Part shown: positions 1 to 51,965 of the stretch, one piece after another
Layout: each line of letters opens with the position of its first letter
Position numbering within the stretch: position 1 is the stretch's first letter
Source of the DNA: an uncultured Bacteroidales bacterium
Lineage (GTDB): Bacteria > Bacteroidota > Bacteroidia > Bacteroidales > UBA12077
Reading direction: 5' to 3'
Length of the DNA stretch: 51,965 nucleotides
Assembly: GCA_964399175.1 (NCBI GenBank)
Contig: CAYNPZ010000002.1
Location: 1 to 51,965, forward strand
Position numbers and translations under genes: made by a program
The notes under the pieces: generated by a model
What the model was told of the DNA's origin: nothing
Seen by the model: only the letters and a program-made list of their open reading frames with translations
Database searches by the model: none

Positions 1-82
1 TCCATCAGATAGGAATACTGCATGTAAACCGCCACTGGCCATATGCGTGTCCGTTGGCGGCAATATTTAAAGACAGATACAT

Positions 83-505
83 ATGCAGTTTATTTACATT
101 GATGAAAGCGGTACTGGAGACGAAACCATTGGTGTTATGGCAGGGGTGATTGCAGATTCTTATCGCATGAGATTGACTAAAGAAGATTGGTCTAGTCTTT
201 TGAGAGAGTTGAGTGAGATAGTTGGTAGAGAAGTTGATGAAATTCATACAAGAGAATTTTATTCTGGAAACATTCCTTGGAGAGACTTAAATGGTAATCA
301 AAGATCAGCGATTATTGATGCAATATTTGATTGGTTGCAGGCAAGAAAACATTCTATTGTCTATACAGCTGTGGATAAAGAATCTTTTTACAATAATAAG
401 AGTAATGAGCCTATGTTAAATGATGTAGGAACTGTTTGGCGATTTATGGCTCTTCATATAGCATTTTCAATACAAAAGAAATTTCAACGGTTCACCGAGA
501 GGTAA
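83..505 (+). pseudogene. DUF3800-family protein, apparently decayed (short, in-frame stop, truncated)
   Basis: The N-terminus MQFIYIDESGTGD is the typical DUF3800 start. The ORF is only 140 aa. After the TAA at 503-505 the same frame stays protein-like (VLIFDHEDREQQRYADMILYPP) until it runs into the terminator hairpin at 617-668. Confidence 0.45.
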
Positions 506-616
506 GAAGAGAATAAAAATCAAAAAGGCTCAAGTGTTTTAATATTTGATCATGAAGATAGAGAACAACAGAGATATGCCGATATGATTTTATATCCACC
601 TAAAAGCCCCATTGCC

Positions 617-668
617 AAAAAAATAAGCAGTGGCCTGAAAATTTTCAGGCCACTGCTTATTTTTTTCT
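617..668. terminator. Bidirectional rho-independent terminator (19 bp perfect stem)
   Basis: AATAAGCAGTGGCCTGAAA (622-640) pairs perfectly with TTTCAGGCCACTGCTTATT (643-661). An A-run lies upstream and a T-run downstream. It sits between convergent genes that end at 505 and 683. Confidence 0.8.
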
Positions 669-682
669 GGTATGACAATCTT

Positions 683-2644
683 TTACGGCTCGTAATCGGT
701 GGCAAGCACCTTGAACTCGGTCCGCCGGTTGATCTGGTTTGCTACTTCCTGTTGTTTTTCTGATTCCAGGTTCTTGATGAACTGTTCTGTCAGCAGATCA
801 CCCTGGTCAAAGAATTCATATTCCTCTGCCATTTGTTGATCCACTTCCTTAGGTTTTGAAGCAGCATACCCTTTGGCTCTTAATCTTTCCGGATCAATGC
901 CATGGTCGATAAGATAGTTAACCACTGATTGGGCCCGTTTGGTAGAGAGTTCAATGTTGTAACCGTGGTCTCCCCGATAGTCGGTATGAGCCCTTAGCTC
1001 TATGATAACCCTGGGGTTATCCCTTAATGTTTCCACCAATTGATCCAAAGCTTTTTTGGATTCCGATCTCAGACTCCAGTCGTCATAATCATAGAAAATG
1101 TTGGGTAGCTCAATGGGCTCCTCGATGGATGAAAGCAGCAGCTCAGGCTTGAATGTCTTACTTGATTCAAGTTCTGTGGTAGAAACGTTTCCTTTGTTGG
1201 TCAGGTATTTCTTTTTTGAAGCCACGAAAACGTAATCGGTTTCCGGGCGGAGCATGAATTTGAATTGTCCGTCTTCCCCCGTTTTGGAGCTCATGGTCAT
1301 CCCGTCGCTTCCAACCAGTTTAACCTGGGCATTCTGAATGGGCTCTTCTGTTTTCTTATCTTTCACTACCCCCTGGACGCTGAATTTTAAAGGAGGCAGA
1401 ACAAAAGAAAAGATATCATCATCCCCTTCCCTGGATGAACTAAAATATCCCCTTTCTTTTTCCGCTTCAAAGATGATCCCGAAATCGTCGTGGGTTGAGT
1501 TGATCGGATACCGCATGTTTTCTACATTGTATTCTCCGTTGCTCTGAACGTTGGCTTTAAATATGTCCAGTCCACCCATGCCCAGATGATAATCGGATGA
1601 AAAATACAGTGTTCCGTCAGGATGAATGAAGGGGAACATTTCATTTCCCGGGGTATTGATCTGATCCCCCAGGTTTACCGGGCTGCTCCAGCTATCGCCT
1701 TTTCTGTTTACTTTCCAGATATCCATTTTACCGTGCCCACCCGGCCGATTGGACACGAAATACAGAGTGGAGCCATCATCGGTAATAGCGGGATGGGCGG
1801 CCACCAGGCTGTCGGCAGTCAGGGTGAGCGGCTCGGGATTTTCCCAATCCCCGTTCTCCTTTACAGACCGGAAGATGCTACAGCCCATTTTTTTCTGCTT
1901 ATCCACTTCACATCTCGTAAAATACATGGTGCTGTAGTTTCCTGTAAAAGAGGCGGCACCTTCTTCTACTTCCGTATTTACCTCCCCCCGAATGGGTTCA
2001 GGATCGCTCCACCTTCCCGAAACATCTTTCTGAGAATAAAAAATGTCTGTGAAATGCTCGCCGGTGCCTCCATGGGTCTCCTCCCCGGTGCATTCCTCCC
2101 TTGAAGTGGTAAGATAGATCTCGTTATACTCTGCCTTGGAATAGGTGGGGCAAAAGTCTCTTTCTGTCGAGTTTAGGAATCTTTGTTTCGCTACTTTATA
2201 TCCGTTGGGGTTTTCTTTCCATTTTTTGGCCATTGTACAGGATTTCACTCCTCTTTCGCCCCTGGGGTCATCGGGTTTTAATTTTTGATATTCTTTGTAG
2301 CTTCCGATGGCTTCCTCGAATTTTTCATTGGTCTTTAAGGCATTGGCATGGTAAAGATAAATCAGGGGATTGTCGTACTCTCTTTTAATGGCCTTGCTGT
2401 ACCAGAGTTCTGCTTTCCTGGTTTGGCCCGATTTTCTGTAACATTCGGCTATTTTGAAGGTAATCTCGTCTTTGATGGCACTTCCCTGAATCTTGTCATA
2501 AGCGTCGCGGTAAAGATCAACTGCCTTGTAAAACTGACCAGCCTGATAGGTTTCTTCGGCTTTGTTAAAAAATTTCATTTGGGCATTAGCCCCGGAGAAA
2601 AGGAAAATGCTAAGAAAGAGGGTGATCGTAAATCTCAGTTTCAT
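683..2644 (-). CDS. Outer-membrane protein with signal peptide, TPR repeats, PD40/TolB-like beta-propeller repeats and a C-terminal OmpA domain
   Basis: Signal peptide MKLRFTITLFLSIFLFSGANAQ. TPR-like N-terminus. Repeated motifs of the form NT..NE..P.I..DG..LYF.S.R.GG.G..DI. C-terminal OmpA signature (FDYDDW, AHTDYRGDHGYNIELSTKRAQSV, NRRTEFKV). Confidence 0.85.
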   Translation of the reverse strand: MKLRFTITLFLSIFLFSGANAQMKFFNKAEETYQAGQFYKAVDLYRDAYDKIQGSAIKDEITFKIAECYRKSGQTRKAELWYSKAIKREYDNPLIYLYHANALKTNEKFEEAIGSYKEYQKLKPDDPRGERGVKSCTMAKKWKENPNGYKVAKQRFLNSTERDFCPTYSKAEYNEIYLTTSREECTGEETHGGTGEHFTDIFYSQKDVSGRWSDPEPIRGEVNTEVEEGAASFTGNYSTMYFTRCEVDKQKKMGCSIFRSVKENGDWENPEPLTLTADSLVAAHPAITDDGSTLYFVSNRPGGHGKMDIWKVNRKGDSWSSPVNLGDQINTPGNEMFPFIHPDGTLYFSSDYHLGMGGLDIFKANVQSNGEYNVENMRYPINSTHDDFGIIFEAEKERGYFSSSREGDDDIFSFVLPPLKFSVQGVVKDKKTEEPIQNAQVKLVGSDGMTMSSKTGEDGQFKFMLRPETDYVFVASKKKYLTNKGNVSTTELESSKTFKPELLLSSIEEPIELPNIFYDYDDWSLRSESKKALDQLVETLRDNPRVIIELRAHTDYRGDHGYNIELSTKRAQSVVNYLIDHGIDPERLRAKGYAASKPKEVDQQMAEEYEFFDQGDLLTEQFIKNLESEKQQEVANQINRRTEFKVLATDYEP

Positions 2645-2801
2645 AAATCAATGTTTTGTCTGACCGACATTATTCTAAAAAACATATCTTATATACGTTC
2701 TTTTAAGAATTGTGTTGTCTTTTTACTCTTGAAAATATCAATAAAACTGTATAAAAGTAAAGATTTTTAGCAGAAATAAAAATACTGATAATCAAAATCA
2801 A

Positions 2802-4994
2802 TCAACGGGTAAATAACATTTCACGGTACTTTGGAAACGGCCACATTTCGTCATCCACGATTCTTTCCAGCTTATCGATGTGATTTCTTATGTCACTGAA
2901 ATACGATACCACATTTTCGTGGTAGGCATAAGCCTTTTCTTTTTCGTTTTCAATTTGATTGGCTTTTTTCCGTGCATTGACCATATCCACCACTTTTTCT
3001 CTTATGGTATTGATATGGCGGGCGATCTTTTCCACGGTATCCAGCTGATGATGGGCCATTACCTTGTATTGTTCCTCTGGATAAATTTCCCTGAGCTCTT
3101 TAACGTTCTGCAACATGGTATTCTGGTATTTGATCGCCGTTGGTATGATGTGATTCATGGCCAGGTCTCCCAGCACCCTTGCTTCAATCTGCATGCGTTT
3201 GGTGAAATGTTCCAGCTGGATGCCCTGACGGGCTTCCAGTTCGCGTTCGTTGAGGATGTTGTTGTTTCTGAAAACTTCGATGGTTTTAGGGCTAAGAAAT
3301 GCTTCCAGGGAACCGGGGATGCTTTTGATGTTTGACAGGCCGCGCCTGGCTGCTTCTTCTACCCATTCCTGGCTGTAGCCATCGCCTTCAAAACGGATGT
3401 CCTTCGATTCTGTAATGTATTGTTTCAGAACCCGGAAAATGGCTTCATCCTTTTTGATGTTTTCCGAGGAAACCAGCTTATCCACTTCTTCCCTGAATTT
3501 GTTCAGCTGATCGGCCACAATGGTGTTCAATACAATCATGGGGGAGGCTACATTTGCCGAAGAGCCCACGGCTCGAAACTCAAACCGGTTTCCTGTGAAG
3601 GCGAAAGGGGAGGTTCTGTTTCTGTCGGTATTGTCGAGGAGAATCTCGGGAATCTTACCTATATCCAGCTTGAGCTCACCTTTTTCTTCGGGTGTCATTT
3701 TGGTGCTGTCCACCCTTTGTTCCAGGTCATCAAGCATCTGGCTCAGTTTGGTGCCGATGAATACAGACATTATAGAAGGCGGCGCCTCACTGGCTCCGAG
3801 GCGGTAATCATTGCCCGTGAAGGCTATGCTGGCTCTCAACAGATCGGCATGTTCGTATACTGCTTTAATAGTATTAATGAAGAAAGTGATAAACTGAAAG
3901 TTGTTTTTGGGTGTCTTACCCGGCGAAAGCAGGTTTCTGCCTGTGTCGGTCACTAACGACCAGTTGTTGTGTTTTCCCGAGCCGTTGATGCCGTCAAAAG
4001 GCTTTTCATGGAAGAGAACACGGAATTTGTGCCTTTTGGCGACTCTTTCCATGAGTGACATTAACATCTGGTTATGATCAACAGATAAGTTGGCCTCCTC
4101 AAAACGGGGTGCACACTCAAACTGATTGGGCGCTACTTCATTGTGCCGGGTTTTTATGGGTACTCCCAGTCTGTATGCTTCTATTTCGAAATCATGCATA
4201 AAGTTTTTAACCCGGTCGGTCAGCGAACCGAAGTAGTGATCATTTAACTGCTGGTCCTTTGGTGAGGGATGACCGATCAGGGTTCTGCCGGTAAGATACA
4301 GATCGGGCCTTGCATTATAGAAGGCTTCATCGATCAGGAAATATTCCTGTTCCCATCCCAGGGTGACATTTACCTTACTGATGCTTTTGTCAAAATATTT
4401 GCAAACTTCGGTTGCCGCCTTATCAATATAATTCAGTGATTTAATCAGAGGGGTTTTGTAATCCAGGGCTTCTCCGTTATATGAAACAAAAATGGTTGGA
4501 ATACACAGGGTTCTGCCATAGACAAAAGCTGGTGAAGAGGGATCCCAGGCTGTATAACCCCTGGCTTCAAAGGTATTCCGTAATCCTCCGCTGGGAAAGC
4601 TTGAGGCGTCACTTTCCTGCTGAACCAGCATCTCACCCTGGAAATTTTCAATGATTCCTCCATTGTCGGCAGGTTCAAAAAACGCATCATGTTTTTCAGC
4701 GGTGGTTCCTGTTAATGGATGAAACCAGTGAGTGTAATGGGTTGCTCCGCGATCAATGGCCCAGGCTTTCATACCTGATGCTACCTGATTGGCATACTGC
4801 CTGTCAATTTTTACTCCTTTCTCAATGGCTTCAAGGACGTTATCATAGGCCTCTTCTGAGAAATATTCCTGCATTTTCTTTGTATCAAAAACATTCTCGC
4901 CGAAATAACGGGAGGTTTTCACAGCAGGCAGTTCAACCTGAACGGGTTTGCGTTTTAAAACCTCATCAATTGCTTTAAATCTTATGGTAGACAT
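2802..4994 (-). CDS. glnN: Glutamine synthetase type III (GSIII, about 730 aa)
   Basis: The 730 aa length and the N-terminus (MSTIRFKAIDEVL...YFGENVFD) fit Bacteroides-type GSIII. Internal GS catalytic-domain motifs are present (NEVAPNQFE, NGSGKHNNWS). Confidence 0.93.
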   Translation of the reverse strand: MSTIRFKAIDEVLKRKPVQVELPAVKTSRYFGENVFDTKKMQEYFSEEAYDNVLEAIEKGVKIDRQYANQVASGMKAWAIDRGATHYTHWFHPLTGTTAEKHDAFFEPADNGGIIENFQGEMLVQQESDASSFPSGGLRNTFEARGYTAWDPSSPAFVYGRTLCIPTIFVSYNGEALDYKTPLIKSLNYIDKAATEVCKYFDKSISKVNVTLGWEQEYFLIDEAFYNARPDLYLTGRTLIGHPSPKDQQLNDHYFGSLTDRVKNFMHDFEIEAYRLGVPIKTRHNEVAPNQFECAPRFEEANLSVDHNQMLMSLMERVAKRHKFRVLFHEKPFDGINGSGKHNNWSLVTDTGRNLLSPGKTPKNNFQFITFFINTIKAVYEHADLLRASIAFTGNDYRLGASEAPPSIMSVFIGTKLSQMLDDLEQRVDSTKMTPEEKGELKLDIGKIPEILLDNTDRNRTSPFAFTGNRFEFRAVGSSANVASPMIVLNTIVADQLNKFREEVDKLVSSENIKKDEAIFRVLKQYITESKDIRFEGDGYSQEWVEEAARRGLSNIKSIPGSLEAFLSPKTIEVFRNNNILNERELEARQGIQLEHFTKRMQIEARVLGDLAMNHIIPTAIKYQNTMLQNVKELREIYPEEQYKVMAHHQLDTVEKIARHINTIREKVVDMVNARKKANQIENEKEKAYAYHENVVSYFSDIRNHIDKLERIVDDEMWPFPKYREMLFTR

Positions 4995-5028
4995 AATGGT
5001 AAATTTTTATTGCTTTATAAGTTTAGTG

Positions 5029-5036
5029 CAAATATA
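5029..5036 (-). promoter_or_regulatory. Candidate Bacteroidota -7 promoter box (TATATTTG on minus strand) for glnN
   Basis: CAAATATA on the plus strand equals TAnnTTTG on the minus strand, about 35 nt upstream of the glnN ATG at 4994. Confidence 0.4.
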
Positions 5037-5231
5037 TAAACATTTTAATGCCCCCTCAATTTTATGGGGTTGAAATTGATTTTTGTTTTGATCCTTTTAT
5101 AGCACCCCTGTTGATTCGAGGATGTTTTGAATTCAGGACCTGTAATTCACATTGCCGGCTATTGCATAGAGGGTTTGTTTTATCAAATAGGGAATGAAGA
5201 AACCCTTTAGTAAATATTGCGGTACAAAGAT

Positions 5232-5269
5232 ATTTTGTATAATTTTGCAATACTATGAATAATTATACT
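5232..5269 (+). promoter_or_regulatory. argR promoter/operator region: shared 19-nt motif, -7 box TAATTTTG, and an ARG-box-like TGAATAATTATACT over the start codon
   Basis: ATTTTGTATAATTTTGCAA (5232-5250) recurs at 17/19 identity upstream of the GNAT-argG operon (6020-6038). TAATTTTG at 5240-5247 fits TAnnTTTG. TGAATAATTATACT (5256-5269) resembles the enterobacterial ARG half-site layout TGAAT-N4-ATTCA. Confidence 0.4.
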
Positions 5270-5764
5270 TCAAAAGACAAGATAGAACGTTTACGTTTGG
5301 TAAGAAGTTTGATCCAGGAGAAGAAAATTACTTCTCAGGAGGATCTGCTGGAACATGTAAAAAAACATGGTATCCATACCACGCAGGCTACCCTTTCACG
5401 TGATTTGAAGTATTTGAAAGCCACCAAAAAGTACGATGATACCCTCAAGGGGTACATGTATGTTCTACCTGAAAATCAATCTTCCTCGGGTCAGGAAATC
5501 CGGTTTGCCCTTGATGAATTCATTTCCTTGGATTTCAGCGGCAATATTGCCGTTATAAAAACAAGCAGTGGCTTTGCCAATGCAATAGCCATCTATCTCG
5601 ACCGGATTTATTTTGAAGAAGCGGTGGGAACCTTGGCCGGCGACGACACCATTTTGATCGTTTTGCGGGAGGGAGTGAAGAAAAAGGATTTTGTCAATTC
5701 CCTGCTGGAACACATCCCGGAACTGAAAAATAAAGTGGACATTGACTGGCAGGATTATGAATAA
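5255..5764 (+). CDS. argR: Arginine repressor ArgR
   Basis: N-terminal winged-helix region (RLRLVRSLIQEKKITSQEDLLEHVKKHGIHTTQATLSRDLKYL). C-terminal oligomerisation/arginine-binding domain (GTLAGDDTILIV). It lies next to arg biosynthesis genes. Confidence 0.9.
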   Translation: MNNYTSKDKIERLRLVRSLIQEKKITSQEDLLEHVKKHGIHTTQATLSRDLKYLKATKKYDDTLKGYMYVLPENQSSSGQEIRFALDEFISLDFSGNIAVIKTSSGFANAIAIYLDRIYFEEAVGTLAGDDTILIVLREGVKKKDFVNSLLEHIPELKNKVDIDWQDYE

Positions 5765-6019
5765 TTCGGGCTAAATGTTTCACGAGGTCTGTTAAATGAA
5801 CTTTATGCTTTGGCTTTTGCTGCACCTTCCATTAACAATCTGTTAAAACCGCCTCTGTGCATGCTCGCACTTACATTTGCACTGAAAAACGTTAGAGGGA
5901 AATCTGAAATTTTTGTATAAACTTACAAAATTTATTCAATGGGGTCAATTTAGTTTTATCCTGTATTGGAATATTTTGAATGAAAAACAAATGAAAATAA
6001 TTTGAAAAATTATAAATGA

Positions 6020-6055
6020 ATTTTGTATATTTATGCAAAATTTATATATTTGCAT
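6020..6055 (+). promoter_or_regulatory. Promoter (TTTG -33-like, TATATTTG -7 box) overlapped by putative ArgR operator(s) for the GNAT-argG-argE-argH operon
   Basis: ATTTTGTATATTTATGCAA (6020-6038) matches the argR-upstream motif. A second related box TTTATATATTTGCAT follows at 6041-6055. Palindrome ATGCAAA-N9-TTTGCAT spans 6033-6055. TATATTTG at 6045-6052 lies about 40 nt before the ATG at 6094. Confidence 0.45.
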
Positions 6056-6093
6056 TTTGATTATGTATAATTCATTGTATAAATGGTATTCTT

Positions 6094-6690
6094 ATGAAAG
6101 AAGAGCAAATCACAATTCGTTATAGTGGACCGGAAGATACGGTATATTCACCACAGATCCATCAAATGTACAAGAAAGAAGCAGCAAACGGAGATATAGG
6201 GCTTGCAGTAAGGTCGGTTCCCTACCTGAATGATGTTATTTCAAAGGGTAAAGGGGTGTTTGCCTTTCATGGCGATCAGCTGGCCGGATTCTGCTATATT
6301 GAAGCCTGGGAACATGAGAAATATCTTGCCAATTCAGGGTTGATTGTTCTTCCTGAATTCAGGGGTAAAGGAGTGGCCAAGAAGATCAAATTCGGTGCTT
6401 TTAAGTTATCCCGAAAGATGTTTCCCCACGCCAAGTTATTCGGGCTAACCACCAATTCGGCTGTTATGCGGATCAATGCGGAATTGGGCTATATACCCGT
6501 CACGTTTTCCAAGCTGACCCAGGATCCCCAGTTCTGGAAAGGATGTGAATCGTGTCCGAACTATGATATACTATTGCGCAAAGGGATGAAAAACTGCCTT
6601 TGTACGGCTATGATCTTTGATCCCGAAATACATACGAGTAAATATGAAGAAAAAGAATTCCGGAAAGAAAAAAATAGTGCTGGCCTTTAG
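6094..6690 (+). CDS. GNAT-family N-acyltransferase of the arginine cluster (candidate glutamate N-acyltransferase)
   Basis: GNAT acyl-CoA binding motif (LIVLPEFRGKGVAKKI). It sits between argR and argG, as in Bacteroidota arg clusters. Confidence 0.7.
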   Translation: MKEEQITIRYSGPEDTVYSPQIHQMYKKEAANGDIGLAVRSVPYLNDVISKGKGVFAFHGDQLAGFCYIEAWEHEKYLANSGLIVLPEFRGKGVAKKIKFGAFKLSRKMFPHAKLFGLTTNSAVMRINAELGYIPVTFSKLTQDPQFWKGCESCPNYDILLRKGMKNCLCTAMIFDPEIHTSKYEEKEFRKEKNSAGL

Positions 6691-7870
6691 CGGAGGGCTG
6701 GATACCTGCTTTGTTGCCAAATATCTATCGGATAAGGGATATGAGGTGCACAGTTTATTTTTATATTCAGGCAGGGCAAATGAGGAGGAATTAAATAAAA
6801 TTGACTCTTTGGCCGGTGAAGTTGGGGTGAAATCACATCAGGCAATCGATATATCGGAGGAATATTATCAAAATTGTATCCGGTACCTTGTGGCGGGTAA
6901 TGTATTGAGAAATGGTAATTACCCCTTGTCTGTCAGTTCAGAGCGTTATTTTCAGGCTGCGCGTGTGGCCAGATACGCCGAACAGATCGGTGCATATGCT
7001 GTGGCACACGGAAGCACAGGGGCAGGGAACGATCAGGTAAGATTTGACACTGTAATTTCTGTTTTGGCACCGGATCTGGAAATTTTTGCTCCCGTCAGGG
7101 ACAATAAATTAACACGGGAAGAGGAAATTTCATACCTGAAGGACCATGGCGTTGATATCAACAGGGAGGAGCACAAATACTCACTCAACGAAGGCCTCTG
7201 GGGTACAAGCATCGGTGGCGATGAAACATTGACATCACACCTATCTTTAAAGGATTCCTCATACCATGACCCCAATCATAAGGAGAACCGTGAGCTGGTC
7301 CTTTCTTTTGAACAGGGAGAATGTACAGGCATCAATCAGAGCAAATTCAGTGATCCGATAGAAACAATAGAGGCTTTGAACCAGATTGGCAAAGAATATG
7401 GAGTGGGAATGGATTATCATACAGGCGATACCATAATCGGTGAAAAGGGCCGGATAGCTTTTCAGGCACCGGCTGCCCTGATGATCATTAAAGGCCATCA
7501 TCTCCTGGAAAAACACACCCTTACCAAACATCAGCTTCAGTGGAAAAATCATATTGCAGACTGGTACGGTAGCATGTTGCATGAGGGTTTGTATATGGAA
7601 CCTGCCATGCGGGATGCGGAAAAATTTTTGGAGAGTTCTCAGCAATATGTTACAGGAGAGGTGTATATAAAGCTTCGGGAAAAGGATTTCAAGCTCCTGG
7701 GCATCAAATCTCCTTATGATCTGATGGAGGCCTCCAATAACCAGTATGGTGAAAAGTACACAGGCTGGGATGCTGAAGATGTTAAAGGATTCATAAAGAT
7801 ATATTCCAATTCGCTCAAGAATTACTATGGATTGCACCGGGATCTGATCAATTATGAATATACACAGTAA
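6644..7870 (+). CDS. argG: Argininosuccinate synthase
   Basis: PP-loop motif AFSGGLDT directly after MKKKNSGKKKIVL. The ATG at 6644 is preferred over the track start 6617. It overlaps the GNAT gene by 47 nt. Confidence 0.9.
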   Translation: MKKKNSGKKKIVLAFSGGLDTCFVAKYLSDKGYEVHSLFLYSGRANEEELNKIDSLAGEVGVKSHQAIDISEEYYQNCIRYLVAGNVLRNGNYPLSVSSERYFQAARVARYAEQIGAYAVAHGSTGAGNDQVRFDTVISVLAPDLEIFAPVRDNKLTREEEISYLKDHGVDINREEHKYSLNEGLWGTSIGGDETLTSHLSLKDSSYHDPNHKENRELVLSFEQGECTGINQSKFSDPIETIEALNQIGKEYGVGMDYHTGDTIIGEKGRIAFQAPAALMIIKGHHLLEKHTLTKHQLQWKNHIADWYGSMLHEGLYMEPAMRDAEKFLESSQQYVTGEVYIKLREKDFKLLGIKSPYDLMEASNNQYGEKYTGWDAEDVKGFIKIYSNSLKNYYGLHRDLINYEYTQ

Positions 7871-8927
7871 ATTACATAAGGTCGACACCGCGGGATTGCT
7901 GAAATCAATGGTGAGCATTCCTTCATATAGCGGGGATGAAGGGGAGGCTGCGAATTATCTTGAAGGTCATATGAAAGAACTGGGACTGGCGCCTCATCGC
8001 AAAAAGAATAATTTGTGGGCCTTTCCGGCGAATTTTAAGGAAGGGCAACCCAATGTTTTGCTCAATGCGCACCTGGATACGGTGAGACCTTCAGAAGCCT
8101 GGAGTATGGATCCCCATCATCCCGTTGAAAAGAGAGGAAAGATCTATGGACTGGGAACCAATGACGACGGAGCCTCGTTGGTATGTTTGCTGAATACGTT
8201 CATGCATTTTTATGAGAAGGAGCTCCCTGTAAATATCATCTTTTCAGCTACTGCAGAAGAAGAAACAGGAGGAAAGGACGGTATTCAGTCCATGGTGCAA
8301 GAATTGCCGGAAATCTCCCTGGGCATTATGGGAGAACCCACACAGATGCAAATGGCCACAGGAGAGCGGGGATTGCTTGTTATAAACGGAAAAGTAAAGG
8401 GAACAACAAAACATGCTGCCCTCGAAAATAACGACAATGCCATTATAAATGCCATGGAGGTGTTGAATAAACTTCAGAAATTATCGTTTGAAAAAACTTC
8501 TGATATTCTCAGTGATGTGAAGGTGACCGTTTCGGAAATCTATGCAGGAATACAACATAATGTTACACCTGCTGAGTGCAGTTTCGTGCTTGATATTAGG
8601 ATGAATGAGCAATATACGCCGCAGGAAATTTTAAATATACTGGAAGAAGAACTGGGTTGTACCCTTGAAGCCCGGTCGCTGGATAAAAAGGCCTCGGGAA
8701 TTGCTCTGGGCCATCCAATCGTTGAAAGTGCCAGAGCATTAAATCTAAAGTTATACGGATCTTCAACATTATCCAATATGGCTTATGTTTCGTTCCCCTC
8801 CGTGAAAATCGGACCTGGTGATTCAGCACGGTCTCACAGGCCGGATGAATTTATCTGCCGGACAGAATTGGATACGGGAAAATTGTATTATAAAAGATTA
8901 ATGAATCAATATATATCGCTGTTATGA
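7854..8927 (+). CDS. argE: M20-family deacylase (ArgE/DapE-like; acetyl- or succinyl-ornithine deacylase)
   Basis: M20 motifs are present (LNAHLDTV, GTNDDGAS, ATAEEETGG). It lies between argG and argH with overlapping boundaries of 17 nt and 4 nt. Confidence 0.75.
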   Translation: MNIHSKLHKVDTAGLLKSMVSIPSYSGDEGEAANYLEGHMKELGLAPHRKKNNLWAFPANFKEGQPNVLLNAHLDTVRPSEAWSMDPHHPVEKRGKIYGLGTNDDGASLVCLLNTFMHFYEKELPVNIIFSATAEEETGGKDGIQSMVQELPEISLGIMGEPTQMQMATGERGLLVINGKVKGTTKHAALENNDNAIINAMEVLNKLQKLSFEKTSDILSDVKVTVSEIYAGIQHNVTPAECSFVLDIRMNEQYTPQEILNILEEELGCTLEARSLDKKASGIALGHPIVESARALNLKLYGSSTLSNMAYVSFPSVKIGPGDSARSHRPDEFICRTELDTGKLYYKRLMNQYISLL

Positions 8928-10255
8928 AACTTTGGTCGGAAAATAACCATACCGAGGATTGGGTGTATCAACACACCACATCTGACCGGACATTTGATGA
9001 AAAGCTGGCTCCCTTTGACGTTATAGGATCCATCGCCCATCTTACCATGTTGCGAAAGTGTAATTTCGTACGTGCGAAGGAATTTGAGGTGATGAAGAGC
9101 GAGCTGATCAAGATTTATCATGAGACTTTGCAGGAAGACTTTAAAATTCCACAGGATGCTGAAGATATCCATTCCTATGTTGAGTTATGCCTGACCAACA
9201 GGCTGGGCAAAGTGGGAAAGAAGCTTCATACGGCGCGTTCCAGGAATGATCAGGTGCTGCTGGATATCAAACTGTATATCCGGCATGAAATAGAGCAGAT
9301 TATAAGCCACATGGATGGAGTTTTCGGGAAATTAATGGAGATGAGCAGGGAATACGAATATACCTTCATGCCCGGTTACACCCATGGCCAGGTAGCCATG
9401 CCATCTTCATTCGGTTTGTGGTTTAGTGCTTATGCCGAACAATTGGCAGAGGATCTGATTGAACTTCATTCGGCTTTCCAACTGGCCAATATGAATCCGC
9501 TGGGTTCGGGTTCAGGTTACGGCAGTACATTTGACATCGACCGGGAGATCACCACTTCATTGCTGGGGTTTGATTCCATGCATTTTAATGTTGTTGGGGC
9601 GCAGCTATCCCGGGGCAAGACGGAAATTCTTACCGCAAATGCCCTGGCCTTCATTTCTACTACACTTTCGCGTTTCGCCAATGATTGCTGCCTCTTTATG
9701 AGTCAGAACTTCGGTTTCATATCTCTTGACGAAGATGTAGCCACAGGTTCCAGCATCATGCCGCACAAGAAAAATCCGGATGTATTTGAATTGCTGAGAG
9801 CCAATCTGAACCGGCTGAAATCCCTACCTAATGAAATTTATATGTACACGACCAATTTAACTACGGGATATTCAAGAGATTTTCAGCTGACAAAGCATAG
9901 CTTATTCCCGGCTATTGGTGACATAAAGGCCAATCTGGCTACCCTTACCAGGGCACTCGATCACATCAAAGTCAATGAGCATTTGATGGAGGACAAACGT
10001 TACCGGGAGGTTTTCTCAGTAAACAGAATCAAGCATTACACAGAAGAGGGGATGCCCTTTAGAGAGGCTTATCATAAAGTGTCTTCCGAAATCAATAACG
10101 GGAAATATACACCCGATTATAAAATGGCTTCAAATACCATTGGAAACATCGGTAATATGTGTTTTGACGGCATTGAAAACAAGTATGAGCATTACAGGAA
10201 AAAGTTTCCTTTCCGGAAGATCAGAAGATGTTTTCAAGAACTGACAGAGGATTAA
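8924..10255 (+). CDS. argH: Argininosuccinate lyase
   Basis: Fumarate-lyase family signature GSSIMPHKKNPD, plus TARSRNDQV and GYTHGQVAMP motifs. Length is 443 aa. Confidence 0.93.
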   Translation: MKLWSENNHTEDWVYQHTTSDRTFDEKLAPFDVIGSIAHLTMLRKCNFVRAKEFEVMKSELIKIYHETLQEDFKIPQDAEDIHSYVELCLTNRLGKVGKKLHTARSRNDQVLLDIKLYIRHEIEQIISHMDGVFGKLMEMSREYEYTFMPGYTHGQVAMPSSFGLWFSAYAEQLAEDLIELHSAFQLANMNPLGSGSGYGSTFDIDREITTSLLGFDSMHFNVVGAQLSRGKTEILTANALAFISTTLSRFANDCCLFMSQNFGFISLDEDVATGSSIMPHKKNPDVFELLRANLNRLKSLPNEIYMYTTNLTTGYSRDFQLTKHSLFPAIGDIKANLATLTRALDHIKVNEHLMEDKRYREVFSVNRIKHYTEEGMPFREAYHKVSSEINNGKYTPDYKMASNTIGNIGNMCFDGIENKYEHYRKKFPFRKIRRCFQELTED

Positions 10256-10368
10256 AAAAAGCGTTGTATTGAAATTCGTTAATGTTCTTTTATCATAGAA
10301 AGCGGTATTTCATGAATTGGAGATTAGGGTTTATGGGTTTTAGGTTTGGTTAGTGCAGAGAAGAACGG

Positions 10369-10395
10369 GGCAAACCTTAGAATTAAGGGTTTGCC
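10369..10395. terminator. Hairpin between convergent argH and the M20 dipeptidase gene
   Basis: GGCAAACC-TTA (10369-) pairs with TAAGGGTTTGCC (10384-10395) with a one-base bulge. The T-tract is weak. Confidence 0.4.
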
Positions 10396-10443
10396 TCGTT
10401 TGATGGTTAGTTTTTTCACTTCAAAAATGAAATGCCGCTTTTC

Positions 10444-11814
10444 TTATTTTGCAGCTTCAGCATATTTCCTGTAAAATCGGGTTATGGCTTCGATGCCGTT
10501 ATAAAACTGCTCCAGGGGATAATTTTCATTTGGTGAATGAATGGCATCGGATTCCAGTCCAAAGCCCAACAGGATGGATTTAATATTCAATACCTTCTCA
10601 AAGGTGGCAATAATGGGGATACTGCCGCCGCTTCTAACCGGTATGGGCTTTTTGCCCAGTGTTTCTTCCATGGCATCATTTGCGGCTTTATATGCAGGAA
10701 GATCGATGGGACAAACGTATCCCTGCCCCCCGTGAAGCTCTTTCACTTCTACCTTAACGGAATCGGGTGCAATGGAATGGATGTAATCTTTGAACAGTCC
10801 GGCTATTTTCTTATGATCCTGATTCGGAACCAGTCGCATTGAGATTTTGGCGCCTGCCGTGGCCGGAAGGATGGTTTTGGCGCCTTCTCCGGTATATCCG
10901 CTCCACATGCCGTTTAAATCCAGTGAAGGTCTGATGCCTGTCCTTTCAAGGGTGGTGTAACCTTCCTCTCCTTCAACTTCATTAATGTCCAGCGATTTTT
11001 TATATTCCTCCAGGTCAAAGGGCGCTTTGTTCATCTCTTCCCTTTCTTCTTCCGTAGCTTCAATCACATCATCATAGAAGCCCGGGATGGTTATCCTTTT
11101 TTTCTCATCCTTCAACTTTGCGATCATTTCCGAAAGGACATTGGCCGGATTGGCAACGGCACCTCCAAAGATGCCCGAGTGAAGATCCTTATTGGGTCCG
11201 GTAACATGTACTTCCATATAGGCAAGTCCCCGCAGACCTGTGGTTATAGAAGGATGTTCTCTGCCCAGCATACTTGTATCTGAAACCAATATGGTATCGG
11301 CTTTAAGCATATCCTCATTCTGTTCACAGAATTTACCAAGATTTGGGGAACCTATTTCTTCTTCCCCTTCAAACATGAACTTGACATTACAATCCAGGGT
11401 ACCGGTTTTTATAAGGATTTCAAAAGCCTTAACATGCATAAACGACTGGCCCTTGTCATCATCCGCCCCCCTGGCATAGATTTTTCCATCCCTTAATTCC
11501 GGCTCAAAAGGTTTCGACTCCCATTTGTCAATAGGATCAACCGGCATAACATCATAATGCCCATATACCAATACTGTCGGCTTGTTATTGTCAATAAATT
11601 TTTCCCCGTAGACCACCGGGTTACCATCGGTAGGGAGTACTTCGGCCTTATCTGCACCCGCATCCAGGAGTTTCTTTTTCAGGGCTTCAGCCATTTTCTT
11701 CATGTCGTCCCTGTGTTCTGTCTCAGAACTGATGGAGGGAATACGGATCAGTTCGAACAACTCGTCGAGAAATCGCTGTTTGTTGTCTTCAATATACGTT
11801 TTTATGTCTTCCAT
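10444..11814 (-). CDS. M20-family dipeptidase (with dimerisation domain)
   Basis: Motifs HYDVMPVDP, ARGADDDKGQ and EGEEEIGSP match the M20 metal ligands and catalytic residues. Length is 456 aa. Confidence 0.8.
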   Translation of the reverse strand: MEDIKTYIEDNKQRFLDELFELIRIPSISSETEHRDDMKKMAEALKKKLLDAGADKAEVLPTDGNPVVYGEKFIDNNKPTVLVYGHYDVMPVDPIDKWESKPFEPELRDGKIYARGADDDKGQSFMHVKAFEILIKTGTLDCNVKFMFEGEEEIGSPNLGKFCEQNEDMLKADTILVSDTSMLGREHPSITTGLRGLAYMEVHVTGPNKDLHSGIFGGAVANPANVLSEMIAKLKDEKKRITIPGFYDDVIEATEEEREEMNKAPFDLEEYKKSLDINEVEGEEGYTTLERTGIRPSLDLNGMWSGYTGEGAKTILPATAGAKISMRLVPNQDHKKIAGLFKDYIHSIAPDSVKVEVKELHGGQGYVCPIDLPAYKAANDAMEETLGKKPIPVRSGGSIPIIATFEKVLNIKSILLGFGLESDAIHSPNENYPLEQFYNGIEAITRFYRKYAEAAK

Positions 11815-12075
11815 GATCTTCGCTAATTTGAATTTTAAGTGGCTCTAATATAATAAAACTTTCATTATTTTGATTAATTATAAATAAATTGCAGGGCGCA
11901 TTTCTCTATACATGAAATTTGCCGGAATGAAATCAGGAATTATTACTTTTGCTGCATCATAAAAATGGAGATATGGGACTATTTAGAGATTCCATATGGG
12001 TTTACGGGTGGTGTTGGCATAAATTGTCCGGAATTGCGAAAAGTTAGTTAATTAAAATATTAAAAATTAGATAAA

Positions 12076-13284
12076 ATGGACCATACCAATCAAGTGCAGA
12101 ACAATCATGACAATCAGTATACCCGAAAAGCTCACCGGGAAGGTTATTTTGGACAATACGGAGGAATATATGTACCTGAAGTATTGAAAGAAAAGCTGGA
12201 GCATCTGGCTTCTGCCTTCAATGACATCAAAAATGAGGAATATTTTGTCAATGAGCTTAATTATTACTACAGAAATTATATAGGACGTCCTTCTCCCTTA
12301 TACCTTGCACAGAGGTTATCGGAGCATGTCAATTCCAGGATATATCTGAAACGTGAGGATTTGAACCATACGGGAGCTCATAAGATCAACAACACCGTTG
12401 GTCAGATCCTGCTTGCCAGGCATATGGGAGCAAAGGAAATTATCGCAGAAACCGGTGCCGGTCAGCATGGTGTTGCTACTGCAACGGCAGCAGCTTTAAT
12501 GGGGATTAAGTGTAAGGTATTCATGGGGAAGAAGGATGCTGAACGTCAGCAGATGAATGTATACCGGATGAAGATCCTGGGAGCTGAAGTTGTTACAACA
12601 GAAAGGGGTACAGCAACCCTAAAGGATGCCATAAATGCTGCCCTGGAATATTATGTGGAGCATCCCGATGCCTTTTATTTGCTTGGTTCAGCTGTAGGAC
12701 CCCATCCTTATCCTTCAATTGTAAGGTATTTTCAGAGTGTGATTGGTGATGAGGCCAGAAAACAGTTCCTTGAAAAAGAGAACAAGCTTCCGGATGCCAT
12801 TTTTGCTTGTGTTGGCGGGGGTTCCAATGCAATTGGAATGTTTTCCGGTTTCCTGGATGATTCCCAGGTAAAAATTTATGCCGCAGAAGGAGGTGGAGAA
12901 GGGGAAATCCCTTATAAAACCGCTTCTACACTGGTAATGGGTAGCCCGGTAGTATTCCAGGGGACTTATTCCTACTGTTTGGTCAACGACGAAAAAAATC
13001 CGATAGACACCTATTCGATAGCAGCCGGTCTTGATTATCCCGGGGTAGGACCGGAACATTCCTATCTCAAAGACACTCAAAGGGCGGAATATTTTACTGT
13101 TACCGACAAAGAAGCCATTGAGGCTTTCCAGATTTTATCGAGATTTGAGGGCATTATCCCGGCGATCGAATCCTCTCATGCAGTGTCCCTGGCTATAAGG
13201 ATGATGAAAAATCAGAAAGATTCTGTAAGTATCATCAATCTCTCGGGACGCGGGGATAAAGATATGGGCAGACAGCTCATCTAA
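12076..13284 (+). CDS. trpB: Tryptophan synthase beta chain (TrpB1-type), stand-alone
   Basis: GYFGQYGGIYVPEVL, the LNHTGAHKINN PLP-lysine motif, and ETGAGQHGVATA. No trpA or other trp genes flank it. Confidence 0.9.
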   Translation: MDHTNQVQNNHDNQYTRKAHREGYFGQYGGIYVPEVLKEKLEHLASAFNDIKNEEYFVNELNYYYRNYIGRPSPLYLAQRLSEHVNSRIYLKREDLNHTGAHKINNTVGQILLARHMGAKEIIAETGAGQHGVATATAAALMGIKCKVFMGKKDAERQQMNVYRMKILGAEVVTTERGTATLKDAINAALEYYVEHPDAFYLLGSAVGPHPYPSIVRYFQSVIGDEARKQFLEKENKLPDAIFACVGGGSNAIGMFSGFLDDSQVKIYAAEGGGEGEIPYKTASTLVMGSPVVFQGTYSYCLVNDEKNPIDTYSIAAGLDYPGVGPEHSYLKDTQRAEYFTVTDKEAIEAFQILSRFEGIIPAIESSHAVSLAIRMMKNQKDSVSIINLSGRGDKDMGRQLI

Positions 13285-13317
13285 AATAAGAATCTTTTTC
13301 CAGCGAAAGGAGGTGAA

Positions 13318-13364
13318 GGTCGTTTTTGAGTGCTGTATATTATCATTCAGAAACGGCCTTTTTT
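13318..13364 (+). terminator. Rho-independent terminator after trpB
   Basis: A 15 bp stem GGTCGTTTTTGAGTG (13318-13332) pairs with CATTCAGAAACGGCC (13344-13358), including 3 G-U pairs. TTTTTT follows at 13359-13364. Confidence 0.6.
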
Positions 13365-13524
13365 CCTTTATAAAATTATTTATTTTTGTCCTTCTAATTG
13401 GTTTAGCGGCTGAATGATTTGAAATAATTCGGGTTAGATCTGGTTTAAGAGAATTTTATAGTTTTTCTTTATGCATAAGTTTGTGCCCGGAATATCAGCC
13501 TAAATAAGGAAATTAACAACTACC

Positions 13525-15510
13525 ATGAAAAATCTGATTTTTCTTTTAATCCTCGCAATATCTTTTTCCAATCTGTATGCCCAGCAACAATATTCGACCT
13601 CCTCCCGAAGGGCGGCAGAGGATTTACAGGAAGCACTTCAGAATTATCGAATTAAGGAGTATGATAAAGCCCTTGAAAAGGTTAATGAGGCCCTCGACAG
13701 AGATGATGATTTCATAGAGGCTTACATTATAAGGGGCCAGGTTTATGAAGGTAAGGGAAATGATTCGCTGGCCCTGGACTCCTACGAAAAAGCCATAGAT
13801 ATTGATCCGGATTTCTTTCCCAAAGTACTTTTTAGTGCCGGTTTGCTTTGTCAGAATATGGGCCGGTATAATGAGGCGAAAGAATATTTTAACCGTTTTA
13901 TCGATAAGGAGGATGTTGGACCCATTTTCACAGAAAAGGCAAATAAGCATATTCGTTCCTGTAATTTTGCCATCGAACAGCTGGAAAATCCCGTTCCATT
14001 TGATCCCAGGAGTCTTGGAAATAAGATCAACAGTGAATATGACGAATACTGGCCTTCCATATCGGCAGACGGAGAGACGCTGGTTTTTACCAGACTTATT
14101 CCCCGGGAGGATTTGGATGAGTTTGAAAGGAGGCTGAAGCAGATGAACAAAAGCCGGAGGAAATTTATGGAATCCTTTATGAGCAAACATCAGGAAGATT
14201 TTTTCATAGCCCGCAGAAAAGATTCTCTCTGGTCGAAGGCCAGGAACCTTGGAGATCCTATCAATACCAAATATAACGAAGGTGCACAGAGTCTCTCGGC
14301 AGACGGGAAAACCATGTATTTTAGCGCCTGCAATAAGAAGGGAGGTCAGGGAGGTTGCGATATTTATTATGCAAAATACAGGGAGACGGGCTGGAGTGAT
14401 CCTGTCAACCTGGGTGCACCCGTGAACACCAAACAGTGGGAATCCCAGCCTTCCATATCTCCGGATGGACAAACTCTTTATTTCACCAGTAACCGAAATG
14501 GAGGAAAAGGCAAGAAAGACCTTTGGAGAAGCCAAAAACAACCGGATGGTTCATGGAGTGAGCCTGTAAACCTGGGAGACAGCATCAATACATCAGACGA
14601 TGAGGTGGCGCCCTTTATACATATGGATAATGAAACCCTCTACTTTGCCTCTGATGGTTGGCCCGGAATGGGCAACCTGGATCTTTTCAAAACCAAAAAG
14701 AAAGGAGAAAATTCATGGGAAGAGCCCAAAAATCTGGGCTATCCCATTAATACCCATAAAAATGAATTTGGACTGATTGTAAATTCTCAGGGATCAGATG
14801 CACTTTACTCAAGCAACCGAAAGGAAGGGCAGGGGAAAGATATTTTCCGTTTTCAGTTGTATCCCAAAATACGTCCTGTTCCAAGCTCTTACATGAAAGG
14901 AAGGGTTTATGATGCCAATACCGAAGAGCCGCTAAGAGCAAAATTTGAGCTGATCTCCCTGGACAGTGGGAAGGTTGTAATGGAATCCTATTCCGACCGG
15001 CAATCGGGTGAATTCCTTGTCTGCATCCCTTCCAACAACAACTATGTGCTGAATGTGTCGAAAAAAGGATATTTATTTTACTCGGACAATTTTACTTTAA
15101 AAGGCGTCCACGAGGTGGATGAACCCTTTAGAAAGGATGTTCCCCTGAATCCGGTTAAAGAAGGGGAGCGCATCGTTCTGCGCAATATATTCTATGAAAC
15201 CGATTCCTTCAGGCTTGAACCGGAGTCTCGGGTAGAATTGAACAAACTGCACCAGTTTCTTGTGGATAATTCCCGGCTGAAGATTGAAATATCAGGTCAT
15301 ACAGACAATGTGGGTTCCCTTCAGTATAATATGGAATTGTCCAGAAAACGGGCACGTTCTGTATACAATTATCTCATTGATAAAGGAATAGATCCTGAGC
15401 GTCTGTCTTATGAAGGTTATGGAGAAAGTGATCCCATAGCTACCAATGAAACTGAAGAAGGAAGGGCCAAAAACAGAAGAACCGAAATAAAGATCCTGGG
15501 TAACCAATGA
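13525..15510 (+). CDS. Outer-membrane protein with signal peptide, TPR, PD40/TolB-like repeats and C-terminal OmpA domain (paralogue of 683-2644)
   Basis: Same domain order as the 653 aa protein. Signal peptide ends LYAQQ. PD40-type repeats are present. The OmpA C-terminus reads GHTDNVGSLQYNMELSRKRARSV, NRRTEIKI. Confidence 0.85.
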   Translation: MKNLIFLLILAISFSNLYAQQQYSTSSRRAAEDLQEALQNYRIKEYDKALEKVNEALDRDDDFIEAYIIRGQVYEGKGNDSLALDSYEKAIDIDPDFFPKVLFSAGLLCQNMGRYNEAKEYFNRFIDKEDVGPIFTEKANKHIRSCNFAIEQLENPVPFDPRSLGNKINSEYDEYWPSISADGETLVFTRLIPREDLDEFERRLKQMNKSRRKFMESFMSKHQEDFFIARRKDSLWSKARNLGDPINTKYNEGAQSLSADGKTMYFSACNKKGGQGGCDIYYAKYRETGWSDPVNLGAPVNTKQWESQPSISPDGQTLYFTSNRNGGKGKKDLWRSQKQPDGSWSEPVNLGDSINTSDDEVAPFIHMDNETLYFASDGWPGMGNLDLFKTKKKGENSWEEPKNLGYPINTHKNEFGLIVNSQGSDALYSSNRKEGQGKDIFRFQLYPKIRPVPSSYMKGRVYDANTEEPLRAKFELISLDSGKVVMESYSDRQSGEFLVCIPSNNNYVLNVSKKGYLFYSDNFTLKGVHEVDEPFRKDVPLNPVKEGERIVLRNIFYETDSFRLEPESRVELNKLHQFLVDNSRLKIEISGHTDNVGSLQYNMELSRKRARSVYNYLIDKGIDPERLSYEGYGESDPIATNETEEGRAKNRRTEIKILGNQ

Positions 15511-15627
15511 TACATCGGTTTATAACATTAACAGCTTTTTGAATACCTGTATGATGTATTCAATTTCTGTAATATATAGTCTCTGTTCATAAGGAATAAA
15601 AAGGTGACACGGGAATAACGGGAGCAA

Positions 15628-17055
15628 TTATGAATCCTGCTCAATATCCTGCTCAATGAGGGACCGGAGGCGTTCAATTTGTTTCTGTTTATTAACCTCT
15701 CTAAGATTCAGAGCTGTTTGAGTAAAATACTGATGATGGGATATGAATTTCAGTTGAATTTTATTCCATTGGTTGATGTCGCTGATTTTGTCCTGTTCTC
15801 TCAATTCATTGTATAGTGTATTGGATACAGGGATGAAATCGCTTCTTCCCAGATAATCCAGATCGGCATCACACATGATTTTTTCAAGCAGGTTGGTCGG
15901 TTCCGGGGGCGTTTTGGTAACCAGAATCAGGTCGCATATCCTATCTATCTGTTCCTGGTTATACTTGTATTTGGGCAGATATTCCTTGGCAAGCTGGGCA
16001 CTGTAAAATTCATGATTGTCATAAGCAATAATGTGACCGGCATCATGGAAGAGCGCGGCAGTTTTAAGCAAAAGGATGGACTCATCATCAACTCCTTCTC
16101 CATAGCCGATTAATTCAGCCTGATTAACTACATCAATGGTATGTTTAACATTATGATAGTAAAGGTAGGAGGGAAGTTCTTTTTCCAGTTTGTCTAAAAT
16201 AAATTCCTGTAAATCGGTAAATTGCCTGAGCAAATATTTGTTCAGGAATATCTGATTGGGATACCTGGCCACTTTTTTGTCCTTAGCATAGGCGGGTTTT
16301 ATTTTGTTCAGCCTCAAGATTTCCATTTCACCCTTGTATTTCACCGGTATTTTGCCATTATAGTCACAATTGAAATATTGTTTGATCAACTCATAGGTCA
16401 TTATAGATACATTTATTTCCCCAAATTCACTGGCAGAGGCAATTCTTGTGGCGATGTGCACAGTATCGCCTTTCAATTCATAGGAAAGTTTTTTTCTTCC
16501 GTGAAAGTTAGCGTTGACGGGCCCTGTATGAATTCCGATCCGAAAATCCCAGAATGTTCTTTTGCGGGCATCATATTGCTCTTTTAATCTCATCATATAA
16601 TCCTGCATTTCCAGGGCTGCAAGCACAACATCCACGGGATTGGTGATGTTGTTATCCGGGACTCCCCCGGCACACATAAAAGCATCACCAATGGTCTTGA
16701 TTTTTTCTATTTTATATTTTTTGACGATCTGATTGAATTGAAGAAAGATATTGTCCAGTTCATCCATGATATCGAAGGAAGTGTCCTGCCGGGCTATCTT
16801 TTTTATGCCTTGTAGATCCGCGTACAAGACAGTAGCCATTTCAAATTTCAGGGAGTGCGAATTGGATGGATATTTAATTCCTTTAGGAAGATATTCAGAG
16901 GGAATCTGAGCCATGATTTTTTCCAGGTGTTCCTTTTCTTTATGAATTTCTTTCTTTTCATTGGAAAGGTTTTTAACATGGACGGTCAATTCCTTGTTTT
17001 CCTTTATGAGCTCGGATATCCTGAATAATAGCTGTTCTTCCTTGTGTTTATCCAT
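15628..17055 (-). CDS. Class III nucleotidyl cyclase domain fused to a C-terminal HD phosphohydrolase domain, with N-terminal coiled coil
   Basis: Cyclase-homology motifs: ATVLYADLQGI, KTIGDAFMC, RIGIHTGPV, GDTVHIATRIAS. HD motifs: YYHNVKHTIDV, LFHDAGHI, CDADLDYLG. Confidence 0.75.
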   Translation of the reverse strand: MDKHKEEQLLFRISELIKENKELTVHVKNLSNEKKEIHKEKEHLEKIMAQIPSEYLPKGIKYPSNSHSLKFEMATVLYADLQGIKKIARQDTSFDIMDELDNIFLQFNQIVKKYKIEKIKTIGDAFMCAGGVPDNNITNPVDVVLAALEMQDYMMRLKEQYDARKRTFWDFRIGIHTGPVNANFHGRKKLSYELKGDTVHIATRIASASEFGEINVSIMTYELIKQYFNCDYNGKIPVKYKGEMEILRLNKIKPAYAKDKKVARYPNQIFLNKYLLRQFTDLQEFILDKLEKELPSYLYYHNVKHTIDVVNQAELIGYGEGVDDESILLLKTAALFHDAGHIIAYDNHEFYSAQLAKEYLPKYKYNQEQIDRICDLILVTKTPPEPTNLLEKIMCDADLDYLGRSDFIPVSNTLYNELREQDKISDINQWNKIQLKFISHHQYFTQTALNLREVNKQKQIERLRSLIEQDIEQDS

Positions 17056-17269
17056 CTTTCAAACACTTCTTTATACACCGTAACGAAATATTTGATTATA
17101 GGGTTATAAAATTATTTGTAAAATTTTATCAGTAGTATCCCGGCAAACTTGTATATTTGTTAATTATTGATGAATGTTCATTATTGTTATGTCAATGAAC
17201 AAATCAGAAAATTCTTTATTACCAAATTAATTCCGATTATCTTGTATTAATCATCTAAAACCTTATATT

Positions 17270-18937
17270 ATGAAATTCAGATCTTCAAGACCCATATGCG
17301 TGATCTTTGCTCTTTTTATTATTATGTCCTGTTCCTCTCCAAAGAAGAATGATAAGGACGCTGATTTATCCAAACTGCCGTCAGGTGTGATCGGGCAGAA
17401 AGTAGATGAATTTGTTAAGGTCAGGTTGACCGCGGATATCGATCATTTGTCGGACGACCAGAAACGGATGTTATCCTATCTTGTTGATGCATCAAAAATT
17501 ATGGATGATATTTTCTGGAGCCAGGCTTTCGGGGAGAAACAGGAATTATTGAACAAGGTGGAGAACAATGATTTAAAAACCTTCATTAACATTAATTATG
17601 GACCCTGGGAACGGTTAAATGAAAACAAGCCCTTTGTTGAAGGATATGGTGAAAAACCTGCCGGTGCAAACTTTTACCCTGAAGATATGACTAAAAAAGA
17701 GTTTGAAACTTTTGATTCTGAAGAGAAAACAAGTTTGTACACTTTGGTAAGAAGGGATGATGGGGGTAATTTAATTACCGTACCTTATCATGAGGCTTTT
17801 AAGGATAATACGGAACGTGCGGCTGAACTCTTGCGCGAAGCTGCCAGCCTGGCTGAGAATGAGTCATTCAAAAAATATCTGAATCTCCGTGCCGAAGCAT
17901 TGCTTTCGGATGATTATCTTGCCTCCGATATGGTCTGGATGGATGTAAAGAACAACGATGTGGATTTTGTCGTAGGCCCCATAGAAACTTATGAAGATGG
18001 TTTATTCGGTTATAAGGCATCGCACGAGGCATTTGTTTTGATCAAAGACCATAAATGGAGTGAAAAACTGAATAAGTATAATCAGTTGTTACCCGAGCTG
18101 CAGAAGCGCTTACCTGTGGAAAGTAAATATAAGCAACAAATGCCCGGAAATGAATCTGATCTGGGTGTTTATGAAGCCGTTTATTATGCAGGTGAATGCA
18201 ATGCAGGCAGCAAAACCATAGCCATTAACCTGCCCAATGATGAGCGGGTTCAGACTAAAAAGGGAACAAGGAAATTGCAGCTTAAGAATGCCATGAGGTA
18301 TAAGTTTGATAAGATATTGGTTCCCATCAGTGATGTTTTAATTGATCAAGCCCAGAGAAAATATATCAAATTTGATGCCTTCTTTGAAAATACCATGTTT
18401 CACGAAGTAGCCCATGGATTGGGCATTAAGGAAACAATAAATGACAAAGGCACAGTCAGGAATGCATTAAAGGAATACTACAGCCCTGTTGAAGAAGGCA
18501 AAGCTGATATTATAGGGCTTTATCTTGTCAAACAACTGGTGGAGATGGGAGAGATGAATGACAAAGAGTTGATGGATAATTATGTAACCTTCATGGCCAG
18601 TATATTCCGTTCCATCCGGTTTGGAGCCGCAAGTTCCCATGGAAAGGCCAATATGATACGGTTTAACTATTTTAAAGATAAAGGGGCCTTTACCCGCAAT
18701 CCGGATAACGGAACATATCATGTAGACTTTGAAAAGATGACCAGTGCTATGCGTTCATTGGGAGAAAAAATCCTTGTGCTTCAGGGTGATGGCAATTATG
18801 AAGGAGCTAAGGAAATGGTTGATAACATGGGTGTTATTAAGGAACAGCTCAGGAAGGATCTTGATCGCCTTTCGGAAGAAGGGATTCCCCGCGATATAAG
18901 ATTCGAACAGGGGAAAGATTTGCTGGGAATTGAATGA
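17270..18937 (+). CDS. Lipoprotein, zinc-metallopeptidase-like (DPP III / M49-related, HExxH)
   Basis: Lipobox IIMSC. HEVAH motif with downstream EEGKAD, resembling the two M49 zinc-binding motifs. Family call is by eye only. Confidence 0.5.
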   Translation: MKFRSSRPICVIFALFIIMSCSSPKKNDKDADLSKLPSGVIGQKVDEFVKVRLTADIDHLSDDQKRMLSYLVDASKIMDDIFWSQAFGEKQELLNKVENNDLKTFININYGPWERLNENKPFVEGYGEKPAGANFYPEDMTKKEFETFDSEEKTSLYTLVRRDDGGNLITVPYHEAFKDNTERAAELLREAASLAENESFKKYLNLRAEALLSDDYLASDMVWMDVKNNDVDFVVGPIETYEDGLFGYKASHEAFVLIKDHKWSEKLNKYNQLLPELQKRLPVESKYKQQMPGNESDLGVYEAVYYAGECNAGSKTIAINLPNDERVQTKKGTRKLQLKNAMRYKFDKILVPISDVLIDQAQRKYIKFDAFFENTMFHEVAHGLGIKETINDKGTVRNALKEYYSPVEEGKADIIGLYLVKQLVEMGEMNDKELMDNYVTFMASIFRSIRFGAASSHGKANMIRFNYFKDKGAFTRNPDNGTYHVDFEKMTSAMRSLGEKILVLQGDGNYEGAKEMVDNMGVIKEQLRKDLDRLSEEGIPRDIRFEQGKDLLGIE

Positions 18938-18982
18938 AAATAATGCTCCTTGGATTATTACGAACCTGATAATGGTGTGACT

Positions 18983-19020
18983 AAAACCTGTCATTGCTTC
19001 ATTGTGGCAGGTTTTATAAA
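18983..19020 (+). terminator. Rho-independent terminator
   Basis: AAAACCTGTCA (18983-18993) pairs with TGGCAGGTTTT (19005-19015), with one G-U pair. A T-rich tail follows. Confidence 0.6.
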
Positions 19021-19115
19021 TTTTTATATTTTCCCGGTGGAATTTTTATACTTTGTCCCTTAATTAAAAGATAATTTATTCGTTCCTATATAACAACTTC
19101 TGTTTTTAGTGAAGG

Positions 19116-21053
19116 ATGATTTATTTTACCGGTAAAAGAATAATGGTGGTTATCTTAATACCTATGCTGGCTTTTTATCTTTCCGGTCACGTATATGGGC
19201 AGGAGGAAGATCAATCTTACAGGAAAGAAAGGAAAGATGAATATGTCATTTTTTATTCCGATACTATTTTTTCAAGCGATTCCATAACCTTTAAGATTGA
19301 CAAAGATTCTTATGAATCTTCCGAGTCATTTTTTGATACCCTGAAAAACAAAGCAAAACAAAGCTATGTGTCCGGTAAACTTTACGATTTTTTGATAGTG
19401 AATGAGGATAACCGGATCGGGCAGAAGAGAATTGTAGATAATTACAGCACCCCTTTTGAGCAGTATAGCGGGAAATCAATAAGGCATGTATATATTCGGC
19501 AACTGGATGTTTTCGGTAGTTCAGTAAGCGATACCTTAAACGGACCGGAACAATGGTATAAGGAGGTTGGCAACTGGGTGCATATGCCCACCCATAAGTC
19601 TATTATCAGGGAGAATCTGCTTTTTTCAGCCGGAGATACACTTGATCCCTCGTTGTTAAGAGATAATGGCCGTATTTTAAGAGATCTGCAATATATTAAG
19701 GATGCCCGGCTGGTTGTCCGGCCCGGTGATAAACAGGGCGATTCTGTCGATGTAGTGGTTATCACACAAGATCTATGGACAAAGGGGTTTGATGTCAATC
19801 TGCAAAACATTAACTCAGGAGAAGTTCAGTTGTTCGATAACAATTTTCTGGGATTGGGCCACAAAATACAAACCAATATCCAGTTCGATTATTTTGAAAA
19901 TTCCAATCCCGGTATTGAGACTTATTACAGCCTGAATAATATCCGTGGAAGTTTTATCAACGGCAGGTTATATTATTTGGATGCTTTTGAAACCCGTCGC
20001 TATGGACTGGAGTTCAGGAGAAAATTTTATTCTTACCAAACCCGCCTGGCCGGCGGAGGGAAGGTGTACAAGACAAACACTACCAGAAACATCATACAGC
20101 AAGACACCACTTTCCACCAGGTTGATATGGATTATATCAACCACGATTTTTGGATGGGATACGCCATTCCCCTTAACTGGGGCGAGGATTTTTTTAAAAA
20201 CCGATACAGGTTGATTCTTTCCGGAAGGTACAAAAACGACCGGTTTTTTGACGGCCCGGTCATTACCGAACGTTATAATTACCAGTTTCATGACAACCAG
20301 ATGTTACTGGGTAAATTCAGCTTTTCAAGGGAAAATTATTACAAAAGTTCTTTGATCTATGGATTTGGAAGAACCGAAGATATTCCGGTTGGTGATTTGG
20401 TGAGTTATACTTTTGGTTGGGAGATGGATGAGTTTTTCAGGCGTTTTTATTCCGGTGTGAATTTCCGTCATGGTGAATTTATCGATAATTTCGGTTATCT
20501 TTCCACAGAGCTTGGTGCAGGGGGCTTTTTATACCAGAATCGGGTAGAACAGGGAGCAGTGCATTTCAAAACCAATTATATCAGTAAATTATTCCATACG
20601 GAAAACATTAAGCTCCGACAATTCTTTGGATTGGACTATTCTATAGGCTTTAACCGTTTTCCTGAAGAAACATTGAGACTAGATAAATTCAAAGATATAA
20701 GGGGATTTCCCAATACTGATATTTACGGAAATAAAAAGTTGGTATTTAAATCAGAAACAGTTGGCTTCACCAATATTTACTATTACGGTTTTCGTCTTGC
20801 CTTTTATGGATTCTGTGATGTAGGTTTTCTGGGTCCCTCCGATAATTTTATTTTTCAAAATCCGATCCAAACCGGTTTTGGAATTGGCATGCGGTTTAGA
20901 AACGAAAACTTTGTATTCAATACCTTTCAGATCAGGCTTGGTTATTATCCTTCACTTACCCATGGTAACAGTTTCCTCGTAAACCTTTCCGGTGAGAAGA
21001 CCCTGAAGTCGATGCGGTATACACCCGAACCACCGCAGATCATAGATTTTTGA
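19116..21053 (+). CDS. Omp85/BamA-family outer-membrane protein (POTRA-like domain plus beta-barrel)
   Basis: N-terminal signal-like segment (an alternative start is M at 19143). POTRA-like block IRHVYIRQLDVFG...LLFSAGDTLDPSLLRDNGRILRDLQYIKDARLVV. The C-terminal region is rich in alternating aromatic residues and ends in F (IIDF). Confidence 0.55.
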   Translation: MIYFTGKRIMVVILIPMLAFYLSGHVYGQEEDQSYRKERKDEYVIFYSDTIFSSDSITFKIDKDSYESSESFFDTLKNKAKQSYVSGKLYDFLIVNEDNRIGQKRIVDNYSTPFEQYSGKSIRHVYIRQLDVFGSSVSDTLNGPEQWYKEVGNWVHMPTHKSIIRENLLFSAGDTLDPSLLRDNGRILRDLQYIKDARLVVRPGDKQGDSVDVVVITQDLWTKGFDVNLQNINSGEVQLFDNNFLGLGHKIQTNIQFDYFENSNPGIETYYSLNNIRGSFINGRLYYLDAFETRRYGLEFRRKFYSYQTRLAGGGKVYKTNTTRNIIQQDTTFHQVDMDYINHDFWMGYAIPLNWGEDFFKNRYRLILSGRYKNDRFFDGPVITERYNYQFHDNQMLLGKFSFSRENYYKSSLIYGFGRTEDIPVGDLVSYTFGWEMDEFFRRFYSGVNFRHGEFIDNFGYLSTELGAGGFLYQNRVEQGAVHFKTNYISKLFHTENIKLRQFFGLDYSIGFNRFPEETLRLDKFKDIRGFPNTDIYGNKKLVFKSETVGFTNIYYYGFRLAFYGFCDVGFLGPSDNFIFQNPIQTGFGIGMRFRNENFVFNTFQIRLGYYPSLTHGNSFLVNLSGEKTLKSMRYTPEPPQIIDF

Positions 21054-21124
21054 TATTGGAGAAGGATTTGACTGTTTTTGGCTTGCCTTTTTTATCTTTG
21101 TATCAGGATTAAAAACAGATAGGA

Positions 21125-22468
21125 ATGATGTATCAGAATTTCCTGGACTATATTAAAGCCAATGATCTTTTTTCCGATACTGACCGGATTCTTCTTGGTG
21201 TGAGCGGGGGCATAGATTCCATGGTAATGGCCCATCTTTTTTTAAAAGCGGGTTTTAATATTGCCATAGCTCATTGCAACTTTGGCCTCAGGGGAGAAGA
21301 ATCAGAAAAAGACCAGGAATTCGTTCACTCCTTTGCCAGGGAGCATGATCTTGTTTTTCATACTAAAAAGTTCGACACAGAAAAGTTTGCTATCGAAAAT
21401 AAGCTTTCTGTTCAAATGGCCGCAAGAAAATTAAGGTATCGCTGGTTTGATCAGTTGAAACACCGGTACAACTATGATGTTATTGCAATGGGGCATAATA
21501 AAAATGACCTGGTAGAGACTTTCTTTATCAATATTGCGAGGGGTACCGGGCTGAAAGGCATAACCGGTATAAAACCCAGGAACCGGAATATCGTCAGACC
21601 TCTGTTGTTTGCAACCCGTGAGGAAATCTCGAACTACAGCGCTGAGAATAATATTGCTTACCGGGAAGATTCTTCAAACCGAAAGGTGAAATACAGCCGA
21701 AATAAAATCAGACACCATATCATTCGGGAATTTCAGCAGCTTAATCCCCGATTCCTTGAAACAGTAAGGGAAAATACAGAGAGATTTCAGGATGCCTATA
21801 CCATTTACCTTAGGGCTGTTGAAGAGAAGAAAGCCGAGCTGATTTTTGATAAAGGCTCAGAGATGTATATCGATATACATAAATTACAAAATCTGAAAGA
21901 GAAGAACACCTATCTCTTTGAGATCCTGAGGCCCTATGGGTTTACGAAAGAAGTTATTCATGAGGTGATTGATCATCTGGATGCTGAACCGGGGAAAGAG
22001 TTTTCTTCCGCTACCCATAAACTGATCAAAGACCGGGATTACCTGATACTTTCCTATATGGAAGAGGAAGCACCTACCCGCTATTATATTGATGAATGGA
22101 TTAAGCGGATTCAGAATCCTGTTCCTCTGAAATTTGATCTGATTGAGGATATACAGAATTACCGGATACCTGGAGGATCCCATAAGGCTGCCGTTGATTA
22201 TGATAAAATCCAGTTTCCGTTGATGCTGAGGAAATGGCAGAAGGGAGATTATTTTAAACCTTTTGGTTTCGAGCATTATAAGAAACTAAAAGATTTCTTT
22301 GTTGACAGAAAGTATTCCCTTTTGGATAAAGAACGGGCCTGGATCCTTGCATCCGGTGAGCAGATCATTTGGATTGTGGGTGACAGGCTGGATGACCGCT
22401 TCCGAATAGATAAAAATACCCGGAGGATTCTTGAGATCACTTATTTCAAATTCGGATTTGACAGTTGA
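21125..22468 (+). CDS. tilS: tRNA(Ile)-lysidine synthase
   Basis: PP-loop GVSGGIDSMV, HCNFGLRGEESE, GHNKNDLVETF. Length is 447 aa. Confidence 0.92.
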   Translation: MMYQNFLDYIKANDLFSDTDRILLGVSGGIDSMVMAHLFLKAGFNIAIAHCNFGLRGEESEKDQEFVHSFAREHDLVFHTKKFDTEKFAIENKLSVQMAARKLRYRWFDQLKHRYNYDVIAMGHNKNDLVETFFINIARGTGLKGITGIKPRNRNIVRPLLFATREEISNYSAENNIAYREDSSNRKVKYSRNKIRHHIIREFQQLNPRFLETVRENTERFQDAYTIYLRAVEEKKAELIFDKGSEMYIDIHKLQNLKEKNTYLFEILRPYGFTKEVIHEVIDHLDAEPGKEFSSATHKLIKDRDYLILSYMEEEAPTRYYIDEWIKRIQNPVPLKFDLIEDIQNYRIPGGSHKAAVDYDKIQFPLMLRKWQKGDYFKPFGFEHYKKLKDFFVDRKYSLLDKERAWILASGEQIIWIVGDRLDDRFRIDKNTRRILEITYFKFGFDS

Positions 22469-22608
22469 AACCCACATCTGGGAGCCTTCACAACAAGAAC
22501 ATGAGTAACATGCGGGTTCCATGGTTAGACAAGCAAAATATATGAATTTGGCATGTAAATCAGCTTGAAATTCAAACTTTTAATAAACTGTTAACCGAAT
22601 TAAAAAGA

Positions 22609-23601
22609 TCATTTAAATACGCGGGGAGCTTTTTGCTCCCGGAGCATTAAATCGGCCAGCACAAAAGCAGTGACGGCTTCAACAATAACAGGCATCCGAA
22701 GGGCAATGCAGGCATCGTGGCGACCTTTAACCTCAAGTTCTTCCATCTGATCGGTTTCCAGGTTCAGCGTTTTTTGTTTTTTAGGGGTGCTGGACGGGGG
22801 TTTTACAGCAACCCTGAAAATGATATCGTTTCCGTTGGTGATTCCGCCATTGATACCACCTGCATGATTCGTTTCGGTTTTCCCTTCCTGATTAATGATG
22901 GCGTCATTGTTTTCACTGCCTAACATCTCCGAGGCTTGAAAGCCTGATCCGAATTCGATTCCTTTGATGGCAGGTATAGAGAATATGATGTGACTGATTA
23001 GGGATTCTACCGAGTCGAAAAAAGGCTCACCCAGACCTACAGGTACATTCTCTGCCTTACACTGAATCAATCCTCCAATGGTGTCATTTTTCCTGATGGC
23101 ATATTGCACAGCCTCGTCAATGTCTTTCATCCCTCCGGCTTCAATTAATTCGGCATTAACAAACAGCGGGAAAATGATCTTTTTGGCGATGACACCTGCT
23201 GCAACCAATCCAAGAGTTAGTCTCCCTGAGAAATGACCGCTGCCACGGTGATCATTAAATCCGCCGAACTTCTGATGAGCGGTAAAATCTGCATGTCCCG
23301 GACGAGGTTTCTGGAGAAAATCCCGGTAGTCTTTAGATTGGGTGTTTTGATTCCTGAATAATATGGTTATGGGTGCACCAGTGGTTCTCTCCTGGTAAAT
23401 GCCACTGACAAATTCAGGATGGTCGAGCTCTTTTCTCGGAGTAGTACCTATCTTGCCGCTTTTTCTTCTTGCCAGGTCGGTGTTGAATTCGTCCATATTA
23501 ATATTTATACCTGCAGGACAGCCGTCAAGTGTTATTCCTACCAGATCACCGTGGGATTCTCCAAATATGGAAACTCTAAGTAAATTCCCAAACATGTTCA
23601 T
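22609..23601 (-). CDS. aroC: Chorismate synthase
   Basis: N-terminus FGNLLRVSIFGESHG, plus GRHDACIALR and RPGHADF motifs. Confidence 0.92.
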   Translation of the reverse strand: MNMFGNLLRVSIFGESHGDLVGITLDGCPAGININMDEFNTDLARRKSGKIGTTPRKELDHPEFVSGIYQERTTGAPITILFRNQNTQSKDYRDFLQKPRPGHADFTAHQKFGGFNDHRGSGHFSGRLTLGLVAAGVIAKKIIFPLFVNAELIEAGGMKDIDEAVQYAIRKNDTIGGLIQCKAENVPVGLGEPFFDSVESLISHIIFSIPAIKGIEFGSGFQASEMLGSENNDAIINQEGKTETNHAGGINGGITNGNDIIFRVAVKPPSSTPKKQKTLNLETDQMEELEVKGRHDACIALRMPVIVEAVTAFVLADLMLREQKAPRVFK

Positions 23602-23636
23602 GAAATTAGAAGTTTGAAATATCTATCAAATCTATT

Positions 23637-23667
23637 AAAAAAAATTGAGACGCCGTATAAGCGTCTC
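23637..23667 (-). terminator. Rho-independent terminator after the radical SAM gene (minus strand)
   Basis: GAGACGC (23647-23653) pairs with GCGTCTC (23661-23667). An A-run at 23637-23644 on the plus strand gives a T-run on the minus strand. Confidence 0.65.
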
Positions 23668-23700
23668 TACCTTTTATTTTTGGTAAAACAATTCAAGTCC

Positions 23701-25140
23701 TTATTTGTTCGTCTCTTTTTCTTTCTCCATATATTCTTCTTCCCAAATGTCCTGTGTTAGTTCTTCCAGTTTTTTATCGTATTGAACCAGTTTTTTGTAA
23801 TATTCATTGTCATTAAGCGATTCTTCCGCTTCTTCGCTTTCTCCTTTGGCATGGTTTGGAAGTATATTCCGGCGGAAAGTATCATAATGGTCTCTTATAG
23901 AGCAAGGCATCAGCCAGTTGTTCGGGTTGTGGGGTTGAGCCTGACCATATTTCCGTTGCCATTCCCTGCCGTTTTTCATGAAATCAGAGAACAATGCATC
24001 AACCAATGACTTTCCATTATTGTAGAGATCATAGACGTTATCCACATAATAGGGCACAAATACACACGGCATAATATTTCCGTTCCAGTCGATGTAGAAA
24101 TAGCCTCCCCTTCGGCCGTAAGCTATGCAGCCATTCGTCAGTATACCGCTATTCCAGAAGTCGGCTACACAATAATTTTTCTCTGAGAGGAGATATTCCC
24201 ATTTTCTATATAAATCCACACGTTTTTCAGGAGGAACCATCAGGTCAAAGGCATGGGTACTCCGGCCAATAGGCATAAGCTGGAACTGCCACATGTAGGT
24301 AGCACCCTCCTGATCGAAATAGTAATCATAGAATTCGTCGCTCATGAGTACATCAGTATTTTCACTGGTTGCAGTAACGGAAATACCTATCGGTACCCCT
24401 GCGTTTCTCAGGTTTTCAAAAGCCTGACGTATTTTTTTGTGGGTGCCTTTTCCTCTTCTGGCATCCGTTTCTTTTTCGAAGCCTTCTACCGATACAGCGG
24501 GGGTAACGTTTCCAGCTTTCCCGAGGCGCTCTGCAACTTCCGGTGTGATAAGGGTTCCGTTGGTGTATACCAGGAAAAAGACATCATCGTACTTTTCAAA
24601 AATATCGAGCAGTGTTTTTCCTTCACTCTTATACATGAATGGTTCCCCACCACTTATGGTTACAAAACGGCTGTGAAACTTGTTGCGAACGTCATCTACA
24701 ATTTTGTCAACCATGTGATAGGGTAATTTGTTACCTGTGTGTGGATCGGAGGAAGCATAGCATCCGGTGCAGCTTAAATTGCAGGCCTGAGTTGGGGATA
24801 GCACAATAAAGTTTGGCGGATATTCGCCGTATTGTCCTTTAAATTCCTCAAGTTTGTCACTGTATTTTTGTTTGTTAAGAATTGAATTCTCTACCAGAAC
24901 ATGAACGATACGTTTAAAAACGTTTTTGGAGAAGTAGCCTTTTTCTACATTTCTGACGGCAGATCTCAACATGGAATTCATGAACTGGTACTTTTTTTTC
25001 TGAACCTCGTAGAGATTATTTCCGTCTTTCTCCACAATAGAGTTGTAAAGGTAACTATCGAGCTTTTTTAGCAGGTAATTCCTGCTCATTTTATTATTAA
25101 CAAGCTCCCGTAATACATTAGAAAATATAAAATCTTTCAT
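23701..25140 (-). CDS. Radical SAM enzyme with Cys-rich (SPASM-like) C-terminal region; function unknown
   Basis: CNLSCTGCYAS is a CxxxCxxC motif. GGEPF glycine-rich SAM motif. Downstream cysteines occur at NGCIAYG, IMPCVFVPYY and LMPCSIRD. It has an N-terminal extension of about 100 aa and an acidic C-terminal tail. Confidence 0.75.
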   Translation of the reverse strand: MKDFIFSNVLRELVNNKMSRNYLLKKLDSYLYNSIVEKDGNNLYEVQKKKYQFMNSMLRSAVRNVEKGYFSKNVFKRIVHVLVENSILNKQKYSDKLEEFKGQYGEYPPNFIVLSPTQACNLSCTGCYASSDPHTGNKLPYHMVDKIVDDVRNKFHSRFVTISGGEPFMYKSEGKTLLDIFEKYDDVFFLVYTNGTLITPEVAERLGKAGNVTPAVSVEGFEKETDARRGKGTHKKIRQAFENLRNAGVPIGISVTATSENTDVLMSDEFYDYYFDQEGATYMWQFQLMPIGRSTHAFDLMVPPEKRVDLYRKWEYLLSEKNYCVADFWNSGILTNGCIAYGRRGGYFYIDWNGNIMPCVFVPYYVDNVYDLYNNGKSLVDALFSDFMKNGREWQRKYGQAQPHNPNNWLMPCSIRDHYDTFRRNILPNHAKGESEEAEESLNDNEYYKKLVQYDKKLEELTQDIWEEEYMEKEKETNK

Positions 25141-25434
25141 GATATGATCTCCTTCCTTTTTTTATTGTTTACCAATAAATATTTTTCATTTAACCAAATT
25201 TATTAATTGTACGATAAAATATCAAGAAATATTATGTTAAATTAACGCAAAGATTCAGGGAACCGAAAACCTGACTTGTCCTGATTTTGTCAATGGATTA
25301 ATATTCAATATTTTAAACATGCTGATTATTTGTTTATATTGATTATAAATATTTGCCAGCTGATGCCCCTCTTTATTGTTTCTATTGTCTTCTTTTATTT
25401 TATTTTTGCAGGGCTAATTCTAACATTTCCTTAT

Positions 25435-25707
25435 ATGATAATCGGTATATCTTTATTGGTAATTGGTATCTTTCTGGGCTATTTCTTGAGAAATCGATCC
25501 AGGATACTATGGGTGAGTTCGAAACTTACTGATGGAGCTATTTTTTTGCTGCTCTTTTTTTTAGGTGTAACGGTTGGTATGAATGATAAGATCATTTCGA
25601 ATTTTCAAAACCTCGGGTTACAATCACTCATCATTACACTTTTTGCTACAATCGGGAGCCTCGGGGTTACTTATATCTTTTATAAAATCTTTTTTAGTAA
25701 GAGATGA
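25435..25707 (+). CDS. LysO-family (DUF340) transporter, small subunit
   Basis: About 90 aa polytopic membrane protein, 4 nt-overlapped with the larger DUF340 gene. The start is uncertain: ATG at 25435, ATG at 25363, or the track TTG at 25330. Confidence 0.55.
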   Translation: MIIGISLLVIGIFLGYFLRNRSRILWVSSKLTDGAIFLLLFFLGVTVGMNDKIISNFQNLGLQSLIITLFATIGSLGVTYIFYKIFFSKR

Positions 25708-26303
25708 AAAATACGGTAATCATCATATTCTTTTTTATAGCTGGCCTGTTCTTCGGGATCTATGCCTTTCTTCCCGATGCTCTGGGCGGAGATGACATGA
25801 CACAGTATGTACTTTATCTGCTCCTGTTTTTGGTGGGCATTGGGGTAGGGTCCAATAAAAATACACTTAAATTGATGAAATCCGTTAACCTTAAAATTTT
25901 TCTCATTCCATTGTCCGTGATTTTAGGGACCTTTCTCGGAACGTTTCTTTATTCTCTGATTGATGAATCCTTAACACTGAGGGAATGTTGGGCCGTCGGG
26001 GCAGGGTTTGGTTACTATAGCCTTTCCAGTGTTTTAATTAAAGAGATTGCAGGGGGAAGTCTCGGCGTTATTGCTCTGCTTTCCAATATTATAAGAGAGA
26101 TCCTTACCCTGTTGCTTACTCCTGTTATTGCAAAAGTTTTTAGTAAGTATGGCCCCATTTCGTCTGGGGGTGCCACTTCAATGGATACTACACTTCCCAT
26201 TATTACCCGATACATAGGAACCGAATATGCTGCCCTATCTGTTTTCAGCGGGCTGGTGCTGACCCTTCTCGTCCCTTTCCTTGTTCCTCTGATTTTAGCG
26301 TAA
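25704..26303 (+). CDS. LysO-family (DUF340) lysine-exporter-like membrane protein, large subunit
   Basis: 199 aa hydrophobic protein with LysO/YbjE-like layout (GFGYYSLSSVL, SGGATSMDTTLP). Confidence 0.6.
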   Translation: MKNTVIIIFFFIAGLFFGIYAFLPDALGGDDMTQYVLYLLLFLVGIGVGSNKNTLKLMKSVNLKIFLIPLSVILGTFLGTFLYSLIDESLTLRECWAVGAGFGYYSLSSVLIKEIAGGSLGVIALLSNIIREILTLLLTPVIAKVFSKYGPISSGGATSMDTTLPIITRYIGTEYAALSVFSGLVLTLLVPFLVPLILA

Positions 26304-26459
26304 TTGTCCGAATAATATAAATGCCCTTAACCATTATAATGAAATAAGGCATAGAGTAACCCTTAGCTGAATATGGCATTTTTTGTGGAAGCTTTAAATT
26401 TTGGCATGAACAATTGATTGATCCAGATTGTTTATATGTACAAAAATAGAGATAAAGCC

Positions 26460-26654
26460 ATGAAAAAGAATATTGGAAAGACTGATAAAGTAATCCGTGT
26501 CGTTGTTGGTGTAGCCATAGGTGCGTTAGGAATTTATTTTCAAAGCTGGTGGGGACTGGTAGGTTTAATACCCCTACTCACTGCCATTACAGGAACATGT
26601 GGACTTTATCTTCCTTTTGGCATGAGTACATGTTCAACTAAAGCGGAGTCCTGA
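26460..26654 (+). CDS. DUF2892 (YgaP-like) small membrane protein
   Basis: MKKNIGKTDKVIRVVVGVAIGALGIY...C.LY..FG.STC pattern is typical of DUF2892. The internal ATG at 26460 is preferred over 26418. Confidence 0.6.
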   Translation: MKKNIGKTDKVIRVVVGVAIGALGIYFQSWWGLVGLIPLLTAITGTCGLYLPFGMSTCSTKAES

Positions 26655-26711
26655 AGGGCTTTATATAATCATCCGTGTTGTGTTGTGGGGAATTTTTCGA
26701 ACAGCGGGTGA

Positions 26712-27899
26712 TTATACCAACTCTTTAACCGCATCGGCCGCTTCCTGAAGGGTAATTGCCGATTTTACCTTTAATCCGCTTTCATCGATCAGCTTTTTGC
26801 CCTCTTCTGCGTTGGTTCCCTGTAGTCTTACTACAACCGGCACATGAATTTCCCCCAGTGCAGTGAAAGCTTCAGTAACGCCTTTGGCAACCCTGTCACA
26901 ACGGACAATTCCTCCGAATATATTGATCAATATGGCTTTGACATTGGGATCTTTGAGTATGATCCTGAAACCGGCTTCGACAGTCTCAGCATTGGCAGAC
27001 CCTCCTACATCCAGAAAATTTGCCGGATGTCCGCCCGATAGTTTAATAATGTCCATTGTAGCCATGGCCAGGCCGGCCCCGTTTACCATGCAACCCACAT
27101 TGCCATCCAGTTTGATGAAGTTGAGGTTGTTTTTATCTGCCTCCATCTCAGCCGGGTTTTCTTCTGTGGTATCTCTCAGATCAAGGTAATCCTTATGCCG
27201 GAATAATGCATTATCATCCAGGTTAATCTTGGCATCAGCTGCAAGAATTTTATTATCGGAGGTTTTAAACAGGGGATTGATCTCTATCAGGGAGGCATCC
27301 GTATTCAGGTAAGCACGGTAGAGTTTGATGACGAAGCGTACCATTTCTTTAAATGCATTTCCGCTAAGGCCCAGGTTAAATGCGATTTTTCGGGCCTGGT
27401 ACATTTGAATGCCCAGCCCTGAATGTATTTCTTCCTTAAAGATCAGTTGGGGTGTGTTTTCTGCTACCGATTCAATATCCACTCCACCCTCGGTGGAATA
27501 CATGATGATGTTTTTTCCCGTGTTTCGGTTCAGGAGAACACCCATGTAAAATTCTGCTGGTTCACTTTCTCCTTCGTAATATATGCCTTGTTCAATGAGT
27601 AATCGGTGCACCTTTTTACCTTCTTTCCCCGTTTGGTGGGTGAACAGGTTCATTCCCAGTATGTTTTCCGCGTGTGATTTGACCTCTTCCAAAGTTCTGG
27701 CTATTTTAACTCCTCCACCTTTACCGCGGCCTCCGGCATGGATCTGGGCTTTCACTGCCCAGGTATTGGTACCCGTGACTTCCTGTATTGTATTGGCTGC
27801 CTGGATGGCATCTTCTGCTTTCCGGATCATCCTGCCCTCGGGTACCGGAACCCCGTTATCCCTTAGCAGGTTTTTTGCCTGGTATTCATGGATATTCAT
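26712..27899 (-). CDS. sucC: Succinate--CoA ligase (ADP-forming) beta subunit
   Basis: MNIHEYQAKNLL start, ATP-grasp motifs, GGRGKGGGVK and NIFGGIVRCD. Confidence 0.93.
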   Translation of the reverse strand: MNIHEYQAKNLLRDNGVPVPEGRMIRKAEDAIQAANTIQEVTGTNTWAVKAQIHAGGRGKGGGVKIARTLEEVKSHAENILGMNLFTHQTGKEGKKVHRLLIEQGIYYEGESEPAEFYMGVLLNRNTGKNIIMYSTEGGVDIESVAENTPQLIFKEEIHSGLGIQMYQARKIAFNLGLSGNAFKEMVRFVIKLYRAYLNTDASLIEINPLFKTSDNKILAADAKINLDDNALFRHKDYLDLRDTTEENPAEMEADKNNLNFIKLDGNVGCMVNGAGLAMATMDIIKLSGGHPANFLDVGGSANAETVEAGFRIILKDPNVKAILINIFGGIVRCDRVAKGVTEAFTALGEIHVPVVVRLQGTNAEEGKKLIDESGLKVKSAITLQEAADAVKELV

Positions 27900-28039
27900 G
27901 TTGGTCTGCTTTTGAAATGACTTTCCACGAATTTATGGAAATTTTCTGTACCTTCAATACACCCACACTGTTTTAACTATCTTGTATGCTTTTTACTGTT
28001 TATTTTATGTCCATTAAAATTTATATATACTAAGGCCAT

Positions 28040-28115
28040 ATTATTTAGAATTTTTTTAAATTAAACTGTTATTTTATTAACAGTGTTATTATATTAACAA
28101 ACTATATTATATTCG
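28040..28115 (+). promoter_or_regulatory. Promoter module of the signalling operon: two tandem TGTTA-N6-TAACA palindromes (Rex-box-like) plus -7-like box TATATTCG
   Basis: TGTTA 28067-71 / TAACA 28078-82 / G / TGTTA 28084-88 / TAACA 28095-99. TATATTCG lies at 28108-28115. The whole block has about 80 percent identity to 31958-32032 with identical spacing to the -7 box. Confidence 0.6.
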
Positions 28116-28162
28116 CAGATATGAATGATGAGAAATTAACAAAAATTCGCAAAGACAAGGCT

Positions 28163-28504
28163 ATGAAAGTATCCGAAATTGCCGGGCTGATAAACGCCAA
28201 TATTGTATGTAACTGCAAGGATGACCGGGAGGTCTCCAAAGCGTTTTCATCGGATCTGATGAGCGATGTACTTACGCTGGAAACGGATAATACATTGCTT
28301 ATCACCGGGCTGGCCAATGTCCAGGCCATCCGGACGGCAGAAATGTCGGATATCAACTGCATTGTATTTGCAAGAAACAAGAAGGTGAATGAGGATATGA
28401 AGCAGGTAGCCTTAGAAAATGATATTTTGCTGCTTGAGACGTCCTTTTCGGTTTTTAAAACCTCTGGAATCCTTTATCAGGAAGGTATCCAACCCATATT
28501 TTGA
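28163..28504 (+). CDS. DRTGG-domain protein (paralogue 1)
   Basis: About 113 aa from MKVSEIAGL. It aligns with the second DRTGG protein (MNVSELVNDL) and shares the motif SDLMSDV / SDLLSDV. The track start 28121 would lie on top of the predicted transcription start. Confidence 0.7.
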   Translation: MKVSEIAGLINANIVCNCKDDREVSKAFSSDLMSDVLTLETDNTLLITGLANVQAIRTAEMSDINCIVFARNKKVNEDMKQVALENDILLLETSFSVFKTSGILYQEGIQPIF

Positions 28505-28507
28505 CCG

Positions 28508-28921
28508 ATGGAGTTTAAATATGAAATAACAGGGGGTGATTTTTCCAGGGCAGGCTTTGCTTCCAGTCACCTGAAGAAGATTCTGAAGCAGATCAATATT
28601 GAACCCAGGCTGATCAAAAAGATCGTCATCGCCTTATATGAGGCAGAAGTCAATATTGTGGCTCATGCTTTTGAAGGAAAGATCAAGGTCAGCATAGAAC
28701 CGGACCGGATCATTATGGATGTTTCTGATAGAGGTTCGGGCATTGAAGATATTGACAAGGCTATGGAAGACGGATATTCCACTGCTTCGGATGAAGTCAG
28801 GGAGATGGGATTTGGAGCCGGGATGGGTCTTTCCAATATCAAAAACAACTCAGATGAGTTGGAGATCAACAGTACCGTGAATGAGGGTACTGAACTGAAA
28901 ATTATTAAAAGACTGAATTGA
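28508..28921 (+). CDS. Small GHKL ATPase / anti-sigma-factor-type serine kinase-like protein (RsbW/SpoIIAB-like)
   Basis: N-box EAEVNIVAHA, G1 box DRGSGI, G2 box GFGAGMGL. It is 137 aa with no sensor or DHp domain. Confidence 0.7.
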   Translation: MEFKYEITGGDFSRAGFASSHLKKILKQINIEPRLIKKIVIALYEAEVNIVAHAFEGKIKVSIEPDRIIMDVSDRGSGIEDIDKAMEDGYSTASDEVREMGFGAGMGLSNIKNNSDELEINSTVNEGTELKIIKRLN

Positions 28922-28923
28922 TT

Positions 28924-30288
28924 ATGAATAAGCAAACTTTTCATCATGCATTGAAAATACAAAGGGAAATCTGTATCGGTTGCGCTCATTGTATGAATGT
29001 GTGTCCTACCGGTGCGTTGCGGGTACGTGAAGGCAAGGCTGTTTTGCTCGAAGAAAGATGTGTAGATTGTGGAGAATGTTACCGGGCTTGTCCTGTTAAT
29101 GCCATTTCGGTGGAACAGGACGATTTTAACCAGGTTTATGATTTTAATTACAGTGTGTTGCTGGTGCCTGAAGTTCTGTTCGGGCAGTTTCCTGAAGATG
29201 TTGACAAGGATTTGATCAATGAAACCTTACGGGAGATGGGTTTTAATGAGGTGGTGGAAGTGGAACATGCTGCCGAGATATTGAAAAACAGCACCAAAGA
29301 GTACAGCCGCAATACCAGTCAGGAGCGACCCCTTATATCTGCCTTTTGTCCTGCCATTGTGAGGCTTATACAGGTCAGATTCCCTTCACTTGTGGATCAT
29401 ATCATCCTGCAAAAACCCCCGCTGAACATTACGGCACTCTACTATAAAAAGAAACTTATGGATCAGGGGGTTGATCCAGAGGATATTGGAATTTTCTATG
29501 TCACCCAGTGCGCCGCTAAGATTGCAGCTGTTAAAAGCCCTGTGGGTGATACCAATGTTAATATTGATGGTGTAATCAATCTGGATTTTGTTTATAATAA
29601 GATTTATTCCATACTGAAAGCTCGTAAAAACTCCAGGGAAACCACTTCGGAACCTTCAGAGGAAGCGCTGTCCCCGGAAGTCGTTAGATGGAGCCTCACC
29701 CACGGAGAATCGGATAACTGTGAAGGCAGATGCCTTGCAATAGATGGGATACAGAACGTGATTGAGATTCTCGAAAAGGTGGAGGATGGAGAAATGGATG
29801 ATGTGGATTTCCTGGAGCTCCGGGCTTGCGACGAAAGCTGTGCCGGCGGTATCCTTAATCCGGCAAACCGTTTCCTGACTGTTGAAAGGTTGAGGAATAA
29901 GGCTAAGAAACTTGAACAGGCAAGGATATCCGGACAAAAATCCTCCTCAGGGATCATTCATTATCAGAAGTATCTATTGAAGAATATTGAATTACAGACA
30001 GTAATGCCACGCTCCATAATGAAGCTGGATGAGGATATGACTCGCGCGCTTAAGAAGATGCGCAGGATTAAAGATCTGATGAATACACTGCCCGGGGTGG
30101 ACTGCGGGGTCTGTGGAGCTCCCAGTTGTTCTGCCCTTGCTGAAGATATCGTGAATCAGAATGCCAGCCTTAAGGATTGTATTTTTATACAGCGAAAGTA
30201 TGAACACAATAAACTTCAGCGGCCCGAAGATTCTTATGAGATCATGAAAAATATATGGGGTGAGAATAAATTGAGTAACAATTATTAA
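28924..30288 (+). CDS. HydS-like putative sensory [FeFe]-hydrogenase homologue (2x[4Fe-4S] ferredoxin N-terminus, degenerate H-cluster domain, C-terminal Cys4 Fe-S domain)
   Basis: Ferredoxin motifs CIGCAHCMNVCP and CVDCGECYRACP. H-cluster motif analogues SAFCPAI, TQCAAK and ACDESCAGGILNP. C-terminal CGVCGAPSC...C. Confidence 0.75.
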   Translation: MNKQTFHHALKIQREICIGCAHCMNVCPTGALRVREGKAVLLEERCVDCGECYRACPVNAISVEQDDFNQVYDFNYSVLLVPEVLFGQFPEDVDKDLINETLREMGFNEVVEVEHAAEILKNSTKEYSRNTSQERPLISAFCPAIVRLIQVRFPSLVDHIILQKPPLNITALYYKKKLMDQGVDPEDIGIFYVTQCAAKIAAVKSPVGDTNVNIDGVINLDFVYNKIYSILKARKNSRETTSEPSEEALSPEVVRWSLTHGESDNCEGRCLAIDGIQNVIEILEKVEDGEMDDVDFLELRACDESCAGGILNPANRFLTVERLRNKAKKLEQARISGQKSSSGIIHYQKYLLKNIELQTVMPRSIMKLDEDMTRALKKMRRIKDLMNTLPGVDCGVCGAPSCSALAEDIVNQNASLKDCIFIQRKYEHNKLQRPEDSYEIMKNIWGENKLSNNY

Positions 30289-30299
30289 AATTTTGTAAT

Positions 30300-30653
30300 A
30301 TGAACGTTTCAGAATTAGTAAATGATTTAGGGTTAGTTATATATAGTGGTAAGAAGGCATTGGAACGTGCCATAAAAGGAGGGTACGCCTCTGATCTGTT
30401 GAGTGATGTGATGGGGAATGCGAGAGAAGGACAGGTTTGGATTACTTTACAAACCCATAAGAATATGGCGGCCATCGCATCACTCAAAGATCTGGCAGCT
30501 GTGATACTGGTTAAAGGCAACCAGCCCGATGAGGATACAGCCAGCCACAGTGATGAGGAAGGTGTTCCGATACTGGGAACTGAACTCAATGCCTTTGAAA
30601 TTACAGGCAAAGTATATGAAAAGCTTAAAGCTCATGAAATTGTTCAAGGCTGA
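30300..30653 (+). CDS. DRTGG-domain protein (paralogue 2)
   Basis: 117 aa and alignable to 28163-28504 (GYASDLLSDVMG, AAVILVKG, VPILGTEL.AFE). Confidence 0.7.
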   Translation: MNVSELVNDLGLVIYSGKKALERAIKGGYASDLLSDVMGNAREGQVWITLQTHKNMAAIASLKDLAAVILVKGNQPDEDTASHSDEEGVPILGTELNAFEITGKVYEKLKAHEIVQG

Positions 30654-31374
30654 TCTTCACGTTCATACTGTGTTATCTCCCTGCGGAGATCTGGAAATGA
30701 GTCCGGAACAGATCATCGCCGGTGCCAGAGATCAGGGTCTGGACATTCTGGGTATTACCGATCATAATTCCACCCGACAGTGTGAAGTAATGAAACGGTT
30801 AGGAGCCAGAGAAGGCATTTATATCCTTTGCGGTGCGGAGGTAAATACCAGGGAAGAAGTACACTGTCTTGCTTTTTTTGAACAAACCGAACAGCTGAAA
30901 GCTTTTGAGCAAATTATGGAAGATCATTTGCCGGATATAAAAAACGATCCTGAAAAATTCGGCTATCAGGCAGTGGTCGATGAAGATGAGTTTATACTGG
31001 ATCAACCGGAGAAACTGCTCATAAACGCTATTGAAATGGGTATTGAAGAAGTGGAAAAAAAGGTTCATGAAATGGACGGGATTTTTATTCCTGCCCACAT
31101 CGACCGCATCAGAAACGGAATCATTGGGCAACTGGGTTTCATACCCGGGAATTTGAAGTGTGATGCACTTGAACTGTCTCCCTACGCTGATTATGAAAGT
31201 CTTCTGAGAGAATTTAATTATTTGGAAAAGTATGAATTTGTTCAGGGCTCAGATGCTCATTACCCCAAAGATATTGGCAGGGTACATACCATGTTTTATC
31301 TTGAGAATGCTGGATTTGCAGAGATTAAAATGGCCCTTGCGGGATTGAACGGAAGAAAAACTCAAATTAAATGA
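30634..31374 (+). CDS. PHP-domain metal-dependent phosphoesterase
   Basis: MKLFKADLHVHTVLSPCGD (HxH motif), GITDHNS, PAHIDR, GSDAH. The start could be 30634 or 30616. It overlaps the preceding gene, and ATGA overlaps the next gene. Confidence 0.75.
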   Translation: MKLFKADLHVHTVLSPCGDLEMSPEQIIAGARDQGLDILGITDHNSTRQCEVMKRLGAREGIYILCGAEVNTREEVHCLAFFEQTEQLKAFEQIMEDHLPDIKNDPEKFGYQAVVDEDEFILDQPEKLLINAIEMGIEEVEKKVHEMDGIFIPAHIDRIRNGIIGQLGFIPGNLKCDALELSPYADYESLLREFNYLEKYEFVQGSDAHYPKDIGRVHTMFYLENAGFAEIKMALAGLNGRKTQIK

Positions 31375-31940
31375 AAACACTATCTTATCATTTATTGGAT
31401 ATAGTGCAGAATTCGCTTAACGCAGGAGCAGATCTGGTGGAAATCAACATCCGGGAGGATGATAGAAAAGGCCTTTTTAGCCTTATTATTACCGACAACG
31501 GTAAGGGGATGGATCATAATACGTTACAAAAAGCCATCGATCCCTATTTTTCGACCCGGAAAGAAAGAAAGATTGGTCTGGGGCTTTCTCTTCTGAAGCA
31601 AAATACAGAACGAACCGGAGGCAGATTTTCAATAGATTCTGAGCCTGGAAAGGGAACCCGGGTAACGGCCGAATTTGTAAAAACCCATATCGATTGTCCT
31701 GCAATAGGTGACCTGGCAGGCACTGTTCATCAGATTATTGTATTCAATTCCAAAAAGGATTTTGTTTACCACCATTATCGGGATGGAGGGGGTTTTGAGA
31801 TTAATTCCCGCCAGATAAAAGAAGTGCTTGACCAGTTGCCACTCCATCATCCGGAGATAAGCAGATACATCGAAGAAATGATCCGGGAGAATCTGAAAGG
31901 GTTGAGGGAAGAGGCAGACGCCATCGACCAATATTCCTGA
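31371..31940 (+). CDS. Stand-alone GHKL (HATPase_c) ATPase with a C-terminal extension of about 80 aa
   Basis: N-box LLDIVQNSLNAGA, G1 box DNGKGM, G2 box GLGLSLL, plus GKGTRV. No DHp, His-phosphotransfer or sensor domain is visible. Confidence 0.7.
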   Translation: MKTLSYHLLDIVQNSLNAGADLVEINIREDDRKGLFSLIITDNGKGMDHNTLQKAIDPYFSTRKERKIGLGLSLLKQNTERTGGRFSIDSEPGKGTRVTAEFVKTHIDCPAIGDLAGTVHQIIVFNSKKDFVYHHYRDGGGFEINSRQIKEVLDQLPLHHPEISRYIEEMIRENLKGLREEADAIDQYS

Positions 31941-31957
31941 ATTATAGACTGGGGATT

Positions 31958-32032
31958 ATTATTTAGAATGATTTTAAATTAATTGTTAATTTAATAACAG
32001 TGTTAAAAAAATAACAATAAATTATATATTTG
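31958..32032 (+). promoter_or_regulatory. Promoter module of the hydrogenase operon: two tandem TGTTA-N6-TAACA palindromes (Rex-box-like) plus -7 box TATATTTG
   Basis: TGTTA 31984-88 / TAACA 31995-99 / G / TGTTA 32001-05 / TAACA 32012-16. TATATTTG at 32025-32032 follows after an 8 nt gap, exactly as in the 28040-28115 copy. The ATG lies 55 nt downstream. Confidence 0.65.
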
Positions 32033-32086
32033 TATCGTCATGTAGGTTGAAGAACAAACCATATAATTTAAAACATACTGAAAACT

Positions 32087-32485
32087 ATGGCAAAAATTAA
32101 ATCTCTTGAAGACTTAAAAAAGAAAAAAGAGAATCTGCAGAAAAAGGTAGATCTAAGAGAGCGCGCCGATCATCCTGAAAATTATGTTCAGATTAAGGTT
32201 GGCATGGCAACAAGCGGAATTGCTTCAGGTGCAAAGGAGGTTATGGATTATCTTATGGATGAATTGGAAAAACGCAATATTGAAGCCGTTGTCACTCAAG
32301 CGGGTGATATGGGATACAGCTATGCCGAACCCACGATTGAAGTAAAGAAACCGGGAGAAGAAGCGGTGGTTTTTGGTTGGGTGGATACTAAAAAGGCGGA
32401 TGAAATAATTGAAAGATACATCAAGCGAGGAGAACTGGTTGACGGTATCCTTCCACAAAATTACAGAACAATTGATGAGGAATAA
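32087..32485 (+). CDS. Thioredoxin-like [2Fe-2S]-ferredoxin-fold protein lacking all cysteines (paralogue of the HydB N-terminal domain)
   Basis: It aligns to the HydB N-terminus. VGMATSGIASGA corresponds to VCGGTGCRASAS, and AGDMGYSYAEP corresponds to TGCFGFCEKGP. The 132 aa protein has no Cys at all. Confidence 0.65.
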   Translation: MAKIKSLEDLKKKKENLQKKVDLRERADHPENYVQIKVGMATSGIASGAKEVMDYLMDELEKRNIEAVVTQAGDMGYSYAEPTIEVKKPGEEAVVFGWVDTKKADEIIERYIKRGELVDGILPQNYRTIDEE

Positions 32486-32506
32486 TTTAAAACAGGAGGA
32501 TTGATC

Positions 32507-34300
32507 ATGGCAAAAAATAAGATGCACTTGCTTGTTTGTGGGGGTACAGGATGTCGTGCCTCAGCGAGTGATTCCATTGCAGAAAGTCTGAAAGAGAAGA
32601 TTGAGGAGAACAATCTCCAGGATGAGGTACAGGTTATCTTTACCGGATGTTTCGGCTTTTGCGAGAAAGGACCTATCGTAAAGGTATTACCCGACAATAC
32701 ATTTTATACACAGGTAAAACCTGAGGACAGCGACGAGATCGTTAAGGAACACCTCATCAAGGGAAGACAGGTGGAGCGGTTGCTCTATAAAGATCCTGAG
32801 AGGGGAGAGACAATCCATGATTCCAAGCACATGGATTTCTATAAAAAACAAATCAGAATAGCCCTCAGGAATTGTGGTTTTATTGATCCGGAGAATATTG
32901 ATGAATATATTGCCCGGGATGGATATTTTGCCCTGGGGACGGTATTGAAGGAGATGAGCCAGGAAGATGTCATCAATGAAGTTAAGGAATCCGGATTAAG
33001 AGGTCGCGGCGGTGGAGGTTTTCCCGCCGGGTTGAAATGGGAGTTCGCCTATAAAAATGAGTCCGATCAGAAATATGTGGTTTGTAATGCAGATGAAGGC
33101 GATCCCGGTGCATTTATGGACCGTTCCATACTTGAGGGCGATCCTCACGCTGTGCTTGAAGCCATGGCCATTTGCGGATACGCCACCGGCGCTGACAAGG
33201 GCTTGATTTACATCAGAGCAGAATATCCTCTGGCAATCAAGAGACTTAAAATTGCCATAGATCAGGCCAGAGAATATGGATTGCTGGGTGAAAAGATATT
33301 TGATACAGACTTCAATTTTGATATACAATTGCGATATGGTGCAGGAGCCTTTGTATGCGGTGAGGAAACAGCGCTGATCCATTCTATGGAAGGAGACAGG
33401 GGAGAGCCAACTTTTAAACCCCCTTTTCCCGCCGAATCCGGTTACCTTGGTAAACCCACAAACGTAAATAATGTGGAGACCTACGCCAGTGTTCCTGTAA
33501 TCATTAACAAGGGAGCCGGTTGGTTTAATAAGATAGGTACCGAGAAATCAAAAGGTACCAAGGTTTTTGCACTGGCCGGAAAAGTGAACAATGTAGGGCT
33601 TATTGAAGTACCCATGGGCACTACCCTCAAGGAAGTGGTTTTTGAAATTGGTGGGGGAATTAAAGATGGAAAGAAATTTAAGGCTGTGCAAACCGGCGGA
33701 CCTTCCGGCGGGTGCCTTACAGAAGAACATCTCGATACACCCATTGACTTTGATAACCTTCTCGCTGTAGGTTCCATGATGGGTTCCGGGGGTATGATTG
33801 TTATGGATGAAGATGATTGCATGGTATCGGTTGCCAAGTTCTTCCTGGAGTTTACCGTGGAAGAATCCTGTGGAAAATGTTCTCCATGCCGGATAGGGAA
33901 CAAGCGGATGCATGAGCTGCTTGAACGCATTACTCAGGGGAAAGCAGAGCGAAAGGAGCTTCAGCGACTGAAAAATATGTGCCATGTGATTGCTGATACT
34001 TCTTTATGTGGATTGGGACAGACCGCACCCAGCCCGGTACTCTCAACCCTGCACAATTTCTGGGAAGAGTATGTGGCACACGTGGAAGATCAAAGGTGCC
34101 CCGCAGGTTCGTGTAAAGAGCTCATGCGTTACGAAATCATGCCCGAAAACTGTGTTGGTTGTACCGCTTGTGCCAGGAAATGCCCCGTCGGAGCAATAAC
34201 AGGCGAAAGAAAACAGGTACATGAGATCGACCAGGATAAATGTATAAAATGCGGTGCTTGTCTGGAAGCTTGTAAATTTGATGCGGTAATAGTAAAATAA
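32507..34300 (+). CDS. hydB: NuoF-like flavoprotein subunit HydB of electron-bifurcating [FeFe]-hydrogenase (N-terminal [2Fe-2S], FMN/NADH site, [4Fe-4S], C-terminal 2x[4Fe-4S])
   Basis: CGGTGC...CFGFC. GLRGRGGGGFPAGLKW FMN motif. ESCGKCSPCR. CVGCTACARKCP and CIKCGACLEAC. AGGAGG lies 7 nt before the ATG at 32507. Confidence 0.9.
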   Translation: MAKNKMHLLVCGGTGCRASASDSIAESLKEKIEENNLQDEVQVIFTGCFGFCEKGPIVKVLPDNTFYTQVKPEDSDEIVKEHLIKGRQVERLLYKDPERGETIHDSKHMDFYKKQIRIALRNCGFIDPENIDEYIARDGYFALGTVLKEMSQEDVINEVKESGLRGRGGGGFPAGLKWEFAYKNESDQKYVVCNADEGDPGAFMDRSILEGDPHAVLEAMAICGYATGADKGLIYIRAEYPLAIKRLKIAIDQAREYGLLGEKIFDTDFNFDIQLRYGAGAFVCGEETALIHSMEGDRGEPTFKPPFPAESGYLGKPTNVNNVETYASVPVIINKGAGWFNKIGTEKSKGTKVFALAGKVNNVGLIEVPMGTTLKEVVFEIGGGIKDGKKFKAVQTGGPSGGCLTEEHLDTPIDFDNLLAVGSMMGSGGMIVMDEDDCMVSVAKFFLEFTVEESCGKCSPCRIGNKRMHELLERITQGKAERKELQRLKNMCHVIADTSLCGLGQTAPSPVLSTLHNFWEEYVAHVEDQRCPAGSCKELMRYEIMPENCVGCTACARKCPVGAITGERKQVHEIDQDKCIKCGACLEACKFDAVIVK

Positions 34301-34308
34301 AGGATATA

Positions 34309-36090
34309 ATGATGGAAAAAGTTCAGGTAACCATAGATGATAAAAAGGTAGAAGTTCCCAAAGGAACTACCATATATAAAGCGGCCAAAGAGGTTGGGAT
34401 TGATATTCCGGTATTGTGCTATATGAATCTGGAAGATATCGGAGTAGAAAATAAACCCGGAGGCTGCAGGGTTTGTAGCGTAGAAGTAGAGGGCAGGAAA
34501 AACCTTGCTCCCGCCTGCGCTACAGAAGTGTATGACGGCATGGTAGTGAAGACTCATACCATGCGGGTGATCAATGCCAGAAGAACTGTTGTGGAATTTA
34601 TTCTTTCCGATCACCCTAAAGATTGTCTGACCTGCAAAAAGTCAGGAAACTGTGAACTGCAGGATCTGGCAATCAGGTTGGGGATTCGTGAGATACCCGG
34701 ACAGGAGTATGCAGAGATGTCCACCTACAAAACCGACTATTCACCCTCCATTGTAAGGGAGCTGGACAAATGCATCATGTGCAGAAGATGTGAGAAGATG
34801 TGTAATGAATTCCAGACTGTCGGTGCCTTATATGCATTTAACAGAGGATTTGATGCAGCTGTAGCGCCTGCATTTGAAATGGACCTGCAGTATTCACCTT
34901 GTACCTATTGCGGACAGTGTGTTGCAGTTTGTCCTACCGGCGCTTTGACAGAGGTTGATCATTCTCGTGATCTGATAGATGCCATTTCCGATCCAAACAC
35001 CACAGTGGTTGCACAGACAGCCCCTGCTGTACGTGCAGCTTTGGGTGAGGAGTTCGGGTATGAACCAGGAACACTGGTTACTGGTAAGATGGTTAGCGCC
35101 CTTCGCAGGCTTGGTTTCGACTATGTGTTTGATACCGACTTTGCCGCCGACCTGACCATCGTGGAAGAAGGAACGGAATTGCTCGACCGGCTGTCAAAGT
35201 ACCTGGACGGCGATCAGGATGTGGAACTGCCTATGCTGACTTCCTGCTGCCCGGCATGGGTTCGGTTTATCGAACATCATTTTCCTGAAATGAAAGATAT
35301 TCCTTCTTCGGCACGTTCGCCCCAACAGATGTTCGGATCTGTGGCAAAAACTTATTTTGCCGATAAGATCAATCAGAAAAGGGAAAATATGGTGGTTGTT
35401 TCCATTATGCCCTGCCTGGCCAAAAAATATGAAAGCCAAAGGGACGAGTTTAGGGTGGATGATAACCCGGATGTAGATTTTTCTGTTACCACAAGGGAGT
35501 TGGCCCATCTGATCAAAGAGACAAATTTCCATCTGAAAGATATGGAAGAAGAAGATTTTGATAAACCTATGGGAGAATCCACTGGTGCTGGTGTGATGTT
35601 TGGAACAACCGGCGGTGTGATTGAGGCAGCTACCCGAACAGCATATGATATGTATACAGGCAATTCGCTGAATGAAAGCATAGAATTTGAGCAGTTGAGA
35701 GGGTTTGAAGCCATCCGTAAAGCCACTGTAGATTTCAACGGTACAGAAATCAATATCGGTATAGCCCATGGATTAGGTAATGCAAGAAAGCTTCTTGAGG
35801 AGATTAAGGAAGGGAAATCGGAATTCCACGCCATTGAAATCATGGCCTGCCCTGGTGGATGTATCGGCGGTGGAGGTCAGCCTTTACATCACAACGACAC
35901 AAGTATTCTAAAGGCCAGACAAAAAGCCATATATCAGGAAGACAAGAACAAGCCGATCAGGAAGTCTCATGAGAATCCAGAGATCAAGAAGCTATATGAG
36001 GAGTATCTTGGAAAACCCATGGGAGAAAAAGCTCATAAGTTGTTACATACCCGGTATTTCGATGTAAGCCGGAAAATTGAAATCGAATGA
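34309..36090 (+). CDS. hydA: [FeFe]-hydrogenase catalytic subunit HydA (NuoG-like [2Fe-2S], His-ligated and 2x[4Fe-4S] domains, H-cluster domain)
   Basis: Canonical H-cluster motifs TSCCPAWV, MPCLAKKYE and EIMACPGGCIGGGGQP. N-terminal CRVCSVEV, HPKDCLTCKKSGNCELQ, CIMCRRCEKMC and CTYCGQCVAVCP. Confidence 0.93.
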   Translation: MMEKVQVTIDDKKVEVPKGTTIYKAAKEVGIDIPVLCYMNLEDIGVENKPGGCRVCSVEVEGRKNLAPACATEVYDGMVVKTHTMRVINARRTVVEFILSDHPKDCLTCKKSGNCELQDLAIRLGIREIPGQEYAEMSTYKTDYSPSIVRELDKCIMCRRCEKMCNEFQTVGALYAFNRGFDAAVAPAFEMDLQYSPCTYCGQCVAVCPTGALTEVDHSRDLIDAISDPNTTVVAQTAPAVRAALGEEFGYEPGTLVTGKMVSALRRLGFDYVFDTDFAADLTIVEEGTELLDRLSKYLDGDQDVELPMLTSCCPAWVRFIEHHFPEMKDIPSSARSPQQMFGSVAKTYFADKINQKRENMVVVSIMPCLAKKYESQRDEFRVDDNPDVDFSVTTRELAHLIKETNFHLKDMEEEDFDKPMGESTGAGVMFGTTGGVIEAATRTAYDMYTGNSLNESIEFEQLRGFEAIRKATVDFNGTEINIGIAHGLGNARKLLEEIKEGKSEFHAIEIMACPGGCIGGGGQPLHHNDTSILKARQKAIYQEDKNKPIRKSHENPEIKKLYEEYLGKPMGEKAHKLLHTRYFDVSRKIEIE

Positions 36091-36121
36091 TTGATTCATT
36101 AAATATCAGGAGGAAATACTC

Positions 36122-36616
36122 ATGTCCAGTATAAAAGTAAAGCTTAAAGAAAAGGATCTGAAAGAGATTAAAGAGATCTGCAGGGCTCATGGCAATGAGC
36201 CCGGCGAACTGATTAACGTCCTGCAGCAGATCCAGGAGCATTTTGGTTATTTGCCTGCTGAAGTGCAGGAGGCAGTGGCCAGTGAATTAGGCTTGCCTGT
36301 GGCGAAGGTCTATGGTGTGGTTACTTTCTACTCATTCTTTACCATGATTCCTCAGGGAGAGTATCCCATATCCGTTTGCACCGGTACCGCTTGTTATGTA
36401 AGAGGAGCAGATAACGTGCTGCAGGAATTCAAAAGGCAGTTGGGTTTGGAAGTGGGAGAAACAACTGGTGACGGCAAATTTAGTTTGAACTGCCTGCGTT
36501 GTGTGGGTGCTTGTGGACTGGCACCGGTTGTGCTGGTAGGAGATAAGACCTACGGAAGGGTAGCACCGGATGGTGTGAGAGATATAATTGCAGAATATAA
36601 GAAGAACGAAGAATAG
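36122..36616 (+). CDS. hydC: NuoE-like [2Fe-2S] subunit HydC
   Basis: CTGTACYVRGA...CLRCVGACGLAPV is the NuoE-type Cys4 pattern. AGGAGG at 36108-36113 lies 8 nt before the ATG. Confidence 0.9.
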   Translation: MSSIKVKLKEKDLKEIKEICRAHGNEPGELINVLQQIQEHFGYLPAEVQEAVASELGLPVAKVYGVVTFYSFFTMIPQGEYPISVCTGTACYVRGADNVLQEFKRQLGLEVGETTGDGKFSLNCLRCVGACGLAPVVLVGDKTYGRVAPDGVRDIIAEYKKNEE

Positions 36617-36665
36617 ATTCTGATTTTGGGTTAGGGGTACACTGAAACCATTCAGTGGTTAAGTA

Positions 36666-36698
36666 AAAGGCCGCAGATAGTCAATTGCGGCCTTTTTA
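36666..36698 (+). terminator. Rho-independent terminator after hydC
   Basis: AAAGGCCGCA (36666-36675) pairs with TGCGGCCTTT (36686-36695), followed by a T-run. Confidence 0.75.
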
Positions 36699-36905
36699 CA
36701 TGTATTACTATAGCACAAAAGGGTTTATTAAACCAGGTATCCTATATTACTGCCGATCAATAAGGTTTGGGTTATTCAAAAGGACTTGTTTCTGGCGAAT
36801 CAATGGATTTCCTAAGTCGGGTAACCCATTTTCCTGCGGAAATTATGGATGCCTTACGTCAGGTAAACGGAAATTCTATGAAAACTTAAGATAATTTATT
36901 ACAAT

Positions 36906-37142
36906 AATTAGTGTCTGTCCATAAAGTTAAGGAAAAGTGAAAACCTAAAATAACAAATATCAAAAACCAAATATCAAATAATCTACAATTTTCAAATGTC
37001 AAAATTCAAAACATTTAAAATCAACAGCATACTATATTGTTTTGAATTTCTAGTATTGGATTTTAGAATTTATTTGTAATTTGAAATTTGTTATTTGGTG
37101 CTTTATTTACCAGAATTTCTAATTTATAGACGGACTCTAATT
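36906..37142. repeat. 237 bp AT-rich long imperfect inverted repeat (MITE-like or large hairpin element)
   Basis: Three collinear complementary blocks: 36906-36927 with 37121-37142 (18/22), 36948-36964 with 37080-37096 (16/17), and 37002-37013 with 37038-37049 (12/12). An internal direct repeat CAAATATCAAA occurs twice. Confidence 0.6.
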
Positions 37143-37150
37143 AATAATGC

Positions 37151-39349
37151 TTATTCTATAATCAGTTGTTTGGTATAGATATCCTCCCTGGAGCGGAGAC
37201 GGAGAAAATAAACTCCGGCCTGACTTTCCGGGATTGTAACGGTATGGCTTTCGTTAGCTTCCATTTTGTGGATTTTTTCGTTGTAAATCCGTTTCCCTTC
37301 TATTGTGAAGAGCTCCAGGTGAATCTCCCTGTGAATTTTATTTTTAAAGACAATACTGAAACGTCCGGATGCAGGATTGGGGTAAACATGAATGTCTCTC
37401 TTGCCGGTAGAGAATTCATTAGTGCCAACAGTACTTTTAATCTCAAAAGCCACCAGTATGGAGTCGGAATCGGAGCATTGACCGGAGGTTCCGGTTACAG
37501 TAACTTTGAGCGTATCTTCCGTATCTCCGTTATAAGTAACCCAGGCTGTGGCCCCTGAAGTAGAAATCAACCCGCTGTCACCGTTTCCTTCATCGGACCA
37601 TTCGTATTGTTCAGCCTCTCCATGAACCTTTAGTTCTACCGTATCGTCAACTGAAGCCTCTACTGCCAACGAATCAAAAAAGATGTGCAGGTTATCGGCA
37701 ATCAACAGATGATCTACTTTGCTTGTCGAATCTGTTCCATTGGCTCCCTCTACTTTCAGACTGACGGTTTTTGTACCGTGTGTGCTGTAAGTGACATCAT
37801 GGGGACCTGATCCTGTAACTTCTGAGGGTTGCGCCCCTTCACCGAAGTACCAGTGATAGGAATCAATATCTCCTGATGATTTGTCGGTAAAGGAGACCGT
37901 TTCGGATATACAATAAAAATTCTTCTCTGTATCGAAAGAAGCGGTGGGATCCTTTTTTCGGGTGTAAGCCCTGATACAAAGATCATATGGGTTATCAACA
38001 TCGGCTCCCAGAGCGGTCCATTGATCCCCGTCCGCACTGAACCAATTGGTGCCCGAATCTTCAATTTTCGGATCGGCATAGCCTGAAATGCTGGTTTCTA
38101 CAGGAAGCGGGTATTCATACCCTTTCATATCGTATTTTACCTTCACATAGAAATCACCTGTAATATCGGCTTGAACATCAAAAGTGTAATACCCCGGATA
38201 GAGTACCTGCCGGTCAGTAATGGACTCTATGGGATTTACCGGCTGGCCGTTGCTGAAATCATCATAAATGGTAATATCGATGCTGCTCCCGTAATTATTT
38301 ACGTATGTTCCGACCTTTTTGACAGTTTCATCCGGTTGCGCCTCGAACCGGGTCAAACCGTAAAGCAGATCGCGGTCGCCATAACTTAAAGAGGTTACCA
38401 TGCCCAATTTATCGTAATAATGCAAAGAATCGATATCGGAATTGTCCCACTTGATGGGATAAAAACCATTATCTGTTAGGACTTCGCTGTCTTTGTAGGC
38501 CAGATAAAAATATCCGTTTTCGCCCCAGTCTTTCCCCCAGCTATTCTTTATAATCCAGGCACCTTGGGTGTCCGGTGCTCCCTCAATGTCTTCAACTACT
38601 TTGTTGTCATCCCATCCAGCTATAAGAATACCATGATTAGCTGTAGAATCACCGTCGTAATACCAGGTATGATCATTAAAGTTATAATATTCCAATTGTT
38701 CTCCTGCATACATCGAAGTGGCCACAGCTCCGTAGTTTTGGATGATCCGTTTGACCTCATCAATGTCTTTTGGCAAGTAACGGGCTTCGGGCACCAATGC
38801 AAGGGGTTCTTCCCGAACCGTGCACTTTGAGCTATCAGCCAGCTCATCGTATGGATCAAGCTTTTCATCTATCGGTCCGGCAAAACGGTTCAAATAGGCG
38901 GTGGCCATGTACACATTGCCCCCGTCTGAAGGTCCCCATTCATAACCGCTGCAGGTAACCATGTTTTTTTCAGAAAGATCGTAAGAGGTATCTTCCAGCA
39001 TTTTCCATCTCGATTCAATGGCGCCAAGGGAGCTGAAAGCCCAGCAGGTACCAAAATTACCCTGATCTTTAACTTCTGTAACATAACCTTCATTCCTCAG
39101 ATCATACGAGCTGGGTAGTTGCTGACTGGCTTTCAGGGTTGCGTCCTTTTTCTGAAAATTTTGAAAACTGACTTTATAAGGAGGCGGAACGTAGCCGTTT
39201 TTCTTAGTTTCCGGCCGGGCCTTTAGTTTCAATGATTCCCGGTATTCCTTAAAATCAGGGTTTAGGGGAGCCTGTTCAAGCTGCTCCTGGCCAAGACCCG
39301 TTGTATGGATCACAACCGCAGCAATAAGAAAGAGGTAAAGGTTTTTCAT
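37151..39349 (-). CDS. Secreted papain-family (C1) cysteine peptidase with PKD-like domain and T9SS C-terminal sorting domain
   Basis: Signal peptide present. Catalytic Cys motif QGNFGTCWAFSSLGAIE, NHGILIAGWDD and NSWGKDWGENGY. PKD-like block VSFTDKS...YHWYFGEG. C-terminus VYPNPASGRFSIVF...GVYFLRLRS is typical of T9SS cargo. Confidence 0.88.
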   Translation of the reverse strand: MKNLYLFLIAAVVIHTTGLGQEQLEQAPLNPDFKEYRESLKLKARPETKKNGYVPPPYKVSFQNFQKKDATLKASQQLPSSYDLRNEGYVTEVKDQGNFGTCWAFSSLGAIESRWKMLEDTSYDLSEKNMVTCSGYEWGPSDGGNVYMATAYLNRFAGPIDEKLDPYDELADSSKCTVREEPLALVPEARYLPKDIDEVKRIIQNYGAVATSMYAGEQLEYYNFNDHTWYYDGDSTANHGILIAGWDDNKVVEDIEGAPDTQGAWIIKNSWGKDWGENGYFYLAYKDSEVLTDNGFYPIKWDNSDIDSLHYYDKLGMVTSLSYGDRDLLYGLTRFEAQPDETVKKVGTYVNNYGSSIDITIYDDFSNGQPVNPIESITDRQVLYPGYYTFDVQADITGDFYVKVKYDMKGYEYPLPVETSISGYADPKIEDSGTNWFSADGDQWTALGADVDNPYDLCIRAYTRKKDPTASFDTEKNFYCISETVSFTDKSSGDIDSYHWYFGEGAQPSEVTGSGPHDVTYSTHGTKTVSLKVEGANGTDSTSKVDHLLIADNLHIFFDSLAVEASVDDTVELKVHGEAEQYEWSDEGNGDSGLISTSGATAWVTYNGDTEDTLKVTVTGTSGQCSDSDSILVAFEIKSTVGTNEFSTGKRDIHVYPNPASGRFSIVFKNKIHREIHLELFTIEGKRIYNEKIHKMEANESHTVTIPESQAGVYFLRLRSREDIYTKQLIIE

Positions 39350-39449
39350 AACAGGAGGTTTTATATAATTGTATCAGATCATTTCATTTTGAAGCCAATT
39401 TGTTAATTTTGACTTCCGGCGAAAACAAACGATAAAGAGGGTGCAATAT

Positions 39450-39917
39450 ATGAAAAATACCCATTTTTTAACCGGCATCGGTATATTTTTATTGATTTTA
39501 AATACCTTTGGGAGTTCGGCAATAACGTTTCAAGATCATTTCATTATGGAATCAGATACAACCAAAAAAGGAGGCATTGTTTTTTTCAAAACCAACCGTC
39601 TTGCTACCCTGGAAGATTTCTATATAGAGGAAATAGGCTGTGAACTTTGGCTGGACCAGGGTGCATGTAAAATTTTTCAGCATGGCAACATGCTGTTTGG
39701 CTTTTGTAAAAGCGAGGAAGTGGATCTGGAAGGAACAATCACCTTTTTCTATCCCGACAGGGAGCAGGTGGACCGCATGTATCAAAAACTGGAAGATGTT
39801 GCTCTGAATCCCCCGAAAATAAATGAGAAATTCAATATTTATAATTTTTATGCCCGTGATCCGGAAGGTCATCTTATTGAATTTCAGTCGTTCAATCATG
39901 AATTGAAACCTTATTAA
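39450..39917 (+). CDS. VOC-family (glyoxalase/bleomycin-resistance-like) protein
   Basis: FYARDPEGHLIEFQ C-terminal motif and a beta-alpha-beta-beta-beta-like pattern. The start is uncertain: ATG at 39450 gives a hydrophobic N-terminus, and ATG at 39546 is the alternative. Confidence 0.55.
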   Translation: MKNTHFLTGIGIFLLILNTFGSSAITFQDHFIMESDTTKKGGIVFFKTNRLATLEDFYIEEIGCELWLDQGACKIFQHGNMLFGFCKSEEVDLEGTITFFYPDREQVDRMYQKLEDVALNPPKINEKFNIYNFYARDPEGHLIEFQSFNHELKPY

Positions 39918-40108
39918 TTGCTGCCGGAAGGTTTTTGTTCCGCCAAATTTATCAGCTGATTGAAAAGGAAGCATGGGGTTTATCACTCAATACGGAACAA
40001 ATTAAATCAGGCTAAAAAGCATTCTGAACAAAATTAAACCTGCATGGACTTTTGTTATCAAATCAGTAAATTTTTTACCGAATCGTTGAACCATTAAAAT
40101 AAACAATT

Positions 40109-42208
40109 GTGCGAAAATTAGGAATCTTAATCATTTTAACCGGAATCATTATGGGATCCTGTACAAACAAAAAAGAACAGGGCTCAGAAGGCAATCCCTT
40201 TTTCAGCGAGTATCAAACGCAGTATAAGGTGCCGCCTTTTGATGAAATTAAACCGAAACATTACAAGGCTGCCTTTGAAAGGGCAATGGAAAGGCATAAG
40301 GAAGAAATTCAGGAAATAACCGCTAATTCAGAAGAACACACTTTTGAAAATACCATTGAGCCAATGGTTCATAGTGGTAAATTACTGGAAAAAGTTTCCT
40401 ATGTGTTTTATGGCTTGAACAGTGCCAATACGAGCGATACCCTTCAGGAAATAGCCAGGGAGGTTTCTCCGAAACTGTCTTCTCACAGGGATGAGATCAT
40501 GCTTGATGCTGAGCTATTCCAAAGGGTTCAAGACGTTTATGACAAAAAAGATCAACGGAATTTTAGTCAGGAACAATCTTATTTACTTGAGAACCTGTAT
40601 AGGGATTTTGTCAGGAGTGGCGCCAATCTGCCGGAAGAAGAAAAGAAACAACTGAAGGAAATCAATAAAGAACTTTCATCGCTTACACTCGAATTTGAAC
40701 AAAATGAACTGAAAGAGACCAACAATTTCGAGCTGGTGATTGAAGATGAGGAAAACCTTGCCGGTCTACCGGAATCGGTTATCCAAACTGCAGCCGAAAC
40801 CGCCGCTGAGGAAGGCCATGAGGGTAAATGGGTTTTTACCACCCACAAACCCAGTATGCTTCCCTTTCTTACCTATGCAGAAAACCGGGATCTTAGGGAG
40901 AAGTTGTATAAAGCCTATTTAAACAGGTGTAACAACGACAATGAATATGATAACAAGGAAATTCTCTCCAAAATTGTAAAACTCCGTGTAAAGAAAGCCC
41001 ATTTGCTGGGATACGACACTTATGCCGATTACCGGCTTGAAACCCGAATGGCGAAGAACCCGCAAAACGTGATGGATCTTTTGAATCAGCTTTGGGATGC
41101 CGCTCTGCCCGTGTCTAAAAAGGAAAGAGAGCAGATGCAGGAAATCATCAGGGAAGAAGGTCATGATTTTAAGTTGAAAAGCTGGGACTGGTGGTATTAT
41201 GCCGAAAAACTGCGCAAACGAAAATACAATCTCGATGATAGTGAACTGAGACCGTACTTTAAGCTTGATAATGTTCGCCAGGGAGCATTTAATGTGGCCA
41301 ACCGCCTGTTTGGCATAACTTTTAAGGAACTGAAGGATGTTCCCAAACCCCACCCCGATGCCCGGGCCTGGGAAGTTAAGGAATCCGATGGTTCCCATCT
41401 GGGCGTGCTGTATATGGATTTTCATCCCCGTGAAAGTAAGAATGGTGGTGCCTGGTGTGGAAGTTACCGGAGGCATTATGAAACCAGGGACGAAAAGGAA
41501 ATTCACCCAATTAAGACCATTGTGACCAACTTTACAACACCAACAGAGAACAAACCGGCGCTCCTGAGCCTGGACGAAGTGGAAACCCTGTTCCATGAAT
41601 TTGGCCATGCCCTTGACGGATTGTTTGCAGAAAATGCTTACCCGGAAACATTTGTAGCCAGGGATTTTGTTGAATTGCCTTCACAGATTATGGAGCACTG
41701 GGCAACCCACCCCAAAGTATTTAAATCCTATGCAAAGCACTATGAAACCGGTGAAACCATTCCCGGTGAGCTGATTGATAAAATTGAGAAAAGCCAGTAT
41801 TTCAATCAGGGTTTTGCCAATGTAGAATATCTTGCTGCATCCATGCTTGACATGGCATATCACACGCTTTCCGAGCCCAGAGACCTGCAGGTAATGAAGT
41901 TCGAGGAGCGTTACCTTGATTCCATTGGCTTAATAGAGGAGATTGAGCCTCGTTATCACAGCACTTATTTCAGTCACATTACAGGTGGCTATGATGCCGG
42001 TTATTACAGTTATATATGGTCGGCCGTGCTGGATAATGACGCATTTGAGGCTTTTGAGAAAAATGGCATTTATGATCAGGAAACAGCGCAAGCTTTCCGT
42101 AGGTTGCTGGCTAAAAACGGAACCGCAGATCCCATGGAATTGTTTGTGGAATTCCGCGGTCGGGAACCAAAAATAGACGCTCTGCTTAGAAACAGAGGAC
42201 TAAAATAA
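40109..42208 (+). CDS. dcp: M3-family peptidyl-dipeptidase (Dcp-like) lipoprotein
   Basis: HEFGHAL zincin motif with a downstream E. Length is 699 aa. Lipobox IIMGSC. GTG start. Confidence 0.88.
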   Translation: MRKLGILIILTGIIMGSCTNKKEQGSEGNPFFSEYQTQYKVPPFDEIKPKHYKAAFERAMERHKEEIQEITANSEEHTFENTIEPMVHSGKLLEKVSYVFYGLNSANTSDTLQEIAREVSPKLSSHRDEIMLDAELFQRVQDVYDKKDQRNFSQEQSYLLENLYRDFVRSGANLPEEEKKQLKEINKELSSLTLEFEQNELKETNNFELVIEDEENLAGLPESVIQTAAETAAEEGHEGKWVFTTHKPSMLPFLTYAENRDLREKLYKAYLNRCNNDNEYDNKEILSKIVKLRVKKAHLLGYDTYADYRLETRMAKNPQNVMDLLNQLWDAALPVSKKEREQMQEIIREEGHDFKLKSWDWWYYAEKLRKRKYNLDDSELRPYFKLDNVRQGAFNVANRLFGITFKELKDVPKPHPDARAWEVKESDGSHLGVLYMDFHPRESKNGGAWCGSYRRHYETRDEKEIHPIKTIVTNFTTPTENKPALLSLDEVETLFHEFGHALDGLFAENAYPETFVARDFVELPSQIMEHWATHPKVFKSYAKHYETGETIPGELIDKIEKSQYFNQGFANVEYLAASMLDMAYHTLSEPRDLQVMKFEERYLDSIGLIEEIEPRYHSTYFSHITGGYDAGYYSYIWSAVLDNDAFEAFEKNGIYDQETAQAFRRLLAKNGTADPMELFVEFRGREPKIDALLRNRGLK

Positions 42209-42328
42209 TATACTGCTTTATCGGTCTGACCCCTTGAAGCAATAGATTTAGTTGAATAATAGAGGTACAAATGGGAAGAGCTTGCATTTGTCCATGATTT
42301 TGCTCCCGAGAGCAAGGATACTCTTACC

Positions 42329-43270
42329 ATGCAACTTATCGATACTTCCCAGTCTCCCGATTATGAGGCCAGAACCAATATACGCTTTGTAACCCTGGAA
42401 GAACCGGGGAAAGAGATTCAGGAAGCTGAACGGCTGGAATATGAACAAACAGGTGAACGGGAAGACGTTTATCAGATGGAAGGTCCGGCCTGGGAAAACG
42501 ACAGGATAGGCTTCCGCAATTATTTCGATCCCCGGAATACCATCGATGTATTTGGAAAAACCACAGGTGAAATGGCCCTGGATGATGCAGGCATCAGAGG
42601 TCAGGATTACAGCAAGATGGATGACTGGGGCATGGACATACTGGAAACCGGTCGTTCCTTAGGCGCGGGCGCTATTGGCTTGAAGATCAGAGATTCGTTG
42701 GTACGTATAGGACCTGAAGCCCAGGGAAGCTTTACCCGCGTATTTGAAGGTCCCGTTCGTTCCAGGTTCCGTCTGACCTATGAAGCTATTGTGGTTTACG
42801 GCAATACTTACAAAGTAACTCATGATATTACCATATGGCCTGGAACTTATGGCTATAAAGGAGAAGTGAATGTACAAAGATCTGAAGAAGCGGATTATCC
42901 CGAACAGTTAATTATCGGCCTTGTAAACAAAGAGGTCGATTCACTGACCATCAGAGAACCCAATGATCAATATCTTGCATTGATCACCCATAACAAGCAG
43001 GCAGTAGAAGGAGGATATCTCGGTCTGGGCTTGTTACTGGAACAGGATAATTTCATTGCTTCCGGAACAGCTCCCATTTCTGCCGAAAAGACCACAGGCA
43101 TTGTGGAGACCTATTATTCTATTATGGATCTGTCTGAGCAGACAATAACCTATCACATGTATGCCGGATGGGAGAAATCGGCTCAGAAATTTGCCGAAGA
43201 TGAGGAGTTTGTCAAATATGTGGAGCGACAGGCAGAAAAATTCACAAACCCTGCCCGGGTAGTAAAGTAA
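42329..43270 (+). CDS. DUF4861-like protein, apparently 5'-truncated (no signal peptide)
   Basis: EGPAWENDRIGFRNYFDPRN...DWGMDILETGRSLGAGAIG resembles DUF4861. The frame is open and protein-like for 22 codons upstream of the ATG with no start codon, back to TAA TAG at about 42256-42261. Confidence 0.45.
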   Translation: MQLIDTSQSPDYEARTNIRFVTLEEPGKEIQEAERLEYEQTGEREDVYQMEGPAWENDRIGFRNYFDPRNTIDVFGKTTGEMALDDAGIRGQDYSKMDDWGMDILETGRSLGAGAIGLKIRDSLVRIGPEAQGSFTRVFEGPVRSRFRLTYEAIVVYGNTYKVTHDITIWPGTYGYKGEVNVQRSEEADYPEQLIIGLVNKEVDSLTIREPNDQYLALITHNKQAVEGGYLGLGLLLEQDNFIASGTAPISAEKTTGIVETYYSIMDLSEQTITYHMYAGWEKSAQKFAEDEEFVKYVERQAEKFTNPARVVK

Positions 43271-43435
43271 ATATCTGATTTTGACAAAATTTGATTGGTA
43301 CGCAGGTACCCAAAAGGAAAATGAATAAAATCGGGGAAAATGGGCATCTTTTTGGGTACCTGCATTCTTTAGCTTATCCATGAAGTATAGTTAATGTTTC
43401 GGACTTTTCTGTTCTTACCCTGGAAAAACAGTCCC

Positions 43436-44005
43436 TCATCCAAAATATATATCGCTTATAATGCTTTTTAAAATATCCCCCTCAAAGTAGAATATGAACC
43501 GCAAGGTTCCGTCTGAATTGGCTAACTGTACAATGTCGCCGAAAGGCTTGCTGATCCCGAAAACGGACCGGAAAGTTTTCCTGGTCATACCCGGACGGAT
43601 GCAAGAATCCAATACCAGTTCAGAAGAGGTTAGGTGAAGATATATCATAAAATTTTTTTTCCGGCTGCTGTAGAATGTTATGGTGTCCCGGCTACCTGAG
43701 AAGCGATAAATGGTATCTATGACCGTTGTGTCGTGAATGTTGCGAAATGGTTCCTTTTTTAAGGGTACCAACTCTGAATGATTCTCCTGTAGAGATTCAA
43801 TGGTAAAAGATTCAACGGCCCTGTTGGTGAAGCTGTCAGTGATAAAAGTAGGAATGCCTTTTCTGGACATTTCAGCATAGCGGGTTGCTATTTTCATTGT
43901 GTCACACGCCTTGCTTATGCTTTCGGTGGTGTTTTTCTTTGTGTGACAACCCCAGGCTGCAATCATTAAAAGAAGTAAGATGTGTGGAATCAGGTTTTTT
44001 TTCAT
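43436..44005 (-). CDS. Hypothetical lipoprotein
   Basis: Signal peptide plus lipobox (LLLLMIAAWGC). No recognisable family. Confidence 0.5.
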   Translation of the reverse strand: MKKNLIPHILLLLMIAAWGCHTKKNTTESISKACDTMKIATRYAEMSRKGIPTFITDSFTNRAVESFTIESLQENHSELVPLKKEPFRNIHDTTVIDTIYRFSGSRDTITFYSSRKKNFMIYLHLTSSELVLDSCIRPGMTRKTFRSVFGISKPFGDIVQLANSDGTLRFIFYFEGDILKSIISDIYFG

Positions 44006-44127
44006 ATTCTTTGGTTTTATATATAGATTGTCAATGATCCAAGGCGAATACTGGTTTATTTCTTTTCTTTATAAAACCAAAATTAGTGAATAAAAACAAC
44101 AATTTTCACGCCCAATGGTTGCAGATT

Positions 44128-45543
44128 TTACCTGTGATTGGGGGGATAAGTGATTGCCGTATGTTCTGAGGCAAAATAGATTTTGTTCTTTTGGCCTTCA
44201 AATTTATAGGTATCTACCTTTGTATTATTTCGGGCATAGGCTTTTACTTCAAGAATATTTTCTCCCTTTTCAAGGGGTATTCTTGTATAATGAATGGCAT
44301 AGGGCAGTGTTTGCCAGTTTCTGGTATCCGCTTGTTCTGTAAGTGTGTTGACAATATTTACAATGGTACCCAGGTTCTTATCTTCTTCGTCAGCTAATGC
44401 TTCCAGGGCCTTTTTTGTAGCAAGGCGAAGTATGGCATTTCCCAGTTCCCGAAGCATTCTGTCATGTAAGGTTTTGAAGGCGATTTCATTAATGTCCTGA
44501 GCCATTTCAAAGGAATGTTTCTTATTCTGATCAAAAACTGCAGCATTGCGGTAGACCGGTTTTCTTTCCACATATTTGGGAAAGGAGACTTTGAAAAAAC
44601 GCAATTCGGAAAAGGCTTCCTTTTCCTTCTTGCTTTTATTACCTATATAAATGGGAAAAGATACATCCAGTTCCCTGCTCCGCATGACCACATAATTCTC
44701 CCTGGGGCTGGGAACCTTTGTAAAGTGTATATTCCATTCATCTTTTACCGGACCAAAACCATTCAGCCAGAAAAATATTACATCTCCGTGTTTCCGGGGT
44801 GTATATTCAAAATTCATGTTGAATTTCTGTTCGTAATGTCTTACTTCATCCTCGAAACCTGTAAGATAAGCAGTCCTTAACACATCTTTTTTGAGCTGTT
44901 CGGGTACCTGCATGTTGAAATATTCGGTGTAATCTTCTTTATAAGCTTCATAAGCATTCCTGTAGGCAATAAAAGCATTGTTGTAATCGCCGGTGGCTTC
45001 ATAGATCATGCCCATAAGATTGTGCGCAAAAGCATCCCGCTGATAACGGTTTTTGTGATCCTGATATTTGTCGTTGAGCTGATTAAGCCGTATATTAATT
45101 CTCCGGCATTCTACAAGTGCATCCTCATAATTCTGAAGCTGTATATAATTCAAAACGGTGAAGTAATGTAACATGACCGCTTCGAAATCTTCTGGTTTGT
45201 ATGGTTTGACTGTAGGATTCGTTACGAGGGAAAGGGCTTCCAGTCCGTAATTTTTTATATAGTCTTCAATAATCCGGTCGGCTTCCTCAAAATGCCGGTT
45301 GCTTTCCTCATATTCATCAAGCATCCACTCCACATAACCGTGGTTGAGGTAGAACAGCAATCTGTTTTTTCCTTCCTTCTCATGTTGGTTGTTCTGTAAC
45401 CACTGATCCGCCTTCCGGAAGTTTCCGTGAGTAATATACTGCTGAAACTTTTGAGTCTGCTGATAATAAGTGGCACACCCCCCTGCAATAAGTCCAAACA
45501 AAAGAAAGAGGAGTATTTGTTTTTTTCGTTGGGTTGTGGGCAT
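44128..45543 (-). CDS. Hypothetical lipoprotein with TPR-like helical N-terminal half, co-transcribed with lpoB-like gene
   Basis: Lipobox LIAGGC. 471 aa. Starts 21 nt downstream of the LpoB-like gene. Confidence 0.55.
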   Translation of the reverse strand: MPTTQRKKQILLFLLFGLIAGGCATYYQQTQKFQQYITHGNFRKADQWLQNNQHEKEGKNRLLFYLNHGYVEWMLDEYEESNRHFEEADRIIEDYIKNYGLEALSLVTNPTVKPYKPEDFEAVMLHYFTVLNYIQLQNYEDALVECRRINIRLNQLNDKYQDHKNRYQRDAFAHNLMGMIYEATGDYNNAFIAYRNAYEAYKEDYTEYFNMQVPEQLKKDVLRTAYLTGFEDEVRHYEQKFNMNFEYTPRKHGDVIFFWLNGFGPVKDEWNIHFTKVPSPRENYVVMRSRELDVSFPIYIGNKSKKEKEAFSELRFFKVSFPKYVERKPVYRNAAVFDQNKKHSFEMAQDINEIAFKTLHDRMLRELGNAILRLATKKALEALADEEDKNLGTIVNIVNTLTEQADTRNWQTLPYAIHYTRIPLEKGENILEVKAYARNNTKVDTYKFEGQKNKIYFASEHTAITYPPNHR

Positions 45544-45564
45544 GAAATTCCCTTAAGTATGGAA

Positions 45565-46161
45565 CTAATTACTGATGTATTTTTTTATTTTTTTATCACC
45601 GATCCAAACAATTTCATTGGTTTCCAGATTGGATAATTCAAGGTTTATCTGGTAATAAATCACTTTTTCATTTCTGTAGGAATCCACAATGCTGTTAATG
45701 GTGCCGTGGAGCATAAAGTCGGCTCCAAGTTCTTTCCCCCATTCTTTTGCCGTTTCGGAAGAAGCAAAGTCCTGCTGGTCGGCTCTTTCCGCTCTTAAGT
45801 CTTCCCGTTTGCTGCCGGCCTGAACAAGCCGGGCTGAACCCTCCCTGATAATGGCTTGTTCTATGTCCTTAATGAAGGTTTCAGCATTGATGTGCTCATG
45901 GCTTTTGTTTTTTACCAGCCCAACGATCAGGATGGGACGGGCTCCGTTGTGATTTTGTTTGTAATCATCCAGCCATCTCCCGTTGAGGACCTGGTTTACT
46001 AAGGCTTTTGCCACCATCCGGGAATCCGTATCGTTCCAGCGTCCGCTCAGGTCCACCTGCTGGTCGGTGTCAATTCTTTTCACTTCCCTTTGGGGGCTGC
46101 AGCCACCTATCAATGTTAGAATGGAAGAAACCAGTAAAACAAGGATGAATGATCTTTTCAT
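45565..46161 (-). CDS. lpoB: LpoB-like (COG3417-type) penicillin-binding-protein-activator lipoprotein
   Basis: Lipobox LIGGC. Motifs LSGRWNDTDSRMVA, ILIVG.VKNKS.EHI and DFMLHGTINSI resemble the LpoB/YcfM family. The ATG at 46161 is preferred over 46188. Confidence 0.6.
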   Translation of the reverse strand: MKRSFILVLLVSSILTLIGGCSPQREVKRIDTDQQVDLSGRWNDTDSRMVAKALVNQVLNGRWLDDYKQNHNGARPILIVGLVKNKSHEHINAETFIKDIEQAIIREGSARLVQAGSKREDLRAERADQQDFASSETAKEWGKELGADFMLHGTINSIVDSYRNEKVIYYQINLELSNLETNEIVWIGDKKIKKYISN

Positions 46162-46184
46162 ATATTTAAGGTTTAAAAACTGCT

Positions 46185-47069
46185 TCATTTAAGATTGTCA
46201 ATCATTTCTTTCAGTTCATTTTCCAATTCTTTGCTAACAGGCACCAAGGGCAGCCTCAGATTATTTTCTATAATTCCTTTAAGATTTAATGCACATTTTA
46301 TGCCAGCCGGGTTGCCCTCAGCAAATAATTTTTCTATGATGGGGAACATTTTGTAATGAATTTCCTGGGCTGACTGAAAATCATTCTTCCGGGCATAATT
46401 GATCATGGTTGACCACTCTTTTGGAAAAGCATTTCCCAGCACCGAAATAATCCCTTCTATTCCAATGGACATCAAAGGGAGGGTTATACCGTCTTCACCT
46501 GAAACCACGGCAAAATCCTCTGGCTTATTCTGAATAATGTGCATGGCCTGAGTGAAACTGCCGGAAGCCTCTTTCACGCCCACAATGTTGTCAAAATCTT
46601 TAGCCAGCTGCACGATGGTTTCCGGGGCTATGTTTTTACCAGTTCGACCGGGGACATTATACAATATGACCGGGACCGGGCTTTTTTCGGCAATGACTTT
46701 GAAATGCTGATATAGTCCCCTTTGTGTAGGTTTGTTGTAATATGGGGCTACAGACAGAATTCCGTCAATACCTTTGAAATCGGTTTTTTCTATTTTCTCG
46801 AGGATGGCTGCTGTGTTGTTTCCGCCTATTCCGAGGACAAAAGGCAACGTTCCCTGGTTTGCCTCTTTAACGGTATTTACAACAGCTTTCTTTTCATCAT
46901 CGAAAAGTGTAACTGATTCTCCGGTAGTTCCAAGAATGACCAGAAAATCAATACCGCCATCCCGGAGAAATTGGATGTGTTTCTTTAATGACTCGTGATC
47001 AATTGAATGATCACTTGTGAAGGGTGTGGTTACTGCGACACCGGTTCCAACAAACTTCTGGGTAGACAT
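46185..47069 (-). CDS. dapA: 4-hydroxy-tetrahydrodipicolinate synthase
   Basis: GTGVAVTTPF, GTTGES, YNVPGRTG and the active-site Lys context IVGVKEASG. Confidence 0.92.
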   Translation of the reverse strand: MSTQKFVGTGVAVTTPFTSDHSIDHESLKKHIQFLRDGGIDFLVILGTTGESVTLFDDEKKAVVNTVKEANQGTLPFVLGIGGNNTAAILEKIEKTDFKGIDGILSVAPYYNKPTQRGLYQHFKVIAEKSPVPVILYNVPGRTGKNIAPETIVQLAKDFDNIVGVKEASGSFTQAMHIIQNKPEDFAVVSGEDGITLPLMSIGIEGIISVLGNAFPKEWSTMINYARKNDFQSAQEIHYKMFPIIEKLFAEGNPAGIKCALNLKGIIENNLRLPLVPVSKELENELKEMIDNLK

Positions 47070-47073
47070 AGCA

Positions 47074-47613
47074 TTACTCCTCTTTATTGATTTGACTTAT
47101 GTAATGTTTTATCTGATCTATAAAATACTGAATATCTCGTTCCTCATTTATGCGAAACATCATGTCGTGCTCCTTGCCCAAATTTGTTTCTATCCCAATC
47201 TTAAACCGCGCGCGGGAAAGATTATTTACATACCTTGTCGGAAACTGATCTGGCGGAGAAAGGTCGAATAGGATGTCAAAATGTTTCGTTGTAAATTTTT
47301 CAATCATGGGATCTTTTGGGATGTAAAGCCAGTTTAAATCTTTGGATGTAAAAATGTTAATCCGGCTTACACCGATATAATTATCCGGAATTTCTTTATA
47401 GGGGCAATAAGCGAGGGTAAAGGTCTGAAGTTTTTTACTGGCAAGAAAATCCAGAAAATCTTTAACGATTTTAAAGGAGTGATTCTGATCCAGGGAAAAC
47501 AATACCCCCACCGTTTTTGCGGTATCGAAGTTGAATACTGTTTTCCTTCTTTTAATTGCCTTTTGTCTTCTTTTCAGGAGCCAGTTGGCCAGCTTTAACT
47601 TTATCTTTTTCAA
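47074..47613 (-). CDS. Hypothetical protein (basic N-terminus), between ligA and dapA
   Basis: 179 aa ORF packed 4 nt from the dapA start. No motif recognised. Confidence 0.5.
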   Translation of the reverse strand: MKKIKLKLANWLLKRRQKAIKRRKTVFNFDTAKTVGVLFSLDQNHSFKIVKDFLDFLASKKLQTFTLAYCPYKEIPDNYIGVSRINIFTSKDLNWLYIPKDPMIEKFTTKHFDILFDLSPPDQFPTRYVNNLSRARFKIGIETNLGKEHDMMFRINEERDIQYFIDQIKHYISQINKEE

Positions 47614-47673
47614 AACGTTTAATTTCTGAATGAAAATTTAACAGGTACCAAATATATACATTTTCTCAGAAGA

Positions 47674-49758
<2,085 letters not shown>

Positions 49759-49783
49759 TTATGCTGAACATTATAAATAAAAT

Positions 49784-49833
49784 AAGAGGGTATTCAAAAA
49801 AAATGACTATGTGGTTTTTTTGAACACCCTCTT
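49784..49833. terminator. Long hairpin (about 19 bp stem) flanked by A/T runs, downstream of the PEBP gene
   Basis: AAGAGGGTATTCAAAAAAA pairs with TTTTTTTGAACACCCTCTT with 1 mismatch. Confidence 0.65.
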
Positions 49834-49854
49834 CAAATGGTTTTCCGGCAATGA

Positions 49855-50412
49855 TTATTTTTCAAATTTGCCCATAAGTTCAGCCTTAGCTATGGTATGT
49901 TCTTCCACTTTTTTGTCGAATTCATCCATAGAACTGATACTTCCAAGGTTTTCAACATCCAGGGCATGAAGTCTGAAATAATACCTGTGTACTCCTGAAG
50001 GCGGACAGGGTCCCCCGTAATCCTCCTTTCCGAAGTTGTTTTCAACCTGCTTGCCGGGAACGGAGTTTTCCTCAATTTTCCTCAGATCCTTTTCGATGTC
50101 GTACACCAGCCAGTGAACAAATGTACCGATTGGAGCATCGGGATCTTTTATGCTCAGTGCGAAACTTTTGGTTCCTTCAGGAACATTCTCCCAACTGAGC
50201 TCGGGATTCACATCCTCACCTTTACAGGAATACTTTTTGGGAATAAATTCCTCATTCTTGAATGCCGAACTATACAGTTCCATAGTAATACCTCCTGATT
50301 TTTCTAATTTTTTGTTTTTTTGTTTGGTGAATGATTGCAATCCCACGATGGAAACGAGCAATATTAATCCAACCGTAATAATGAAATACCGTTGGACTTT
50401 ACTTTTTGTCAT
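49855..50412 (-). CDS. YbhB/YbcL-family (PEBP / Raf-kinase-inhibitor-like) protein with N-terminal membrane anchor or signal
   Basis: DPDAP...FVHW and GPCPP.G.HRY.F.L.ALD PEBP signatures. The ATG at 50412 is preferred. Confidence 0.8.
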   Translation of the reverse strand: MTKSKVQRYFIITVGLILLVSIVGLQSFTKQKNKKLEKSGGITMELYSSAFKNEEFIPKKYSCKGEDVNPELSWENVPEGTKSFALSIKDPDAPIGTFVHWLVYDIEKDLRKIEENSVPGKQVENNFGKEDYGGPCPPSGVHRYYFRLHALDVENLGSISSMDEFDKKVEEHTIAKAELMGKFEK

Positions 50413-50579
50413 TTCTTTAAAGGGAATTGATTTAATTTCAAAAATACATAAATTACTCAGATTTGTCAATACTCAAAAGCTATCAATATAGAGTTCGCAT
50501 TTAGGAATTTCATGCCTGCTTCATTTTTATTATATTTCCGTTTTAAAAGTTAATCAAGTTCAAAAAGATCCATGTTCAA

Positions 50580-51965
50580 ATGAAAGATATCAGTGAATTC
50601 AAGCGTCATGCCCATGAAATGGTCGAATGGATTGCCAGCTATTTTGAAGAAATTGAAAATTATCCGGTGAAGTCAAAGGTTAAGCCGGGGGAAATATATC
50701 AGGCTTTACCGGATCAAATGCCTGAAAAAGGTGAAAACCTGTCCCGGATGCTGGAAGATTTTGATAACATTATGATGAAGGGCATCACACACTGGCAAAG
50801 TCCGAAATTTTTCGCCTATTTTCCTGCCAATTCCAGCCTGCCCTCGTTGCTTGCTGAGATGATGACGGCGGCCATAGGGGCTCAGTGCATGAAATGGGAG
50901 ACATCACCCGCAGCAGCAGAACTTGAGGAAAAAGTTATGGACTGGCTGAAAATTGCTACCGGCCTTCCTGGCTATTTTCAGGGAACGATACAGGATTCGG
51001 CTTCAACATCCACCCTGGTTTCCCTGCTGACGGCACGGGAAAAATTCACGAATTTCCGAATCAATGAAGAGGGATTTAAAGATCACGGCCCTTTTCGGAT
51101 TTACTGCTCTGAAGAAACCCATTCTTCAATAGAAAAGGGAGTAAAGATTGCCGGATTCGGCAGAGAAAACCTTGTCAGGGTGGAGGTAGATGATCATTAC
51201 CGCCTCCATACCGGTAAACTGGAGGAAGCCATAGAACAGGACAGGCAAAACGGCCTGATTCCCCTGGCTATCATTGCCACTTTAGGCACTACGGGTTCAA
51301 CAGCTATAGATTCTTTGCCCGAAATTGCCCAAATCAGGAAGAAATACGGACTATGGCTTCATGTGGATGCTGCCTATGCAGGCTCAGCACTTATTCTACC
51401 TGAATACCAATGGATGATCAAGGGGGTGGAAGAAGCCGATACGTTCGTCTTTAACCCGCACAAATGGCTTTTTACCAATTTTGATTGCTCAGCTTATTTT
51501 GTAAAAGACAAACAGGCTCTTGTGAATACGTTTCAGCTTGTTCCCGAATACCTGAAAACCCGGTCGGATGAACAGGCCAACAATTATTCCGACTGGACCA
51601 TTCCGCTGGGAAGACGTTTCCGGGCCCTGAAACTGTGGTTTGTTCTGCGATATTATGGCCTGGAAAGATTACAGGAAAAACTCAGAGATCACATTGCCAT
51701 GGCCGGGGAGATGAAGCAATGGATCGAACACCATAAGGATTTTGAGATGCTTGCACCTGCAACCATGAATGTGCTGTGTTTTCGATATAATCCGGGAAAT
51801 ATAGGCTCTGAAAAAACGCTGAACCGGATGAATGAACAATTGCTTCATGAGATCAATGCCACCGGCGAAATATTTATGACCCATACCAAATTATCGGGTA
51901 AATATACCTTGCGGATGGTCATTGCCCAGACGGATGTGGAGAAAAAACATGTGGAAAAAGCATGG
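50580..51965 (+). CDS. Group II pyridoxal-phosphate-dependent aromatic-L-amino-acid decarboxylase-like enzyme (3' end beyond window)
   Basis: I translated this by hand. It is an open frame of 462 codons from the ATG at 50580 to the window edge. Motifs: HWQSPKFFAYFPANSS, LHVDAAYAGSA and NPHKWL (PLP lysine). It is absent from the ORF track because no stop lies inside the window. Confidence 0.85.
   Translation, partial: MKDISEFKRHAHEMVEWIASYFEEIENYPVKSKVKPGEIYQALPDQMPEKGENLSRMLEDFDNIMMKGITHWQSPKFFAYFPANSSLPSLLAEMMTAAIGAQCMKWETSPAAAELEEKVMDWLKIATGLPGYFQGTIQDSASTSTLVSLLTAREKFTNFRINEEGFKDHGPFRIYCSEETHSSIEKGVKIAGFGRENLVRVEVDDHYRLHTGKLEEAIEQDRQNGLIPLAIIATLGTTGSTAIDSLPEIAQIRKKYGLWLHVDAAYAGSALILPEYQWMIKGVEEADTFVFNPHKWLFTNFDCSAYFVKDKQALVNTFQLVPEYLKTRSDEQANNYSDWTIPLGRRFRALKLWFVLRYYGLERLQEKLRDHIAMAGEMKQWIEHHKDFEMLAPATMNVLCFRYNPGNIGSEKTLNRMNEQLLHEINATGEIFMTHTKLSGKYTLRMVIAQTDVEKKHVEKAW

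Follow-up and report, generated by a model that had tools for sequence, protein, structure and literature searches.

The window, that is, the whole stretch of 51,965 bp that was analysed, carries a signalling operon and a hydrogenase operon on the forward strand, preceded by sucC on the opposite strand:

26712-27899, minus strand: sucC, divergent from the first operon
28163-31940, plus strand: sensor/signalling operon, delimited by Pfam, NCBIfam and start-codon comparison
32087-36616, plus strand: hydrogenase operon, assigned by Pfam and NCBIfam NF040763

The first operon encodes, in this order, a DRTGG protein, a SpoIIAB-like HATPase_c_2 protein, a HydS-like protein, a second DRTGG protein, a PHP protein and a HATPase_c protein. 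The hydrogenase operon encodes a 132-aa 2Fe-2S-ferredoxin-like protein (p132), HydB (NuoF-like), HydA and HydC (NuoE-like), and HydA scored 884 bits on NF040763 (NADH-dependent [FeFe] hydrogenase, group A6), for which the cut-off is 765. The HydS-like protein (28918-30288, 456 aa) combines ferredoxin and Fe_hyd_lg_C domains with a PF04060 Fe-S domain at its C-terminus; no PAS domain was found in it, and its scores are far under the cut-offs of the catalytic hydrogenase families. The small HATPase_c_2 protein (28508-28921) resembles the anti-sigma F factor SpoIIAB (TIGR01925, E = 9e-19, below the cut-off), and a SpoIIE/PP2C phosphatase gene flanks a second hydrogenase type in relatives (e.g., L012:2920-4221); together, these two proteins hint at partner-switching signalling. 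The longest ORF for the PHP protein (30529-31374) overlaps the second DRTGG gene (30300-30653) by about 125 nt, and its true start is probably near 30650, since the PHP match in relatives begins right after the second DRTGG gene.

Elsewhere, the window encodes a Por_Secre_tail protein; this protein and the TAnnTTTG boxes assign the window to Bacteroidota. Window DNA was found in DNA metagenome runs from sediment and a salt lake. AT-rich direct-repeat families at 5979-6066, 11847-11890 and 17149-17192 link the promoter regions adjacent to argR and the genes of arginine biosynthesis, a PALP-enzyme gene and an M49 peptidase gene, and may be shared operator or promoter elements, e.g., ARG boxes.

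Each of the two operons is preceded by a copy of the same promoter region, and the two promoters are 3.9 kb apart. The first-pass annotation had put their similarity at about 80% with one 1-nt indel; global alignment of 28040-28099 with 31958-32016 gave 50 identical positions out of 60 (83%) with one such indel, and 60 out of 76 (79%) upon extension to the -7 boxes. Chance resemblance of AT-rich DNA does not account for this value, as the local alignment score of the two copies was 45, while no other place in the window, on either strand, scored above 22 and none of 5000 composition-matched shuffles reached 45 (shuffle maximum, 27). The following elements were recognised in the two copies, with positions relative to the predicted transcription start given for copy 1:

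28043-28061, plus strand: upstream 19-bp near-palindrome of copy 1, ATTTAGAATTTTTTTAAAT, matched on both strands, at about -78 to -60
28067-28082, no strand assigned: Rex-type operator 1a, TGTTATTTTATTAACA, an exact palindrome, at about -54 to -39
28084-28099, no strand assigned: Rex-type operator 1b, TGTTATTATATTAACA, at about -37 to -22, overlapping the -33 region
28108-28115, plus strand: Bacteroidota -7 box, TATATTCG, matching TAnnTTTG at 7 of 8 positions, predicted start near 28120-28123
31961-31979, plus strand: upstream 19-bp near-palindrome of copy 2, ATTTAGAATGATTTTAAAT, matched on both strands
31984-31999, no strand assigned: Rex-type operator 2a, TGTTAATTTAATAACA, an exact palindrome
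32001-32016, no strand assigned: Rex-type operator 2b, TGTTAAAAAAATAACA, overlapping the -33 region
32025-32032, plus strand: Bacteroidota -7 box, TATATTTG, an exact match to TAnnTTTG, predicted start near 32037-32040

The blocks ATTATTTAGAAT and TTTTAAATTAA, the tandem TGTTA-N6-TAACA repeats that follow them, and a gap of exactly 8 nt between the last TAACA and the -7 box are present in both copies, with the coordinates and sequences that had been claimed at first reading. Exact TGTTA-N6-TAACA sites occur four times in the window, at 28067, 28084, 31984 and 32001, and all of them belong to the two tandems. Only 0.03 such sites would be expected by chance, none of 100 shuffles contained four or more, and a scan of the whole window with one mismatch allowed revealed no site beyond the exact four.

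Copy 1 is located in the divergent intergenic region shared with sucC, as originally noted, and adjacency to sucC was seen in none of the related loci. The proposal that the first DRTGG gene starts at 28163 rather than at 28121 was also supported: in most alignments, the homologues match only from residue 15 of the ORF starting at 28121 onwards, they are typically 114 aa long, and the ATG at 28121 would be at the 5' end of the transcript. The start is therefore placed at 28163.

A DNA-only scan for TGTTA-N6-TAACA-N-TGTTA-N6-TAACA across 185,579 species genomes revealed at least 120 loci, and 117 of the 120 tandem loci listed carry the Bacteroidota label. In 96 of these 120, the tandem lies directly upstream of [FeFe]-hydrogenase or DRTGG-sensor operons, as assigned by tblastn with the window proteins. 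The listed loci include 26 with the DRTGG sensor operon, in which the same gene order as in the window follows the tandem, 30 with p132-HydB-HydA-HydC, 36 with HydC-HydB-HydA, and four with a HydA-like gene. The two copies of the window resemble each other, have counterparts ahead of the same types of operon in Bacteroidota, and are real, conserved cis-regulatory modules. The centre-to-centre distance of 17 bp was found for 242 of the 258 exact sites in the listed loci, a share that is inflated by the selection of these loci for exact tandems. Other targets among the loci listed are genes for V-ATPase subunit E (six loci: L005, L022, L086, L102, L107 and L111), glutamate dehydrogenase (three: L019, L096 and L114) and a formate-dehydrogenase-alpha-like protein (three: L002, L056 and L094), as well as citrate lyase CitD/CitE (L095), a cNMP-fumarase fusion and OsmC. 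No clear gene was present within 900 bp of the tandem in six loci.

Several of these loci show additional features. In some promoters, the 5' leader region contains a third site, a single TGTTA-N6-TAACA at a distance of 56-87 bp from the tandem (L028:6613, L032:6401, L037:2020, L039:7548 and L099:7176). In a Sedimentisphaerales genome (L059:85-134), one of the few tandem matches outside Bacteroidota, two exact sites and then a one-mismatch site, TGTTATTTTTTTCACA, succeed one another at 17-bp spacing. At L069:1575-1607 and L106:6741-6773, the tandem starts right after a TAnnTTTG-like box, and a conserved stretch resembling a hairpin comes next; since there is no ORF within about 480 bp, a non-coding target is conceivable. 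The ORF for the formate-dehydrogenase-alpha-like protein at L002:1085-2161 ends at 358 aa, within the molybdopterin domain, and its early stop would fit an in-frame selenocysteine TGA codon.

Bacteroides promoters have a -33 TTTG element approximately 19-21 nt upstream of the -7 box, and transcription starts 5-8 nt after the -7 box, the distance that was assumed for the positions given here for the window. A sigma-70 promoter model was also scanned but is not applicable to Bacteroidota. Among the loci listed, an exact TAnnTTTG is found downstream of the operators in every one of the 26 DRTGG-type and in 28 of the 30 p132-type promoters. The gap between operator and -7 box is bimodal, being 8-11 nt in 36 and 28-30 nt in 15 of the 56 orthologous promoters; for the DRTGG-type promoters alone, it is 8-11 nt in 17 of 26 and 28-30 nt in eight more. 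Altogether, 51 of 56 orthologous promoters have an exact TAnnTTTG at one of the two distances, so that the -7 box occupies a conserved position and its initial assignment is supported. The -33 TTTG is absent from both window copies, and its expected position falls inside operator b (GTGTTA). In promoters of the 28-30 nt class, a TTG is located just after the operators, about 6 nt past the operator end, as a -33 TTG. Among the HydC-first promoters, 21 of 36 have no downstream -7 box and carry the operators about 30 nt before the ATG, which suggests that these operators lie at or after the transcription start.

The earlier reading that the operator overlaps the -33 region, in agreement with repression, is consistent with these data, because operator b would extend from about -37 to -22 and operator a from about -54 to -39 relative to the predicted start. 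The variable placement of the operators around the core promoter likewise fits a repressor better than an activator, although in the 28-30 nt class the operators are upstream of the -33 element, a position that would also suit an activator. With centres 17 bp apart, two bound dimers would be close together on different faces of the helix, if both sites are occupied at once, as assumed here.

The upstream blocks ATTATTTAGAAT and TTTTAAATTAA together constitute a near-palindrome, ATTTAGAAT-N-(T/A)TTTTAAAT, for which the cross-genome consensus is ATTTAGAAT-N-ATT(A/T)TAAAT. In other genomes, this 19-bp palindrome is found at an offset of -22/-23 from the first operator in 12 of the 26 promoters of the DRTGG type, in 18 of the 30 of the p132 type and in none of the 36 HydC-first promoters with an exact tandem. 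Most matches located away from an exact tandem precede hydrogenase operons too. Further examples are at L120:6035, L030:1805 and L008:1749. Weak matches in the window at 5999, 11867, 14766, 25332 and 39485 have two mismatches each and lie in AT-rich or coding DNA. By-eye comparison with a degenerate Rex site, a Fur box and an ARG box revealed misfits in half-site, spacing or centre, and these assignments were rejected. Judging from its sequence, the 19-bp palindrome probably binds a factor other than Rex.

The tandem palindromes themselves resemble known operators of the NADH-sensing repressor Rex. Rex of Thermoanaerobacter ethanolicus binds ATTGTTANNNNNNTAACAAT (PMC5886521), and the clostridial Rex consensus is TTGTTAANNNNTTAACAA (PMC8457756, PMC4600107). 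For C. thermocellum Rex, the motif was derived from DAP-seq and verified by EMSA; no Rex target in that study was more widely conserved than the [FeFe]-hydrogenase operon (PMC8457756). All four exact sites of the window conform to the inverted repeat TGT(G/T)A-N6-T(C/A)ACA typical of Rex operators, and the sites lie in promoters of NAD(H)-linked energy genes, where they are kept before orthologous operons. The N6 spacers of the tandem sites do not match the clostridial A-N4-T preference.

No rex gene is present in the 52-kb window, and Rex is presumably encoded elsewhere in the source genome. A tblastn search detected three Rex-like genes in the 120 tandem loci listed (L032, L007 and L115). 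The probe was a B. subtilis Rex sequence, and the matches were verified independently with NCBIfam and PDB sequences: the three genes all score above the cut-off of NF003996, the NCBIfam equivalog for Rex, and solved Rex structures can be aligned with the L032 protein from end to end. Both L032 and L007 have rex and the DRTGG operon in divergent orientation, with the tandem in the intergenic region between them; in L007, a NuoE/NuoF-like gene follows rex, and in L032, the site TGTTATGGTAGCTACA upstream of rex abuts a -7 box.

An independent set of 15 metagenome loci was collected by the Rex protein alone. Hydrogenase or DRTGG genes adjoin rex in 11 of these 15 loci; an exact tandem is present in four and a one-mismatch tandem in a fifth, and in four of the five tandem-bearing loci it is located between rex and a divergent DRTGG operon. 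Seven of the 15 loci have a site with no more than one mismatch 11-135 bp upstream of rex, while about 0.005 such sites per locus would be expected by chance at the background rate of the window. Sites upstream of rex, which are frequent but not obligatory among Rex regulons, would fit autoregulation. Comparative genomics thus supports the claim that one trans-acting factor controls both transcription units, and gives this factor a name, Rex. On this comparative evidence, the palindromes are most probably paired Rex operators within Bacteroidota promoters, and the further targets of the tandem would outline a wider redox and energy regulon, as expected for Rex.

Two other readings of the palindromes were considered. 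They could be sites of another dimeric regulator with 5-N6-5 geometry, for example one of the CRP/FNR family or one specific to Bacteroidota, the linkage to rex being coincidental. This geometry is indeed common to CRP-type sites (TGTGA-N6-TCACA), and the lack of rex in the window and a spacer composition unlike the clostridial Rex consensus would both be compatible with such a regulator. However, clustering of 772 ORFs from the 120 loci revealed no recurrent DNA-binding protein besides Rex, and the sole cNMP-binding match is fused to a fumarase-type lyase and is not a regulator. Moreover, rex genes adjoin the sites and bear upstream sites of their own, and the half-site TGTTA is that of validated Rex sites, whereas CRP sites have TGTGA. 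A CRP/FNR-type site was rejected on the grounds that the half-site differs from those of TGTGA-N6-TCACA and TTGAT-N4-ATCAA, no regulator of this family is linked to the loci or recurs in them, and the operator positions fit a repressor. Control by a regulator other than Rex therefore appears unlikely. It is also conceivable that the palindromes act in RNA, as leader or read-through hairpins serving as an attenuator, terminator or processing site. A hairpin of 5 bp can be drawn for each palindrome, and the terminator scan found no terminator between the two operons, so that read-through transcripts would carry copy 2. Nevertheless, both copies are upstream of a conserved -7 box and have no Rfam match, their predicted folding is no better than that of shuffled sequences (z-scores of -0.55 and -1.82), and one-mismatch sites near rex show no matching change in the partner half-site. 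A role in RNA is thus improbable in the extreme.

The description of the two copies as a duplicated module stands with respect to their similarity, which is real, but the copies are more aptly regarded as two promoters assembled from one set of binding sites. A recent segmental duplication, gene conversion or a small mobile or repeated element would make the similarity historical rather than functional, and the upstream block, 21 of 23 positions of which are identical between the copies if a 1-nt shift is allowed, could be seen in this light. Among 14 loci with the sensor operon directly before p132, a second tandem before p132 was found in only two, L046 and L120, so that the double arrangement is lineage-restricted, which would also agree with a duplication. 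The module itself is ancient and widely used, and its double placement in one cluster is a minority arrangement (2/14). Against a recent common origin of the copies, their identity is concentrated in the elements conserved across genomes, while the operator spacers share only 5 of 12 bases and the 8-nt gap 3 of 8. More than 90 genomes with unrelated flanks have this architecture before the same types of operon, and the window contains no further copies. A dispersed repeat or mobile element was rejected, since the window has only two copies, both in promoters, and the flanks are unrelated across genomes. Historical similarity without shared function is, overall, highly improbable.

The proposed Rex operators have clear counterparts in known systems. 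As in Thermoanaerobacter and Clostridia, the core half-sites are TGTTA/TAACA, the spacer is 6 nt long, the sites occupy promoters of [FeFe]-hydrogenase operons and of accessory operons, among them PHP and hfs-type genes (PMC5886521, PMC8457756), and some rex genes have sites of their own. Unlike in those bacteria, the sites described here belong to Bacteroidota and to promoters of the -7 TAnnTTTG type, they occur before hydrogenase operons as abutting pairs with fixed 17-bp centres, and the preference for flanking T/A and for an A-N4-T spacer is weak. The general ROP consensus TTGTGAANNNNTTCACAA (Thermus, Bacillus, Streptomyces, Caldithrix) shares the 18-bp inverted-repeat geometry and the link to NADH-oxidising enzymes, and in Caldithrix abyssi rex heads a hydrogenase cluster (PMC5317091). 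It differs at the fourth base of the half-site, where the window and most of the Bacteroidales loci have T rather than G. A connection between the two forms is provided by the hybrid TGTGA-N6-TAACA upstream of some distant rex homologues in L129, L131 and L134 (43-49% identity to the query Rex). The kind of regulation is thus ordinary, but no published Rex regulation in Bacteroides, Bacteroidetes or Bacteroidota was found in the literature searched, and for this phylum it had not previously been described there.

Taken together, it is likely that each copy is a composite Bacteroidota promoter with a pair of Rex operators, through which Rex derepresses both operons at high NADH. From 5' to 3', the promoter would consist of the 19-bp AT-rich palindrome, two abutting 16-bp Rex operators with centres 17 bp apart, the 8-nt gap and TAnnTTTG. 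While the ratio of NADH to NAD+ is low, one Rex dimer would occupy each palindrome, covering the region from about -54 to -22 and blocking RNA polymerase. A rise in NADH would cause Rex to leave the DNA, whereupon HydABC, of the NADH-dependent, electron-bifurcating type, and the HydS/DRTGG/kinase sensor operon would be derepressed together, and the hydrogenase would reoxidise NADH by making H2. Since the two operons share the same pair of Rex sites, a build-up of NADH probably turns on the hydrogenase and the sensor operon at the same time.

As a more speculative and rather doubtful extension, one could hypothesise that Bacteroidota hydrogenase promoters have a fixed three-part control region. 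It would comprise an obligate Rex pair, whose 17-bp centres would reflect a higher-order Rex assembly not described elsewhere, and the hydrogenase-specific palindrome ATTTAGAAT-N-ATT(A/T)TAAAT, bound by a new regulator. This regulator could be the missing DNA-binding output of the putative H2-sensing HydS/DRTGG/SpoIIAB-like operon, and H2 and NADH/NAD+ would then be integrated at one promoter.

Bacteroidales rank among the major fermenters of sediments, digesters and guts. To our knowledge, the control of H2 production in this order is poorly described, and we know of no organism for which the output of the putative H2-sensing HydS system has been established. If the proposed role of Rex is true, the 19-bp palindrome would offer a DNA bait for a regulator that may act downstream of this system, the hydrogen output of these communities would be tied directly to the cellular NADH/NAD+ ratio, and the motif would allow redox regulons to be predicted in thousands of uncultured genomes.

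Follow-up and report, generated by a model that had tools for sequence, protein, structure and literature searches.

Group D (M2e) [FeFe] hydrogenases are candidate H2 sensors, a role that is putative in the literature. A 2026 paper explicitly calls the signalling partners of TamHydS-type enzymes unknown, which bears out an earlier reading of the present DNA (the sequence-only reading) that the signalling route of putative sensory [FeFe] hydrogenases is unresolved. Which proteins might such an enzyme signal through? We addressed this question in a 51,965-nt stretch of DNA from an uncultured Bacteroidales bacterium (the window), in which a predicted group D gene lies in a compact six-gene module, in the order DRTGG, SpoIIAB-like GHKL, HydS, DRTGG, PHP and HK-type GHKL (g1 to g6). 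The features, with the searches on which they rest, are as follows.

28020..28125, + strand: regulatory region copy 1, upstream of g1 (palindrome and repeat search)
28163..28504, + strand: g1, DRTGG-A, predicted stand-alone DRTGG-fold protein, 113 aa (Pfam, AF2, Foldseek)
28508..28921, + strand: g2, GHKL-A, SpoIIAB/RsbW-like ATPase or Ser-kinase-type protein, 137 aa (Pfam, NCBIfam, PDB)
28924..30288, + strand: g3, HydS, predicted group D (M2e) [FeFe] hydrogenase; alternative start TTG 28918
30300..30653, + strand: g4, DRTGG-B, g1 paralogue, 117 aa (Pfam DRTGG 23.9 bits, conservation)
30634..31374, + strand: g5, PHP-family metal-dependent phosphoesterase, 246 aa (Pfam, NCBIfam, PDB)
31371..31940, + strand: g6, GHKL-B, HK-type catalytic (CA) domain, 189 aa (Pfam, PDB)
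31940..32045, + strand: regulatory region copy 2, in the g6-g7 spacer upstream of g7 (palindrome and repeat search)
32087..32485, + strand: g7, HydD-like, thioredoxin-like-ferredoxin-fold protein, 132 aa (PDB match)
32501..34300, + strand: HydB, NuoF-like flavoprotein subunit (profile matches)
34309..36090, + strand: HydA, catalytic group A [FeFe] hydrogenase, trimeric NADH-linked type (NF040763)
36122..36616, + strand: HydC, NuoE-like [2Fe-2S] subunit (2Fe-2S_thioredx, 171.7 bits)

A group D hydrogenase and its neighbours

The six + strand ORFs at 28163-31940 proved co-directional and tightly packed, at the coordinates first reported. Their junctions are +3 nt (g1/g2), -4 nt (g2/g3, from TTG 28918) or +2 nt (from ATG 28924, g3 homologues being 454 aa long), +11 nt (g3/g4), -20 nt (g4/g5) and -4 nt (g5/g6). 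The g1 protein would be 127 aa long if translation began at the other candidate ATG, at 28121. The module does not lie directly upstream of hydABC as had been proposed, because a seventh gene, the Cys-less HydD-like g7, separates it from hydB, which is followed by hydA and hydC. In none of the six genes did Pfam detect a receiver, HTH, sigma or STAS domain, confirming that they lack a recognisable output domain, and it detected no DNA-binding protein adjoining the operon; ArgR, ~22 kb upstream, was the one regulator seen in the window. As previously noted, hydE, hydF and hydG are absent from the window, whose single radical-SAM gene is of the SPASM type.

HydS contains two Fer4 domains, Fe_hyd_lg_C (87 bits) and PF04060 FeS, arranged as two N-terminal [4Fe-4S] motifs, the H-domain and a C-terminal Cx2Cx4Cx16C motif, without PAS. 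The sequence-only reading had wrongly called the enzyme degenerate. Its four H-cluster ligands (C142, C196, C302 and C306) are all kept, in the motif variants SAFCP, VTQC and ELRAC, the proton-relay Cys is absent, and identity to TamHydS is ~33% across the whole length. All the sequence features that Land et al. 2020 give as hallmarks of group D/M2e are present, identifying g3 as a typical, bona fide member of the group and of the TamHydS family (354 clusters at E<1e-30). The Bacteroidota context has a precedent in Parabacteroides goldsteinii, which appears in a published list of group D enzymes. The hydrogenase group at this locus is known; its set of partners is undescribed.

Among the downstream genes, HydA scored 884 bits against NF040763 (cut-off 765 bits) and has the canonical motifs TSCCP, MPC and MACPGGC. 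HydB begins with a 2Fe-2S thioredoxin-like domain and has two [4Fe-4S] motifs at its C-terminal end. There was no Pfam match for g7, which matched the N-terminal domain of NfnB in the PDB (2.7e-9) and in the present lineage is without three Cys that 54/59 orthologues have. This adjoining HydABC is probably the hydrogenase controlled by HydS.

Profile-HMM searches supported the earlier domain calls for g2, g3, g5 and g6. The DRTGG calls for g1 (21 bits) and g4 (23.9 bits) fell below the gathering score of 25.2 and are backed by precomputed PF07085 calls on their orthologues and by an AlphaFold2 model of g1 (pLDDT 91.6), which Foldseek aligned to the DRTGG structure 2IOJ with a TM of 0.86. The model places g1 in the DRTGG/HprK-N-like fold and not in the STAS fold, so that 'DRTGG in place of STAS' holds as a functional analogy only. 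Both paralogues share the S-D-L-(M/L)-S-D-V motif (SDLLSDVMGNA in g4, which also has WITLQTH), as first noticed, and its D, L and second S are invariant in both phyla. In g1 these form the invariant D31-L32-x-S34; D31, L32, S34, T48 and A59 are the only positions also invariant among g4-type proteins. The D-L-x-S motif sits in the least confident region of the model, a loop or short helix after strand 2 that is probably mobile, and the conserved D-L-x-S, T-G and R-x-K of g1-type proteins come just after modelled strands 2, 3 and 4.

The GHKL protein g2 matched HATPase_c_2 above cut-off (44.9 bits), SpoIIAB TIGR01925 as its best NCBIfam model (67.7 bits, below the equivalog cut-off) and anti-sigma F factor in the PDB (1e-5); its N, G1 and G2 boxes are intact and conserved. 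The spoIIAA-spoIIAB operon has a small-protein gene followed by spoIIAB, and g1, immediately upstream of g2 with a 3-nt gap, reproduces this order. The second GHKL protein, g6, matched HATPase_c (59.8 bits) and HK CA domains in the PDB, and has neither DHp nor His, with a C-terminal extension of ~85 aa. The g5 protein matched PHP with 35.8 bits and PHP_C with 22.8 bits; it retains its metal ligands, and its HxH, DH, E, H and DxH motifs are conserved. Its NCBIfam matches are TrlF (61.5 bits), CehA, pAp-phosphatase and RNase Rnm, its family matches include cyclic-phosphate dihydrolase, and its PDB match is EndoQ (2e-7). Its nearest relatives are thus PHP enzymes that act as nucleases or nucleotide phosphatases (EndoQ, TrlF, pAp phosphatase, RNase Rnm), not the protein phosphatases CpsB/YwqE. 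Like the STAS comparison, 'PHP in place of PP2C' is a functional analogy only.

Conserved gene order and natural fusions

Synteny was scored in 83 loci, comprising 80 Bacteroidota-type loci from a genome scan and 3 from Clostridia (L084-L086 were left out). The g1-g2 pair immediately precedes g3 in 78/81 loci, and g4-g5 immediately follow it in 67/77. A g6 gene occurs in 63/74, and the same module order was found in 46 of the 62 related loci with enough flank. The expected synteny with hydABC in related genomes was also observed, with hydB and hydA at most 9 kb away in 51/62 loci. Such an arrangement far exceeds what chance would produce. The module also turns up in the Clostridia Acetivibrio saccincola, Koleobacter and Caldicoprobacter, and around very divergent metagenomic HydS homologues that are just 27-28% identical. 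Some loci hold g1-g2-g3 only, amid unrelated genes and far from hydrogenase structural genes, indicating that this triad is an autonomous core. In Clostridia a g6-type GHKL gene lies between hydC and the hydD-like gene (hydC-GHKL-hydD-hydB-hydA), so that g6 there goes with the structural genes of the hydrogenase as a member of their operon.

Natural fusions whose domains follow one another as the genes do were found in 11 of 150 HydS family representatives: g1-type DRTGG::HydS (P0185, P0206), g2-type GHKL::HydS (P0168) and HydS with a C-terminal g4-type DRTGG (8 representatives). One HydS fusion gene is directly followed by a PHP gene, and DRTGG-B is usually accompanied by PHP. Koleobacter has a CBS-pair::GHKL fusion in place of g1/g2, and related HydS-like domains occur there as fusions with PAS and a sigma-54 activator, indicating that such H-domains serve as sensor input. 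The order conserved across phyla and the natural joining of HydS with g1-, g2- and g4-type proteins show that the module is a real unit, and they uphold the general idea of a kinase/phosphatase-type module attached to a putative sensory [FeFe] hydrogenase. It is likely that g1, g2 and g4 are physical partners of HydS. Collectively, these results point to the DRTGG, GHKL and PHP proteins as its signalling partners and mark the locus, on comparative evidence, as the Bacteroidales version of a widespread conserved locus around a putative H2-sensing group D (M2e) hydrogenase.

A candidate circuit and its alternatives

By analogy, a partner-switch-like phosphorylation circuit is plausible, and we put the overall reading, an H2-sensing HydS acting through such a DRTGG/GHKL/PHP circuit, at slightly under an even chance. 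HydS would form a complex with DRTGG-A, the SpoIIAB-like GHKL and DRTGG-B, the last docked beside the C-terminal [4Fe-4S] domain of HydS. Group C sensory hydrogenases carry PAS at this C-terminal position, whereas HydS::g4-type fusions have DRTGG there. Since H2 does not reduce the C-terminal cluster of TamHydS, a simple redox relay via the domain beside DRTGG-B is disfavoured. The H-cluster state (H2 present or absent) would set the conformation of the complex and thereby GHKL kinase activity; the kinase would phosphorylate the invariant D-L-x-S Ser in one or both DRTGG proteins, and PHP would take the phosphate off. Output would then depend, in the partner-switch manner, on whether one or both free DRTGG proteins are phosphorylated, and would act on a target encoded outside the module, with HydABC and the operon-embedded GHKL-B, or a regulator in trans, as candidates. 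In CBS-pyrophosphatases and Pta, DRTGG domains are known to serve in oligomerisation and regulation; there is no precedent for these domains as phospho-acceptors, and we regard that step as somewhat doubtful. The triad-only loci also count against the circuit, because the kinase there would be without a dedicated phosphatase.

The same components could signal through a ligand or nucleotide without protein phosphorylation, which we consider rather unlikely. DRTGG would be a small-molecule-binding or adaptor domain, as in CBS-DRTGG regulatory inserts. PHP, controlled by HydS-docked DRTGG-B, would have as its substrate a nucleotide such as pAp, a dinucleotide (cyclic or linear) or a polyphosphate nucleotide, and ATP would drive the GHKL proteins as switches of conformation. 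The locus would then lack an output domain because the output is the cellular nucleotide level, and the surroundings of the module were likewise found to hold no output domain. The best g5 matches all act on nucleotides or nucleic acids, the g1-type motifs lie where doubly wound alpha/beta folds usually bind their ligands, and CBS domains, as in the Koleobacter replacement of g1/g2, bind adenine nucleotides. However, the module has no conserved nucleotide cyclase or synthase, the literature shows no nucleotide binding by DRTGG itself, and g2 is nearest to bona fide Ser kinases. Kinase and phosphatase genes moreover accompany group C sensory hydrogenases, a recurring theme reportedly described by Zheng et al. 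in 2014.

Improbable in our view is that g2 is a true anti-sigma factor or anti-regulator, holding a sigma or transcription factor encoded elsewhere (e.g. Rex) and freeing it upon DRTGG-A binding, as SpoIIAB does with sigma F. Its best matches, SpoIIAB and RsbW, the canonical order of a small antagonist-like gene and then GHKL, and the rex genes adjoining the module in three loci all fit, but no conserved sigma factor or regulator was found near the module in 86 loci across phyla, and the GHKL::HydS fusion ties g2 to the sensor and not to a DNA-binding partner. SigF/SigB-type sigma factors are, moreover, not known from Bacteroidota. A non-signalling module seems more improbable still; in it HydS would work as a redox valve or as a slow catalytic hydrogenase, with the small proteins serving as assembly, chaperone (Hsp90/MutL-like GHKL ATPase) or repair factors for HydS/HydABC. 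The putative status of the sensor role, the low-rate H2 turnover of TamHydS and the place of g6 inside the clostridial structural operon would suit it. Against it stand the triad-only loci far from any hydrogenase structural genes, the kinase-type and not chaperone-type GHKLs and the Koleobacter PAS/sigma-54 activator fusions, and the high H2 affinity of TamHydS together with its low rates suits sensing.

A duplicated regulatory region

In copy 1, tandem TGTTA-N6-TAACA boxes (28067-28082 and 28084-28099) precede an element resembling the Bacteroidota -7 element; copy 2, housed in the 146-nt gap after g6, has boxes at 31984-31999 and 32001-32016, then TATATTTG (-7-like). This duplication had escaped the sequence-only reading. 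The copies share 75% identity over a 59-nt ungapped repeat and 85% mean column identity over 109 columns, and the tandem boxes are spaced 17 nt apart. All 4 exact boxes in the 52-kb window fall inside the two copies (0.03 expected). Exact boxes precede g1 in 33/80 related loci; among the 71 exact boxes in 1.49 Mb of related loci, 51 are at most 300 nt upstream of g1, and some others sit upstream of second hydCBA clusters.

Similar palindromes are bound by CRP/FNR-type factors. The box core is identical to the TTGTTAAnnnnTTAACAA Rex sites of Thermoanaerobacterium, and hyd operons of Caldicellulosiruptor are under Rex control. No rex gene was found in the window, and rex genes adjoin the module in L012, L035 and L082. 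Judged by sequence, the boxes are reasonably likely to be Rex operators, and would then provide a point of control at the DNA level. Two co-regulated promoters are probable here: separately from the HydS circuit, the sensor genes and, in the present lineage, the hydrogenase genes would be transcribed from two copies of one promoter region, each with tandem Rex-type operators that would sense NADH/NAD+. The internal copy was found besides only in L001 and L027.

Gene layout and the putative sensory hydrogenase

The stretch at 28163-36616 contains ten genes, all in the same direction. The first six (g1-g6, 28163-31940, +) are referred to below as the module.

Genes of the locus (name, coordinates, strand, product)
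g1, 28163-28504, +, DRTGG-A, 113 aa, DRTGG domain
g2, 28508-28921, +, GHKL-A, 137 aa, HATPase_c_2, best named relative SpoIIAB
g3, 28918/28924-30288, +, HydS, 456/454 aa, two ferredoxin-type motifs, Fe_hyd_lg_C and a PF04060 Fe-S motif
g4, 30300-30653, +, DRTGG-B, 117 aa, DRTGG domain
g5, 30634-31374, +, 246 aa, PHP and PHP_C
g6, 31371-31940, +, GHKL-B, 189 aa, HATPase_c
g7, 32087-32485, +, HydD-like, 132 aa, thioredoxin-like-ferredoxin fold
hydB, 32501-34300, +
hydA, 34309-36090, +
hydC, 36122-36616, +

The junctions from g1 to g6 are +3, -4/+2, +11, -20 and -4 nt, in agreement with the sequence-only reading, which had described six packed co-directional genes at these coordinates with junctions from +11 to -20 nt. 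Its domain calls for g2, g3, g5 and g6 were backed by Pfam and NCBIfam profile searches. Its DRTGG calls for g1 and g4 fell below the Pfam gathering score and are upheld by PF07085 calls on orthologues and by the AF2 fold of g1. It had also placed the module directly before hydABC; the module does lie upstream, with a 146-nt g6-g7 spacer and g7 intervening. Profile searches of the window genes bore out its statement that hydE/F/G are absent, and found no DNA-binding protein adjoining the operon. An Rfam search of the locus returned no RNA element, and sigma-70 promoter and terminator scans of the locus performed no better than on shuffled sequences. HydA scored 884 bits (cut-off 765) against NF040763, the NCBIfam model for NADH-dependent trimeric [FeFe] hydrogenases, and HydB and HydC gave Pfam matches to Complex1_51K, NADH_4Fe-4S and 2Fe-2S_thioredx. 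By these domain assignments, HydABC is a trimeric, NADH-linked hydrogenase of the bifurcating type, with a NuoG-like M3 HydA, a NuoF-like HydB and a NuoE-like HydC.

To characterise HydS, the g3 product, we aligned it with 17 diverse relatives and with HydA from the window. The four cysteine ligands of the H-cluster (C142, C196, C302 and C306) were invariant, as was the C-terminal Cx2Cx4Cx16C motif (C394-x2-C397-x4-C402-x16-C419; PF04060, 46 bits), and the cysteines of the two Fer4 motifs (C17/20/23/27 and C46/49/52/56) were invariant or nearly so. The proton-relay cysteine (CpI C299) is replaced ('SAFCPA' versus 'TSCCP'), CpI Met353 is a threonine ('VTQCAAK' versus 'IMPCLAK' in the window HydA) and CpI Met497 is an arginine. 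A profile search found no PAS domain in g3. These features, including the change of M353 to a hydroxyl residue (Ser/Thr), define the M2e or group D enzymes (Land et al. 2020). The published CDS of TamHydS, the group D enzyme of Thermoanaerobacter mathranii and the only characterised member, was ~33% identical to g3 over the full length, while the same comparison with the window's group A HydA gave 24% over the H-domain only; module-bearing clostridial homologues were 46-54% identical to TamHydS. On sequence features and pairwise identity, g3 is thus assigned to the group D (M2e) [FeFe] hydrogenases. The observation made in the sequence-only reading stands, except that its description of this hydrogenase as 'degenerate' was wrong: all four H-cluster cysteines are kept and the M2e sequence features are present.

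An exhaustive search at E<1e-30 placed g3 in a family of 354 clusters (50% identity); the exact protein with the TTG start had no identical database record. A published list of 70 group D enzymes includes a Parabacteroides species, so a Bacteroidota host is not new, and the locus belongs to an already known family, that of the group D (putatively sensory) hydrogenases. Group D has been listed as 'functionally undefined'. In the most recent biochemical paper, H2 did not reduce the C-terminal cluster of TamHydS, and its authors called the identification of proteins that interact with group D enzymes the critical next step (Schumann et al. 2026).

The remainder of the window is ordinary Bacteroidota chromosome, encoding a T9SS-tailed protease, arginine biosynthesis with ArgR, glutamine synthetase III and DNA ligase. 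A radical SAM gene at 23701-25140 (-) was rejected as HydE or HydG because it is SPASM-type; its best matches were mycofactocin- and NirJ-like maturases, all far under the cut-offs. About 11 kb upstream of the module, a gene at 15628-17055 (-) encodes a 475-aa protein with an adenylate/guanylate cyclase catalytic domain and an HD domain, possibly a nucleotide-signalling enzyme. At the thresholds applied, neither Pfam nor NCBIfam matched four sizeable ORFs (19116-21053, 44128-45543, 6094-6690 and 43436-44005). The g7 product lacks all three cysteines that 54/59 orthologues keep, having S, D and S instead. The same loss occurs in four related loci (L001, L003, L011 and L013), which together with the window probably represent one clade with a cluster-less version.

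Conservation of the module and natural fusions to HydS

A genome scan with one genome per species yielded ~590 g3 relatives, of which the best 80 loci were analysed. These were all Bacteroidota-type except for a few MAGs filed under other taxa, and included Anaerophaga thermohalophila, Ancylomarina euxinus, Odoribacter laneus and Butyricimonas. The ten window proteins were mapped onto these 80 loci and three clostridial loci. The g1 and g2 genes were directly upstream of g3 in 78/81 loci, g4-g5 directly downstream in 67/77, and g6 was found in 63/74. The synteny between module and hydABC proposed in the sequence-only reading held among relatives, with hydB and hydA within 9 kb in 51/62 loci and the exact window gene order in 46/62. 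Several Bacteroidales genomes carry g1-g2-g3 alone among unrelated genes (peptidases, HisRS, an Rnf subunit), so these three genes form an autonomous core; other loci have g1-g6 with no hydrogenase downstream.

Context across phyla was taken, separately from the 80-locus scan, from contigs encoding HydS homologues. Caldicoprobacter oshimai and an unassigned metagenomic contig have the order DRTGG-GHKL-HydS-DRTGG-PHP, followed by hydC, GHKL, a ~125-aa gene, hydB and hydA. Acetivibrio saccincola has the five-gene module alone, and Koleobacter has a CBS::GHKL fusion in place of g1/g2, with rex upstream and a HydS-like::PAS::sigma-54-activator fusion downstream. HydS homologues only 27-28% identical to g3 retained DRTGG and GHKL neighbours. 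Collectively, the conservation and its exceptions suggest that the locus has three parts. In terms of gene order, DRTGG-A, GHKL-A and HydS are a universal, putative sensor triad; DRTGG-B and PHP appear as a frequent accessory pair; and GHKL-B, as judged from the clostridial gene orders, is in Clostridia part of a hydC-GHKL-hydD-hydB-hydA operon. This operon is already known from Thermoanaerobacter and Caldicellulosiruptor. In Caldicellulosiruptor, a Hyd system of five genes has been reported, as has a 'histidine kinase' under Rex control.

Among the best 150 family representatives, Pfam and pairwise comparison identified 11 in which a neighbour is fused to HydS. Eight were HydS::DRTGG fusions of the g4 type (34-50% identical to the window g4, with SDLLSDVMA and LWITLQTH motifs), in which the DRTGG domain directly follows the C-terminal Fe-S motif of HydS. 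Two were DRTGG::HydS fusions of the g1 type (35% identical) and one was a GHKL::HydS fusion of the g2 type (43% identical). Domains in the fusions follow one another as the genes do, and in one locus (L088) the HydS::DRTGG gene is directly followed by PHP. Taken together, synteny and fusions argue strongly, on comparative grounds, for a physical partnership of g1, g2 and g4 with HydS. In these predicted architectures, DRTGG-B sits where group C sensory hydrogenases have PAS. Relatives of 530-560 aa were considered as PAS-bearing group C enzymes and rejected; most are HydS::DRTGG fusions. Another long relative (P0239), the twelfth, ends in an extension of a different kind.

Three metagenomic or divergent loci showed other arrangements. 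In L086 (463-10323), a very divergent DRTGG-GHKL-HydS triad lies beside NuoE/NuoF, a molybdopterin formate-dehydrogenase-like subunit and NfnAB-like genes in place of hydABC, and a further DRTGG gene heads that cluster. In the metagenomic loci L084 (807-1521) and L089 (925-1632), both DRTGG genes are in tandem upstream of GHKL and HydS and are preceded by an unassigned ~180-aa gene.

A duplicated, probable Rex-type operator region

An AT-rich region of ~100 nt upstream of g1 (28020-28125) is repeated in the g6-g7 spacer (31940-32045). An ungapped repeat of 59 nt is 75% identical between the two copies, and when gaps are allowed the mean column identity of the alignment is 85%. Each copy has two TGTTA-N6-TAACA palindromes, 17 nt apart, followed by a Bacteroidota -7-like element. 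Neither the duplication nor the tandem boxes had been remarked on in the sequence-only reading. The 52-kb window contains no match beyond these four boxes (expected 0.03), which favour T at position -1. In 1.49 Mb of related loci there were 71 exact matches, 51 of them within 300 nt upstream of g1; most of the others were upstream of a second hydCBA-type cluster, and one was upstream of the module of the Firmicute A. saccincola. An exact box precedes g1 in 33/80 loci, or 40/80 allowing one mismatch, against a background of 0.03 per equivalent stretch.

Rex operators were taken to be 18-20 bp palindromes of the form TTGTGAA/TTGTTAA-N4-TTCACAA/TTAACAA in a promoter region, and the window boxes have this form. 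Their core agrees with that of the TTGTTAAnnnnTTAACAA-type Rex operators listed for Thermoanaerobacterium, and Rex is a known regulator of hyd operons. The window itself contains no rex gene; among related loci, rex homologues immediately precede g1 in L012 and lie close to the module in L035 and L082. We conclude that the locus is probably under a Rex-type, NADH/NAD+-sensing repressor, and we infer the identity of the binding protein. The duplicated operator-promoter region is present in the window, L001 and L027, which suggests that in this lineage g1-g6 and g7-hydBAC are separate but co-regulated units. As in the Rex regulon of Clostridia and Thermoanaerobacterales, an 18-bp TTGTTAAnnnnTTAACAA-type palindrome lies upstream of hyd operons with rex sometimes adjacent; in contrast, the window boxes come in tandem pairs with a 17-nt spacing, and the operon contains a second copy of the whole region. 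To our knowledge, Rex control of Bacteroidales hyd operons has not been described.

In many related Bacteroidales genomes, the module is immediately preceded by a second cluster of hydC-hydB-hydA type (31-49% identical). The window has none; it was seen in L002, L009, L010, L017, L021, L022, L024 and L048 (~4.5-7.5 kb in locus coordinates) and others, often preceded by TGTTA-N6-TAACA.

Probable partner proteins and candidate signalling routes

The Pfam DRTGG model scored 21 bits for g1 and 23.9 bits for g4, against a gathering score of 25.2, and many orthologues have a precomputed PF07085 call. We modelled g1 with AF2 on 39 sequences (pLDDT 91.6) and compared the fold, for g1 only, with known structures. 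The model matched AF1212 (2IOJ; Foldseek E 6e-7, TM 0.86) and the DRTGG domain of a Clostridium perfringens CBS-pyrophosphatase (3L2B; TM 0.77), and also superposed on the N-terminal domain of HprK/P, with TM 0.6-0.7 for the remaining DRTGG/HprK-type matches. This indicates that g1 has a predicted DRTGG fold. No STAS domain was found by profile search, and the g1 model had no STAS-fold match in Foldseek. Searches of PDB sequences with g4 alone gave no match; the DRTGG profile gave weak matches to DRTGG structures from about profile position 41, which leaves out the D-L-x-S motif, and its top matches, designed 'Pizza' repeat proteins, were discarded as spurious. Only D31, L32, S34, T48 and A59 (g1 numbering) are invariant across both paralogues and both phyla. 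D-L-x-S follows strand 2, in a loop or short helix that the model predicts with the least confidence, and T48 is the Thr of the family-naming motif.

The g2 product scored 67.7 bits against the SpoIIAB model (cut-off 135), matched anti-sigma F factor in the PDB and keeps the ATP-binding N, G1 and G2 boxes that characterise SpoIIAB-type Ser kinases. The g6 product keeps the ATP-binding boxes of histidine-kinase CA domains; profile searches found no DHp domain or its His and no HisKA or Response_reg match, and its single-sequence AF2 model had a pLDDT of 41, too low to assign a fold to the C-terminal extension of this protein. The g5 product matched PHP (35.8 bits, cut-off 26.4) and PHP_C (22.8 bits, cut-off 21.3), and the metal-binding HxH, DH, E...H, H and DxH motifs are conserved in 70 orthologues. 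By family match it stands closest to nuclease and nucleotide-phosphatase enzymes, namely EndoQ, TrlF, pAp phosphatase and RNase Rnm. No PP2C (PPM) phosphatase was found, the phosphoesterase here being of the PHP family.

A small-protein gene before a SpoIIAB-type gene is the order of spoIIAA-spoIIAB and rsbV-rsbW, and here the g1 gene ends 3 nt before the SpoIIAB-like g2. The same likeness extends to SpoIIAA-SpoIIAB-SpoIIE and RsbV-RsbW-RsbU/RsbS-RsbT, in which a small alpha/beta gene is directly upstream of the SpoIIAB-like GHKL gene. Since two small paralogues, two GHKL proteins and one phosphoesterase mirror the two tiers of the sigma B cascade, a partner-switch circuit with Ser34/Ser35 as the candidate acceptor is a reasonable idea. 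The module differs in having DRTGG rather than STAS, PHP rather than PP2C and no sigma factor; no sequestered output protein, sigma factor or other, was found in the window or in 86 related loci. We keep a phosphorylation circuit conditional because the fold is not STAS, DRTGG is not known as a phospho-acceptor, the PHP kin are nucleases and nucleotide phosphatases, and triad-only genomes have no phosphoesterase. The main alternative is a nucleotide- or ligand-based route in place of protein phosphorylation: the conserved g1-type motifs lie just after strands 2, 3 and 4, as read from the secondary structure of the model, a position equally suited to a ligand or phosphoryl pocket and to a phosphorylation site. 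The interpretation given in the sequence-only reading is, as a whole, partly supported.

A fuller version of the partner-switch circuit, which we consider rather unlikely, would make the stand-alone DRTGG proteins a new class of switch protein in a non-canonical, two-tier DRTGG/GHKL/PHP cascade leading from H2 sensing to HydABC or Rex. The hydrogenase-bound SpoIIAB-like kinase would phosphorylate the invariant Ser of the DRTGG D-L-x-S loop, which the PHP enzyme would dephosphorylate. The output would be post-translational control of the electron-bifurcating HydABC, via GHKL-B and the HydD-like protein, or of Rex, and the cascade would supply the signal route that is still missing for group D sensory hydrogenases.

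Group D [FeFe] hydrogenases occur widely among anaerobes of the gut, the rumen and sediments and adjoin electron-bifurcating hydrogenases, which set fermentative H2 output. The gene cluster itself will not surprise a specialist. Within the searchable literature, no module joining DRTGG, PHP or partner-switching to a hydrogenase has been described, and the partner set (DRTGG-A, SpoIIAB-like GHKL, DRTGG-B and PHP) and its HydS fusions are undescribed. The set speaks directly to the explicit question of which proteins partner group D enzymes: the comparative evidence narrows it to a few proteins and residues that can be tested, with these four candidate partners, a specific residue to mutate, and natural fusions as potential ready-made complexes for expression. 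If the route is phosphorylation-based, DRTGG would be a fold, and PHP a phosphatase family, new to partner-switching, and the circuit would account for the way in which anaerobes match their H2 production to the partial pressure of H2, a question that bears on syntrophy, rumen methane and gut H2 cycling.

HydS shares with TamHydS its domain architecture and active-site changes (no C299, M353 to Ser/Thr, Cx2Cx4Cx16C, no PAS), and both genes are upstream of a trimeric group A hydrogenase and adjoin a histidine-kinase-like ATPase. The two differ in sequence (~33% identity), in host (Firmicutes versus Bacteroidales) and in the AraC gene, which the window locus does not have; the DRTGG pair and PHP are not discussed in the TamHydS papers (Land et al. 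2020; Schumann et al. 2026). The group C (M2f) enzymes TmHydS, Ruminococcus albus HydS and Thermoanaerobacterium HfsB likewise have an H-domain without the proton-relay cysteine and a C-terminal [4Fe-4S] motif, beside bifurcating hydABC and kinase/phosphatase genes. In contrast, they have a fused PAS and are tied to PP2C phosphatases or histidine kinases, whereas here the place of PAS is held by a separate DRTGG (fused in some lineages) and the phosphoesterase is PHP. The DRTGG domains of CBS-pyrophosphatase, AF1212, Pta and HprK/P share the fold of g1, and in multidomain enzymes DRTGG has a regulatory or oligomerisation role. Unlike these, g1 and g4 are stand-alone, have a family-specific invariant D-L-x-S loop and are genetically tied to a hydrogenase. 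In the HoxBC-HoxJ-HoxA system of Cupriavidus necator ([NiFe]), a low-activity H2-sensing hydrogenase is similarly coupled physically to a kinase-type protein controlling hydrogenase genes; the hydrogenase is of another class, and HoxJ, a histidine kinase with PAS, is paired with a response regulator of its own, whereas the window proteins have no DHp/His domain and no receiver. Downstream of hydA in Koleobacter methoxysyntrophicus (L082, 17010-19380), one gene joins a HydS-like H-domain and Fe-S motif to PAS and a sigma-54 activator domain, an arrangement that couples a hydrogenase of sensory type directly with a transcription factor.

Follow-up and report, generated by a model that had tools for sequence, protein, structure and literature searches.

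Among the [FeFe]-hydrogenases that are putative H2 sensors, those of Group D (M2e) are the least well understood. TamHydS of Thermoanaerobacter mathranii, the type enzyme of the group (PMC8163306, PMC10407848, PMC11803613, PMC13104023), catalyses both H2 oxidation and H+ reduction at low turnover; its Hred state is stabilised and its Km for H2 is about 0.1 mM (PMC8163306, PMC10407848). The specific activity is ~0.1 umol H2 per mg per min (PMC10407848), and the enzyme takes up the [2Fe] subcluster spontaneously (PMC8163306). A Ser or Thr at the position of CpI M353 is typical of M2e (PMC8163306), and a proton path specific to Group D has been proposed in TamHydS, comprising E252, E289, S249 and D265 (PMC10407848). 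The gene is located upstream of a bifurcating hydrogenase and beside a histidine-kinase-like ATPase (PMC8163306, PMC10407848). How Group D passes on a signal without a PAS domain is an open question in the literature (PMC8163306), and the C-terminal cluster, whose redox state in TamHydS is unchanged with H2, appears not to be the redox switch (PMC13104023).

Family membership of HydS

The open reading frame at 28924..30288 (+ strand) of the window, by which we mean the whole stretch of 51,965 nucleotides analysed, from an uncultured Bacteroidales bacterium, encodes a protein of 454 residues, hereafter HydS, which on motifs, Pfam, alignments, an AF2 model and Foldseek is very probably a Group D (M2e) putative sensory [FeFe]-hydrogenase. 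The coordinates can be taken as right because the preceding gene stops 3 nt ahead of the ATG at 28924 and all 62 aligned homologues share M1. Two ferredoxin motifs of the form CxxCxxCxxxCP open the protein (CIGCAHCMNVCP at residue 17, CVDCGECYRACP at residue 46) and hold the N-terminal FeS ligands C17/20/23/27 and C46/49/52/56, while a CGVCGAPSC-x16-C motif of the Cx2Cx4Cx16C type occupies residues 394-419 (C394/397/402/419). The H-cluster ligands C142, C196, C302 and C306 align with C300, C355, C499 and C503 of CpI; C142 lies in L1 (SAFCPAI, with F141; codon beginning at 29347), C196 in L2 (TQCAAKIAA; codon beginning at 29509), and C302 and C306 in L3 (RACDESCAGGILNP). An earlier note on this DNA had proposed that the four H-cluster cysteines are kept and the proton-relay Cys lost, and had listed the L1 and L2 motifs and the two N-terminal and one C-terminal cysteine motifs; all of these are found in the translation, with F141 at the relay site. 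The loss of the GGGQP loop that it described takes the form, in a MAFFT alignment with 128 family representatives, of an L3 loop 3 residues shorter than GGGGQP. Its motif pairings, made by eye, were upheld by BLASTP against the HydA of the window, by HMMER against A. woodii HydA1 (7q4v) and by the same MAFFT alignment, and its statement that no PAS domain is present agrees with Pfam, which gives no PAS match in HydS, and with the mere 35 residues that follow C419. The Pfam matches are two Fer4 motifs, Fe_hyd_lg_C (E 1.9e-24) and PF04060 FeS (E 3.7e-12). Judged from sequence, such a motif set is far beyond chance. The AF2 model has a pLDDT of 86.8, and its best Foldseek matches are [FeFe]-hydrogenases (TMq about 0.6).

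In BLASTP, the alignment of HydS spans the whole of TamHydS (38% identity, E 4e-103), whose sequence was rebuilt from the SI of PMC13104023 and agrees with all 24 published residue positions. The two belong to the same HMMER family and share the order 2x[4Fe-4S], H-domain and C-terminal Cx2Cx4Cx16C cluster, as well as the lack of a PAS domain and of the relay Cys. The hydroxyl residue typical of M2e at the CpI M353 position is T194 in HydS, and the TamHydS path residues E252, E289, S249 and D265 correspond to E262, E298, T259 and D274, so that both proteins have a proposed Glu/Glu/Ser(Thr)/Asp proton path. None of the four varies among 119 close homologues; across 82 related loci the same holds for E262, E298 and D274, and position 259 is T in 75, S in 6 and P in 1. 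Equally invariant across the HydS clade (119 close homologues, 82 loci) are K199, the equivalent of the CN-binding Lys K358 of CpI, P166, the equivalent of Pro324, and C306. Further TamHydS residues, namely R30, R32, K35, E392/D393 and D378, recur in HydS as R33, R35, K38, E407/D408 and D393. The earlier note had called the protein sensor-type or otherwise non-catalytic, and the second term proves too strong, since TamHydS turns over H2 in both directions, if slowly, and its Glu-based path is kept in HydS.

As in TamHydS, the gene lies upstream of a HydABC-type hydrogenase and adjoins a kinase-like ATPase; its position beside a trimeric group A3-type HydABC and such an ATPase is a Group D trait. 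The differences from TamHydS comprise Phe141 in place of Ala137, Arg300 in place of Leu291, Ser123 in place of Phe119 (the CpI E279 position), Ile61 in place of Lys58 and Gln195 in place of Pro192, and no AraC regulator is found near HydS. Parabacteroides, Odoribacter, Proteiniphilum, Alkaliflexus, Anaerophaga and Marinilabilia all feature in the published list of Group D, and named relatives among the related loci, such as L060 (Parabacteroides) and L062 (Proteiniphilum), come from genera on that list. In a neighbour-joining tree, which carries no support values, the HydS clade is monophyletic and apart from TamHydS, and its members are Bacteroidota wherever they are named. The closest metagenomic relative is 93% identical to HydS, and among the 80 loci retained from a scan of species-representative genomes the top match is 56% identical. 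By sequence comparison, HydS is an orthologue-level relative of TamHydS and adds no family, belonging to one already described; the traits listed in the earlier note (no relay Cys, short GGGQP loop, extra C-terminal cluster, no PAS) define a family characterised since 2020 and are not peculiar to this gene.

With group A (CpI, DdHydAB and the HydA of the window) HydS has in common the H-domain fold, the four Cys ligands and the equivalents of Lys358 and Pro324. However, the group A motifs TSCCPxW, MPCxxKxxE and ExMxCxxGCxxGGGQP are represented by SAFCPAI, TQCAAKIAA and ELRACDESCAGG---ILN, which changes TSCCP to SAFCP, MPC to TQC and M497 to Arg (R300) and leaves the GGGQP loop 3 residues shorter. 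The group A proton path (E279/S319/R286 and the relay C299) is absent from HydS, which has S123 at the E279 position, I161 at the S319 position and F141 at the C299 position, and an extra C-terminal cluster domain is present. NCBIfam models of groups A and B score HydS far under their cut-offs. Group C (M2f; TmHydS of Thermotoga maritima, R. albus HydS, HfsB) resembles HydS in its 2x[4Fe-4S] domains, its H-domain without the relay Cys, its identical C-terminal four-Cys motif and its association with kinases or phosphatases and catalytic hydrogenase genes. It differs in three respects: a C-terminal PAS domain follows the four-Cys motif, and Pfam finds none there in HydS; the E252/S249/D265 path is not conserved in Group C (PMC10407848) and is kept in HydS; and its partners are PP2C-type phosphatases or Ser/Thr kinases, as against the DRTGG, SpoIIAB-like and PHP proteins of the HydS locus. 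The long family members (530-607 aa) were considered as PAS-bearing Group C proteins and rejected, since Pfam finds no PAS in them; they are DRTGG or HATPase_c_2 fusions, or carry extensions without a family match.

The weak Pfam H-domain score of HydS, 87 bits against 320 for the HydA of the same window, would be expected of a decaying, functionless HydA paralogue, a reading whose probability we regard as negligible and which is refuted by conservation. Among 8000 candidates scored, 4227 proteins have E <= 1e-10 to HydS, and the family forms 352 clusters at 50% identity (E <= 1e-30). The ligand and pathway residues are invariant, the gene order is kept, the HydS gene is translationally coupled to its neighbour and the AF2 model is confident.

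The residue pair Phe141 and Arg300

A Phe at the relay position had been regarded in the earlier note as a possible unusual variant, and this suggestion does not survive comparison with relatives. Position 141 is Phe in 118 of the 119 close homologues, and 70 of the 82 related loci have Phe and the other 12 Tyr; the combination of Phe/Tyr141 with Arg300 is fixed in both sets (119/119 and 82/82), nearly all of whose members are labelled Bacteroidota. On these alignments Phe141 is the rule for HydS in Bacteroidota and no oddity. Family-wide, Phe is the third commonest residue at position 141 (17/128 cluster representatives), and a bulky residue there co-varies with Arg or Lys at 300 (Fisher p 7e-11, and 3e-6 once the query clade is removed). 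Phe141 and Arg300 flank the azadithiolate amine site, and the TamHydS clade has Ala/Ser plus Leu/Asn/Gln where Bacteroidota have this pair. A "Phe swap", suggested by the Phe at the E279 position in TamHydS and at the C299 position in HydS, was rejected, as residues 123 and 141 show no clear inverse relation of bulk across the 128 representatives. In the Group D literature examined, no characterised Phe/Tyr-Arg second-sphere variant was found.

Both azadithiolate-flanking residues are much larger than Ala137 and Leu291 of TamHydS, and their co-variation would fit mutual packing in a cavity. It could be hypothesised that Phe141 and Arg300 fill the pocket altogether, and that HydS carries [4Fe-4S] clusters only, no [2Fe], and acts as a redox or iron-sulfur sensor in the manner of eukaryotic Nar1/NARF-type proteins, hydrogenase-like proteins that have no diiron subcluster despite their conserved Cys ligands. 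We consider this very unlikely. The invariance within the clade of K199, Pro166, the bridging Cys306 and the Glu262/Glu298 path is hard to explain without H+/H2 chemistry, the clade is nested in a family of which the tested member takes up [2Fe] spontaneously (PMC8163306), and the genome needs maturases anyway for the adjacent HydA. Phe141 and Arg300 probably tune the redox and proton behaviour of the H-cluster and do not abolish cofactor binding. The presence of this fixed variant throughout Bacteroidota, including the gut genera Parabacteroides and Butyricimonas, offers a testable lead.

Gene neighbourhood and its conservation

HydS is the third gene of a conserved operon, the putative sensor operon, on the + strand directly upstream of hydBAC, in the order DRTGG, SpoIIAB-like ATPase, HydS, DRTGG, PHP phosphoesterase, HATPase. 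The first gene (28121..28504) encodes a small DRTGG-domain protein of 127 aa (Pfam DRTGG E 4e-4), and a second one of 117 aa, whose position is conserved in related loci, follows HydS at 30300..30653 (E 3.9e-5); these DRTGG matches are under the curated Pfam cut-offs, in the window as in its relatives. Between the first gene and HydS lies a SpoIIAB-like HATPase_c_2 protein of 137 aa (28508..28921; Pfam HATPase_c_2 E 1.4e-11), putatively the Ser/Thr kinase or ATPase that partners HydS; it scores 67.7 bits with the NCBIfam anti-sigma F factor model (under cut-off), matches SpoIIAB in the PDB (E 1e-5) and has the ATP-binding boxes N, G1 (DRGSG) and G2 (GFGAGMG). The PHP-domain phosphoesterase of about 246 aa (30634..31374; Pfam PHP and PHP_C) has its start set at MKLFKADLHVH after a 246-aa homologue in the related locus L001, the mechanical open reading frame beginning at 30529. 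A stand-alone HATPase_c protein of 189 aa completes this group (31371..31940; Pfam HATPase_c E 4e-16; histidine-kinase catalytic domains in the PDB); it has no DHp/His domain, and its C-terminal ~85 residues are without a family match.

The hydBAC sub-operon, also on the + strand, begins with a 132-aa protein at 32087..32485, which gives a weak match to the thioredoxin-like 2Fe-2S ferredoxin model NF041612 (NCBIfam, E 4e-5), has no Pfam match and no cysteine at all, and is kept in most related loci. Pfam and NCBIfam identify the subunits that follow: HydB (32501..34300), a NuoF-like flavoprotein with an N-terminal 2Fe-2S thioredoxin-like domain and a C-terminal 2x[4Fe-4S] domain; HydA (34309..36090), the catalytic [FeFe]-hydrogenase, which is of group A and of the trimeric HydABC type (884 bits with NF040763, whose cut-off is 765) and has the canonical motifs TSCCPAW, MPCLAKK and MACPGGCIGGGGQP; and HydC (36122..36616), a NuoE-like 2Fe-2S subunit. 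Read from the sequence 3' of hydC, a hairpin (GGCCGCA-N10-TGCGGCC) and a T-run together occupy about 36669-36697; the terminator scan missed the hairpin because its loop exceeds 8 nt. No hydE, hydF or hydG occurs within the 51,965-nt window, and a radical-SAM gene at 23701-25140, considered as HydG or HydE, encodes a SPASM-type enzyme instead. As an annotation the window is ordinary, with a putative regulatory hydrogenase gene beside hydABC.

The ten-gene cluster is kept in the locus of a 57%-identical homologue and in most of the 80 related loci, although the PHP gene is under-reported in that survey and its presence in relatives is taken from L001 and L086. A DRTGG gene stands ahead of the HATPase-HydS pair in nearly all related loci that have an upstream flank and in two non-Bacteroidota contexts, and DRTGG and SpoIIAB-like ATPase genes adjoin HydS in all three non-Bacteroidota contexts examined, as they do in Bacteroidota. 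In another lineage, and at a spore-former homologue that shares 57% identity with TamHydS, the DRTGG-HATPase-HydS triad also occurs with no adjacent HydABC. Natural fusions join HydS to DRTGG in either order (P0136, P0185, P0206) and HATPase_c_2 to HydS (P0168). Being constant neighbours that are sometimes fused to HydS, the DRTGG protein and the SpoIIAB-like ATPase are therefore the prime candidate signalling partners, and this partnership is a testable lead on Group D signalling. The literature yielded nothing useful on DRTGG domains with hydrogenases or on PHP domains with bifurcating hydrogenases.

Proposed function and transcription

That HydS is a sensor-type protein with a non-prototypical H-cluster, as the earlier note suggested, fits the Group D / M2e literature (PMC8163306, PMC10407848) and its HydABC and kinase/phosphatase-like neighbours; the sensor role itself we infer, as for the whole Group D family. 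By analogy with TamHydS, HydS would bind a normal [2Fe] subcluster, and its reaction with H2 would be slow but of relatively high affinity, the H-cluster dwelling in a reduced state, properties that would make it an H2 gauge and not a metabolic enzyme. We propose that its H2-dependent state may be read out by direct contact with the small DRTGG protein or proteins and the SpoIIAB-like ATPase/kinase, that the PHP protein may act as the opposing phosphoesterase, and that the module may adjust how active HydABC is, or how strongly it is expressed, to the partial pressure of H2. The best explanation overall, to which we give reasonable though far from firm credence, is that of a Group D H2-gauging HydS read out by its neighbours and tuning HydABC. 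The analogy gives an H2-sensing role for HydS slightly better than even prospects, and the specific read-out by kinase, DRTGG and PHP proteins, suggested by gene order and natural fusions, is more tentative. Counting against this explanation are the C-terminal cluster of TamHydS, whose redox state does not respond to H2 (PMC13104023), and the HydS/hydBAC cluster itself, in which neither a DNA-binding protein nor a STAS-type substrate for a kinase is found. The DRTGG matches under cut-off, the Rex-like operator in both promoters and the lack of hydE, hydF and hydG in the window weigh on the same side. The neighbours of HydS may be likened to SpoIIAB/SpoIIAA partner-switching modules, in that a small GHKL ATPase closest to the anti-sigma F factor SpoIIAB is encoded with a small partner and a phosphoesterase; in contrast to those modules, the locus is without a STAS antagonist, a sigma factor or a PP2C phosphatase and has a DRTGG partner and a PHP phosphoesterase.

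Alternatively, HydS could be slow and yet truly metabolic as a hydrogenase, or it could be an accessory redox subunit, docking for instance on HydABC or ferredoxin as a module for H2 uptake or electron input, with the ATPase, DRTGG and PHP proteins serving the assembly or regulation of such a complex. Such a role, which we judge unlikely, is consistent with the catalysis of H2 oxidation and H+ reduction by TamHydS (PMC8163306), with the retention in HydS of a whole, strongly conserved proton path and three electron-relay clusters, and with the co-location of the gene with hydBAC in most loci. However, the DRTGG-HATPase-HydS triad also stands far from any HydABC genes. To our knowledge, HydABC-type enzymes are purified as trimers or tetramers and contain no HydS-like subunit, which again argues against a metabolic role. 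The specific activity of TamHydS is too low for metabolic flux (PMC10407848).

The H2 gauge can be carried a step further. The Bacteroidota enzymes could form a functionally distinct Group D subtype, in which Phe/Tyr141 and Arg300 replace a small/aliphatic pair and give a different redox and proton behaviour of the H-cluster, and at the same time the PAS-less output could be a direct complex of HydS with a DRTGG protein and a SpoIIAB-like kinase, opposed by the PHP phosphoesterase. The conjunction of the two is rather doubtful; if it is true, such an output would be a partner-switching module of a new, H2-responsive kind, through which gut and sediment Bacteroidales control the electron-bifurcating hydrogenase.

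Tandem palindromes of the sequence TGTTA-N6-TAACA, 17 bp apart, resemble Rex operators and lie at 28067..28099, in the promoter of the sensor operon, and again at 31984..32016, in that of the Fdx-like/hydBAC sub-operon (neither assigned a strand). No Rex gene is found within the 51,965-nt window. Since both promoters contain this Rex-like operator, NADH/NAD+ rather than HydS may govern the transcription of both operons. Downstream of the palindromes at 31984..32016 lies the sequence TATATTTG, which we take to fit the Bacteroidetes -7 promoter motif.

Domain architecture and Group D membership of HydS

The open reading frame at 28924-30288 (+) translates into the 454 uninterrupted residues of HydS, with an ATG lying 3 nt after the stop of the upstream gene and Met1 invariant in 62 aligned homologues. 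Pfam assigns a double ferredoxin-type [4Fe-4S] domain to residues 11-62, the H-domain Fe_hyd_lg_C to residues 92-309 (E 1.9e-24, 87 bits) and the PF04060 "putative Fe-S cluster" domain to residues 389-421, and detects no PAS domain in HydS. The cluster motifs are C17-x2-C20-x2-C23-x3-C27-P and C46-x2-C49-x2-C52-x3-C56-P at the N-terminal side and C394-x2-C397-x4-C402-x16-C419 at the C-terminal side. The L1, L2 and L3 motifs of the catalytic HydA of the window, TSCCPAW, MPCLAKK and MACPGGCIGGGGQP, correspond to SAFCPAI, TQCAAKI and RACDESCAGG---ILN, the last with a three-residue deletion. An earlier note had matched these motifs by eye, reporting four retained H-cluster cysteines and the lack of the relay cysteine and the GGGQP loop. 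All the motifs it quoted are present, its codon coordinates are exact (C142 at 29347, C196 at 29509), and its correspondences are upheld by three independent alignments: BLASTP against the window HydA, HMMER against the A. woodii HydA1 structure sequence, and MAFFT with 128 family representatives. The AlphaFold2 model, with 62 homologues as input, is confident (mean pLDDT 86.8, pTM 0.87); it most resembles DdHydAB, the HydA subunits of HydABC complexes and CpI (TM-score ~0.6), and the structural search returned nothing closer.

Members of the M2e subclass, now Group D, are described as carrying two clusters at the N-terminal end, an H-domain that lacks the relay cysteine and a Cx2Cx4Cx16C motif at the C-terminal end, and as having no PAS domain (PMC8163306), a description that the features of HydS match at the sequence level. 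Its sole characterised member is TamHydS of Thermoanaerobacter mathranii (PMC8163306), whose sequence was rebuilt from the codon-optimised gene in the supplement of PMC13104023 after repair of OCR frameshifts, and agrees with the literature at 24 of 24 named residue positions. HydS aligns with it end to end (38% identity, E 4e-103). TamHydS A137, at the relay-cysteine position (C299 in the group A reference CpI), becomes F141; S191 (CpI M353) becomes T194, a hydroxyl residue described as typical of M2e; the CN-binding lysine K196 (CpI K358) is K199; and L291 (CpI M497) becomes R300. The proton path E252, E289, S249 and D265, proposed as exclusive to Group D (PMC10407848), is found as E262, E298, T259 and D274, and the interdomain and cluster-environment residues R30, R32, K35, E392/D393 and D378 as R33, R35, K38, E407/D408 and D393. 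Every testable sequence-level and context-level trait of Group D is present, and HydS carries neither the PAS domain of Group C nor the motifs of group A. As judged from these comparisons, HydS belongs to a known family, in a subclade whose named members are all labelled Bacteroidota. The features that had been singled out as special were accurately described and are defining traits of Group D, and the proposal of a sensor agrees with current opinion on this group. K199, P166, C306 and the residues of the Glu path are invariant, which speaks for genuine H+/H2 chemistry and makes it improbable that HydS is a Nar1-like protein without the [2Fe] cofactor. Conservation rules out a decaying paralogue.

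Residues at positions 141 and 300

The Phe at the proton-relay position, previously regarded as possibly unusual, is the usual residue in the phylum. The 120 database proteins closest to HydS (52-93% identity; Bacteroidales or Bacteroidota where a source is named) include 119 of full length, which have Phe (118) or Tyr (1) at position 141 and an invariant Arg300. Of 82 related loci, comprising 80 from a scan of species-representative genomes and two from the contigs of one homologue, and including Parabacteroides, Proteiniphilum, Petrimonas, Butyricimonas, Lentimicrobium, Rikenellaceae, Muribaculaceae and Ancylomarina, 70 have Phe and 12 have Tyr at position 141, and 81 have Arg and 1 has Lys at position 300. 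These counts, together with the Bacteroidota genera in the published list of 70 Group D enzymes (among them Parabacteroides goldsteinii, P. johnsonii, P. merdae, Odoribacter splanchnicus, Proteiniphilum acetatigenes, Alkaliflexus, Anaerophaga and Marinilabilia), indicate that Phe141 is a lineage-wide trait of already catalogued sequences. The whole family varies at this position, its 50%-identity clusters (128 full-length representatives) giving A 41, S 25, F 17 and T 14, followed by N, Y, V, L, H, M, I and K. Neighbour joining unites the query with other sequences combining Phe/Tyr and Arg/Lys in a single 17-leaf clade and places TamHydS in another, large clade, in which Ala/Ser goes with Leu/Asn/Gln/Met; a few other Phe cases are scattered. 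When phylogeny is ignored, Arg/Lys at 300 is more frequent in sequences with a bulky residue at 141 (23/31 versus 11/97, Fisher p 7e-11), also after removal of the query clade (13/21 versus 11/97, p 3e-6). No discussion of the relay-position Phe was found in the Group D literature searched, nor any characterisation of the fixed Phe/Tyr-Arg second-sphere pair of the Bacteroidota subclade. Rarer than Phe141 is Q195 (codon 29506-29508), which replaces Pro at the CpI P354 position beside an H-cluster ligand cysteine: Gln occurs there in 31/119 close homologues, 0/82 related loci and 3/128 family representatives.

Gene neighbourhood and a proposed signalling module

HydS is the third gene of a tightly packed operon, preceded by a DRTGG protein (28121-28504) and a SpoIIAB-like HATPase_c_2 protein with intact ATP-binding boxes (28508-28921), and followed by a second DRTGG protein (30300-30653), a PHP phosphoesterase (~30634-31374) and a stand-alone HATPase_c protein (31371-31940). 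The mechanical PHP frame starts at 30529 and shares 125 nt with the 3' end of the second DRTGG gene; on the basis of a 246-aa homologue, the true start is probably the ATG at 30634, which reduces the overlap to 20 nt. The next genes, 146 bp further on, encode a cysteine-free ferredoxin-like protein, HydB, HydA (884 bits to NCBIfam "NADH-dependent [FeFe] hydrogenase, group A6", with canonical motifs) and HydC. The first of these (32087-32485, +) has 132 residues, zero cysteines and a weak likeness to thioredoxin-like [2Fe-2S] ferredoxins; as most related loci encode it at the same place, it may represent a HydD-like subunit that has no cluster.

The identical ten-gene order surrounds a 57%-identical homologue and recurs in most of the 80 related loci. 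The DRTGG-HATPase-HydS triad also occurs without HydABC in the vicinity in two further contexts, one beside a spore-former homologue with 57% identity to TamHydS and one in another lineage, and a third lineage has HydS-DRTGG-PHP-HATPase followed by hydrogenase subunits. Natural fusions join HydS to a C-terminal DRTGG domain (cluster representative P0136), to an N-terminal one (P0185, P0206) and to an N-terminal HATPase_c_2 domain (P0168). Together with the conserved gene order, they are the strongest argument available that HydS physically works with the DRTGG and SpoIIAB-like proteins. Pfam finds no PAS domain in the longer family members, and P0138, P0213, P0224, P0226, P0238 and P0265 have C-terminal extensions of ~120 residues with no domain assigned.

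H2 induces secondary structure changes in TamHydS, which takes up the [2Fe] cofactor spontaneously (PMC8163306) and has a very low turnover, a Km for H2 of ~0.1 mM and a stabilised Hred state (PMC8163306, PMC10407848). We propose that HydS would similarly bind an H-cluster and report the H2 partial pressure, and that the DRTGG protein and the SpoIIAB-like ATPase/kinase would receive its H2-dependent state through protein contact. The PHP protein would undo the modification, and the target would be the activity or expression of the adjoining bifurcating-type hydrogenase. A less likely alternative is that HydS serves as a slow metabolic or an accessory redox subunit: the type enzyme has very low activity, and the triad is also found where no HydABC is nearby. 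Among the by-products, the most useful are the Rex-like operators described below and two candidate partners in signal transduction, the DRTGG protein and the SpoIIAB-like ATPase.

In the 57%-identical relative (locus L001), a second hydrogenase gene set (3329-6817; HydC-like, a short 387-aa HydB-like and HydA-like) lies directly upstream of the sensor operon, placing HydS between two hydrogenase operons, as also in L006, L009, L014, L016 and L020. The window has a succinyl-CoA-synthetase-like sucC at that place.

Rex-like promoter elements and other genes of the window

The promoters of both sub-operons share a ~75-bp element (28038-28112 and 31955-32030), each with two TGTTA-N6-TAACA palindromes 17 bp apart (28067-28082 and 28084-28099; 31984-31999 and 32001-32016), a pattern with 4 matches against 0 expected. 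The core agrees with the clostridial Rex consensus TTGTTAANNNNTTAACAA. In 33/78 related Bacteroidales loci this core occurs no more than 300 bp upstream of the DRTGG gene, against a background of 0.07 per kb. The window contains no Rex gene. The HydS-hydBAC cluster encodes no DNA-binding protein, which disfavours a purely transcriptional output of HydS. From this and the shared palindromes, it can be speculated that Rex-type control of transcription by NADH/NAD+ would be combined with post-translational tuning by the HydS module.

No hydEFG maturase gene was found within the 52-kb window. A 479-aa radical-SAM protein near the hydrogenase cluster (23701-25140, -) was rejected as HydG or HydE, being a SPASM/peptide-maturase-like enzyme. 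The 645-aa frame at 19116-21053 (+) has no Pfam or NCBIfam match, and the protein at 15628-17055 (-) combines an adenylate/guanylate cyclase catalytic domain with an HD phosphohydrolase domain. The closest HydS among the 80 loci kept from the species-representative scan is 56% identical, which points to an undescribed Bacteroidales lineage. A papain-family C1 peptidase (37151-39349, -) with lectin-like and PKD domains carries a type IX secretion C-terminal sorting domain, which confirms a Bacteroidota origin.
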